Assembly: GCF_964194025.1 (NCBI RefSeq)
Contig: NC_134471.1
Coordinates: 11,284,001-11,348,000 of the forward strand
DNA: 64,000 bases
Direction: 5' to 3'
Source: Convolutriloba macropyga
Lineage: Eukaryota
The position numbers and the translations under genes were made by a program. Below, piece after piece: positions 1 through 64,000 of this stretch (positions are counted from its first letter, which is position 1; each line of letters begins with the position of its first letter). The notes beneath the pieces were generated by a model. It was not told the origin of the DNA and made no database searches. It saw only the letters and a list, made by a program, of their open reading frames with translations.

Positions 1-434
1 TAAATGATTTTAATAGCTGCGATAGATGAGCGAGGCTACTGTTGGCCTTCTATTGGCGCATTTTTACGTTTCCAAGTGTTTGGATTTTCTTGGGTATTAC
101 ACAAATTTATCGGAAATTTGAAAGTAACAATGATCACGACGCTCATCAGGCAAACCATTAGCAATTGAAGCAAGTAAAATCTCTGTGTTTTCGTATCATC
201 TAAAAGGTAAGTCAATGGGGTTTGGCAGATGATCGAATGCATATTGTTTCTAAGCTAGATGAATGTGAAAGCGCTTTTCATCCCTAAATTACGTTCCTCA
301 ACAGACCTTGAAGTCTGTCTGAGTGATGCAAATTATATTCAACCATTGTACTGGGAGAGGCGGGCAAAAACGGAAAACCCTCCCAACAGTCAATGTATTG
401 TTGTAATCACTGACTTGATAATCTTTCAGAAGTG

Positions 435-1173
435 ATGTCAATTGAGCATGAACACATTAAACTTAGAGGATCAACGGAAATAATTTGCGAACTATTGTGT
501 GAACCCAGTTTCATGACTTTTTTGTAGACTTTCATAGAGTATAAGTAAACCCTAATGGGATCTTTTCCGTTTGTGCCCCCCAGCTTAGTAGGTGCTTATT
601 ATTTCCAACCCCAGACGCCCAGACGCACGTGCCATATTTTTACACTTTGATTTAACTTGTAATAACACGTGCTCTGTAACTTGGAAGGGGGCCACAAACG
701 GAGAAAAGATGTTTGTCATAGCTTTTAAGCAAATAACTTTTCTGCTACAGATTACTGCGTGCACAACATAACATATTTGTGAGGCGTTTTCCATAGCATT
801 CTCTACGAGTATGAGGAAAAATGGGATCAAAAGTTGTTCGTATGTCAGCAAAAACAAATGCGAGAGTATGTATCAAAAATGATAGACGGCTTTCGTTACT
901 GGATGCTGAAAAAGAAAGCAGAGAGAATTGTGCTGGTGCTTTGTGATGCAGTAACAGACGAAAGATTTGAAGGATGGCAATTTGATTTGAAATTAGACGA
1001 TGAAAATATTGCGCCTGATGCGTTAGTATATCCGCATTTATCACTCTGTGGAGCATAGTAGAGAGAAAGAGCAGTTTTCACAGAAAGTTATTTTGTCATT
1101 TAAGCGATTTTTTTTCTAATCTTACATCATTTGCCATTTCTAAAATGATATTTGTTGTGCAGTTCAGACTTGC
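435..1173 (+). pseudogene. MAD2L1: MAD2-like HORMA-domain gene, copy 1 (exon 1 435-498, exon 2 751-1021, start of exon 3); disrupted
   Basis: Spliced translation MSIEHEHIKLRGSTEIICELLYYCVHNITYL*G...WMLKKKAERIVLVLCDAVTDERFEGWQFD resembles MAD2 (ITLRGSAEIVAEFF..INSILYQRG..ERWQFD). CGA>TGA at 780-782, weakened donor GTGAAC at 499, and similarity to copy 2 ends abruptly at ~1173. Confidence 0.8.
557..710. mobile_element. ~155-bp MITE in intron 1 of MAD2-like copy 1
   Basis: Imperfect terminal inverted repeats ATCTTTTCCGTTTGTGCCCCC / GGGGGCCACAAACGGAGAAAAGAT; same element at 4533-4690. Confidence 0.6.
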
Positions 1174-3460
1174 TCAGTATGACACAGTTTCCACAGCTGC
1201 AAATTATTCTGCAGCTAAAATTATATTTTTTCGTTATTATGTTTCTCGAAGAGCTCCAGATTGTGTTCTTCAATGTCTTTAGTTTCAAAAACTGTCCGCA
1301 GTCAGTGTAAGTTCATATTTTATTAAACGAGATACAAAAAACTCTGTCGATGAAAAATTTAATGGAGATCTGGCTTTTGCCGATTGGAGGACAGTTTATC
1401 AACAACAAAACTGCAATGAAATGTTTGCAGAATTTAAGAGTATTTTTTGACAACACTCGAGAAAAACGCACCAACAAAGAAAAAATTAGTTTCCAATATA
1501 AACACGACTACTTCAGATAAACCTTGGGTGACAAAAGAAATTCAACAATTAGCTGCTGAGAAAAATCGTTACTTATTTTAGTACAAAGTGACACAAAGTG
1601 CTGAATCATTTTTATCATTTAGAAAATATCGCAACCTTGTAAATTAAAGGAAGCACAAAATCAATTTGTGAAAAATGAAACCTCGAAGGAGAAATAGAGT
1701 TTCATTCAGAAAAATATGGAAAGAAAAACAAGAGTCCAAACATCACTGAAATTGATGAAAATGGTAAAAAAAAAACGAAAGACAAAAAATCAATATGCAA
1801 CGCTTTTAACAGTTTTCAGCGAAAGGGACATCTACAGAGGGCAGATTGTTTCATTGAGCATCGAAAAGACAGCGGAAATTTCACGAGTTTAACATTAGAC
1901 CATTTACTTTGTGAGAAATATTTAAAGGTATTGCCAATCTAGGCAGCAACAAAGCACCAGGGCTGGGATACATCAATAATCGGTCATTAAAATTTGGAAA
2001 AAATGCTTTTGGGACACATCTCCAGATTATATTTGACGATTGTATTCGAGAGAAAGTTTTTCCAACAATTCTTAAGGAATCACACATCAAACCAATATTA
2101 AAAAAAGGAGATGTTTCTGGTTTAACTAATTATCGTCCAATTTGCGTAACTCCATCTTTCTCAAAGGTTTTTGAAAGACTCTTACTTAATCAGTTAGTAG
2201 AATATCTTGAAAAGTTTCCTCTCTTGAACAAAAAACAATTCGATTGCCAATCTAGAAGGTCGTCTACTGATGATGTGTTTTACTTTATTGAAAAAGTAAA
2301 AGGAAATATGGAAGATAACAACGACATAGATGCTCTGTTCTTAGATCTTGCAAAAGCTTTCAGTTCTATTTCACATGAGATTTTTCGCAAGAAAGCTGAA
2401 AATTGCAATCTTTCTCAATCAACCACTTTACTTCTCAAATACTTTCTCAAAAACCGAACAAAATGCGTAAAACTGGGTATTGACTTATCAGATAAAATAA
2501 CTATAAATCATGATGTTCTACATGCAATTGTCTTAGAACCTCTTTTTTTGTTATATGTTAATGACTTTTTGAAAAACTGGAAGGTGAAATGATGTTGTCA
2601 AATTTGCGGACGACACCAGTATTATATGCAAATTTGAACGTAAGGAAAATGTTCCACAAAAAGTTGAAAAATTATTAGAATAAACAGACAAGTACCTGAC
2701 AAAAAATCAACTCACTTTAAATGCCGATACAACAGAGATGTTATTTTTTACAAATCGTACTGAATCGTATCAAAAGTTTTCCTTTGAAGGTGAGAAACAA
2801 CTCATGCAGGTCGTTATCTGGGAGTACAAATTGATTCAAAACTAACCTTTGAAAATCACCTGAACTGAGTTTTAAGCAAAATTGCTGATGCATTTCGTTC
2901 TTCATATCTTGTAAGAAATCAAATTTCTTGGAAAGTAAGAATTGATGTTTTCAAGTCAGTTGTACTGTCGCATCTTTCTTTCAGTGGACTTTTCCTTTAA
3001 ACTCTTATAGCGAAAAACCTAAACTGCATAAATGGGAAAAATATTAACTGGGGAATTAAAGTTTTGTTAATTTCGATAAAAAGTTGACCACTCCACTGAT
3101 GTTCTCATTAAGGGTCGAATGCTGCCAGCCGAATCGTTTATCTCAAAACTTAGCCTAATGAAGCTACAAACAGATATATGACACTGGGAAACAGCAGAAA
3201 ATTTTGAAATGTTTACTAGTCGCGATAACACTAGACAGAACAAGAGAACAAAAATTATTATAAAAAAGAAAACGAAGTGTAGTAACAAATCTTTAATCTG
3301 GAGAAGCGTTCAAAAATGGAACAAATGCCCTCTTCAATACGGACTTTTAACAGTAAAATTTTCTTTAAAAATGTTTTAACCGAGTGTTTGCTCGATCAAC
3401 ACAAGAAAGTACCCGTTAATAGACAAATTGGAGCCTTCAAATCCTATTTTTACCTATAAG
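1174..3460 (+). mobile_element. 5'-truncated, decayed non-LTR retrotransposon (L2/CR1-group ORF2 with RT domain)
   Basis: Frameshifted motifs PWVTKEI, NKAPG, NYRPICVTPSFSKVFE, FLDLAKAFSSISH, LLYVND, KFADDT, NQLTLNA, YLGVQIDSKLTFENH. Ends approximate. Confidence 0.9.
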
Positions 3461-3740
3461 AACGAACAGTCACAATTTGAAGCTTATTATATTAATAACA
3501 ATACTGATTAATTTATTTAACACTTCAAAGCATGTAGATATCTAACCTGAGGGTTATATTCTGTGTAATTTATATGTTTTTAAAAATGTAGTTTATTAGT
3601 GGAATTTTTTTCTATGACCCCCAAGCGCGCGTGCTTTTCTTGCCTGGTAACGTGCTGTATAACAAAACTAAAGTTCTAATTGTGGTGTCGGCCTACTTAA
3701 CCATAATAGCTGGTGTTTGGATAGCGTCTTTTCCAACATT

Positions 3741-3900
3741 GGATCTTTTCAATTTGTGCACCCCAGTACGTTATGAACCCGCCAGGTATCGAGCACGTGC
3801 AATTAGATAGTAAATCGTTCTAAAATATGGGACGTGTGTCTTGGTGATGCATATAATATTCACCCACTAAACTGGGAGGGGCGGGCACAAATGGAAAAGG
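3741..3900. mobile_element. Degenerate MITE related to the 557/4533 family
   Basis: GGATCTTTTCAATTTGTGCACCCC ... GGGCACAAATGGAAAAG inverted ends about 160 bp apart. Confidence 0.45.
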
Positions 3901-3935
3901 CTCATTCAATGTATTGATGTAATCTGTTGCTGATG

Positions 3936-5155
3936 TAAATGATTTTAATAGCTGGGATAGATGAGCGAGGCTATTGTTGGCCTTCTATTGGCGTATTTTT
4001 ACGTTTCCAAGTGTTTGGATTTTATTGGGGATTACACAAATTTATCGGAAATTTGAAAGTACCAATGATCACGACGCTCATCAGGCAAACCATTAGCAAT
4101 TGAAGCAATTAAAATCTCTGTGCTTTCGTATCATCTAAAAGGTAAGTTTATGGGGTTTGGCAGATGATCGAATGCATATTGTTTCTAAGCTAGATGAATG
4201 TGAAAGCACCTTTCATCCCTAAAGTACGTTCCTAAACAGACCTTGAAGTCTGTCCGAGTGATGCAAATAATATTCACCCACTGTACTGGGAGGGGCGGGC
4301 ACAAACGGAAAACCCTCCCAACAGTCAATGTATTGTTGTAATCACTGACTTGATAATCTTTCAGAAGTGATGTCAACTGAGCAACTGAACACATTAAACT
4401 TAAAGGGGTCAACGGAAATAATTTGCGAACTATTGTGTGAGTGCAGTTTCATGACTTTTTTGTAGACTGTAATTTAGGATGCAGAAATCGAGGCTGAAAT
4501 TTAGCCGACATAGAGTATAAGTAAACCTTAATGGGATCTTTTCCGTTTGTGCCCCCCCCCCCCAGCTTAGTAGGTGCTTATTATTTCCACCCCCCCCCCC
4601 CCCGACGCACGTGCCTTATTTTTACATTTTGATTTAACATGTAATAACACGTGCTCTGTAACTTGGAAGGGGGGCACAAACGGAAAAGATGTTTGTCATA
4701 GCTTTAAAGCAAATAACTTTTCTGTTACAGATTACTGCGTGCACAACATAACATATTTGCGAGGCGTTTTCCATAGCAGTCTCTACGAGTATGAGGAAAA
4801 ATGGGATCAAAAGGTGTTCGTATGTCAGCAAAAACAAATGCGAGAGTATGTATCAAAAATGATAGACGGCTTTCGTGACTGGATGTTGAAAAAGAAAGCA
4901 GAGAGAATTGTGCTGGTGCTTTGTGATGCAGTAACAGACGAAAGATTTGAAAGATGGCAATTTGATTTGAAATTAGACGATGAAAATATTGCGCCTGATG
5001 CGTTAGTATATCCGCATTTATCACTCTGTGGAGCATAGTAGAGAGAAAGAGCAGTTTTTACAGAAACTTCTTTTGTCATTTAAGCGATTATTTTTTCGAA
5101 TCTTACATCATTTACTATATCTAAAATGATATTTGTTGTGCAGTTCAGACTTGCT
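3936..5155 (+). repeat. Direct segmental duplicate of 1-1173
   Basis: High identity from TAAATGATTTTAATAGCTG to CAGTTCAGACTTGCT, with a ~45-bp indel near 4470-4510. The left copy probably continues outside the window. Confidence 0.95.
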
Positions 5156-5270
5156 TGAGGACAGCAACAGTACTTCTTGATAAAGAGGTGCGACGCCTCT
5201 AAAGCTGCGATTTGATTTCAAATTAATGGTGCACTTCTCGGTGCATAAATTTGAAAAGCTCAGCATTCAG
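4370..5270 (+). pseudogene. MAD2L1: MAD2-like HORMA-domain gene, copy 2 (exon 1 4370-4436 and exon 2 4731-5001 intact; candidate exon 3 5144-5270 with stops)
   Basis: MSTEQLNTLNLKGSTEIICELL|YYCVHNITYLRGVFHSSLYEYEEKWDQKVFVCQQKQMREYVSKMIDGFRDWMLKKKAERIVLVLCDAVTDERFERWQFDLKLD. Canonical GTGAGT..ACAG phase-1 intron, then a GTTAGT..GCAG intron. TGA TAA in frame at 5178-5183; no clear C-terminus nearby. Confidence 0.8.
4533..4690. mobile_element. ~155-bp MITE in intron 1 of MAD2-like copy 2
   Basis: Perfect ~22-bp inverted repeat ATCTTTTCCGTTTGTGCCCCCC / GGGGGGCACAAACGGAAAAGAT. Confidence 0.7.
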
Positions 5271-5616
5271 GTAATTGCGAACACGATTGATTTTTTGGGG
5301 TTCCCTTTCTAACCACTTTTGAACTTTGAAACAAGAGTTTAGCAGTGGAGGGCTATTATGAGCGTGAACATGCAGTTATTAGTTGACAATCTGGTGGTGA
5401 TGATCTTGTTGATCCTTTGTTAATGATTTTTAATAGCTGGGGTAAACGAGTAGAGCTATTGTTGGCCTTCTATAGGCCTTTTTACAATTGCGAGGATTTG
5501 GATTTTTATTGGGGAGCTGTTTTCAAGATTTTTTAAATCTGTCAATGAGGAGTCACATTAGAATGGTGATTTTGGCCACGCTAGAGTAGTAAAGGGAGAT
5601 CACAAGCAACTAATTG

Positions 5617-8600
5617 AAGCGTGAAAAATGTACTGATTTTAGACGTCAATGGGAAGTTAATGGTTTCTAACTTTTATGTTATGCGTTTTTAAAGATATTA
5701 GAAAATTTTTGAGCTTTGCTCGAATTTGTTGTTCTCTTTGTTCTATCACTTATGACAGCTTCCTTTTGGTTTTTATGACTTACAGCACACTACTTGAGCA
5801 GCTTTGACTCAGGATTAGAAGCAAGCTCTAATATCGGCTTGGTTCCTTAAGTTGAAACTACAGACCATTGAGCTGTTTTTTTCGAAAGTAACGTAAAGTT
5901 TGATCAAAAATGTAATTCTAAATCTTATGAGCGAAAATAATATGTTTGCTGCCGAGCAGTTTGACTTTAGACAAGCGGGATCAACAGCCTTGCCATTACT
6001 CCAAGTCGTAAAAGACTGGACAAGACATTTCGACGCTGGAAGTTTGAATGGTTGTTTTTTTGCTTTTTAAAAAGTTTGTGAATGTTCCGCACAGAAGACT
6101 AGTGGCCGTGATCTGGATTTGCGGACTCAGAGGCAAAATTTACAAGTGGATAGAAAGCTTATTCATTAATCATAGACAATACGTTGTTGTTAGTGAGAGC
6201 GATCAAGTGGCTCCAATGTGAGGAGCGGCATTGCATAGGAAAGCGTTTTAGGCCCACTCTTGTTTATTGTTTACTTCAATGATTTGCCTGAAATGGTCCA
6301 AAGCAATTTGCTTGTGTGGGGATTACAGAAAACATTCATCGAAAAATCGAGAGTATTGATGATCACGACGCTCATCAGGAAAGCCATTATCAATTGAAGG
6401 GATGGAGTAAAATCGGTGTGCTTTCATATGTGCTCACACACTTGCCACTTACAATTCATTAACATGAGGCTTAAAACGTCTATCGGAGAGCAACGTGGAT
6501 AGTAATCAGAATGAAAAGACAAGAGCTACGATTGTATATTGAAGTTGTTGTATCTGCCTACACTTGTTCTCTACAGGTCAAGAGGCGGCATGATTAAGAC
6601 TATCAAGATGGTGAACGAGAAAGTTGGCCATGATCACTCAATGAGCGATCTTTTTTTGAAGAGAACTGGTTACAGTCACACTCGGGGATTTATTCATAAG
6701 GTACAAAACAAAAAGTACCCTCTGAAATTGCGTTTTCCCAACGTGGCGTGATCAAGTGAAATAGCCTCTCCTGCGAAATCGTAGAAACTGATAGCGTGCT
6801 AGAATTAAAGGTCAGATTGGACACTCATCTAGAAGACTTCGTTTCGCATGGCCCAATTGTGCTGCTTGTCCAGTGAGTGATGTTACAAAAAATGTAGACA
6901 TTGTCTAAGCGTGAAAAATGTACTTATTTTAGACGTGAATGGGAAGTTAATGGTTTCTAACTTTTATGTTATCCGTTTTTAAAAGATATTAGAAAATTTT
7001 TGAGCTTGCTCGAATTTGTTGTTCTCTTTGTTCTATCACTTATGACAGCTTCCTTTTGGTTTTTATGACTTATAGCACACTACTTGAGCAGCTTTGACTG
7101 AGGATTAGAAGCAAGCTCTAATATCGGCTTGGTTCCTTAAGTTGAAACTACAGACCATTGAGTTGTTTTTTTCGAAAGTAACGTAAAATTTGATCAAAAA
7201 TGTAATTCTAAATCTTATGAGCGAAAATAATATGTTTGCTGACGAGCAGTTTGACTTTAGACAAGCGGGATCAACAGCCCTGCCATTACTCCAAGTCGTA
7301 AAAGACTGGACAAGACATTTCGGCGCTAGAAGTTTGAATGGTTGTTTTCTTGCTTTTTAAAAAGTTTGTGAATGTTCCGCACAGAAGACTAGTGGCCGTG
7401 ATCTGGATATGCGGACTCAGAGGCAAAATTTACAAGTGGGTAGAAAGCTTCTTCATTAATCAAAGACAATACGTTGTTGTTAGTGATAGCGATCAAGTGG
7501 CTCCAATGTGAGGAGCGGCATTATATAGGGAAGCGTTTTAGGCCCACTCTTGTTGATTGTTTACTTCAATGATTTGCCTGAAATGGTCCAAAGCAATGTG
7601 CTTGTGTGTGGATTACAGAAAATATTGATCGAAAAATCGAGAGTAACGATGATCACGACGCTCATCAGGAAAGCCATTATCAACTGAAGGGATGGAGTAA
7701 AATCGGTGTGCTTTCATATGTGCTCACACACTTGCCACTTACAATTCATTAACATGAGGCTTAAAACGTCTATCGGAGACCAACGTAGATAGTAATCAGA
7801 ATGAAAAGACAAGAGCTACGATTGTATATTGAAGTTGTTGTATCTGCCTACACTGGTTCTCTACAGGTCAAGAGGCGACATGATTAAGACTATCAAAATG
7901 GTGAACGAGAAAGTTGGCCATGACCACTCAATGAGCGATCTTTTTTATTGAAGAGAACTGGTTACAGTCACACTCGGGGATTTATTCATAAGGTGCAAAA
8001 CAAAAAGTACCATCTGAAATTTGCGTTTTCCCAACGTGGCGTGATCAAGTGAAATAGCCTCTCCTGTGAAGTCGTAGAAACTGATAGCGTGCTAGAATTA
8101 AAGGTCAGATTGGACACTCATCTAGAAGACTTCGTTTCGCATGGGTTGACCAAATTGTGCTGCTTGTCCAATGAGTGATGTAACAAAAAATTGTAGACAT
8201 TGTCTAAGCGTGAAAAATGTACTTATTTTAGACGTCAATGGGAAGTTAATGGTTTCTAAATTTTATGTTATCCGTTTTTAAAAGATATTAGAAAATTTTT
8301 GAGCTTTGCTCGAATTTGTTGTTCTCTTTGTTCTATCACTTATGACAGCTACCTTCTGGTTTTTATGACTTACAGCACACTACTTGAGCAGCGTTGACTG
8401 AGGATTAGAAGCAAGCTCTAATATCGGCTTTGTTCCTTAAGTTGAAACTAAAGACCATTGAGCTTTTTTTTCGAAAGTAACGTAAAGTTTGATCAAAAAT
8501 GTAATTCTAAATCACATGAGCGAAAATCACATTTGCTGATGATCAGTTTGACTTTAGACAAGCGGAATCAACAGCCTTGCCATTACTCCAAATGGTAAAA

Positions 8601-11600
8601 GAGTGGACAAGACATTTCGACGCTGGAAGTTTGAATGGTTGTTTTCTTGCTTTTTAAAAAATTTTGTGAATGTTCCGCACAGAAGACTAATGGCCGTGAT
8701 CTGGATTTGCGGACTCAGAGGCAAAATTTACAAGTGGATAGAAAGCTTCTTCATTAAATATAGACAATACCTTGTTGTTAGTGAGAGCGATCAAGTGGCT
8801 CCAATTTGAGGAGCGGCATTCCATAGGGAAGCGTTTTAGGCCCACTCTTGTTTATTGTTTACTTCAATGATTTGCCTGAAATGGTCCAAAGCAATGTGCT
8901 TGTGTGGGGATTACAAAAAATATTGATCGAAAAATCGAGAGTAACGATGATCACAACGCTCATCAGGAAAGCCATTATCAACTGAAGGGATGGAGTAAAA
9001 TCGGTGTGCTTTCATATGTGCTCACACACTTGCTGCTTACAATTCATTAACATGAGGCTTAAAACGTCTATCGGAGAGCAACTTGGATAGTAATCAGAAT
9101 GAAAAGACAAGAGCTACGATTGTATATTGAAGTTGTATCTGCCTACCCTGGTTCTCTACAGTTCAAGAGGCGACATGATTAAGACTATCAAGATGGTGAA
9201 AGAGAAAGTTGGCCATGATCACGCAATGAGCGATCTTATTTTGAAGAGAACTGGTTACAGTCACACTCGGGGATTTATTCATAAGGTACAAAATAAAAAG
9301 TACCATCTGAAATTTGCGTTTTCCCAACGTGGCGTGATCAAGTGAAATAGCCTCTCCTGTGAAGTCGTAGAAACTGATAGCGTGCTAGAATTAAAGGTCA
9401 GATTGGACACTCATCTAGAAGACTTCGTTTCGCATGGTTTGGCCAAATTGTGCTACTTGTCCAATGAGTGATGTAACAAAATTGTAGACATTGTCTAAGC
9501 GTGAAAAATGTACTTATTTTAGACGTCAATGGGAAGTTAATGGTTTCTAACTTTTATGTTATCCGTTTTAAAAGATATTAGAAAATTTCTGAGCTTTGCT
9601 CGAAATTGTTTTTCTCTTTGTTCTATCACTTATGACAGCTTCCTTTTGGTTTTTATGACTTACAGCACAGTGCTTGAGCAGCGTTGACTGAGGATTAGAA
9701 GCAAGCTCTAATATCGGCTTGGTTCCTTAAGTTGAAACTACAGACCATTAAGTTGTTTTTTTCGAAAGTAAAGTTTGATCAAAAATGTAATTCTAAATCA
9801 CATGAGCGAAAATAATATGTTTTTTGACGAGCAGTTTGACTTTAGACAAGCGGGATCAACAGCCTTGCCATTACTCCAATTCGTAAAAGACTGGACAAGA
9901 TATTTCGACGCTGGAAGTTTGAATGGTTGTTTTCTTGCTCTTTAAAAAGCTGGTGAATGTTCCGCACAGAAGACTAGTGGCCGTGATCTGGATTTTCGGA
10001 CTTAGAGGCAAAATTTACAAGTGGATAGAAAGCTTCTTCATTAATCATAGACAATACGTTGTTGTTAGTGAGAGCGATCAAGTGGCTCCAATGTGAGGAG
10101 CGGCATTCCATAGGGAAGCGCTTTAGGCTCACTCTTGTTTATTGTTTACTTCAATGATTTGCCTGAAATGGTCCAAAGCAATGTGCTTGTGTGGGGATTA
10201 TAGAAAATATTGATCGAAAAATCGAGATCACGACGCTCATCAGGAAAGACATTATCAACTGAAGGGATGGAGTAAAATCGGTGTGCTTTCATATGTGCTC
10301 ACACACTTGCCACTTACAATTCATTAACATGAGGCTTAAAACGTCTATCGTAGAGCAACTTGGATAGTAACCAGAATGAAAAGACAAGAGCTACGATTGT
10401 ATATTGAAGTTGTTGTATCTGCCTACCCTGTTTCTCTACAGGCCAAGAGGCGAAATGATTAAGACTATCAAGATGGTGAACGAGAAAGTTGGCCATGATC
10501 ACTCATTGAGCGATCTTTTTTTGAAGAGAACTGGTTACAGTCACACTCGGGGATTTATTCATAAGGTACAAAACAAAAAGTACCATCTGAAATTTGCGTT
10601 TTCCCAACGTGGCGTGATCAAGTGAAATAGCCTCTCCTGTGAAGTCGTAGAAACTGATAGCGTGCTAGAATTAAAGGTCAGATTGGACACTCATCTAGAA
10701 GACTTCGTTTCGCATGGGTTGGCCAAATTGTGCTGCTTGTCCAATGAGTGATGTAACAAAAAATTGTAGACATTGTCTAAGCGTGAAAAATGTACTTATT
10801 TTAGACGTCAATGGGAAGTTAATGGTTTCTAACTTTTATGTTATCCGTTTTTAAAAGATATTAGAAAATTTCTGAGCTTTGCTCGAATTTGTTGTTCTCT
10901 TTGTTCTATCACTTATGACAGCTTCCTTTTGGTTTTTATGACTTACAGCACACTACTTGAGCAGCGTTGACTGAGGATTAGAAGCAAGCTCTAATATCGG
11001 CTTGGTTCCTTAAGTTGAAACTACAGACCATTAAGCTGTTTTTTCGAAAGTAACGTAAAGTTTGATCAAAAATGTAATTCTAAATCACATGAGTGCTGAC
11101 GAGCAGTTTGACTTTAGACAAGCGGGATCAACAGCCTTGCCATTACTCCAAATCGTAAAAGACTGGACAAGATACTTCGACGCTGGAAGTTTGAATGGTT
11201 GTTTTCTTGCTTTTTAAAAAGCTGGTGAATGTTCCGCACAGAAGACTAGTGGCCGTGATCTGGATTTTCGGACTTAGAGGCAAAATTTACAAGTGGATAG
11301 AAAGCTTCTTCATTGATCATAGACAATACGTTGTTGTTAGTGAGAGCGATCAAGTGGCTCCAATGTGAGGAGCGGCATTCCATAGGGAAGCGTTTTAGGC
11401 CAACTCTTGTTTATTGTTTACTTCAATGATTTGCCTGAAATGGTCCAAAGCAATGTGCTTGTGTGGGGATTACAGAAAATATTGATCGAAAAATCGAGAT
11501 CACGGCGCTCATCAGGAAAGCCATTATCAACGGAAGGGATGGAGTAAAATCGGTGTGCTTTCATATGTGCTCACATACTTGCCACTTACAATTCATTCCC

Positions 11601-14600
11601 ATGAGGCTTAAAACGTCTATCGGAGAGCAACTTGGATAGTAATCAGAATGAAAAGACAAGCGCTACGATTGTATATTGAAGTTGTTGTATCTGCCTATCC
11701 TGGTTCTCTACAGGTCAAGAGGCGACATGATTAAGACTATCAAGATGGTGAACGAGAAATTTGGCCATGATCACTCAATGAGCGATCTTTTTTTGAAGAG
11801 AACTGGTTACAGTCACACTCGGGGATTTATTCATAAGGTACAAAACAAAAAGTACCATCTGAAATTGCGTTTTCCCAACGTGGCGTGATCAAGTGAAATA
11901 GCCTCTCCTGTGAAGTCGGAGAAACTGATAGCGTGCTAGAATTAAAGGTCAGATTGGACACTCATCTAGAAGACTTCGTTTCGCATGGGTTGGCCAAATT
12001 GTGCTGCTTGTCCAATGAGTGATGTAACAAAAAATTGTAGACATTGTCTAAGCGTGAAAAATGTACTTATTTTAGACGTCATTGGGAAGTTAATGGTTTC
12101 TAACTTTTATGTTATCCGTTTTTAAAAGATATTAGAAAATTTCTGAGCTTTGCTCGAATTTGTTGTTCTCTTTGTTCTATCACTTATGACAGCTTCCTTT
12201 TGGTTTTTATGACTTACAGCACACTACTTGAGCAGCGTTGATTGAGGATTAGAAGCAAGCTCTAATATCGGCTTGGTTCCTTAAGTTGAAACTACAGACC
12301 ATTAAGCTGTTTTTTTCGAAAGTAACGTAAAGTTTGATCAAAAATGTAATTCTAAATCACATGAGCGAAAATAATATGTTTGCTGACGAGCAGTTTGACT
12401 TTAGACAAGCGGGATCAACAGCCTTGCCATTACTCCAAATCGTAAAAGACTGGACAAGATATTTCGACGCTGGAAGTTTGAATGGTTGTTTTCTTGCTTT
12501 TTAAAAAGCTGGTGAATGTTCCGCACAGAAGACTAGTGGCCGTGATCTGGATTTTTGGACTTAGAGGCAAAATTTACAAGTGGATAGAAAGCTTCTTCAT
12601 TAATCATAGACAATACGTTGTTGTTAGTGAGAGCGATCAAGTTGCTCCAATGTGAGGAGCAGCATTCCATAGGGAAGCGTTTTAGGCCCACTCTTGTTTA
12701 TTGTTTACTTCAATGATTTGCCTGAATTGGTCTTAAGCAATGTGCTTGTGTGGGGATTACGGAAAATATCGATCGAAAAATCGAGAGTAACGATGATCAC
12801 GACGCTCATCAGGAAAGCCATTATCAATTGAAGGGATGGAGTAAAATCGGTGTCCTTTCATATGTGCTCACACACTTGCCGCTTACAATTCAATAACATG
12901 AGGCTTAAAACGTCTATCGGAGAGCAACGTGGATAGTGATTAGAATGAAAAGACAAGAGCAACGATTGTATATTGAAGTTGTTGTATCTGCCTGCACTTG
13001 TTCTCTACAGGTCAAGAGGCGACATGATTAAGACTATCAAGATGGTGAACGAGACAGTTGCTCATGATCACTCAATGAGCGATCTTTTTTTTGAAGAGAA
13101 CTGGTCACAGTCACACTCGGGGATTTATTCATAAGGTGCAAAATAAAAAGTACCATCTGAAATTTGCGTTTTTCCAACGTGGCGTGACCAAGTGAAATAG
13201 CCTCTCCTGCGAAGTCGTAGAAACTGATAGCGTGCTAGAATTAAAGGTCGGATTGGACACTCATCTAGAAGACTTCCTTTCGCATGGGTTGGCCAAATTG
13301 TGCTGCATGTCCAATGAGTGATGTAACAAAAAATGTAGACATTGTCTGAGCGTGAAAAATGTACTTATTTTAGACATCAATGGGAAGTTAATGGTTTCTA
13401 ACTTTTATGTTATCCGTTTTTAAAAGATATTAGAAAATTTCTGAGCTTTGCTCGAATTTGTTGTTCTCTTTGTTCTATCACTTATGACAGCTTCCTTTTT
13501 GTTTTTATGACTTACAGCACACTACTTGAGCAGCGTTGATTGAGGATTAGAAGCAAGCTCTAATATCGGCTTGGTTCCTTAAGTTGAAACTACAGACCAT
13601 TAAGCTGTTTTTTTTCGAAAGTAACGTAAAGTTTGATCAAAAATGTACTTCTAAATCACATGAGCGAAAATAATATGTTTGCTGACGAGCAGTTTGACTT
13701 TAGACAAGCGGGATCGACAGCCTTGCCATTACTCCAAGTCGTAAAAGACTGGACAAGACATTTCGACGCTTGAAGTTTGAATTGTCGTTTTCTTGCTTTT
13801 TAAAAAGTTTGTGAATGTTCCGCACAGAAGACCAGTGGCCGTGATCTGGATTTGCGGACTTAGAGGCAAAATTTACAAGTGGATTGAAAGCTTCTTCATT
13901 AATCATAGACAATACGTGGTTAGTGAGAGCGATCAAGTGGCTCCAATGTGAGGAGCGGCATTCCATAGGGAAGCGTTTTAGGCCCACTCTTGTTTATTGT
14001 TTACTTCAATGATTTGCCTGAAATGGTCCAAAGCAATGTGCTTGTGGGGATTACGGAAAATATCGATCGAAAAATCGAGAGTAACGATGATCACGACGCT
14101 CATCAGGAAAGCCATTATCAATTGAAGGGATGGAGTAAAATCGGTGTGCTTTCATATGTGCTCACACACTTGCCACTTACAATTCATTAACATGAGGCTT
14201 AAAACGTCTATCGGAGAGCAACGTGGATAGTAATCAGAATGAAAAGACAAGAGCTACGATTGTATATTGCAGTTGTTGTATCTGCCTACACTTGTTCTCT
14301 ACAGGTCAAGAGGCGACATGATTAAGACTATCAAGATGGTGAACGAGACAGTTGGCCATGATCACTCAATGAGCGATCTTTTTTTGAAGAGAACTGGTTA
14401 CAGTCACACTCGGGGATTTATTCATAAGGTGCAAAAAGTACCATCTGAAATTTGCGTTTTTCCAACGTGGCGTGATCAAGTGAAATAGCCTCTCCTGCGA
14501 AGTCGCAGAAACTGACAGCTTGCTAGAATTAAAGGTCAGATTGGACACTCATCTAGAAGACTTCGTTTCGCATGGGTTGGCCAAATTGTGCTGCTTGCCC

Positions 14601-17600
14601 AATGAGTGATGTAACAAAAAATGTAGACATTGTCTGAGCGTGAAAAATGTACTTATTTTAGACATCAATGGGAAGTTAATGGTTTCTAACTTTTATGTTA
14701 TCCGTTTTTAAAAGATATTAGAAAATTTCTGAGCTTTGCTCGAATTTGTTGTTCTCTTTGTTCTATCACTTATGACAGCTTCCTTTTTGTTTTTATGACT
14801 TACAGCACACTACTTGAGCAGCGTTGACTGAGGATTAGAAGCAAGCTCTAATATCGGCTTGGTTCCTTAAGTTGAAACTACAGACCATTAAGCTGTTTTT
14901 TTTCGAAAGTAACGTAAAGTTTGATCAAAAATGTACTTCTAAATCACATGAGCGAAAATAATATGTTTGCTGACGAGCAGTTTGACTTTAGACAAGCGGG
15001 ATCGACAGCCTTGCCATTACTCCAAGTCGTAAAAGACTGGACAAGACATTTCGACGCTTGAAGTTTGAATTGTCGTTTTCTTGCTTTTTAAAAAGTTTGT
15101 GAATGTTCCGCACAGAAGACCAGTGGCCGTGATCTGGATTTGCGGACTTAGAGGCAAAATTTACAAGTGGATTGAAAGCTTCTTCATTAATCATAGACAA
15201 TACGTGGTTAGTGAGAGCGATCAAGTGGCTCCAATGTGAGGAGCGGCATTCCATAGGGAAGCGTTTTAGGCCCACTCTTGTTTATTGTTTACTTCAATGA
15301 TTTGCCTGAAATGGTCCAAAGCAATGTGCTTGTGGGGATTACGGAAAATATCGATCGAAAAATCGAGAGTAACGATGATCACGACGCTCATCAGGAAAGC
15401 CATTATCAATTGAAGGGATGGAGTAAAATCGGTGTGCTTTCATATGTGCTCACACACTTGCCACTTACAATTCATTAACATGAGGCTTAAAACGTCTATC
15501 GGAGAGCAACGTGGATAGTAATCAGAATGAAAAGACAAGAGCTACGATTGTATATTGCAGTTGTTGTATCTGCCTACACTTGTTCTCTACAGGTCAAGAG
15601 GCGACATGATTAAGACTATCAAGATGGTGAACGAGACAGTTGGCCATGATCACTCAATGAGCGATCTTTTTTTGAAGAGAACTGGTTACAGTCACACTCG
15701 GGGATTTATTCATAAGGTGCAAAAAGTACCATCTGAAATTTGCGTTTTTCCAACGTGGCGTGATCAAGTGAAATAGCCTCTCCTGCGAAGTCGCAGAAAC
15801 TGACAGCTTGCTAGAATTAAAGGTCAGATTGGACACTCATCTAGAAGACTTCGTTTCGCATGGGTTGGCCAAATTGTGCTGCTTGCCCAATGAGTGATGT
15901 AACAAAAAATGTAGACATTGTCTAATTGTGAAAAATGTACTTATTTTAGACGTCAATGGGAAGTTAATGGTTTGTAAATTTTATGTTATGCGTTTTTAAA
16001 AGATATTAGAAAATTTCTGAGCTTTGCTCGAATTTGTTGTTCTCTTTGTTCTATCACTTATGACAGCTTCCTTTTGGTTTTTATGACTTACAGCACACTA
16101 CTTGAGCAGCGTTGACTGAGGATTAGAAGCAAGCTCTAATATCGGCTTGGATCCTTAAGTTGAAACTACAGACCATTAAGCTGTTTTTTTCGAAAGTAAC
16201 GTAAAGTTTGATCAAAAATAAACTTCTAAATCACATGAGCGAAAATAATATGTTTGCTGACGAGCAGTTTGACTTTAGACAAGCGGGATCAACAGCCTTG
16301 CCATTACTCCAAGCCGTAAAAGACTGGACAAGACATTTCGACGCTGGAAGTTTGAATTGTTGTTTTCTTGCTTTTTAAAAAGTTTGTGAATGTTCCGCCC
16401 AGACCAGTGGCCGTGATCTGGATTTGCGGACTTAGAGGCAAAATTTACAAGTGGATAGAAAGCTTATTCATTAATCATAGACAATACATTGTTGTTTGTG
16501 CGAGCGATCAAGTGGCTCCAATGTGAGGAGCGGCATTCCATAGGGAAGCGTTTTAATCCCACTCTTGTTTATTGTTTACTTCAATGATTTGCCTGAAATG
16601 GTCCAAAGCAATGTGCTTGTGTGGGGATTACGGAAAATATTGATCGAAAAATCGAGAGTAACGATGATCACGACGCTCATAAGGAAAGCCATTATCAATT
16701 GAAGGGATGGAGTAAAATTGGTGTGCTTTCATATGTGCTCACACACTTGCCACTTACAATTCATTAACATGAGGCTTAAAACGTCTATCGGAGAGCAACG
16801 TAGATAGTAATCAGAATGAAAAGACAAGAGCTACGATTGTATATTGAAGTTGTTGTATCTGCCTACACTGGTTCTCTACAGGTCAAGAGGCGAGATGATT
16901 AAGACTATCAAGATGGTGAACGAGACAGTTGGCCATGATCACTCAATGAGCGATCTTTTTTTGAAGAGAACCGGTTACAGTCACACTCAGGGATTTATTC
17001 ATAAGGTGCAAAACAAAAAGTACCATCTGAAATTTGCGTTTTCCCAACGTGGCGTGATCAAGTGAAATAGCCTCTCCTGCGAAGTCATAGAAACTGATAG
17101 CGTGCTAGAATTAAAGGTCAGGTTGGACACTCATCTACAAGACTTCGTTTCGCATGGGTTGGCTTAATTGTGCTGCTTGTCCAATGAGTGATGTAACAAA
17201 AAATTGTAGACATTGTCTAAGCGTGAAAAATGTACTTATTTTAGACGTCAATGGGAAGTTAATGATTTCTAACTTTTATTTTATCCGTTTTTAAAAGATA
17301 TTACAAAATTTTTGAGCTTTGCTCGAGTTTGTTGTTCTCTTTGTTCTATCACTTATGACAGCTTCCTTTTGGTTTTTATGACTTACAGCACACTGCTTGA
17401 GCAGCGTTGACTGAGGATTAGAAGCAAGCTCTAATATCGGCTTGGTTCCTTAAATTGAAATTGCAGACCATTAAGCTGTTTTTTTCGAAAGTAACGTAAA
17501 GTTTGATCAAAAAAGTAATTCTAAATCACATGAGCGAAAACAATATGTTTGCTGACGAGCAGTTTGACTTAAGATAAGCGGGATCAACAGCCTTGCCATT

Positions 17601-20600
17601 ACTCCAAGTCGTAAAAGACTGGACAAGACATTTCGGCGCTAGAAGTTTGAATGGTTGTTTTCTTGCTTTTTAAAAAGTTTGTGAATGTTCCGCACAGAAG
17701 ACTAGTGGCCGTGATCTGGATATGCGGACTCAGAGGCAAAATTTACAAGTGGGTAGAAAGCTTCTTCATTAATCATAGACAATACGTGGTTGTTTGTGAG
17801 AGCGATCAAGTGGCTCCAATGTGAGAAGCGGCATTCCATAGGGAAGCGTTTTAGGCCCACTCTTGTTTATTGTTTACTTCAATGATTTGCCTGAAATGGT
17901 CCAAAGCAATGTGCTTCTTTGGGGATTACGGAAAATATTAATCGAAAAATCGAGAGTAACGATGATCACGACGCTCATCAGGAAAGCCATTATCAATTGA
18001 AGGGATGGAGTAAAATCGGTGTGCTTTCATATGTGCTCACACACTTGCCACTTACAATTCATTAACATGAGGCTTAAAACGTCTGTCGGACAGCAACGTG
18101 GATAGTAATCAGAATGAAAAGACAAGAGCTACGATTGTATATTCAAGTTGTTGTATCTGCCTGCACTTGTTCTCTACAGGTCAATAGGCGACATGATTAA
18201 GACTATCAAGATGGTGAACGAGAAAGTTGGCCATGATCACTCAATGAGCGATCTTTTTTTGAAGAGAACTCGTTACGGTCACACTCAGGGATTTATTCAT
18301 AAGGTGCAAAACAAAAAGTACCATCTGAAATTTGCGTTTTCCCAACGTGGCGTGATCAAGTGAAATAGCCTCTCCTGCGAAGTCATAGAAACTGATAGCG
18401 TGCTAGAATTAAAGGTCAGATTGGACACTCATCTAGAAGACTTCGTTTCGCATGGGTTGGCCAAATTGTGCTGCTTGTCCAATGAGTGATGTAACAAAAA
18501 ATTGTAGACATTGTCTAAGCGTGAAAAATGTACTTATTTTAGACGTCAATGAGAAGTTAATGGTTTCTAACTTTTATGTTATCCGTTTTTAAAAGGTATT
18601 AGAAAATTTTTGAGCTTTGCTCGAAATTGTTGTTCTCTTTGTTCTATCACTTATGACAGCTTCCTTTTGGTTTTTATGACTTACAGCGCACTACTTGAGC
18701 AGCGTTGACTGAGGATTAGAAGCAAGCTCTAATATCGGCTTGGTTCCCTAACTTGAACCTACAGACCATTGAGCTGTTTTTTCGAAAGTAACGTAAAGTT
18801 TGATCAAAAATGTAATTCTAAATCACATAAGCGAAAATATTTTGTTTGCTGACGAGCACTTTGACTTTAGACAAGCGGGATCAACAGCTTTGCCATTACT
18901 CCAAGTCGTAAAAGACTGGAAAGATATTTCGACGCTGGATTTGAATGGTTGTTTTCTTGCTTTTTAAGAAGTTTGAATGTTCCGCACAGAAGACTAGTGG
19001 CCGTGATCTGGATTTGCGGACTTAGAGGCAAAATTTACAAGTGGATAGAAAGCTTTTTCATTAATCATAGACAATACGTTGTTGTTAGTGAGAGCGATCA
19101 AGTTGCTCCAATGTGAGGAGCGGCATTCCATAGGGAAGCGTTTTAGGCCCACTCTTGTTTAGTGTTTATTTCAATGATTTGCCTGAAATGGTCCAAAGCA
19201 ATGTGCTTGTGGGGATTACGGAAAATATCGATCGAAAAATCGAGAGTAACGATGATCACGACGCTCATCAGGAAAGCCATTATCAATTGAAGGGATGGAG
19301 TAAAATCGGTGTGCTTTCATATGTGCTCACACACTTGCCACTTACAATTCATTAACATGAGGCTTAAAACGTCTATCGGAGAGCAACGTGGATAGTAATC
19401 AGAATGAAAAGACAAGAGCTACGATTGTATATTGAAGTTGTTGTATCTGCCTACACTTGTTCTCTACAGGTCAAGAGGCGGCATGATTAAGACTATCAAG
19501 ATGGTGAACGAGAAAGTTGGCCATGATCACTCAATGAGCGATCTTTTTTTGAAGAGAACTGGTTACAGTCACACTCGGGGATTTATTCATAAGGTACAAA
19601 ACAAAAAGTACCCTCTGAAATTGCGTTTTCCCAACGTGGCGTGATCAAGTGAAATAGCCTCTCCTGTGAAGTCGGAGAAACTGATAGCGTGCTAGAATTA
19701 AAGGTCAGATTGGACACTCATCTAGAAGACTTCGTTTCGCATGGGTTGGCCAAATTGTTCTGCTTGTGCAATGAGTGATGTAACAAAAAATTGTAGACAT
19801 TGTCTAAGCGTGAAAAATGTACTTATTTTAGACGTCAATGGGAAGTTAATGGTTTCTATCTTTTATGTTATCCGTTTTTAAAAGATATTAGAAAATTTCT
19901 GAGCTTTGCTCGAATTTGTTGTTCTCTTTGTTCTATCACTTATGACAGCTTCCTTTTGGTTTTTATGACTTACAGCACACTACTTGAGCAGCTTTGACTC
20001 AGGATTAGAAGCAAGCTCTAATATCGGCTTGGTTCCCTAAGTTGAACCTACAGACCATTGAGCTGTTTTTTCGAAAGTAACGTAAAGTTTGATCAAAAAT
20101 GTAATTCTAAATCACATGAGCGAAAATAATGTTTGCTGACGAGCAGTTTGTCTTTAGACAAGCGGGATCAACAGCCTTGCCATTACTCCAAGTCGTAAAA
20201 GACTGGACAAGACATTTCGACGCTGGAAGATTGAATGGTTGTTTTCTTGCTTTTTAAAAAGTTTGTGAATGTTCCTTCCGCACAGAAGACTAGTGGCCGT
20301 GATCTGGATTTGCGGACTTAGAGGCAAAATTTACAAGTGGATAGAAAGCTTCTTCATTAATCATAGACAATACGTGGTTGTTAGTGAGAGCGATCAAGTG
20401 GCTCCAATGTGAGGAGCGGCATTCCATAGGGAAGCGTTTTAGGCCCACTCTTGTTTATTGTTTACTTCAATGATTTGCCTGAAATGGTCCAAAGCAATGT
20501 GCTTCTTTGGGGATTACGGAAAATATTAATCGAAAAATCGAGAGTAACGATGATCACGACGCTCATCAGGAAAGCCATTATCAATTGAAGGGATGGAGTA

Positions 20601-21103
20601 AAATCGGTGTGCTTTCATATGTGCTCAGACACTTGCCACTTACAATTCATTAACATGAGGCTTAAAACGTCTGTCGGACAGCAACGTGGATAGCAATCAG
20701 AATGAAAAGACAAGAGCTACGATTGTATATTCAAGTTGTTGTATCTGCCTGCACTTGTTCTCTACAGGTCAATAGGCGACATGATTAAGACTATCAAGAT
20801 GGTGAACGAGAAAGTTGGCCATGATCACTCAATGAGCGATCTTTTTTTGAAGAGAACTGGTTACGGTCACACTCGGGGATTTATTCATAAGGTGCAAAAC
20901 AAAAAGTACCATTTGAAATTTGCGTTTTCCCAACGTGGCGTGATCAAGTGAAATAGCCTCTCCTGCGAAGTCGTAGAAACTGATAGCGTGCTAGAATTAA
21001 AGGTCAGATTGGACACTCATGTAGAAGAATTCGTTTCGATTGGTATGACCAAATTATGCTGCTTGTCCAATGAGTGATATAACAAAAAATTGTTGACATT
21101 GTC
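5617..21103 (+). repeat. Macrosatellite: 12 tandem ~1.29-kb units derived from the 3' half of a CR1-type LINE
   Basis: GTGAAAAATGTAC unit starts at 5621, 6911, 8210, 9501, 10783, 12054, 13352, 14640, 15928, 17223, 18521, 19810. Each unit encodes broken RT motifs (EQFDFR, VPHRRL, WIESF, GIP*GSVLGPLLFIVYFNDLP) and a CR1-like C-terminus (LPTL..RGDMI, TRG, FSQR, LKVRLD). Confidence 0.97.
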
Positions 21104-22139
21104 GATTTGTTAAGGAGGATTACCTCCCTCACAGAAACCTACGTGTTATCATTTGAGAACCTGAATTTTTGAGTTTCCTCAGTACTTTTTCTTTTCGATG
21201 TTTTAATGCTTACGCTCAATAATTACCGGTATTATCATTAATGAAAAGTATCCTCGGATTTATAGAGAGAGAGATAAATGATTATATAAAATTTCTGTTT
21301 CTAAGGCTTCTTAATAACACTTTCCGTTCGTTTGCTCTTTAAAATAGTCAACTGTTCATTCATTCATTCATTCGTGACGCTACTCAGGGAGTTGACTTTT
21401 GTACGTAGCGTTGTTTCCCCTCTAATAGGATCTGATATGAGTTCCCTTTAAAGCGGGCAAAATAGTCGAATGCGTAGAAAGTACGGATCTTCTGAGGTCA
21501 TTACGTCATTATTGACAATAATTGCACGGGAACTTTTTTCCAATATTGCTTTTTGATATATTGTAATCTTGCAGTGCTTTTGATTGAAAATTTTGGGCAG
21601 ATCATAGTGGTGGAACTGCCTCCCTCCGTTGAAATATAATAATCCTTTATAGAAAGTTTTACACTTTCATAATCGTATGGGGTATCAATGGCCAGTCACC
21701 TATTAGACTTTTTAAATTATAAGTGAAAAGAACACTCGCTTTATTTTTATCCACGGAAAGGAAACATTAGCAGTTGCATTTAATAATAATAATAATAAAT
21801 TGTTCATTTTCTGTTATCGACCAACACAAAAGAAGTTTATTTACTGTGCACAAAAAATATGTACAATGAAGTTCAACAGAAAAAAGAGAAGACCATTAGA
21901 TCATCAGTTGATCCGTTTTCAGGTGCCTCACAATGTAGGAATATCAAAGAACTGTTGATTACGAACTGAAAGAAAATTACTATAGTAATTCAACTATAAA
22001 TCATGAATGGTTAATTTGGTTCAATTATTTAAGCCCTTGACTGTAGTTCCAAATATTTTGAAAACAGATTAGCTGAAAACTAGTAAAATTTAAAGTTACT
22101 AATATAACTGTCTGAGTTTACAATTGTGAGTTTACAAAA

Positions 22140-22704
22140 TCAATTAGACGTAAAAAATGTGTAAAGGTAACCAATTATAAAAAGAGCGTTCAAGAGGATA
22201 AAAATGTAGCCGGAGACCCAGACGAAATTCCCCATTTTTCCATATTCCGGGTATATCCGCACCATTAACATTCCAGGCAAGCCAAGGGTCGAAAAGGAAG
22301 CCAAGATTCCAGCCAGAACAAAAACTTGCGTCATGCCCTGGGCGAAAAGCATGCATAACAATGTAGCAGTAAAATAGATTGTTTTTATGGTGAAGTATTT
22401 TCCAAATGGAATTCTAGAAGCTTCCTCGTCCTTTGTGCTTTTTGTGAAAATTGTGTCTTCGACTACTTTGCACCCTACGAAGCACAACACAGGGTACGAA
22501 GATACGACAGAGGTCATAATGCATACTCGAGCTATGATAGCCATTGGGTCTTTGGTGTCGTAGCTGTTCAGAAAGTCCTCATCTACACTCTGGCCGAAGG
22601 TCAAAAGGACGAAAGCTGCCAATATGGTGTAGATGATGTAGCTTCCGATGTTGGAGACCACTGAGACTATGAACCAGTTAGAAGAGTTGCGGACTTTGAG
22701 GTCA
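22140..22704 (-). CDS. SLC38/Aa_trans family amino-acid transporter (SNAT7/8-like), exon 4 of 4
   Basis: Acceptor TTTCAG, phase 2 matches exon 3. LTFGQSVDEDFLNSY..D..IIARV...VVSSYPVLCFVG resembles SLC38A7/8; several TM segments; stop at 22140-22142. Confidence 0.88.
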
Positions 22705-23038
22705 CTGAAACAAAGTTTGTTGCAATTGTTTTGGTTTTTGTCTGACCCATTTGATCTTTTGAGCGTTATTTTTTTGCGCGTAACTTGAGTTTTGCGTGAT
22801 CTACATTGCTAGCATTCACTATTTTTTCATTATCGATTTATCATTATAAGAACTCGAATTTTCTAGAATATTGATAATTTTAGCATCCAATTATTTATAG
22901 CAATCCAATTAATAAACTTGAAATTTAATGAGATAAACCAAGCAATTCTTTTTTGCAGGGCTTGAATTATGGCCTTTATAAAGAAGCTAGGAGCAGTCTT
23001 TGAATGCAAGTGAAACAGTATATCAATATTTTGTGTAC

Positions 23039-23304
23039 CTGTAGATAGCGGGAGCTGAGTAAAAGCTCTGAAACTCAAATATGACAACGGCAGCAAATCC
23101 CACAAATGCTTGAAAGGTCCAGTCCGATTCGAAAACCATTTCCGGCTTCTCGTGATCTTTCAGCTGCCAGTAGTGCTGAACTGTGAAAATGAGAACGTAG
23201 AAATTGGCGAAGAAACTGGCCACACTGGGATAGTAGAGGAAGTTGACACTTCTTGGAATGCAGAGAGGGTAGATTGTTATAATACACGAAGCTGCAGCTA
23301 TCAC
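23039..23304 (-). CDS. SLC38/Aa_trans transporter, exon 3
   Basis: TATAG acceptor and AG|GTACAC donor. IYPLCIPRSVNFLYYPS..FEFQS..PAIY matches the family pattern LPLSIP..I.F..Y.S / FGFQCH....P. Confidence 0.85.
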
Positions 23305-23684
23305 CTATATAATAAAAATGTAATGAAATTTGTAACATTTTCGTGAAAAACATTTTAACTCAGCGCCTATGAAGATTCTTTATGGAGCTTATTACTGATT
23401 TTTGATTGTGAGCTATCCTGTGAGCGGTTTTAGCAATGTGCTATTTAATAGATCTCTGAAATTTGCCTGCTTCCGTTTCTTTCTCTCAAATTAAAGTGAT
23501 CTTGAAGTACTATTGAGTATTGATCTATTAAGCATTTAGAATAGCAATCATACAATTATATTTGCACTTAATCGAAAAATTGCTTCCCTTTTTTGCGTGA
23601 AATGTAGACAACGTATAATAATGCTCTCAAAGTTGGGATCCTTAGAACGTCGACGATACTGATCAAAGAGAGACTGGCGCAAAC

Positions 23685-23929
23685 CTTATTCCACAGATCC
23701 AAATGAGCTGAAGACATTTCCTCGAAACTGATGAACCACTTGATCAAAGTGACAGATTGATCCTTGACGACCATCATGTAGCTGATGCAAGTTGAGAATG
23801 TGTAACACAGGAGGATGACGTCAATCACTTTCTTAGTTCTGTAGCCAAATAGAACCAGCACTATATCTTGGAATGTGATCTTCTGCGTGATCTCAATCGC
23901 TTTACCAAGGACCATTAAGATGACGATGC
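23685..23929 (-). CDS. SLC38/Aa_trans transporter, exon 2
   Basis: TTTTTAG acceptor (phase 1) and AAG|GTTTGC donor (phase 0). TFQDIV...YTFSTCISYMMVVKDQ resembles the family motif TYQ.VV..YTFGTCIAFLIIIGDQ. Confidence 0.85.
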
Positions 23930-24694
23930 CTAAAAACGTATCAAAATGTACAAGTGTAGCAAAAAAATAGTTGATACTTAAAACGTTCTAAGTTCTGGCC
24001 GAATAGTTGAAAAATTTTTGAAAAAGTTAGCGTGATGCTTAGGAAACTGGACGAGAGTAAACTTTCATCTTACGGCGAAAAGCAGCATTGAGCTATTAGT
24101 CAGGACTGATAGTTGTTGCAGTTATTTATATTCAATGTTGAAGTAGGGCCTCATTCCCGTAATTTTTCAATTGCTCTCAAGCAAGTTTTTGACTACCAAC
24201 TTTTCGTCTGACCATTTGACTTTTTGTCCGTAATTACGGGATTAACAGGTAAAGCCCGGAGGGCATTAAGTTCTCTTTTGAGCTTAGAGCTTCCAGGTGT
24301 GCGATTCACCGACACTTTTAAAGACATAAGTTCAGTTTCAAAGGTGGTTCATAGAGTTTGACCCGCCTCCCGCTTAACTCCCACTTAACCCCCCGCCCAC
24401 CCCCCCCCCCCCCCCCCCCACTTAACGCCCTTCTCAGTCTGCCCTTAATCACCCCTCACCTGCGCTCGTTTAAAGTTGTGCGCAATTCAAATTTTAAGTT
24501 GTTTAGAAGTTTTATTTATTGATCTTGAACGAAGCAATTATTGTAAACGTGTGTTTTTTTTAAATGAAAAGTTCGTTCGGCCGTTTTCTTCTAGAACATT
24601 TAATCTATTTCTTGATTTTTTGCTTTTAAATGACTCTTATTGAGAAGTTAAGTTTCCGTTGCAAAAAAAGCGATTGTAAGGTGGGAGAGCAGCA

Positions 24695-24873
24695 GGGACT
24701 GGTAGCCGAGTGGTTAGTGCTGTAGTCGAGGACGCAGGAGGTCTCTGGCTCGAGTTCTGCTATTGGCGGTTTTTTTTCGCCCATAAAGTTTTCTTTGCTA
24801 CAGACCCCTTTGAATTAAATTGCCCCGCCTGTCATTCAAGAGCAATCTGTCCGACAATCTTTGGTTTATGTTT
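24695..24873 (+). mobile_element. tRNA-derived SINE
   Basis: A-box-like TAGCCGAGTGG and B-box-like GGCTCGAGTTC, then a body (CATAAAGTTT..GCTACA..AATTGCCCCGC.TGTC.TTC.AGAGCAAT..CCGAC..GGTTTATGTT) shared with the 30781 and 36760 copies. Confidence 0.7.
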
Positions 24874-25437
24874 CAAGGTGGTAATTGTTATGGAATTAAG
24901 TTTTTGTTCAATCAAATTTTGATCTTTAAATTTCTAATGCAAATTATATACCTGAGTGTTTTGGTCTAGAATATATTTTTCGATCGCTTGAGTGATTTGA
25001 CTTATCGAGTGACTTTTTTCGCTTAACTTTTTGCGTTGTGCGTTGTTGCTCTTTCACAGAATTCGGCTGTAAAACTGAATTGGCTGCAGTTTAATGCTAA
25101 ACGTGTATAATGTTCGCTGCACTCATATAATGTTTTTTGCTTCGCTGATTTATCTTGTGCCTCGGTGATTAAGGCTAAACTCCCTCAGCCTAAGTTGACT
25201 ATGAACCCCGCGACAATCTTTCGAGAACGATACCTCATCCTGGTAACTATTTCTTATTTGACTTTTAAGTATCCCAGCAGTCGGAATATTGTAACGACGG
25301 TTTTTATAAGTTGCTCTGCGAATGTCAGAATTTTTAAGCCAAATTCCAGTAATTTACTGCTTATTTAAAGCTTTTTTGCCTCCCGTATGGAATTTTTTCA
25401 AATCCCAATTTTCTGCTTAATGTGCTTGATTGATTGA

Positions 25438-25943
25438 TTAATAGCCGCACAGCGATAGCTGGGGCTATTATTGGCCCTCTCTTGGTTTTTTTTATTTGTT
25501 GTCAAGATTTTTGACAAGAACCATATGATGTCACAACCACTTCAAATCTGCTTTTTGTTCATTCGTTCATGCAATTTCAACTGAAGCGCGTGCGTGACGT
25601 CTTTTTTTGCTCTTAGTGGAGCGAGTTTTTTTGTTCATTTGCGTGATAAGTTTTTGGTCACACTTGACTTACCTCACTCTCAAAAATGACTTCCTCACTT
25701 TGAAATTGACTTTTGTTTACTTTAATTCAAAGAGATAAGGTCAAATGGGTGTGTGTCACTCTAAATGAAGGTTAGTTGAGAGCAGCTAATATAGGCAGCA
25801 AGAACTTAAACAGATTATTAATCCAAATGTAACGTATCAGCCTTCAATAAAAAGAAGAATTTTTTGGTCTGCCTTTACTGTTTTTTTTTGAGACTGCAGA
25901 TCTACGATTGATGCTATTTTCTGGCAGTCTGCCAGCTATGTTT
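25438..25943 (+). mobile_element. Non-autonomous Helentron/DINE-1-like element (short form)
   Basis: 5' hairpin AATAGCC..CAGC-GATA-GCTG..GGCTATT, 3' GCTATT followed by stem-loop CTGGCAG-T-CTGCCAG, T-rich flanks; ~420-bp core shared with 38884-39309. Confidence 0.65.
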
Positions 25944-26724
25944 GTAATTTCAGATTTTTCTTAGATTTGACGAAATTTTTCAAAAATAATTTGGTTGTCG
26001 TTTTTTCAACTTTTCGAGTTTTTGGCGTGTTCTCCCTTGACTCATTTCGAAAACAGCCAAGAGATCAATTCAAAGTACCAAAAACGGTATGAAGGTCTTA
26101 AAAATTTTGATGAGAAACAAAACGTATTAAAACCGCTGTCAAGCTCTTAGTTTCACCAATCAAAAATTGTTTCTTGTAATCATTTTTGCTAACTAAATGA
26201 GGCTGTTTTTTTTCTAATTAAATGCTGTAAAGCTTTTAAAAAGTTTGACTCGCACAATATTTTCTCATTAAAAAAATGAATTGTTGGTTCTAATTTCTTA
26301 CGAATCACAACCTTGTTAAGACTTAGATTTGGATCACCTGGCGGTCTCGTAGTTTTTCCAATTTTGGTACACAAATTATCCCAAGCAAATTACCATTGTT
26401 TGCGTCCCAGTTTGAATTGACAAAAGCTTATCGGAAAAAGTTTACAAAGGGAACTATGAATAATGATTAGATTAGATGGATCTATCATTCCAATTAAATG
26501 CTGTCTGGCAAAATAACAAAGAAATAAAGTGACAATTTTTTAACGAGAAATTATTGAATAACTGAGCCATAATATGAGCTTAAAAGCGTTGTGTCAGTTT
26601 ATAATTACGGGCTCTTAGTATGTTCAATAGTCGCACCGTTATCAGCCGTAACTGACATAACCTTTAGCATGATTTACTAGGTACCAAAAGTAAAATATTA
26701 GGAAGAAGTACGCAAAGCACTCAC

Positions 26725-27085
26725 TGACTAAAACTATGGGTAACTGCCCTAATAAAAGCATCCGATCACTGAACACTTTGGTAGCAAAGGGTAAGTTGAG
26801 AAATGCTGATCCGATAATTGCATTCATTGTTATAAAAATAGCCCCCGCGACTGATGTTTTCCCTCCGTACTTGAGTTTACTGAGGGTGGTTGAGAAATCT
26901 GGCAGTCCATGCCGGCTGTCGTCAGATTCTGTCACTTCGATTGAATGGTCCGAATGATGTGGAGAAATGGTACCATAGTTGTTCAGGTTGTTCCCCGATA
27001 TTGACCTCTCTTCACGTGTTGGGGAAGGCTCCTCGAAGTTTTGGGAACTTAACTCATCGTTGAGAATTAAATTGGTTTTGCTCAT
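26725..27085 (-). CDS. SLC38/Aa_trans transporter, exon 1 (gene span 22140-27085, spliced product 478 aa)
   Basis: ATG at 27085; GKTSVAGAIFITMNAIIGSAFLNLPFA is the typical TM1 motif; GTGAGT donor in phase 1. The four exons sum to 1437 nt, in frame. Confidence 0.88.
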
Positions 27086-30000
27086 TTTGGCGAGCCTTAA
27101 AGATCGAGAAATGATTCCGTGTCAAAGTTAAATGGGATTGCGAAAAGTGTGGTTTGAGCAGTATGTGTTTTTTGTCTGTCAAACGATCAATTTTTTTTTC
27201 GTTTTAAGCTTTCCTGATGATTAAAAGCTTTCAAAATGATTCAATAGCAATTCAAGAGCTTCGGCGCAATTTTTAGTGTCAGTTTGTTCACGAAGACAAT
27301 GCTATTCCTCGATGTTGTCAAATGTTATGCTGGCTGGTTAGGAAAATATCTCTTGAGTTTTGCTCGAACGTAAATAATCGGAGCAAGGTGTACGGATAGA
27401 AAGTAGTTTAAGTTGTGATGGGTGATATTAGCTTAATGAGGTTTTGGATTTGCTTTGTTTGAGGGTGGCAATCCGGTCTAAAGGATATCAAGTGACTGCT
27501 GGTCAGCCGTCATTGATGAGAGCTGTTAAATATTAACTTTGATCAACTTAAACTGTTTCAACTTTCACAATCAACAGGAGCAATTGACCGAAAAGTTCAA
27601 GGTGTGCTAAGCGTGAAGTAACTCTATGTAATTGTCATTACTCCGCAAAACAACAAAAATTGTCTTTATTTGGGTTCGTTATTAAAAATAAAGAGTTATT
27701 AAATCATACGTTTTTTGAGCTGTAATGTCGAACTAGTTGAGCAACATTTGAAACATTTCAGGTTAATTCTCCCCCCAATAAATTTCTGAGCTGATTTTTT
27801 TCGTTGCACTGGCACGTTTCGTGGGCACGTTTAGTTTTTCAATGGAATTTTCATGAACAGTATGGCTTAATTTAGTTTTATAACGACATCTGCTAAGTGA
27901 TTATTTTAGTTTGAATGCCTTGGGTTTTACCCATTCAAATTATATCAGCCCTATTTTGTTTACTATTTCAATCAGTTGTTCAATCGATATCCGGTCCAGC
28001 ATTTGATTGGGCAAATGATTATCCAATAATGGATCAAAGCTAGATTAATTTGTCTCGTATTCAATCAAGGATAAACGGTAAGATCTGTGTAACAAATATC
28101 TAAGTGTCCTCCCTTTCAGGGTGATAATGGTTGCTTCTATAACCTTGGTTTGGGTGTAGTTCTTGTAGGAAATACCCCAAAATAGCGTCTTAGTAAAACT
28201 AAAAGCAACTATTTTGACCCCGAGTTACGTAGCTCAAAGTGTACTAAGAATTTATCGTTACTTTGAACCTGAAATCATAAAGGTTGAGGATATTTCGGTG
28301 AACTCAATTATGATGGGAGCCTTGCAAGGTAATTTGGGTTCATTGCTTAAATATTTAGGATCATTCTTTTTTTACAACAGGTGCTGCCTATTAAGATTCT
28401 CACAATGAATCGTTGGTCAAAATTTGTTTTCCGTAGCTGCAATGCTGCGAGCTGAGCTTACATATATTGTGGTACTCTAGGTTTCCGTTTTTGTTTCGTC
28501 ATGTGGCGCTCTTTTTGTGTTACAATTTTTTACACCGAAACCTCAAAACATCAATTTTAACCATCTTTTTATGGCAGTTGCTAGTTTTATATGCGCGATA
28601 TGTTTTTCCACTTGTTAGCAGTGTGTTTCTAACTGCATCGAGTGATTTCAGTTGGATGTAAAACGTAATGCGTTTCTCATCTTCTGTCTACAGTTTGTTT
28701 TGAGACAAGGCTCAAAAGAATTCTGTGATTTATATTTTAAAACTGTTCCAACATTTTTTTGTCGAAATTTCCTTTTATTGAAGAATCATTGATTATAAGA
28801 CCCAAAAAATCACACAGAAAGAGCATAAATATTTTGAAATTTAAAAAATTTAAAAAAATGTGACTCCTCGGATTTCTTTTCAAAATTCAAAAATAAGAAT
28901 AACTAAAATCTCCAAACGATTGCACGGGATGACAATTGTCGGAACTTAGTTTTCAAAAATTAAAACTAACATAAACTAAACATAAAAGAGGAATCCATCT
29001 CCATCTTTTTCTAAGCAGGAAATTATAAATTCAACCCCAGAACCATGTTTTCTAGCTTAATTGAAGTTCAAGTTGTTTTGAAACGTCACAGTATATAACA
29101 AAAAGAAGACTATGATAGCAAATCTGTTGTTCCTTTTTTGTTTGACCGAATTTAACTTATCTTTTCTATTGAAATTCAACTTTGACTTTTTTCACACTTT
29201 TGACTGCGTGAGTTGAATTTTTCTTTAAAAAGCTTTTAACGTTAAGTTAGCTAATTCTAGCTGAGCGCTGATTTGATTGGACAGTTTCTAGACCCTCGAA
29301 CATAGTTTTTTTTTTCGTAAATGTCAGTTTTGTAACGCAAATATAAATATCTGATACCAATATCTGAAAGAATTAATTTGCCTGTAGCTTTTATACTTGC
29401 AGGTTCGTTCATCATGCAATAAAGTCTGATTATATAAACATTAAGGTCAGAAAATACAGATGATGAAAAAAGTTTCATCGCTGCTTCTCTGGCATGCATA
29501 TAATCCCAATTTTTCTCAATAGTTTTAATATTGCAAAATATTGTAACGTAAGTTCTCGCAAACCAACACTTCCTCACAATGTAAGCCTCCAATGATTTGT
29601 TATTTGCTGGAATTATTCATGACTGGAGTTATGAATTTTTTACCGATCATTGACTGATGTTTCAGAACGTTGCCTTCTGTTTTCGTACACTGAACTTTAG
29701 CAGTAGTTTCCAAGATATATTAATTAGGAACTACTTGCAATATCAAAGGTCCAAATTTTATTTCATTTCGCAACAGTCCCTCTATAAACTAGAGGGAATA
29801 GGGAAGACCTCCACCACCTGCATACCCCTCCACCCGCCCATTTGCCTGTTTCCTGTTTTGTGCCATTCAGTTTCCAGACCCCGCGTATCTTACTCCCCCC
29901 CCCCCCCCCCAAGCCCGCCCACCACTGCCTCCCTGCAAGACACCGAAGCCTCCACCACTTAACTGAAATTTTGTCTGCACCCTGCACCTCAGAGAAAACT

Positions 30001-30780
30001 TTCCATGGTTTCTATAGTAGATAAAATTTGATGTTTTTTATATTTCTGATTTAGACAAGGTTGATTTAGAGTTTATATTGCACAACTTTTCGAGTTGTTT
30101 CCGGTTTTCTACCGGCTATGTTTTTTCAGCTGAGGCTATTTTAATATAGTCTAGTTACTAATAGTAATTAGGCGATACTCAAGGTCGAAAGGTCATTTTG
30201 AGCACTTTTCTTATAACGATCCCTCCTTCCTCTGCAAACTAGACACTCCCCACGGAAACTACTTCTCTACTTCCCTACCCACTACTCCCCCGCCAACCAC
30301 CTCGCCGCCACACTACCATTAACCCCCTCCCCCGACCTACTCACACTCAGCTACCTACCCCCAAACCTAGCTGCCCACTCATCTACTTACCAACCGCCAG
30401 TCCTCCCTTTCGCTTCGACCCGACACCATCTACCCACCCGACATTAAAACAACTGAACTCTAAATTGAGCTAGCAGTTTTTAAAAAAACGTTGTTTTATT
30501 ACGCAGTTAATTTTTTCGTTATTTTCTCGAAATCTTTGGTTTGGGTAAGATAAGTTTAGAAGTTATCTTGCACGACTCTTCGAGTCGTTTCTGGTTCTCT
30601 ACTGCCTGCATTTTTAGGCTAAATTTTTGTTTGACCTTTTTTGCGCTTTTGTCCCAGAACATTTTTAGACCGTCCAAGTGACTTCCTTGTGCTTTACTTC
30701 TTTTTTTGAGCGATCTCAATGTCTCTCATTCCGAAATAAAGTTTGTTGTAAAAACTATTGTGAGTGGTGTAATAGCAAAG

Positions 30781-30951
30781 TGGGCACAGCTTATTGGCAA
30801 AGAAGTCAGGCTGCCACCCAGGGGGTAATGTGTTCGAACCCAGCGGAGGAGTTTTGCACCATAAAGTTTTCAGCTACACCTCCTCTAATTTAAATTGGCC
30901 CCCGCTTGTCTTTCGAGAGCAATTCATCTGACGTTAGTCTGTTTATGTTTT
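30781..30951 (+). mobile_element. tRNA-derived SINE (same family as 24695)
   Basis: B box GTTCGAACCC plus the shared body and tail. Confidence 0.65.
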
Positions 30952-33900
30952 ATTGATATACATTGTGTGTTTGAAGGAGCAAACCAGTTGATCAAAAGAA
31001 GTTACGATCTCAGCTGAGACAGCTTCTGTTGCAGATCCACAATATCAACCTACTCATGCCATTACTACCCGAGACCACACCTCAGATGAAGCTACTCATC
31101 TACACCAAAAAGGTTTTTCAATTATTGCTTTTTAAGTAACATGCTCCTCCTCTATATGGAGATATCTGCACAAAAACGTTAAGCGATAGAAGGGACGAGT
31201 AGCTTTCTCGCGGACGGCGTATGATGAACGAATCAAATTTTGATCCGCAAGAGCTGATTTTGTGCGTATATTTGCTACCCCCTAGCGCTGGTGCATTATT
31301 TTTTTTACTATAATCTGCTATGTAATGCACAATGTCTGTAACTGGTGGGTGTATAGAATAGATGTCAAGACCCCACAACCCTCTTCAGCCTGCTGTTGTA
31401 TCTAATTCATTCCTGATCTGCCATTGAAACAGCACTAATCGTTGATACTGTCCATTAGTTATTTTGTTCTAGATTTTCCTAAATGTAACCTCAAGGTTTT
31501 AAATATCTCGATCATTTAGAAAATATGCCGATTTTCGAAAAATCAACTCGCATATTGCAAGTAGAATTTGGTTTTAGTTGAAGTTGGTGAAGTCTTTTTT
31601 ACCAGTTGATCTTTTCAGATAAGCATCTTCGACATTGTGATAAATGAGTTATTTTTTATCAATTTGGATAGTGCTTGGTAGCAGATTTTGATTCTTAAGA
31701 TTAGATTCTTTGACAAAAGTAAACGCACGAAGTGCAATTTTAAATGGTAAACTGCGTTTTTCTCATGCTTTGTATCATTCGACGCTGAATCATTAGTCCA
31801 ATTTCTCTAAATTCAGATGAACTGGCAACCTTATTTACCGAGATAATCCAGATAAAATTCGATGGCAGCAGTAGTCTGAGTCTCTAGTGAAATCTGTTCA
31901 AATTGGTCAATCGATTGTCATGTTCACAATGCAAATGCTTGCGTGAAATGATAAAGCATGAGCAGGTTGAAGATTTCACCTGGTGCTCAAACTACTGCTT
32001 AAGGGGCAACTTCGATCTGGATTTCTCTAAGTAGGCTTGTCAGTTATTCTGAACTTGGATATATTAAACTTCTGATAATAATGGGTTGGTTGATATAAAG
32101 ATCAAAAGAACCTGACTGATATTGATTTCAAAAACACGCAGTTTACCATATAAAAATTCATTTTTTGTGTTAATAATTGCCAACGAGTGTATTCTATAAC
32201 TCCGCTGATTGCTATCTTGCAGCAAATTTCTCAAAATCTCTTCTTCACGCTTAACTTCTGATTTTTGCGAGATCTAAATGGCTCTCTCATTCGCAATTTT
32301 AAGCAACTGAGCTCGTGCAGTGGATAACTACTGAACGTTTGAATCGCTAAATTGTATAGTAAGTTGATGGTTTTTGAATTGCGTTTTGAGTGCCAATGCT
32401 ATATCTGTTTCCTTTCATCAAATTTTAGGTCAGTCGGCTGAAAATCTAAGAGTTTAAGTTAATAATTTTAATGACTATGTTGAGTCCCTTTTACAATCTG
32501 TTCAGCTTGATCTTTAACTTCTTGAATTCACCAAACCAATTTTGCTTAAAACGTTAGACACATTATGAAATTGGGCAGATATCAAGTGGGACTAAACTTA
32601 GTGCTTTTGCTAAAAATTGGCAAGTTTTAGCTGACTTCTCTCAGTAAGTTTTTCTCTTTTGTGCGTCGTCTACTCGATAGTCGTTCAAATTCCTAAATAA
32701 CAGGAAACAATAAGTTTTAAAGGAACTTTTGGGCTGAATAGTGGTGTATATTAACTTCTAATGAGGTTATTTGAAGCCCTCTTGTGAAATTCTTAGTCGG
32801 AATCAAGCCACCCCCCCCCCCCTACTTAAGCAGGCTGCAATTGATAATATTGATTAGAGCTCTCAGTAGCCGTTCGCGGGCAATTCTTCCGACGTTAGTC
32901 GGTTATGTTTACTTCTGTTAACAAATGTATTACTACTCAATACTGTGCTATGGTTTCCTTTACGAACGACCTAGTTTCATTCCTTGATTAGCTTAGTCAG
33001 AAGGTCGCAGCTAATATGCCTATGGTGTATCTGATTGCCTCAATGAAGTTGTGTTGGTAGGATGCAGCAGTCCCGGAAGACTTCCTAGAGACGACGCAGC
33101 ATCTAATTCCGGATGCACAGGTTGTAAACTTTGACCAAGTGAACACAAACATCCACACTGTCAAATCTTCTGTCCAGTATAAACTGGACCAGAATGCAAC
33201 CAGGTTCTAGTCTATCAAGTGGGTATGAGTCAATGGGTGAAGAGGAAACACGAATTTTGCGGTTTGATCTGTTAGACTTTGCGAAACTGTTCCCTTTTGC
33301 CCCTGTGGAGTGTGATATCCATACAGCCCTTTAATTATACTTCCAAGTTGCAATGGCTAACACCAATTTATATTTATCTGTAGAAATTGAATTATCAATG
33401 CAGGAATGCGCGTCTACTTTGTCTATAAAGCTTTTGAATGAAATTTTTTGTGTTCACTCGGGGGAAAAAGGAAATAGGTCTGAAATAGCTTTATTTTTTG
33501 CTCTCATGTCGGAAGCACAATTTAAACGGAAAACCTGAAGAAACAGTGCGACTTATTTGATACTGAGGTCTTAGTTGCCCGCAACAAAAAATTACTGCAG
33601 CCTCTTAACTCTGGCCTGTAATGATTTAAATTTTAGAAATTTATTTCCGGGGAAAATTTTGAAAAGGCCAGCAAAATTATCTTGAATAACGAAATTGAGT
33701 AAAAAATGTGTTGAAAAAGAGAAAAAACATGGCTGCTATTGTGTGACAGTAATAATCGGTTAAGATCACTTGAATTGTTGCTTTCGATGATGAGATTTTG
33801 TCTTTTTTGTGTTGCTGTGAAATTGTTACTGAGTTGATTATTTATGAAACCATCTGTGCTTCTATGATCTAGTCACTTTCTTTCGATTAAAAACTCTTGT

Positions 33901-36759
33901 ATGTACAATGGTTAGTTTTGTTTACTGTAATTTAACTGCTTTTTATGAAGTTAGAATCTTTTTGAGTTTTAAAATATGAGTTCATTTTTGGAATCTTTAT
34001 TATTTTGACTAGTTATGCAGATAACCTTTTTGTTTAATCAGAGAGAAAAGGTTATATGAGTATAGCATAACTCGATTTCCGTCTTGAAACTCACGGTTTT
34101 TCATATTTTTAGTTGCTCTCAAACGAAATTGAAGCACTTATTGTTCCAACATTTTTCCAAAATGGGGGAATATATATATGGCAGGCTGGCTTTTTTTCAG
34201 TCAAATTTTCACTTTTTGTTTACGCACCGTAAAGAAAAACACCATTTTTTAGCCCTCAGGATCTAGTTTTGATCTCTATAAAAAATTATCAATAAAATTT
34301 GAAATGGGGCTCTCGAAATTTTGAAGGAAAAAATGAAAAGGAAAAAAACAGCGCTCCATGGGGAAATTGTAGTGAAATTACTAAGCTAAACGAAGATTTA
34401 TAACCAGTAATTATTTAGAGCTCGATGAATTTATTTAAAAAAATTTGTTAGGTTAAGTTCGCAAAAAAAATCGTAAAATTTTGTTCAAAATTTTGTTCAA
34501 AAAACCTTTTGAACCGTCTGTACGTATTCTGCTGGTTACAAAATATTTTCGGAACCCTTTTTGTCTATCGAAAAATTTTCTTCGAAATGGGATAAAAAAT
34601 AAAATAAAATTAAATTTTAATTGCCATATAAACTTTTTATTGCCATTTAGTTTCTCTGATTTACTTTCCTAGAAGCTATATCCAAATGGATTTCTGTGAA
34701 ACTCTTTATATGCAAGAAAATGCTTCTTCTAGTGAAAAGGGAGAAAGCTTTTCCTTTATTGCATTGATTGTTTTCCGATCCCCGGAAAAATTTGTTTGCA
34801 AAAAAAAAAGAAAATAGCCTGTTTGTCACAGACTAAATATTTCTACTGCAAAAGTATCGGAACTTCATTCCATTTTTTTTAATTAAGGGGAAAGATCAAA
34901 ATTTGTTTAAAGAAAATAACCGATTTTTTTAAAATTAATTGACCACCTACGCTGGACTCTTAAAAATACCCAAAATATCATTTGCAGTTTGATTTTAAAA
35001 AATTTCAAAGAATTGGCGCAATACAGCAAAGTTGAGACCAGAACTAAAAAATAAACTGTGGTGAGATAGATTGAATATTTGTTTTTTTTAAATTCTATTT
35101 TCTGTTGATTGTTCCTGAAGCCTCTGGTGACCTAAAAACTGAAGGTGTTCTTTGGCCTCTAATTGACTATCAATTTTGGGTCATCAGGATTTGTAAAAAT
35201 ATGAAAGATATCACTAGTGTTTTTGCTTAAACTGAAATATAACAAAAGCAAATCAGAAAGTTTTCGAAACGTACCAAAACATACTTTCTAATCTTTTTGC
35301 AAGTTTATGTTATGCGTTGTAATTATTCTTATTTGTAAACCTTCTTTTTTGTGCTTTAATATAACTTAAAATAACTGTTTCTATAAAATACGTTCTTTGG
35401 AATTGGTTCCTTAAGGGTCATCAAGAAACAAAAGGAGAGACAAGCAATGTAGGAAAGAACGAAGAAAGCTGGTTTTGTTTTTCAAATTCCTCACTTCAGG
35501 TTTTTTAATGATCTCATTCTGATTTAATGGTCTGAGCAGTCTGATTTATTAGACATTCTATTGGAGTCCCTTGAATTGCCGCAAAAAAACTTGCTAAAGG
35601 CAATTTTTTCAGTCAATTAACGTTTCTATGGGACGATTTTAAGCCGAGTTGATTGCATGTGCAAAGTTTGTGGCCAGAAAAACAGACAAGGCAACTAAGA
35701 TATAATTATGAGAATTTCTTTGTCAGCACTGCAACCGTCTTGCCAACTGTTGCTTGGCTGAGTTGAAAAAACTTCAGATTTGACTAGATTTTGAAATTAC
35801 AGAATCCACTTGCCTGAGCAAGTTAAAACACTAAAGACTTGAGTATTCCAGTACAAACATTGTAGCAAAAAACCTAAGTTCTTATTGTTTGTTCTATTTG
35901 TCACGTAAGTTTTTAATAGTAAAACATTTTTGTTTTGTTTGATTCCAAATGTTCTAAATTGGAAAATGTCCCTATGAACACAAAATGAATTTAAAGATAA
36001 CTTTAAACAGGGTGATTGCTAAAAAGACAAAACTTTAAATTGTTACTGACTTAATTTCGATGATTTCATGATAATCGGAAACATTTGTTGAAAATAAACT
36101 GGATCTCTTCTCTGCCTAATTGAATTGGTAAAGACTTCATTACTTGAACAGATTTTCAATCAGGAAAAAAACGGTGAGAGAAATCAGTTAATTTTTTGCT
36201 GCTTCTAGTGGATAAACTGATGGCATCGTATTTCTTCAATTATCTGACTGTATTAATTTAAATACATTTTATTTGCAGCTAATTGCTCTTTTTCAACATC
36301 AATTTCCGGGAAGCTGCTTTATATTGCAAAGTATTAAGAGTGGTTTAATATCTGTGAATAGTATAATGTAATCAGGGCTGTGAGTTTTTTTTCAGTTTTA
36401 ATATTAAAGAATGTTTTAAAGGTTGCTCCTAAAAAAATTGCTTAAACTTTAGCTTTTCAAAACTGATTGGCAAAATGAGATTTGTTCTCAGAGCAAGCAA
36501 TTTTTTGACAAATTTTGGACCTATGTCGGGACTTTCTGTGCTACGCACATTCTGGCACGAGCAGTCTTGTTGTATCCGTGCTTGTCTTTTTAAGCTTTAA
36601 GCAAAATTTTGGCTTGACCGATTTTGCGCTTTTGTCTTGAACATTCTCTCTGTAGAGTGACGTTTTCTCGCATGACTTTTTGATTTTTGCGTCATCTAAA
36701 TTGCTCATATTCGGTGTTCAAGTTTCCAATATAAAGACGATGTAATTCCGAAAACGAAA

Positions 36760-36946
36760 CAGCTAAAGTTTTGTGGTTAAGGTGTGCGGCAACCATCCGG
36801 GAGTTCGAAGGTTGGAGTCCCTCTCCCCTATGTTTTGTTGTTTTTGCGCTCATAAAAATTTGTCTATGCTACAACCCCCTCTCTGAATTAATTGGCCCCC
36901 GTCTGTCGTTCGAGATCAGTTTGCCCGACGTTAGTCGGTTTATGTT
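36760..36946 (+). mobile_element. tRNA-derived SINE (same family as 24695)
   Basis: GTGGTTAAGG head, GGTTGGAGTCCC B-box-like motif, shared body and CCGACGTTAGTCGGTTTATGTT tail; a tail-only remnant lies at ~32870-32910. Confidence 0.6.
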
Positions 36947-37116
36947 AATCAAGATTTCATTTTGGTTGAATTTTGGGAAGACCTGGTTTGCAACAATAAA
37001 GGTAAAGTTTGATTTGGGCTAATTGATTAAGAAATGGAGTGAGCTTTATTCGAATTTTTGAAAAATACACCAACTCTAGTTCTAGTTTTCCTGGCCACAG
37101 GACTCGTGTACCTGTG

Positions 37117-37568
37117 CTACTTTTTGTATCTTGTCGCTGGAACAAATACAGGCAGCAGTTCTTCTTCTGGTCCTAGAGAGTCGTTAACTGGAGAGGAAGC
37201 TTTCTGTGTCTCGGCTAGAATATATCCAAATACTGGTCTGACAGCCAATGTTTCCTTGTTCTGTATCACGGCTACCAAACCGCTTTTCAGGGCCATTTTT
37301 CGTATAACTGGCTCGATTTTTGCGGGAGGTTCGCCTGTGTTTGCAGTAGCGGTAGTTGCCGTTGCTTTAGAAGGCTCTGCAGGGGTCTCGGGTAGATGAA
37401 TGTGGACGCTAGTGATGCTCATGCTGGTAGGGAATTTCTTTTTAGGGTATTTTGCGATTTTGGGTGGCATGACCTCGTTGTATCCGGCCCGCCATTGTCC
37501 TATGAAGTCGTTGCGGACTAGATTTCCTGAGCCATCGTCAATGTAGGGGAAGAAAGCTTGGATCCAGC
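37117..37568 (-). CDS. DUF4419 domain protein, exon 2
   Basis: TTTTCTAG acceptor in phase 1 gives (S)GWIQAFFPY...FPTSMS...MALKSGLVAVIQ..TLAVRPVFGYI, matching the DUF4419 C-terminal pattern GWI..FFP / G..G..Q..LRP..GW. Confidence 0.8.
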
Positions 37569-38258
37569 CTAGAAAATGAGCTCAAGCTTAATTTTTAAGT
37601 CCTGCTCATTAGTATGCCAATTGTTAATCTCTTAACCGTTTCAGTATGTTTAATTTGCTTTTTCTTCTGTTTATGACATGAAACTGGCAACCGGAAAGTG
37701 TATCTTACATGTGTATTGAGACGATGAACGGTCTTCGCGATGGTGTTAAAAAAACAACCTTGTTAAATTTGCAATAAATCCAAGCCTGTGTTGTGAAATC
37801 AAAGTATAGAGAGATTTTTTCGAGTTGCTCTCAAACGAAGTAGTCGTTTGTTTGAGAGCAATTCTTCCATTATAAATCGGTTAGCTTTTGAAATTCTACA
37901 GATTTTTTAATAGCCGCGAACCTGAGCGTAGCTTTATTGCGTCACTTGGTGGAGTAGGTTTCGAGCTGAATTGTGTAAGTGTTTTTTATCACAATTAACC
38001 TACCTGATTAATCTCATTGATTTTTAACACTATTATTAAATTAGAATTGCTTAAGAATACTCTGAACAATTTCCAAGTCCAATATAAAGTGATCAATTAC
38101 ATCCACTCGAGTAAGCTTTTTAAGCATTTTATTTTCTAAAATAGTTATTATATATTGCATCAGCGACTGCGTAAAGTCAATTCGGTGTCTGTTGCTATCT
38201 GTTTAATAGCCCCCGTCAGCCTTTCAAAGGTTATTGGCGCTCTCCTTTTTTATACTTG

Positions 38259-39309
38259 TTAAAAGCCGCACAGCGATAGCTGGGGCTATTATTGGCCTTC
38301 TCTTGGTTTGTTACAAATCAAAGAATTTGAATTGTATTGGGGCGCTGTCTCAAGATTTGTTCGCACAATTTCATGATATTTGAGGTCAAATTGGAGTAGT
38401 GATTTTGGTAACGCCGAAACAGGAAATGGCGAAAAAGCGAGTGGTTTTGCCGCGTGAAATTTTTTCGCTCTAATTTCAAAGTTGAGTGAGAAAACGGTGT
38501 TTGAACAAAAGTTCGCTTTCTCGCTGGTGGTTTTTAGTTCACATGCGGCAATTTCACTTTGATTTTTATTGTTTTTTCGATTTTTGGTCGGATTTTTTCT
38601 AAATGGTTTTCGCAATCCATTCATAGTTCTTTCTAGGCTTAGTTTTTTGTTTGAACCAAATTTCGATTTCTCGCTGGTGGTTTTTGTTCACATGCGGCTT
38701 TTTGACATTGATTTTCTGTTTTTTTTTTAAAAAAAAAATTCCATCTGATTTTTTTATAAATGGTCTTCCCAACTCACTCATAGTCCGATCTAGGTCTAGT
38801 TTTTTGTTTAGTCAATGAAAATTCTTTGAATTGTCCGTCAGAACTTGTCCTGCTATGTTTTCGTCGTCGCGATTTTTGTTACGACCATATGACGTCACAA
38901 CCACTTCAAATCTGCTCTTTGTTCATTTGTTCATGCAATTTCAACTGAAGTGCGTGTGTGACGTAATTTTTCGCTCTTAGTGGAGCGAGTATTTTTGTTC
39001 ATTCGCGCGATTAAATTTTTGGTCACACTTGACTTACCTCACTCTAAAAAATGACTTCCTCACTTTGAAATTGACTTTTATTTACTTTAATTCAAAGAGA
39101 TAAGGTCAAATGGGTTTGTGTCACTCTAAATGAAGGCTATTTGAGAGCAGCTAATAGAGGCAGCAAAAACTGATTTTTAATCAGAATATAACATATCAGT
39201 CTTCAATGAAAAGACGAATTTTTTTGGTCTGTCTTTTTTACTGTTTTTTTAGACTGCCGATCTACGAATCTATTGCGGCTATTTTCTGGCAATCTACCAG
39301 CTATGTTTT
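38259..39309 (+). mobile_element. Non-autonomous Helentron/DINE-1-like element (long form with internal ~150-bp tandem repeat), inside the DUF4419 intron
   Basis: Same 5' hairpin as 25438; subterminal inverted repeat GCGGCTATT at 39275-39283; 3' stem-loop CTGGCA..TACCAG; two ~150-bp units starting near 38512 and 38662. Confidence 0.65.
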
Positions 39310-40069
39310 ATACCTGAGACGGAATCGCGAGTATCACAAGTGTTAAGAAAATCAATTTTTTTGTGATCTGTGTTGCATTTTTCTGCTCTTTGATTATAGT
39401 TTTGTATTCGAGTTTACGAGAACCCATCGCCAGCTTTGTCTAGAATATTTTGAAAGCCTCACCTGATAATTTTTTTCACTTGTAAAAGGAAAGTTCCTGG
39501 GACCCATGATACAAAAAAACACAATTCAACCCCTGGCATCGCGAATCCAAGTTTTCCGAAAAGGCGAAAAGTATAAAAGCCTTACAACCTTGTTAAATTT
39601 TAGCTTTCAATTAATTGTGAAACAGTTCACAGTTGTTAAATAGGATGTTGGTGGTAAATTATTTTTACTGTTCTGATATATATTATTTTCCCGTTTTTCG
39701 CTATTTCCTAGCAATCAACTTATGTTAGCAAGCAGATGTTAAATTCATTGTTCTGTAAAAACGAGTTCCTAATATTGAACTTGAATTAGAATTTTCTTAG
39801 AATTTTTTTCAAAATTATTTAGGATTTGTTCACTTTTACTGTTTTTTTTCTTGCGTCAACCAAAGTGATTAGTTTTGCCTTAGTTCTGTTTGAGTATAGC
39901 TTCATTTTCACAAAATCAGTTTTGGTTTGTCTGTGAAGGAAATCGATTTTTGCAGTAAATGTTCCGACTATATCGACAAATTTTTGCCCTGTTTATTTCC
40001 GTTGTGATTTTTCTAAACATCACTTTTGATACCAAAGGCACCCAACAGACAGTGAAATTGTTTTTATCT

Positions 40070-40226
40070 GATCTATTCTGTTTCGGCCCCCAGTGTTTTT
40101 TATGACCCCCCGTTGCAAGTTATATGTTGTTATATAGCACGTTACTATGTAAGAAAATAGCACGTGCGCCCGAGGGTCATAAAAGATTTATGATTACTAA
40201 GCTGGGGGGCCGAAACAGAATAGATC
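40070..40226. mobile_element. 157-bp MITE
   Basis: TIRs GATCTATTCTGTTTCGGCCCCC / GGGGGCCGAAACAGAATAGATC; inner IR TTTTATGACCC / GGGTCATAAAA; inverted partial relative at ~3610-3665. Confidence 0.8.
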
Positions 40227-40781
40227 CTTTTTATCTACGGAACCGCTGCTGCAGTAGCTCGAGCTGTTTGAAAAGTTGAGCTCAAAGGTTTGAAATTGGT
40301 TTTCGTTACATTAGAGATTCTTAGTGTTTTTGGAGCAACAGTCGTAAGTCTTGCTACCCTATATAAACGCACGTCTATTTTAGCATGCCTTCCTACCAGC
40401 TGATATATGATTCCGAAAACTAGGTGTAATGTCACTTACTTGAATTTTTTTCATCACGCCATTATATCACGTTATTTGTTGTTATATTTGTAAATATTAA
40501 GTTAATACTAGTGATCGCTAACTTAATTACAACCCATAACACCGTTTGTCAGCTATTAATATAAATATTTTGCGACATCAGTTTTAGGATCCCAGCGAAC
40601 CAACATCTCGCATCGGAAATTAAAGTCGACAATATACATTTTTAAATTCAAAGCTACAGCTATACAGTACTGGGTTTCGTTGTTAAAAAGTTTGGTTATT
40701 TTCCGATTATTTGATTCTTCAGTCAGCTGATTTCACACCCGGAAACCCTAACATTTGAACACATTTTTAGATTTTGCTTAC

Positions 40782-41721
40782 CGGAATAAGGCATGTAGAA
40801 GCCGTTCTTGTCATTAAGGTTGCAGATATACTTCCAGAAGTGTTTATCAGGGTCCCCGTTGACTGCCTTGACGAATTCGGTCAAAACTGGAACCAACTCT
40901 GAAGCCCACCAATCTAGTCCGAAAGTAACACTCATCTCGTTGACCTTGTCAATTATGGTTTGATAGTCATTCGATGTACCTAGAATGTGAATTTCGGGTA
41001 TTGCGCTCCGCACTGAAACAATGTAGCGACGAAATGCGTGGAGTTTGGCAGGTTTTTGGAAGTGTGGGTCTTGTGATCCTTGGCATACCTTCATTGAGAG
41101 AGCACTGGCCGTTGTTGAGCTGTTTGTTGCAATCAGGGGGTTGAAAATAGATTCGACTTCGTAAGGCGCAAAGCTGATTTTTCTCTGTTGAGTGCCAGTG
41201 TTTTTGTTCTTACGAAACTTCTGGTTGAAAATGTCAGAAACACTGTTAATGATAGCAGACCAATCCAGTTTTTCGTTCTCCTTTACGTAATGGTTTTGTT
41301 CAGTTTGAAGTGAGTCTGTAATATCGCCCAGAATTTCTGGGTTCAAATTTAGGTGAGTTGTCAGACCCTGTAGGATTGTGAACCATATTACATCCGGACT
41401 CAAAGCTAAAGGGAAGCGCTTGTTGGCTGCAACTTGAACTGCGTACAGCAAATTGTTACACGGTTCTTCAGCTATTAGAAATTCGGTCGTGTTTTCATCG
41501 GGGCAGTGGTTGAAGTTTTCAACACAGTACAATTTCAGGACGCCTTGTATGTTCTTGGGCTGTTTTCGGTTTGGGTAGAAAGCACAAGCCAGATTTTGTT
41601 CAACCTGGTCTTTGCTGTGGACAATATGCCGCTGAGGGTTCGGTGGCAACGAGTTTTCAACTCGGATTTTGGTAGTCGGAACAAATTCGCTTTCGGCTTT
41701 CAATCGAGTAGCAATTGTCAT
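40782..41721 (-). CDS. DUF4419 domain protein, exon 1 (gene span 37117-41721, spliced product 463 aa)
   Basis: NNLLYAVQVA..PLALSPDVIWFTILQGLTTHLN, IPEIHILGT..DY, WW..LVPVLTEF..GDPDKHFW are DUF4419-type motifs; strong donor G|GTAAGC at 40781. Confidence 0.85.
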
Positions 41722-42859
41722 CTTTGAAGTGCCTCAATTGAGATATCTATGAATTCTGATAATTATGGTTTAATTGTATTTTTATAGATTTAAATGTTTG
41801 TAGTAGAGATCTAAGTTGTTAAAATTTTGAAAGTAGAGCCTCGAAGTCAAGGAAAGTATGGAAACTTTAATTACAAATATTTTCTGTCAAATTTGAAGCT
41901 ATTTTTGACCAACACTGTAAATAAACATCAAATTTTATCTTGTGTAATTGTGTGTAAGTTTGATCAAAAGCGGTAGAAGCTGAAGTATTCAAAATAATGT
42001 GTGCGCTTTTGAAAAGTTGCATGTGCGTTTTTATTGATGGTATTGTTTGTTTGTATACAGTATGTTTACTGAAAGAAGCATAAAGAATGGTTTGGATTTA
42101 TCGTGCTGTCATACTAAAATGGATTTAAGTTTATCCATAGTCTTGTGCACATAAGTAAAGTGGAATTTCAATGCATCTGTCGGAATGATTTTTGTGTTAA
42201 TTAGCGGCAGATAAAAGTGTTTTATCCGTGCTAATTTTTGGATTTTGAGACATTTTAACCCCCTAAAGAAGCACTACACATTAAATTTATGATAACTGCT
42301 GAGCTGCCAGCAATTTCAGAAAAATGATTAACCGACGCATTCAATGGTGTCCCGCTTTTTCACCCCTGTATCATTTAACCCCTCTATCTTTTAACCCCTC
42401 TATCATTTCACCCCGATTTTAATCTTTCTACTAAATAAGGATAATTAAATTAGAATATAATCTTTTCGTCATGCCTCGCGGGCCATGGCCATGCCTCAGC
42501 GGCCCGTGGGACTTGATATGAAACTATCACAACCGAACGTGGGATTAATTTATCCACTTAATTATGACAAAACATGCCTTTAATGTTGACTGCTATTTTC
42601 AACAATCAAAAACTGCAATTTTAAAATGGTCGCCTCGAAAACGAGGATAACGAATTGTTGAACAGTGAGCTGAACAATAACCACCGGTAAATAGGAAAGG
42701 AAAAATAAAGAATAATCCTTTGTTGGGAGAAAACGCAACAATAAATAGGTAAAAGTTTCTGTGCAAATTAATATTTTGCAGATTCCTCTTATTTTGGAAT
42801 CCTCCAGGTCTTCTACTAATATTAATATTTATACATGTCTAAATTCGTTTTAGTTTGGC

Positions 42860-44047
42860 ATGACTAGCAAATCTAAAAATGACGTGGACAGTTGTTCTAT
42901 TGGTCAGAGCTGGAAAGAATTGGACCAGCTTTTGAGACCCCTGATTGGGAAAGAGAACCATTTGTCGCAATTACAGCTGACCTCAACCCTCCGATCTGTT
43001 CAACAAAAGATAAAACCTCACTTGGGAGTTTTACGTGATTGCGGAATGATCAAAACTTTCGAATCCTACATATTGCAAATGTTTGCTGCGTATTTCAGCT
43101 CCGAGGCGCTGCCGCAATTTTTGTTTAGCCTTAAAGCTATCCACAATTCAAGTGTATGCGGTGATATGAGCAATGTTTTCCTGGGCAATAACGTTGGTAT
43201 TGGGACTTTGAAATTGGAAAGCTTTATTGATTCTTCCCTTCTGCTGAAGGCATCGGTGACATGTGCAATTGAAACAATGAAAATGGTAGATAATTTATTC
43301 AATTTATCAACTAACTTATTCGAGAAGTCTGTTGATTTAATCAAGTCATTCATTATATACAACGTCGGAACAATCGATGGCTTGAACCTCGAATTTATTT
43401 TTGACAATTATTTTGAGATGTGCACAAATTCAGGTCAAAATCCAGATGGTCAATTTTCGCCTGATAAATTATTGCAGAATTCTAAGCAATATGATAACGA
43501 AAAGCTTGCTGACATTGACAGAAAATTTCACGACGCACTAAAATTTCTCTTTTCGTTATCGCTGTTTGACGAACTCTTTTGCAACCCGTTAAAGTTGTTC
43601 TTGATGACCAAAATTAAACAATCGGTTACTCAATTGTGTTCATGTGACTTTGCAAGTGCCGAAATTGAGTTTGGAGTCGTTGAGCAGTACGCCCAACAAA
43701 GGCTATTAGTTTTTGCTTGGGATATTTTGTCGCTCGCTTGGACTCGTGAAGGTGACGGAGAAAAGGGAAGTGCGTGTGGAAAACAAGGAACACATAAATG
43801 GTGGAAAAATTTCATACAAGATATTGTGATTCAGGAAGTGGCTTTGTTTCGCATTGAACAGATATTTAACATGATTGTTGAGTATCCTGACTCCCAACCA
43901 GCAATCGGGAATTTGATTTACCTGCTCAAAGCTAAAAACTTGTCAGATCATTTGGTCAATTCGGTCAAATCAGCGTTTGAGACGCGGTTATTGCATCCCG
44001 GGGCTAACACGAGTGAGATTTTGACACAGTATATCAACGCGATCAAG
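42860..44047 (+). CDS. ANAPC2: Anaphase-promoting complex subunit 2, exon 1 (gene span 42860-49060, ~864 aa)
   Basis: RIEQIFNMIVEYPDSQPAI..L..AFETRLLHPGANTSEILTQYINAIK matches APC2; donor AAG|GTTAGA. Confidence 0.93.
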
Positions 44048-44295
44048 GTTAGATTTTAGTCTTTTGTGGTCATGGTTAACAATAGTGCTGGTTGTTTAGT
44101 AAGTTCTGATCAACAATATATCACAAATGCCGGAGTAAGCTCACCCGTAGTCATTGAACTTTGCAAATTTTAAAGATCTTGTCAGGATATTTATATTGAT
44201 CTTGTGAAATTTTGAAATAACTTATCAAGATACGTAACGAGTTATGAAATGTTTTGGCAGCTAGTTCCATGACTGATATTTTTGGAATTGTTCAG

Positions 44296-44387
44296 GTGTT
44301 GCAGCAGTTTGATGAGACGTGTTCTATTCTGGACAGAACATGTGCACCACTGATTAAGTACCTCAGGTCTCGAGAGGACACTGTGAG
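44296..44387 (+). CDS. ANAPC2: ANAPC2 exon 2
   Basis: TTCAG acceptor, AG|GTAACA donor; VLQQFDETCSILDRTCAPLIKYLRSREDTVR matches APC2 P...YLR.REDTVR. Confidence 0.92.
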
Positions 44388-46552
44388 GTAACATTTTTAG
44401 AGTTCTTTATTTCAAACAGCCAAATTTTTTTTCAAAAGCGCTATTTTTCAAGAATCCTAAAGAATCATAGACAGATAAGGCATGTACATGGGTCGGAATT
44501 AAAACCATTTTATGTTTCTCCAACAATAAATAGTAATGAATTTTCAGTGTTCGATTTTTATTGGGTGTAGATTTAGGCTCTTTTGTCAGTTCAATTGATT
44601 TGGTTAATAATTTCAACAATTGAAAAAATGTCCTTCTTTGCCACTGCACTGTATCATGGTGTAGATGAACTTTTAGGTTTTGAAGGACCTTCTTTTTAAA
44701 ATAATTATTTGATTCATTTTTTGTTTTGGGTGTTTTTTCCTGCTATTTACAAAAAGTTTTTTATATATTACAGATTATATTTTGGGAATTAGTCGTGTAT
44801 TCATTTTTTTGTTTTGAGCTGCTCTCTTTTGTGGTGACTTATAGGACCCGATAATTGAGCGTGCGTTTTTTCGTCATTCAAAATCTTGACAACTTTTTGC
44901 TTGCTCGTTTTGCAGCAACTGCACGAGAATCATTTTCTTTGCTCGGATTGTTTCCTTTTCTCGTTTAGAGTGGCAGCGTAATTCATTTAGGTTTATACTG
45001 TTTTGCTCTATATTTTTCTACGCTCGTTTCAGTGCTTGACATAACTATTTCCCTCATTTTTCGTCAAATAATGAATAGTTTTTTTTTCTTTTTTTGAAAT
45101 GTTTTCGAGTGAAAATTGGCTCTTTTTCTCATATTTTGACTCTCTGGCGCGTGTACTACTTTGTTCGGGGCTTCAGGTTGATTCATTATTTCTGTCATTA
45201 GTTTTTGTGTGTCCTTCAATTGATTGTTTTTTTCTATGATTTGATTTGTTCGGCAACTTAAGAAATATTCTGTCTGAGTAACATTGTTTCTCAGCAGAGT
45301 GTAGTGTTATTTGTCTGGATGGTTTTGCTATGTTTTTGAGTTACCAATTCGAAATGCTTCAATCCGATTGTAATGTTTTGGCTCTATATTTTTATTTTCC
45401 ATTTTCTTCAGTTGGTTTAAAAAAATTTATGTAGACTACGCTGGTTTCACTGCTTGCGGTTACTGTTTCTCGTTTTTCATCGAAGTGTGAAAAAATTTGT
45501 CAGCCCTTTAAAAAATGTTTTTGAGTACAGTTAGGCAATATAAATTGTTTTTTTTTGTAATTTTTTTTCGTATTTTTATGTCTATTGCAAGAATTTTCTT
45601 CCATTGTGTTCTTGTGTCGTTTTTCGGCAGACCTCTTTTTATGATTGATTTTAATTTTTCAGCATCTGTTCAATAATAATTTTCTGTCTCAGCAACACGT
45701 TTTCTGAGCAAGTGCACTATGACGATGCTAAATTTTGGTTGCTTGAAAAAGACTTATGTAAATCTATACAGCACGAATTTAATATTTTGAAATTCACTTA
45801 GTACATTCTTCTCACTTCAGTTCAGTTGGTTGCTCGTATACTTAAATAAAAAATCTGCGGCAGAAAAAGCGTTTTTACCAGACCCGCACTCCGAATAGCA
45901 CTTAGCAAAAAAACCGCAATTGAAAGCCTTTATTGGAAAGGAAATTGCACCGACAACTGTCTCGACATAATACAGCACTTAGGACCACACCTACCAGAAG
46001 AGAGTTATCATATGCACTTTTACTTGTTCGGATGATTTTGCCTAGTTTAGAATTGTAGGTTCAAAGTATTGAAACTAGTGAAGTTATCGAAGCTTAAGTT
46101 AGGACCAGAACTTGCCCCGCATCTGTCGTTTGAGAGGCGTTTTCCATTTTAAGTCAGCTATGCTTCAATACACAAGCGACCAAAGGGTTGAATTGCCGTA
46201 TTTCGTCTCAAGGGTTCTTTTTCAAGTCTCGTTTTTTTTTAAAAAAAAGAAACGCCTTATAAAGATATTTGTATGCTGAACGTGTAGCGTAAATGTCATT
46301 TGACTCAAGAAAAATAAGGCCGACCGCATTTTTGAAACATCGGTGGAATTGAAACAAATTGAACAGGTGTTACCTCAATTGGTGTCGCACTGTTTTGCCG
46401 CATTTTATCCGTAGCAATGCTTTGATGCTAGTTTGCCTGCCTATCCTTGTTAGATTAAATTTTATTTGAACAGCAAATGTGGTCATCTAGTTTTTGACGA
46501 ATCTGCTCTAGCAACTAAAAATTCGCTTGATCTGTCATTGAGAACATTATAG

Positions 46553-46731
46553 ATGCATTGTTGGGAACATGACTGAAGATGCAGAGTTAGCTGGAGAACT
46601 GTTGAGACGATGTGAGCTGCAAGTGGCACCAGATCCATTTGAGAGTGACGATGAGGATGTTGATTGGAGAACTTGGAAACCCAAGTCACGTGATTTTGCA
46701 CCCAGTACCTTTGCACATTCAGGACGTTCAG
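46553..46731 (+). CDS. ANAPC2: ANAPC2 exon 3 (3' boundary uncertain)
   Basis: TATAG acceptor in phase 2 gives RCIVGNMTED..LAGEL..SDDEDVDWRTWKP, matching APC2 (IV..LT...LA.EL...W.PDP). A phase-1 donor is needed for the next exon. Confidence 0.8.
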
Positions 46732-47924
46732 GCATGGTTTCATTCTCATATCACATTCAAAAAATTGGAATTAAGTCCACTCGAGCGAGCAATTGTTGTA
46801 AACGTGTCTTTTGCAAAATTATTGCTTCAAATTTTTTCGTTTGCTTGGTCCAAAGAAACCGGTGAAGTAAAGCCGAAGAGCATAAATTCTTTGAGCAGCT
46901 CTGTTAGAGATTTACTAAGCTCCAATTTGAACTGTCCGGTTTGGCAAAGCTGCTCAGGAACGCTGCTCGAGGTGGTAGAAACTCATAGTCTCAAGGGTGT
47001 TTTGGGAGGTTTGGACGGCGCCCACGCTATCCTCAAACTTGTATGCTCGCCAACAGGCTGGGCATCCATCAGCTGAAAGTAGCTGCAACCAAAGCCAATC
47101 ACTCGCCGGTGATTTGAGAAAAATTCGTGCGAAGGTGATGGTTATTTGTTGTTGAAATAAATAATAAAATCTGTAGATTCAAGTATTGACATTTCCTGAA
47201 ACCATTTTCTTTTAACCGAACAGATAAGGCTATCTTGAATTTTTTTGGCACTCTTCCACTATAAATAGTAAAATGTTGATTGTTATGGTAAGGACTTTTT
47301 TAGGCTCTTAAATTTTTATCGATGTATTATGAACCAGGATGTTTTTGTGGTTCTCAAAAAATCAAAACATTGTTCTCCAGGGGGTTGGGGCGGGAGAAAG
47401 AAACAATTCTCATTTTGATTATTTTGTTTTTGTCTTGGAAATTTGAAACAAAATTGACGCACATATTTAAACTAAGCAAATCGTCTACGAAAAATTAAGA
47501 AAGCTAAGATGGCAATGAAGAAGCTAAAATTGTGTTGCTGTACAACTGATTCAACTCAAAATATGGTTCTATTTGATGGTTCCGATGCTGTTTTTTCAAA
47601 AAACCTTCATGTGTACTTAACTTTCTAGCATCATGTCTTGCAGCAAATTGTTCTCATTCTTTTGGGTCAAAATTAACTCAGTTTGAAACAACTAATGGTT
47701 CTGTCGTGTTATATACTCCCACGTGTCAGGAGTAGAGTGGAAAACAGCCGTTATAAAAAAACAGCTTTTTAATGGAACTTGAATTCCAGATGATATACAT
47801 GTTATCTTTAACCAATTCTACGAAATTTATCAATACTCGAACAGAACAGTACTTTCATGCACTTTTAAAAGATACTCGCTAGGGATCCTTTCAAAAATTG
47901 CTGTTAACTGTTTGTCCTTTACAG

Positions 47925-49060
47925 AATGGGAGATTATGACGGAAACTCCAGTTGTTCAGTCTCATCGGAATCAGGACATAATGAGCATCCTTGTCAACAT
48001 CTACGAATCGAAAGAGATCTTTGTTAACGAGTATCGATCTCTACTTGCGGACAGAATTTTACACAGCTCCAGTGATTTCGACTTGGACAAAGAAATTCGC
48101 CATTTGGAGTTATTGAGTTACAAGTTTGGTCATGACGAAATAAATAAGTGCAATGTCATGCTCCGTGATGTCGCGGAATCGAAGCGAACAAATGATCAAT
48201 TAAGTCAAACGTGGTCTGAATTTGATACTAATTTACAGCCAGAAGACCAGGAAATGTCTGAAAATAACGAGAACTCTAAAATCCAGAAGCCTGAATTTCC
48301 TATAAGAGCGACTATTTTGTCTGCACAATTCTGGCCGACACTAAAAGACGAAAAACTTGAATTACCACCTACTTTAAAGCTAGCGTTCCAAGCTTATAAG
48401 ATGAGTTTCGAGAGCGTGAAACAGAATCGAACGGTCGAATGGCTACATCAGCTGGGAAAAGTTGACATTGAATTGGAAACAAATGATGGCTCAGTTAGAT
48501 CTTTCACAGTAACTCCGGCACAAGCTGCAGTTTTGAGCATACTTGAATCACATCCTAAAATGAACCTGGATGATTTGAGTTCAATGCTCGCTATTTCGAC
48601 ATCAGCGGTTCGTAGAAAACTCGGAGCTCTTTTTTCACTCGGCGTTTTAGTCGAGCGCAATGGTATTATCGAAGTTGTAGAAGATTTCACGCATTCGTCA
48701 TCCAATCAGAGCTCGAGTGGTACTGCCACGTCATCACAAGCTGGAACGAGTTCGTCTTCGGCTGGACAGAGTATTGCCTTATATGGTAATGATGAAGATG
48801 ATAACAACTCGGCAATGGCGAATGATAAAGAGCTGAAAGAGGAAGAAATGAAATGTTATTGGATGTACACAGTTTCTATGTTGCGCAACCTTAAAAGTAT
48901 GTCAGCCGAAAATATACACTCGATGATTAAGATGTTCTCGAAAGCTGGAAATTCAACAGAGCTGTCTCAAGATGATTTAACAGCATTTTTGAACAAGAAA
49001 GTTCGAGAAGAGTTGCTGTGTTACTCAAATGGTGTTTACAGATTACCAAACAAGAACTAA
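47925..49060 (+). CDS. ANAPC2: ANAPC2 last exon (cullin homology and winged-helix domains)
   Basis: DIMSILVNIYESKEIFVNEYRSLLADRIL, CNVMLRDVAESKR, ILSAQFWP, W...LG.V.IEL, VTPAQA, IHSMIKMF, NGVYRL; stop TAA at 49058-49060. Confidence 0.95.
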
Positions 49061-51411
49061 TGGAAAAAGAACTTATTTGTAAATATCGGTTGTTTTGATG
49101 ATTAGTTGCCACTGTTAAAAAAAATTTGTCCCCTAAATTTTTGTAATGAGCTTTATTTGAGGATAGACAAACATAGATGTCTTCTAGCGAATAAAATTGG
49201 ACTTATTCTGTTTTGCACCCAGTAATTTTTGGACCCAATTAAAAATTGTTTTGTTATACAGCACATTACAATGTAAAAAAAATAGCAGGTGAACCGGGGT
49301 CTGTGCATGTTAAACTGGGTGGACGAAAAAAGAAAGACCCATAAAATCATTGTTCAAATGTGGTAATAAAGCGCTTATTTTTGTAATAAATGTCAGGAGT
49401 GTGTAATACTTGCCACGGAAATTGGTATTCAGTAGAATTTTTTGCAGAAAACAAATTAGCTCTTTTTCAATAATCTATTGTGGCAATATGTTTGTTTGTT
49501 GATCGTCAGTAGTATGTTGATAAGAAATCCTATAACAAATCCGGGATAAGAAATCCTATAACACGACGATAGAGATTATACGCCTCAGAAAGCTTCACTT
49601 TGAAGAAACACATGTAATGTATGTTTTTTAATTGCTCTCAAACGAAGCTTTTAGCAATCATTTGAATTTTGTTGTTCTTTTTGTGACTTTACTCCTTGAT
49701 AGATTTTTTGTCCGGTCATTTCATTTTTCAAGTGACTACCATACCAAGTTTAGTTGGATTTGAACATTTCCTAGACCCAACAAAATTTCTTTTTTTTATG
49801 AAAGATCTTAATGAAAATGTCCAAAATTACGCCCAAAAAGTCTGTCATTCGGACTCTATACCAACAGCAATCTCCCATGCCAAGTTTGATTGGATTTGAA
49901 CTACTACTTGACTTCCTGAATTTTGCCTGATCTAGATTGCTTTTATTCAGAATTTAAGCCGCTAACTTATTGCAACAGTTACTACTAAATGCCAAATCGA
50001 AAGTGCGCGAAAGTTGGTTTCATTTAAATTTTAGTAGTGTTATGTAGTAAGCTGCAATATCATTTATGCACCTGAGTTGAGTTATAACCATCTCCCCGGC
50101 TAATTTAAATCACAATTGACAGCCCGCGTGTTGGCTGAAATTGCGGACGGTCATTGGTTATGTTTAGTTCCGTTAAACCCAACCATATTTAGTGAAGAAA
50201 GGCATTAGTGGCATTGCTTACAAGGAAGCCGTTGATAAATTGCGTTTACGTTACTGTTTTGGATATTCTATATTTATTGGAGTTGCAGGTGGCTTCTGTG
50301 GAGTTGCAGGTGGCTTCTTTTCCTATATCGCTACGATATAGGAAAATTAGCGCAATTTGCATAAGATTGTTCCTCTGACACTCATTTCTAGTTTTGTTTG
50401 AAATACCACTGCTTAAACAGTTTTGTATGTATTCGCTGCTCTTCAGTCACTTCACCAGGCTTGAGATGATCAGTCCACCTAATTCCCTCGACAACAATTA
50501 CTCTGAAATTTGGTTAATTGTAAATTTCCTGTGATTACAGTTGACTGATCAAAGTTTTCTAATGGTCATTTTTGCAGAATCACTCCAGTAATCAAACTAA
50601 GGAGTAACAAGACAACTAGTTTAAATTCACTCTGTAACACGACCACTCTGTAAGTTTCAAAAATAGAAGAACTTCAAAACAATTGTAACTAAATTGATAT
50701 CGAGCAGTTCAGTTCTTGCAGGATCTTAGCAGATAACCGTACCAATTTGGCTAGGGTGACAGTTGACAATCTTGAAAGAAATTGTGCAAGTGATTAATTT
50801 TGAATAGAGAACTAATTTTGAATAGAGAACAAATGTGATTAATTTTGAATAGAGAACTCAAAATTGAATTATTGGAGCGCAGAATTGTTCAAAAATGTCT
50901 GGTAAGCAATAATGAAAACGGAAAAGGAAGCCTTAGAGAATCGTGAGAATATTGGCAGGAAACGTGGATTTGAAATGACCGAAGGTAAGGAATAATCTTC
51001 AAAATTGAGGACAATGTTTTGTAACTATATCAAACATGCCAAATTTGGTTTCCTTTGTCATTTAAATCTAAGCACTTGTCTATAATAGGCTCTAAAACCA
51101 TCATTTAAGACCGCTAAGGAAATTGAAACCCCTCCTCGGCTAAGGTAAGGAACATTTGACTGCCCGCAAGCGTTGGTTGGGAGGTATTTGGCGATGTTAG
51201 CATGTTGTGTTTAGTCCAAGAAAACCCAACGATATTGAGCAGAGAAATGCGTCGAATCGTTTATGTAGAATTCTTTGAGCGTTTGAACGATGGTATTTTG
51301 ATTTGTTCCTAGTAGTAATAGTTAAGCAAAAGTGGGGGGGGGGGGGGGGGTAAAAGGAAGTAAAGGAAGTACCTATGTATTAAGATTAGGTATAGCCCAT
51401 TTTCCCTCAAA

Positions 51412-52470
51412 TCCCAAAGATGTACCTCACAGCTTGATACCCACGCTGTTCACACGAGGGGGATTAGCAAGTTAATCCCTTAATATTAAATTAGGTCATT
51501 TACTCATTCCCATATTGCACTTTAATAATGTAAATTTCCAAAGACGTACTTCACAGCATGACACCCAAGCTGTTCTCTCAAAAGGGATTAGCTAGGTAAT
51601 GTTTTTATATTAAATTAGATAGGGTGACTCATTTACACTTATGTACGGCTTACGTGATTTTCAAAAGTGTACCTCACAGCATGATACCCAAGCTGTTCAC
51701 ACGAAGGGGATTAGCAAGACAGTGCCTTAACAAATTAGTAAGGACATTGACCCCCTACCATATTACAGTTTACTTATGTAAATTTCAAAAGACGTACCTC
51801 ACAGCATGACACCCAAGCTGTTCACACGAAGGGGATTAGTAAGACAGTTCCTTAACAAATTAGTAAGGACATTGACCCCTACCATATTACAGTTTACTAA
51901 TGTAAATTTCCAAAGACGTACCTCACAGCATGACACCCAAGCTGTTCACACGAAGGGGATAAGCAAGATAGTGACTTCACAACAAATTAATAAGGTCATC
52001 GACCCCTACCAAATTACACTTTAATAACGTAAATTTCCAAAGACGTACCTCACAGCATGACACCCAAGCTGTTCACACGAAGGGGATTAGCAAGATAGTG
52101 ACTTCACAACAAATTAATAAGGTCATCGATCCCCTACCAAATTACATTTTAAGAATGTAAATTTCCAAAGATGTACCTCACAGCATGATACCCAAGCTGT
52201 TCACACAAAGGGGATTAGCAACGTAATGTTTTAATTTTAAATTAGATAGGATGACTCATTTACAATTATGTACGGCTTAGGTGATTTTCAAAAATGTACC
52301 TCAGAGCATGACACCCAAGCTGTTCACATGAAAAGGATTAGCAAGATAGTGCCTTAACAACAAATCAGTAAGGTTATTGACCCCCAACCATATTACACTT
52401 TATTAATGTCAATTTCCAAAGACGTACCTCACAGCATGACACCCAAGCTGTTCACAGGAAAGGGATTAGC
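51412..52470. repeat. ~125-bp minisatellite, 9 units with a conserved ~50-bp core
   Basis: Core GTACCTCACAGCATGACACCCAAGCTGTTCACACGAAGGGGATTAGCAAG near 51422, 51546, 51669, 51794, 51918, 52045, 52173, 52295, 52423. Confidence 0.95.
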
Positions 52471-52811
52471 ATAAATCATTTTCTACATAACTTTCATTGT
52501 CTTAAAAAAATGTTTTATAAGATCTCATTGGCTACGAAGTTTTTGTTCCCTATTGTTCTTGTTTATACTTAAGTTTCATTGGCTCCACATTTCGAGGTTT
52601 TTTTAAGATGTTTCAATCATTTGTTTCTTTCCCCTTATTTTATTCAGTTACCCTTATTCATCCAGAGTTTCTTATTTGTTGCTTCCAGATCCCATATTTT
52701 GCTCAATTCACCAAAAGTGTCTACCAAAATTAGTAATTCTATTAACAGTAAATCTAATTCAAAATTCTAGACTGCTAATCATTTTTTTAATAATCTAACC
52801 TAGAAAAAAGA

Positions 52812-53345
52812 ATGTCTCTCGTTGAGTTTGATATTGAGTGCCTGGAGGGGCAAATTATTAAGGCGTTGGGTGTTTTCATGGACGGAATTGTTTTGGGATA
52901 CAGTTTCCTCCCACCCAAAGACTACAAACCTACTTTTCAAGCAAAGTGGAACACTAAAAATTTACATGGGTTTAATTGGAACAGTGGAAAACTGGAATAT
53001 ACTGAGTTGTCATCAATCATTCACCAACATTGTTCACCTACAACTGAATACTTTGCAAAGGGGTTGGAGAAGTGTAATCTCCTCTTAAAATACTTGTGTT
53101 AAGATGTGGAGAATCTAGACGATCTTGGTTGTCCAAAAGTTTCCAAACTTCTCAACAACTTGGATACTGACTGGGATTGTAGCAACTATCCGTATCGACA
53201 CCAAAAAACCTTTCACTGTGCAGAGAAGAAAGCTTATGCATACGGAATTTGGACTCTTGATTTTTTTGATAATGTATTATATTTGATTTCTAATTGTATT
53301 GGTGATCGTTTTGTAATTAATTGTTTTTGTTTTACTACTTTTTAA
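52812..53345 (+). pseudogene. DEDD/DnaQ-like exonuclease-fold ORF of the type associated with Polinton/Maverick elements; one internal stop
   Basis: Two ORFs in the same frame split only by TAA at 53100-53102; motifs FDIECL, LHGFNWNSG, AKGLEK, NLDDLGCP, HCAEKKA. Family link is from recall, not searched. Confidence 0.6.
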
Positions 53346-53644
53346 ATCAGAGAAAAGTCGCACTTGAAGGTCATTTGCTGAGTACAGATTACATGCTTAG
53401 ATAAAAATGCCAAAAATGCACGTTTCAAAATAATAATAGATACCTCTTTTTAAATTGGGAAACAAAAAAAAAGTAAGTTTAAAATGACAATTTTTTCATT
53501 GGTCAGTTGTTTAAATTTGTTAATGTAAAATTTTAAATATTGTTCTCGTTTATACTTAAGTTTCAGTGGCTCCATATTTCGAGGCTTTTTACGATATGTC
53601 AATCATTTGTTCTTTTCCCCTTACTTTATTCAGCTCCCCTTTGA

Positions 53645-53985
53645 TAATGTCAATTTGCAAAGACGTACCTCACAGCTTGATACCCACGCTGTTCACACGG
53701 AGTGGACAAGCAAGATAATCCCTCAATAACAAATTAGGTAGGTCATTGACCCCTTCCCACATTACACTTTACTAATGTCAATTTCCCAAGACGTACTTCA
53801 CAGCATGATGCCTAAGCTATTTACACGAAGGGGATTAACAAGATAGAGACTTAACAGCAAATTAGTTAGGTCATTCACGTTTTCTCATATTACACTTTAC
53901 AAATGTCAGTTTACAAAGACGTACCTCACCGCATGACGTCCAAACCGTTCACACGAAATGGATTAGCAAGATAATCCCTCATTAA
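53645..53985. repeat. Second block (3 more diverged units) of the ~125-bp minisatellite
   Basis: Same core near 53664, 53793, 53920. Confidence 0.9.
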
Positions 53986-55216
53986 CACATTCCAATTCTT
54001 AAGGGAAAAAAGACACACCTATTCTCAAAAATACACATTTATTGGCAACAAACACTCAATTCTTGACACGAAACATCCAATTACTGACAAAAATAGCAAA
54101 AGGTTGAAAAAAATACCAAATTCGTACCAAAAGAACCAATTCTAGCCCGAAAATACCCGTTTCTAGTCCAGAAATATACCATTTTTAGCAAAAAATACAC
54201 AATTCTTATGTTAACAAAAATTCGTAGTTCCTGCCAAAAGAACCCAGGCCTAGCAAAAACTGCGCAGTAATTGCCAAACGAACACTCAAATCTTCCCGAA
54301 AAATACCGATTTTTACCACAAAGTGGAGATATCTTGTCAAAGAACAACCAAACTCCACCCAATTTGTTAGAATTTTTAAAAAATACCCAAATAGAAAACG
54401 AAATAACAAAAATTCGTCAAATATTTATACAAAACATATCATAAATTAGACAATCTTGCCATCATTTGTATTTATCAAATTTCCTCCCGACAATCCATTT
54501 ATTTAGTGACCTGACAAACGTCAACTTTAGACATCGTCTTTTGTGATGATGAGTCTTCTCCGCTGATTGATATAGGTTTTATGAGCACAAACTTGTCACG
54601 AATTATTTACTGTCGTCTAATATTAGTCATAAAATGCATTGAGAAAAAGTGTAGTTCAACTACTTCTTATGATTGCCACAATTGCGGATATCCAGGCATT
54701 GTATGGGCTCATTGAACTAACGTGAACAAAATATAATCCACACTAATGGCAATATGATTTTTCATACTTTATCAAAGCATGTAGAGCTCACGTGATATAA
54801 GTCTTACTCATAGTATCGTAATAATTACGTCACTATTGCGTCATAATGATTTCAGTTTTTATCATACTGTATAAACAAAAGTCCAATTCATTCTGCTTCT
54901 TTTTTCCTTCTGTTCAACAGCTCAACAAAAGCTAGCTTTTATTCTTATCTTGAGACAATTTCTTGCTCCTTCTGTTGCAAAACCAAGTTATCATTTATAA
55001 ACCCTTCAGTGAATATTCGTCATCTCCAGGACCTCTTCCTATTTCCCATTCCACGTAAGTCATTTCTGTTATGAAATATGAAAACAAGCAAGAAAAAACA
55101 AACAAATGGCTATTTTTATCATCGTACTCATTCGCAAATAGCATATTAATTCTTCAGAGAGAAAGATTCACCAATATGGGTAATTTATCCTTAGCTTTAG
55201 TTTTAGTATTTCAACC

Positions 55217-55690
55217 GTGTTCAACCAAAAAAAGGCTGAAATAATGAACATCAAATCTATGAAAGTGAACGAAAATCTCAAAGCCCACATCTTTTTCCCC
55301 GATTTCAATGATGATGTTGCAATTATAAAGGAGAGAAAAACTTGCTACGGCTGGGTAGCTGATCCTCCATTCTCAATTCCGAGGCAGCTCTTGGTCTTCA
55401 TTATTGCTATCGAGAATTTGCCTGAAGTCTCTGTTCCATACAAACAAACAACTGTAGACTCCTACAAAAACCGCTTCGAAAACACAAATTTGCAAGTGTC
55501 AGACAACATGGAACTGAGCAGATCAGTCCGTGAGCGATTCTGTGATTATGAGTTTTCCTATAGACCAATGTATGAAAATCAACTGGGATTTTTTGAGGAG
55601 GAGAGAGAACTTAAATCTCTCTGGTGTGTGTCTGACGAGTATGACAATTTGCAGGAGCAGAGACCTCATCGGGATTGTGACGACTGGTAA
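55217..55690 (+). CDS. Orphan intronless ORF (157 aa), possibly Polinton accessory gene
   Basis: Open frame with protein-like composition lying between two Polinton-type relics; no motif recognised. The first ATG is a few codons in. Confidence 0.35.
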   Translation: MFNQKKAEIMNIKSMKVNENLKAHIFFPDFNDDVAIIKERKTCYGWVADPPFSIPRQLLVFIIAIENLPEVSVPYKQTTVDSYKNRFENTNLQVSDNMELSRSVRERFCDYEFSYRPMYENQLGFFEEERELKSLWCVSDEYDNLQEQRPHRDCDDW

Positions 55691-55742
55691 AATGGGTCAT
55701 TGACAGAGAGTATCATTGCAAGTATAGAGGAAGAGAACGCAA

Positions 55743-56147
55743 TTGAGCTCAAGTTTGGCAGCAAAAATTGCAACAAGGCAGTCCACTTTTTGTTTTTTTT
55801 CTACAGAAACTGGACAAGATACAATGAAAGAAGTACAGGGAGCATCGACTGTTGAAAATACTTCACTCAAGTCTGCCAAAACCATCCTCAGTAAAGTAGT
55901 CGATGAATGTGCAGATAACCAAGATCATATTTATTCGCATGATGCAATTGAAGCAATATCTGAAAAAACATCCCTCAAATGTGAGCATACGGCGTATTGT
56001 ACACAAAAGACAGTCAAGAGAAGGGCTCCTGATGTCAATAACCCTGAGAGAGAGGGAAGTAGAAAGCCAGAAGTTGATGACAAGAAAGAAAAAATGTGTC
56101 CTCCATCGGGCAAATTGAGACGACATACTGAGTTATATGGTAACTAA
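55743..56147 (+). CDS. Orphan ORF (134 aa), hydrophilic; 3' part mirrored at ~63828-64000
   Basis: Open frame only; inverted copy at the window end. Confidence 0.25.
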   Translation: MSSSLAAKIATRQSTFCFFSTETGQDTMKEVQGASTVENTSLKSAKTILSKVVDECADNQDHIYSHDAIEAISEKTSLKCEHTAYCTQKTVKRRAPDVNNPEREGSRKPEVDDKKEKMCPPSGKLRRHTELYGN

Positions 56148-56456
56148 ACTAGCAATATGAGACGTTATTCCTTTTGCAGATTATTTATGTTTGTATTTCC
56201 TGTATGATTTCATATCTGATAGTATTTTTAGTGACGACTGATTGACTTATTAATTTGAAATTTTCTGTTTTACACTCAGAAAAGATGAAGCTCATGTATG
56301 CTTTTGAATTAATACTTTGATACTAATATTTAATTGAGTTTTAAAATGCATTTTCGAAAACAATTTTTATCAATAGTTCAATTTAGAATTTAAATATTTA
56401 TCGAAAAAAGCTTGTTTTGTAATATCTGCTTTTTTTCTCAAAAATGCGGGTTAATA

Positions 56457-57005
56457 GTCGTTGCAGAGACTGTGAAGTTGATTGGAAATAGTTGGGATGC
56501 AAATGATATGGTTATCAGATAATGGACCGTAGTCGACTTACGGACATACGACCACAAAATATCTGTAAGGTTTTCATGTAGATAGATTTATTAACAACAG
56601 TATTTCAAGTCCCTGAATGAGCTGAAAGACCAGATTTTTGAGGCAGAAATGAGCAAGACGCGTATTGCGCATAAAGAACCAATAATTGTTGGGTTCTTTA
56701 TCCTCTTGTACGCCAAAATTACAATGTTGCAACTTAAAAACATTTTCTTATCCTCTTTCTGCGATACAAACAAATATGAGTTGATTGAAATGGATACTGA
56801 GTCTTTACTTGGCACGTAGTGAGGGAAAATTTGACGAATTCAGTTGACCAGAAATACATCAAGTGCGGTACTGGATGATGCAGAGCGATTGCAGTGATAA
56901 TTTCGCAGCAGACTCTAGCAACAGTTGTTTACCACGAATACTATGCCATAATCATGGAACCTTTGATAAGAGAACACCTGGTTTTTCTAAAGAAGAATTT
57001 TCGGT
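56457..57005 (+). pseudogene. polB: Protein-primed family-B DNA polymerase fragment (Polinton/Maverick type), decayed
   Basis: VVAETVKLIGNS..YGYQIMDRSR (motif B KxxxNSxYG), HKEPIIVGFFILLYAKITMLQL, YELIEMDTES (motif C DTDS), DKRTPGFSKEEF; frameshifts and stops. Confidence 0.85.
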
Positions 57006-57119
57006 TAAGCAGTTTTAGATATCGATACATATCATTAAGTATAAAATTTACAAATTTTTTAAGTGGAAAACCATTTCCATTAGTTTTTTTTATTGTTTTG
57101 AAAAAAAGGTTTTACTAAA

Positions 57120-60100
57120 GAAAAATCTTTTTAAAAACGTAATTTTTATGAGGTTTTTAACAAAAAAAATGTAAATTTAGATGTTTTTTATCTATTTTTA
57201 CGTTTTTCAGTTTTTGAAGTTTTTTTAAGTTAATTTTTCAATTCAATTGTTTTTTTTATTAAAAAATGTTGTTTTACTAAAATAATTTGTTTTCAAAAAT
57301 GACGTTTTTTACATAAGGTTTTTAGCCAAAAATGTAAATTTTGTTGTTTTTTATTTTTCTATTTTTACATTTCTCAGTTTTGGATTTTTTTTCATGTAAA
57401 ATTTTCAATTTAATTGTTTTTTTTATTAAAAATGTTGTTCTACTAAAATAATTTTTTTTCAAAAATGTCGTTTTTTACATAAGGTTTTTAACCAAAAATT
57501 TAAATTTTGTTGTTTTTCATTTTTCTATTTTTACATTTTTCAGTTTTGGAAGTTTTTTTCTTGTAAAATTTTCAATTTAATTGTTTTTTTTATTAAAAAA
57601 ATGTTGTTTTACTAAAATAATTTTTTTTCAAAAATGTCGTTTTTTACATAAGGTTTTTAACCAAAAATGTAAATTTTGTTGTTTTTCATTTTTCTATTTT
57701 TACATTTCTCAGTTTTGGATTTTTTTTCATGTAAAATTTTCAATTTAATTGTTTTTTTTATTAAAAATGTTGTTCTACTAAAATAATTTTTTTTCAAAAA
57801 TGTCGTTTTTTACATAAGGTTTTTAACCAAAAATTTAAATTTTGTTGTTTTTCATTTTTCTATTTTTACATTTTTCAGTTTTGGAAGTTTTTTTCTTGTA
57901 AAATTTTCAATTTAATTGTTTTTTTTTTAAAAAAGGTTGTTTTCCTAAAATATATTTTTTTCAAAAATGTAGTTTTTTACATAAGGTTTTTAGCCAAAAA
58001 TGTAAATTTTATTGTTTTTTATTTTTCTATTTTTACATTTCTCAGTTTTGGATTTTTTTCATGTAAAATTTTCAATTTAATTGTTTTTTTTTATTAAAAA
58101 TGTTTTACTAAAATAATTTTCTTTTCAAAAATGTCGTTTTTTACATAAGGTTTTTAACCAAAAATGTAAATTTTGTTGTTTTTCATTTTTCTATTTTTAC
58201 ATTTTTCAGTTTTGGAAGTATTTTCTTGTAAAATTTTCAATTTAATTGTTTTTTTTATTAAACAAATGTTGTTTTACTAAAATAATTTTTTTTCAAAAAT
58301 GTCGTTTTTTACATAAGGTTTTTAACCAACAATTTAAATTTTGTTGTTTTTTCGTTTTTCTATTTTACATTTTTCAGTTTTGGAAGTTTTTTCTTGTGAA
58401 ATTTTCAATCTAATTGTTTTTTATTAAAAAAGGTTGTTTTCCTAAAATATTTTTTTTTCAAAAATGTAGTTTTTTACATAAGGTTTTTAACCAAAAATGT
58501 AAATTTTGTTGTTTTTTCATTTTTCTAATTTTCAGTTTTGGAAGTTTTTTTGTAAAATTTTCAGTTTTGGAAGTTTTTTGTAAAATTTTCAATTTAATTG
58601 TTTTTTTTTATTAAAAAATGTTGTTTTACTAAAACAATTTTTTTTTTCAAAAATGCCGTTTTTTACATAAGGGGTTTATCCAAAAATGTATATTATGTTG
58701 TTTTTTTATTTTTCTATTTTTCCATTTTTCAATTTTTTAAGTTTTTTCATTAACAATGAAAAAAACTTCAAAAGCTGAAAAATGGAAAAATAGAAAAATA
58801 AAAAAAAAACAACAAAATATACATTTTTGGTTAAACCCCTTTTGTAAAAAACGGCATTTTGGAAAAAAAATTGTTTTAGTAAAACAACATTTTTTAATAA
58901 AAAAACAATTAAATTGAAAATTTGTTTTACTAAAATAATTTTTTTTCAAAAATGTCGTTTTTTACATAAGGTTTTTAACCAAAAATTTAAATTTTGTTGT
59001 TTTTTCATTTTTCTATTTTACATTTTTCAGTTTTGGAAGTTTTTTCTTGTAAAATTTTCAATTTAATTGTTTTTTTTAAAAAAAGGTTGTTTTCCTAAAA
59101 TATATTTTTTTCAAAAATGTAGTTTTTTACATAAGGTTTTTAGCCAAAAATGTATATTTTATTGTTTTTTATTTTTCTATTTTTACATTTCTCAGTTTTG
59201 GATTTTTTTCATGTAAAATTTTCAATTTAATTGTTTTTTTTTATTAAAAATGTTTTACTAAAATAATTTTCTTTTCAAAAATGTCGTTTTTTACATAAGG
59301 TTTTTAACCAAAAATGTAAATTTTGTTGTTTTTCATTTTTCTATTTTTACATTTTTCAGTTTTGGAAGTATTTTCTTGTAAAATTTTCAATTTAATTGTT
59401 TTTTTTTATTAAACAAATGTTGTTTTACTAAAATAATTTTTTTTCAAAAATGTCGTTTTTTACATAAGGTTTTTAACCAACAATTTAAATTTTGTTGTTT
59501 TTTCGTTTTTCTATTTTACATTTTTCAGTTTTGGAAGTTTTTTCTTGTGAAATTTTCAATCTAATTGTTTTTTATTAAAAAAGGTTGTTTTCCTAAAATA
59601 TTTTTTTTTCAAAAATGTAGTTTTTTACATAAGGTTTTTAACCAAAAATGTAAATTTTGTTGTTTTTTCATTTTTCTAATTTTCAGTTTTGGAAGTTTTT
59701 TTGTAAAATTTTCAGTTTTGGAAGTTTTTTGTAAAATTTTCAATTTAATTGTTTTTTTTTATTAAAAAATGTTGTTTTACTAAAACAATTTTTTTTTCAA
59801 AAATGCCGTTTTTTACATAAGGGGTTTATCCAAAAATGTATATTATGTTGTTTTTTTATTTTTCTATTTTTCCATTTTTCAATTTTTTGAGTTTTTTCAT
59901 TAACAATGAAAAAAACTTCAAAAGCTGAAAAATGGAAAAATAGAAAAATAAAAAAAAAACAACAAAATATACATTTTTGGTTAAACCCCTTTTGTAAAAA
60001 AACGGCATTTTGGAAAAAAAATTGTTTTAGTAAAACAACATTTTTTAATAAAAAAACAATTAAATTGAAAATTTTACAAGAAAAAACTTCCAAAACTGAA

Positions 60101-62860
60101 AAATGTAAAAATAGAAAAATGAAAAAACAACAAAATTTACATTTTTGGCTAAAAACCTTATGTAAAAAAACTACATTTTTAAAGAAAAAAATTTTAGGAA
60201 AACAACATTTTTTAATAAAAACAATTAAATTGAAATTTTTACAAAAAAACTTCCAAAACTGAAAAATGTAAAAATAGAAAAATGAAAAAACAACAAAATT
60301 TACATTTTTGGTTAAAATTCTTATGTAAAAAAAACTACATTTTTGAAGAAAAATATTTTAGGAAAACAACATTTTTTAATAAAAAACAATTAAATTGAAA
60401 ATTTTACAAAAAACTTCCAAAACTGAAAAATGTAAAAATAGAAAAATGAAAAAACAACAAAATTTACATTTTTGGTTAAAAACCTTATGTAAAAAAACTA
60501 CATTTTTGAAGAAAAATATTTTAGAAAAACAACAATTTTTAATAAAAAACAATTAAATTGAAAATTTTACAAGAAAAAACTTCCAAAACTGAAAAATGTA
60601 CAAATAGAAAAATGAAAAAACAACAAAATTTAAATTTTTGGTTGAAAAACTTATGTAAAAAACGACATTCTTGAAAAAAAAATATTTTAGTAAAACATTT
60701 TTTAATAAAAAAAACAATTAAATTGAAAATTTTACATGAAAAAACTTCCAAAACTGAAAAATGTAAAAATAGAAAAATGAAAAAACAACAAAATTTACAT
60801 TTTTGGTTATAAACCTTATGTAAAAAAAACTACATTTTTGAAGAAAAATATTTTAGGAAAACAACATTTTTTAATAAAAAACAATTACATTGAAGACTTT
60901 ACAAGAAAAAACTTCCAAAACTGAAAAATGTAAACATAGAAAATTGAAAAAACAACAAAAATTAAATTTTTGTTTAAAAACCTTATGTAAAAAACGACAT
61001 TTTTGAAAAAAAAATTATTTTAGTTAAACAACATTTTTTTAACAAAAAAACAATTAAATTGAAGGTTTTACAAGAAAAAACTTCCAAAACTGACAAATGT
61101 AAAAATAGAAAAATTAAAAACAACAAAAATTACATTTTTGGTTAAAAACCTTATGTAAAAAACGACATTTTTGAAAAAAATTATTTTAGAAAAACAACAT
61201 TTTTTAATAAAACAATTAAATTTAAAATTTTACGAGAAAAAACTTCAAAACTGAAAAATGTAAAAATAGAAAAATGAAAAACAACAAAACTTACATTTTT
61301 GGCTAAAAACCTTATGTAAAAAACGTCATTTTTGAAAAAAGGTTATTTTAGTAAAACAACATTTTTTAATAAAAAAACAATTAAATTGAAAATTTTACAA
61401 GAAAAAATCTTCCAAAACTGAAAAATGTAAAAGTAGAAAAATGAAAAACAACAAAATTAACATTTTTGGTTAAAAACCTTATGTAAAAAACGACATTTTT
61501 GAAAAAAATTATTTTAGAAAAACAACATTTTTTAATAAAACAATTAAATTGAAAATTTTACGAGAAAAAACTTCAAAACTGAAAAATGTAAAAATAGAAA
61601 AATGAAAAACAACAAAACTTACATTTTTGGCTAAAAACCTTATGTAAAAAACGTCATTTTTGAAAAAAGGTTATTTTAGTAAAACAACATTTTTTAATAA
61701 AAAAACAATTAAATTGAAAATTTTACAAGAAAAAATCTTCCAAAACTGAAAAATGTAAAAGTAGAAAAATGAAAAACAACAAAATTAACATTTTTGGTTA
61801 AAAACCTTATGTAAAAAACGACATTTTTGAAAAAAATTTATTTTAGTAAAACATCATTTTTTTAATAAAAAAAAACAATTAAATTGAAATTTTTACAAGA
61901 AAAAACTTCCAAAACTGAAAAATGTAAAAATAGAAAAATGAAAAACAACAAAATTTACATTTTTGGTTAAAAACCTTTTGTGAAAAAAAGGACATTTTTG
62001 AAAAAAAGTTATTTTAGTAAAACAACATTTTTTAAATAAAAAAACAATTAAGTTGAAAATTTTACAAAAAAACTTCCAAAACTGAAAAATGTAAAAATAG
62101 AAAAATTGAAAAAACAACAAAAATTAAGTTTTTGGTTAAAAACCTTATTTAAAAAACGACATTTTTGAAAAAAAAATTAAAATTATTTTAGTTAAACAAC
62201 ATTTTTTTAATAAAAAAACAATTAAATTGAAAATTTTACAAAAAAACTTCCAAAACTGAAAAATGTAAAAATAGAAAAATGAAAAACAACAAAATTTACA
62301 TTTTTGGTTAAAAACCTTTTGTAAAAAAAACGAAATTTTTGACAAAAAGTTATTTTAGTAAAACAACATTTTTTTAATAAAAAAACAATTAAATTGACAT
62401 TTTTACAAGAAAAAACTTCCAAAACTGAAAAATGTAAAAATAGAAAAACGAAAAACAACAAAATTTACATTTTTGGTTAAAAACCTTATGTAAAAAACGA
62501 CATTTTTGAGAAAAAATTATTCTAGTAAAACAACATTTTTTTAATAAAAAAACAATTAAATTGAAAATTTTACAAAAAAACTTCCAAAACTGAAAAATGT
62601 AAAAATAGAAAAATGAAAAACAACAAAATTTACATTTTTGGTTAAAAACCTTATGTAAAAAACGTCATTTTGAAAAAAAGTTATTTTAGTAAAAACAACA
62701 TTTTTTAATAAAAAAAACAATTGAATTGAAAATTTAACTTGAAAAAAACTTCAAAAACTGAAAAATGTAAAAATAGATAAAAAAAACATCTAAATTTACA
62801 TTTTTTTTGTTAAAAACCTCATAAAAATTACATTTTTAAAAAGATTTTTCTTTAGTAAAA
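57120..62860. repeat. ~167-bp AT-rich satellite, roughly 34 monomers, inverted about 59903
   Basis: ACATAAGGTT recurs near 57311, 57477, 57646, 57812, 57981, 58143, 58311; T-rich left of the axis and A-rich right of it. Confidence 0.97.
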
Positions 62861-62971
62861 CTTTTTTTTCAAAACAATAAAAAAAACTAATGGAAATGGT
62901 TTTCCACTTAAAAAATTTGTAAATTTCATACTTAATGATATGTATGTATCGATATCTAAAATTTCTTAACC

Positions 62972-63517
62972 GAAAATTCTTCTTTAGAAAAACCAGGTGT
63001 TCTCTTATCAAAGGTTCCATGATTATGGCATAGTATTCGTGGTTAACAACTGTTGCTAGAGTCTGCTGCGAAATTATCACTGCAATCGCTCTGCATCATC
63101 CAGTACCGCACTTGATGTATTTCTGGTCAACTGAATTCGTCAAATTTTCCCTCACTACATGCCAAGTAAAGACACAGTATCCATTTCAATCAACTCATAT
63201 TTGTTTGTATCGCAGAAGGAGGATAAGAAAAAGTTTTTAAGTTGCAACATAGTAATTTTGGCGTACAAGAGGATAAAGAACCCAACAATTATTGGTTCTT
63301 TATGCGCAATACGCGTCTTGCTCATTTCTGCCTCAAAAATCTGGTCTTTCAGCTCATTCAGGGACTTGAAAACCTGTGGTTAATAAATCTATCTACATGA
63401 AAACCTTACAGATATTTTGTGGTCGTATGTTCGTAAGTCGACTACGGTCCATTATCTGATAACCATATCATTTGCATCCCAACTATTTCCAATCAACTTC
63501 ACAGTCTCTGCAACAAC
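62972..63517 (-). pseudogene. polB: Mirror copy of the Polinton-type PolB fragment
   Basis: Reverse complement of 56457-57005 with the same truncation points; motif C reads MDTVS here. Confidence 0.85.
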
Positions 63518-64000
63518 TATTAACCCGAATTTTTGAGAAAAAAAAACAGATATTACAAAACAAGCTTTTTTCGATAAATATTTAAATTCTAAATTGAACT
63601 ATTGATAAAATTTTTTTTCGAAAATGCATTTTAAAACTCAATTAAATATTAGCATCAAAGTATTAATTCAAAAGCATACATGAGCTTCAGCTTTTCTGAG
63701 TGTAAAACAGAATATTTCAAATTAATCAATCAATCAGTCGTCACTAAAAAAACTATCAGATATGAAATCATACAGGAAATACAAATAAAAATAATCTGCA
63801 AAAGGAATAACTTCTCAGATTGCTAGTTTAGTTACCATATAACTCAGTATGTCGTCTCAATTTGCCCGATGGAGGACACCTTTTTTCTTTCTTGTCATCA
63901 ACTTCTGGCTTTCTACTTCCCACTCTCTCAGGGTTATTGACATCAGGAGCCCTTCTCTTGACTGTCTTTTGTGTACAATACGCCGGTTGCTCACATTTGA

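Follow-up and report, generated by a model that had tools for sequence, protein, structure and literature searches.

Within a 64,000-bp stretch of the Convolutriloba macropyga genome (contig NC_134471.1, positions 11,284,001 to 11,348,000; hereafter the window) lies a 17,306-bp palindromic element. It is an integrated copy of a whole-palindrome, Polinton-ended family with 6-bp target site duplications (TSDs) and deleted polB-side half arms, a family that probably depends on co-resident coding Polintons to copy and insert it in trans, in the manner of a snap-back (hairpin) replicon. The integrated form is best read as a dimer of such a helper-dependent replicon. The original prediction of a palindrome of at least 8 kb starting at 55975 was correct as to its reality and too modest as to its size, since the entire mobile element begins at 51311 and ends 4.6 kb beyond the window (contig position 11352616). 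The arm ends and TSD that it proposed to seek beyond 64000 are present there: symmetry stops at the element ends, and a direct 6-bp repeat flanks them. AG-type ends and TSDs of 5-8 bp, mostly 6 bp, are the rule for Polintons; this copy has AGTAGT on the left and AGTAAA on the right, and other copies have AGTAGT at both ends. The TSD is exact in 12 of the 14 palindromic elements in which both ends were read and has one mismatch in the other two. Short-read contigs contain both an empty allele, with a single GTTCCT joined to the right flank (runs X1 and X4), and the filled junction (run X2; run X5 gave no contig on the flank), and the insertion is polymorphic at this locus.

Features of the palindromic element, in window coordinates
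Feature	Position	Strand	Remarks
Left TSD copy, GTTCCT	51305..51310	+	Second copy at window-equivalent 68617-68622, after the right end
Whole palindromic element	51311..64000 in window		Runs on to window-equivalent 68616
Left terminus (5'-AGTAGT, 25-bp end sequence, G-run)	51311..51413	+	Common to coding Polintons
128-bp subterminal repeat array, ~8 copies	51414..52471	+	Same repeat fills ~1-kb TIRs of coding relatives
Extra segment, only in some copies	52472..53638	+	Flanked by ~105-bp direct repeats; holds a broken frame
Second, short 128-bp repeat array	53639..53991	+	Repeat comparison
Family gene, ~300 codons	55244..56147	+	Broken in this copy (premature stop, frame breaks)
Protein-primed polB palm relic, internal 550-bp piece	56450..57000	+	Several stops and frameshifts
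Spacer piece	57025..57086	+	82% identity to the spacer of coding relatives downstream of their polB stop
167-bp repeat array, 10 monomers	57085..58747	-	Monomer count
1150-bp direct tandem duplication with axis and one plus-strand monomer	57771..60074		Self-comparison; candidate assembly artefact
Axis CATT-AAC-AATG, first copy	58748..58758		Within the 1150-bp duplication
Axis CATT-AAC-AATG, second copy (the one first predicted)	59898..59908		Strand switch and folding
167-bp repeat array, 18 monomers	59910..62861	+	Monomer count
Inner right arm: spacer, mirror polB relic (~62974-63524), family-gene 3' end	62863..64000	-	Mirror of the left arm

Arm content maps in order onto the polB side of coding Polintons; each arm represents that half of a Polinton, with deletions. 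The same ends and 128-bp repeats occur on three coding elements of 16.1-17.1 kb in the same genome, one of which was scanned and carries an rve integrase, an A32-type ATPase, a weak adenain match, pPolB and a double-jelly-roll capsid. A six-frame search of the arm (52471-57300) against these coding relatives gave matches to repeats, a single short spacer and polB and to nothing else, so that genes for integrase, ATPase, protease and capsid are absent from it; the remaining arm is repeat array. The full protein-primed polB gene is likewise absent. Its broken palm piece matches the palm-encoding part of a 1485-aa ORF of the coding relatives at 76% DNA identity, which bears out the predicted pPolB relic; at only 76% identity, the relatives compared do not point to an exact helper. 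Close homologues of the 1485-aa ORF carry PF03175, and the ORF itself was not named directly by Pfam, NCBIfam or PDB sequence searches. The best PF03175 matches in the genome were rejected as the source of the relic, as they did not match it and its own relatives were matched instead.

The family gene, broken here, is open in many other copies with a conserved N-half (pN/pS between elements of 0.26, versus 0.80 for the C-half). It is a Polinton accessory gene, and some coding Polintons have a homologue immediately upstream of polB; the ORF first described as an orphan is not one within this genome. The ~300-aa protein belongs to no Pfam, NCBIfam or PHROGs family, had no Atlas match and has homologues that are nearly all unnamed; its fold model was uninformative (pLDDT 33). 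No Pfam family was assigned to the arm ORFs, and the frame in the extra segment (52812-53279, 156 codons) is broken by one in-frame stop.

The element moves as one unit and belongs to a dispersed family, of which 28 loci were compared in both arms, a non-random sample picked from top matches and by pair distance. TSDs differ by locus and the same junctions recur at many loci, in agreement with the suggestion of a non-autonomous, Polinton-derived mobile family of fold-back type. Twelve of 14 sampled copies are 12.5-18.7 kb long, versus 16.1-17.1 kb for coding Polintons. Multi-base end types match at both ends of an element, and the same types recur in the coding relatives; the shared ends and the TSD length suggest that helper enzymes mobilise the family in trans.

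Positions 55975-58748 align inverted with 64000-61236 at 92.8% identity, differences between the arms amount to 2-3% substitutions plus one 97-bp indel (32 substitutions in 1115 columns of the unique part), and the predicted ~8 mismatches in the outer ~230 bp were counted as exactly 8. The predicted reversal of the satellite at 59898-59908 is correctly placed; a second copy of the axis had been missed, and it lies in a 1150-bp direct duplication (57771-58923 versus 58922-60074; 4 substitutions and 8 gap columns). Monomers of 167 bp accordingly run 10 minus, 1 plus, 6 minus and 18 plus, and the midpoint between the unique arms falls at 59987 rather than 59903. No contig bridging the 58923 junction was found among the short-read contig pieces listed, and the duplication alone, as distinct from the palindrome, may be an assembly artefact. 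As single-stranded DNA the axis folds strongly (z -8.6; none of 200 shuffles was equally good). All four monomer variants described as private to the axis do occur on both of its sides, but are family-wide; only the AAC loop is private, being found at one of the 42 places in the genome that have the 3-nt-loop axis.

Older branches of the family have a different centre, a core of ~700 bp that terminates in a T-shaped (two-eared), GC-rich hairpin tip. The 3-nt-axis clade (support 1.0) nests among these T-core branches in a tree built from plus-strand arms only, in which a loose pattern wrongly tags four T-core rows as 3-nt-axis too. The 3-nt-loop axis looks derived; the branch to which this copy belongs has probably shed the earlier T-hairpin core and been left with the 3-nt loop. 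The central hairpin is inherited, and the proposed fold-back at 59903 in this locus is not supported; the related idea of a head-to-head dimer of a hairpin-ended element fits the older T-shaped cores. No flip/flop of the loop relative to side markers was detected: in 15 of 16 axes the loop keeps its association with a single marker. T-core arms carry no side marker. The tip had no exact match in viral contigs and no noteworthy Rfam match. Two other interpretations of the centre were considered. That the T-core is a free MITE was rejected, as all 29 of the best core loci (40 of 122 candidates were scored) adjoin 167-bp repeats. The other took the 167-bp repeat for the subterminal array belonging to another free terminus; the terminus-like 81-bp insert was found at 10 places, every one within a family centre, and the idea was rejected as unproven.

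Arms are homogenised locus by locus. In all 28 elements the paired arms group together as a clade, and in 25 they are closer to each other than to the nearest other locus, with arm divergence ranging from 0 to 5.3%. Informative quartet sites are overwhelmingly locus-concordant (605 versus 1 side-concordant in the gene; 520 versus 2 in the inner arm), and side-concordant sites are nearly absent even between loci ~1% apart. The axis itself behaves differently: asymmetry 21-22 nt from the loop stays side-specific in 15 of 16 axes (3 of 19 were left out because of N), whereas variants farther out occur in both arms of a locus, and asymmetry lying no more than ~25 nt from the axis is passed on between copies.

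A helper-dependent snap-back replicon could account for this pattern as follows. An ancestral Polinton would have folded back just beyond the end of polB, placing its polB-side end at both termini. A helper polymerase would initiate at the AGTAGT ends, and the displaced strand would form a full-length hairpin, in which fold-back synthesis or repair would recopy one arm from the other and transmit the tip unaltered. The opened duplex, with two proper ends, would then be inserted by a helper integrase. After insertion, one-sided deletions and duplications would decay the centre, arrays would change copy number, and the arms would diverge with some conversion. Other systems offer precedents, both for template switching by a protein-primed replicon and for snapback genomes (PMC4974454, PMC8235507). 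A more specialised version is possible but doubtful, namely a dedicated satellite of an animal polintovirus. Its half-length replicon would start from a protein-primed Polinton origin at one terminus and be closed at the opposite terminus by a T-shaped hairpin resembling that of AAV; it would integrate as an opened dimer, retain a single accessory gene under selection, and reach helper size through tandem-repeat padding, for packaging in helper capsids.

A less probable rival is an ordinary non-autonomous Polinton derivative, a giant MITE-like element that arose by a single ancestral fold-back, with whole copies moved by helper enzymes; chromosomal gene conversion would homogenise the arms, and only once a copy is inserted. 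Of 15 segments tested, 8 show patchy arm divergence of the sort expected from in-place gene conversion, this element among them (p 0.001), though repeat misalignment inflates 4 of those 8; both-arm and single-arm changes do not differ in selection (48:92 versus 42:118 synonymous:nonsynonymous, p 0.13) or mutation spectrum (p 0.10); and ~10 T-core places have one-sided central deletions typical of chromosomal palindromes. Against this, the near absence of side-concordant sites at loci ~1% apart, together with the spread of arm divergence, requires that conversion be complete early and weak thereafter, and the matching end types shared with coding relatives also count against it. In-place gene conversion is nevertheless at work as well, and is itself a candidate homogeniser of the arms. 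That the palindrome is an assembly artefact of fold-back chimeric reads or mis-joined alleles, the latter offered originally as a possible refutation, is very unlikely: several copies do have N gaps and doubled centres by the axis, and the 58923 junction lacks a bridge among the contig pieces listed, but the arms differ from each other, the TSD is different at every locus, and short-read contigs cover the axis bin in all four runs and contain both junction alleles. The predicted alternative of a locus-specific accident, either a breakage-fusion scar or an inverted duplication of a resident Polinton remnant, is the least credible, as the spacerless axis and the central rearrangement of this copy are outweighed by symmetry that halts exactly at AGTAGT termini flanked by a direct 6-bp repeat, by the empty allele, and by the recurrence of this axis at 42 places and of these junctions at many loci.

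Known systems share parts of this organisation. Foldback elements and MITEs are non-autonomous, with long inverted arms, internal tandem repeats and an unstable centre, as here, but the present family takes its ends, TSD and gene relics from a co-resident Polinton rather than from a cut-and-paste transposase family. The terminal hairpins of parvoviruses and AAV are T-shaped, and the two-eared GC-rich hairpin resembles them in shape. Palindrome-ended PLVs and virophages are described from Halocafeteria, with hairpin-primed replication proposed (10.64898/2026.07.28.741278); unlike in these and in parvoviruses, the hairpin here is central in the integrated form and not terminal, and in contrast to a parvovirus-type rolling-hairpin replicon we found no Rep gene in the arm and no flip/flop. 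Polintons/Mavericks (polintoviruses) have 6-bp TSDs, lengths of 13-25 kb and TIRs of 100-1500 bp in published descriptions (10.1101/2023.08.22.554363, PMC6431247, PMC11296320). The element agrees with them in ends, TSD, pPolB relic and length, and its coding relatives in the same genome hold the core genes, but its inverted repeats of ~8.6 kb make up the entire element, and it has a central hairpin and no integrase, ATPase, protease or capsid genes. Butterfly Polinton-related insertions are reported with gene-bearing ~2-kb TIRs or without polB (10.1101/2025.02.07.637071), and likewise include genes doubled within inverted repeats and mobile derivatives lacking polB; as described there, they keep a unique middle with virion genes, where the present arms are separated only by the hairpin tip. 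Self-complementary half-genomes with one end duplicated and helper dependence are also found among AAV snapback genomes and phi29 subgenomic template-switch products (PMC8235507, PMC4974454), but are presented there as transient by-products, whereas this is a heritable integrating family, known here from assembled contigs, that keeps its centre fixed, has a conserved gene and is divided into several subfamilies. Our literature search found no paper on such a family; Repbase may hold non-autonomous Polinton entries.

Polinton replication has been modelled, and in the literature found it is still only a model. Recopied arms, a fixed central hairpin and ends that swap with the helper would together be the genomic footprint of single-stranded, protein-primed intermediates, and the family is a high-copy polymorphic marker for seeking such intermediates in a living animal. 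Snap-back defective genomes of viruses would have in it a heritable counterpart, and it would give a natural series for the decay of 12-19-kb palindromes in a chromosome.

Both ends of the palindrome were located by extending the self-comparison past 64000 into the neighbouring stretch, as the original prediction had advised. The symmetry spans 17,306 bp and finishes in AGTAGT-type ends, each adjoined by the direct repeat GTTCCT. An empty allele is absent from the window and is known from short-read contigs: in those of runs X1 and X4 a single GTTCCT follows the left flank and the next 25-30 bases match the right flank exactly; those of run X2 contain the filled junction (all runs belong to one study, and one is possibly the source of the assembly). 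The empty allele and the target-site duplication (TSD) together establish that the element was inserted as a single unit at a polymorphic site. Neighbouring features and variant loci are listed in the table.

Features of the window and of related loci elsewhere in the genome
Feature	Location	Description
Direct repeat	1-1174 and 3936-5155	~1.2 kb, 92%; copies on either side of a reverse-transcriptase fragment
Reverse-transcriptase fragment	1915-2592	
HORMA-domain frame	4574-5038	within second repeat copy
Tandem array	5617-21103	12 units of 1298 bp, ~95% alike; first unit without a frame over 83 codons
Anaphase-promoting complex subunit 2	42854-49060, plus strand	exons; element 2.2 kb downstream
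Left flank	50950-51310	empty-allele flank ~6% different from window flank, exceeding arm-arm difference
Palindromic element	51311-68616 (window-equivalent)	
Polinton-like loci	L129 (C7:29.67M), L130 (C11:35.08M), L131 (C13:2.50M)	integrase, capsid, protease and family-gene homologues; no polB match within the 9-10 kb fetched per locus; one nested inside a palindromic copy
81-bp insert	L026:2350-2470, L109, L110, L111	AGTAGT-G-run, terminus-like, one monomer from axis; one sub-branch only; 10 places, all within family centres
Serial tandem duplications of inner-arm blocks	L112 (C8:53.51M), L029-L030, L081, L089	one side of axis; some adjoin assembly gaps
Distant family variant	L132 (C7:60.845-60.852M)	five tandem partial gene copies
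Distant variant	L133 (C3389)	combines 205-aa gene type, extra 156-codon segment and 167-bp repeats

The window sequence bears out the mirror-image arms first described, with eight mismatches in their outer 230 bp, and also the CATT-AAC-AATG axis and the variants that flank it on both sides. The axis does exist, but it is not single as reported: a second, overlooked copy lies 1150 bp away, both being contained in a near-identical direct duplication that may be genuine or a product of assembly. As a result, the 167-bp satellite array switches strand three times in the window and the centre of symmetry of the unique arms falls at 59987. No contig bridging the duplication at its junction, 58923, was present among the short-read contigs listed. 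Doubled centres also occur in other copies, some of them spanning assembly gaps.

The 1.18-Gb genome, in which the window occupies C4:11284001-11348000, was searched for the same junctions and axis, the proposed sign of a mobile family, and many loci were found. The inner arm gave at least 42 matches in the best 40 of 626 candidates scored, many in convergent pairs, and the family gene gave 1478 candidates, the best 150 of which were scored. A single homologue of the family protein bears a name, and it belongs to the acoel Convolutriloba macropyga, which makes that animal or a relative the probable host. Among 14 palindromic elements with both ends read, the TSD is exact in 12 and has one mismatch in two; 12 measure 12.5-18.7 kb, and the two of 23 and 26 kb carry internal duplications.

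Some relatives of the polB relic are long frames, and these sit 6-10 kb away from an end sequence shared with the element. Three coding elements of 16.1-17.1 kb have exact TSDs and ordinary ~1-kb TIRs built of the same 128-bp repeat. An ORF scan of one of the three identified an rve integrase, an A32-type ATPase, a weak adenain match, a 1485-aa polymerase whose homologues (60-64% identical) carry PF03175, and a protein that matches double-jelly-roll capsids (E 2e-15) in its predicted structure (pLDDT 89). Each arm runs from the end through 128-bp repeats, the family gene and a 550-bp polB palm piece (76% identity to coding relatives) to a spacer piece corresponding to the region behind their polB stop. 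A homologue of the N-half of the family gene was found in none of the first three coding elements searched; two further ones carry it, at 205 aa, directly upstream of polB (E 3e-18 and 2e-13). This ordered content and the homologue beside polB identify the arm as the polB-side half of a Polinton, reduced by deletion. The N-half of the family gene is under purifying selection between elements (pN/pS 0.26 vs 0.80 for the C-half; pairs non-independent). The shared ends, TSD and polB-side content bear out the suggestion of a non-autonomous, Polinton-derived element. The genome is also very Polinton-rich, with 3891 first-look PF03175 candidates of a polymerase group other than the one studied here.

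An autonomous Polinton and a classical Foldback element were each considered and rejected for the element. Full-text literature searches, whose scope did not take in the founding Polinton paper or Repbase, yielded no description of a wholly palindromic non-autonomous Polinton among the matches listed, and such an element may nevertheless have been described in print. Comparisons with Polintons, viruses and replication systems draw on PMC6431247, 10.64898/2026.07.28.741278, 10.1101/2023.08.22.554363, PMC4974454, PMC8235507, PMC11296320 and 10.1101/2025.02.07.637071.

The axis pattern gave 58 matches, which we count as 42 places (reversed control 0), with loops TAC/GTA in 34, TGC in five, TAA in two and AAC in one. 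In a more diverse group of copies the place of this axis is taken by a core of ~700 bp, which ends in a GC-rich tip bearing two ears of 7 bp and loops of 3 nt (fold z -17). Eight of 16 distinct tips read are identical, about ten core-bearing places are one-sided through a loss at the tip or close to it, and new axes have formed in single copies. The monomer beside the window axis matches the first monomer outside the core, and when a distant homologue roots the tree, the copies with the 3-nt axis fall together in a single clade (support 1.0) that is surrounded by core-bearing lineages. Both observations suggest that the spacerless axis likely arose by central deletion and is not the original fold-back point, contrary to the fold-back first proposed there.

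Arms were compared across 28 loci. The two arms of a locus form a clade in all 28 elements (support 0.40-1.0, at least 0.9 in 24), differ by 0-5.3%, and in 25 of 28 the nearest sequence to either arm is the other arm of that locus; locus-concordant quartet sites outnumber side-concordant ones by 605 to 1 and 520 to 2. The exception is the tip, where two bases lying 21-22 nt from the loop keep side-specific states in 15 of 16 axes; variants beyond the tip zone are common to both arms of a locus. Several types of the 25-bp end sequence are found in more than one subfamily and in coding elements as well, and the two ends of one copy are usually of the same type.

The element is probably a helper-dependent snap-back replicon, for which we infer initiation, hairpin formation, recopying and integration. 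The AGTAGT repeat, a candidate for jumping-back initiation, has a parallel in the end duplication that serves adenovirus in this way (PMC4974454); strand displacement on the palindrome would yield a hairpin; locus clades with the tip kept would follow if one arm were recopied from the other; and two proper ends would explain integration with a 6-bp TSD. Homogenisation of the same element after its insertion is the less likely account. It draws support from the patchy arm divergence (8 of 15 segments) and from shared and single-arm changes, which do not differ in selection or mutation spectrum, and both results count against purely replicative homogenisation. The TSD, the empty site and the existence of a family contradict both a breakage-fusion scar at this locus and an assembly artefact. 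That the snap-back replicon is a hairpin-ended, capsid-sized satellite is a tentative and rather doubtful reading; the element itself is a non-autonomous Polinton derivative, unusual in its build, polymorphic and present in high copy number.
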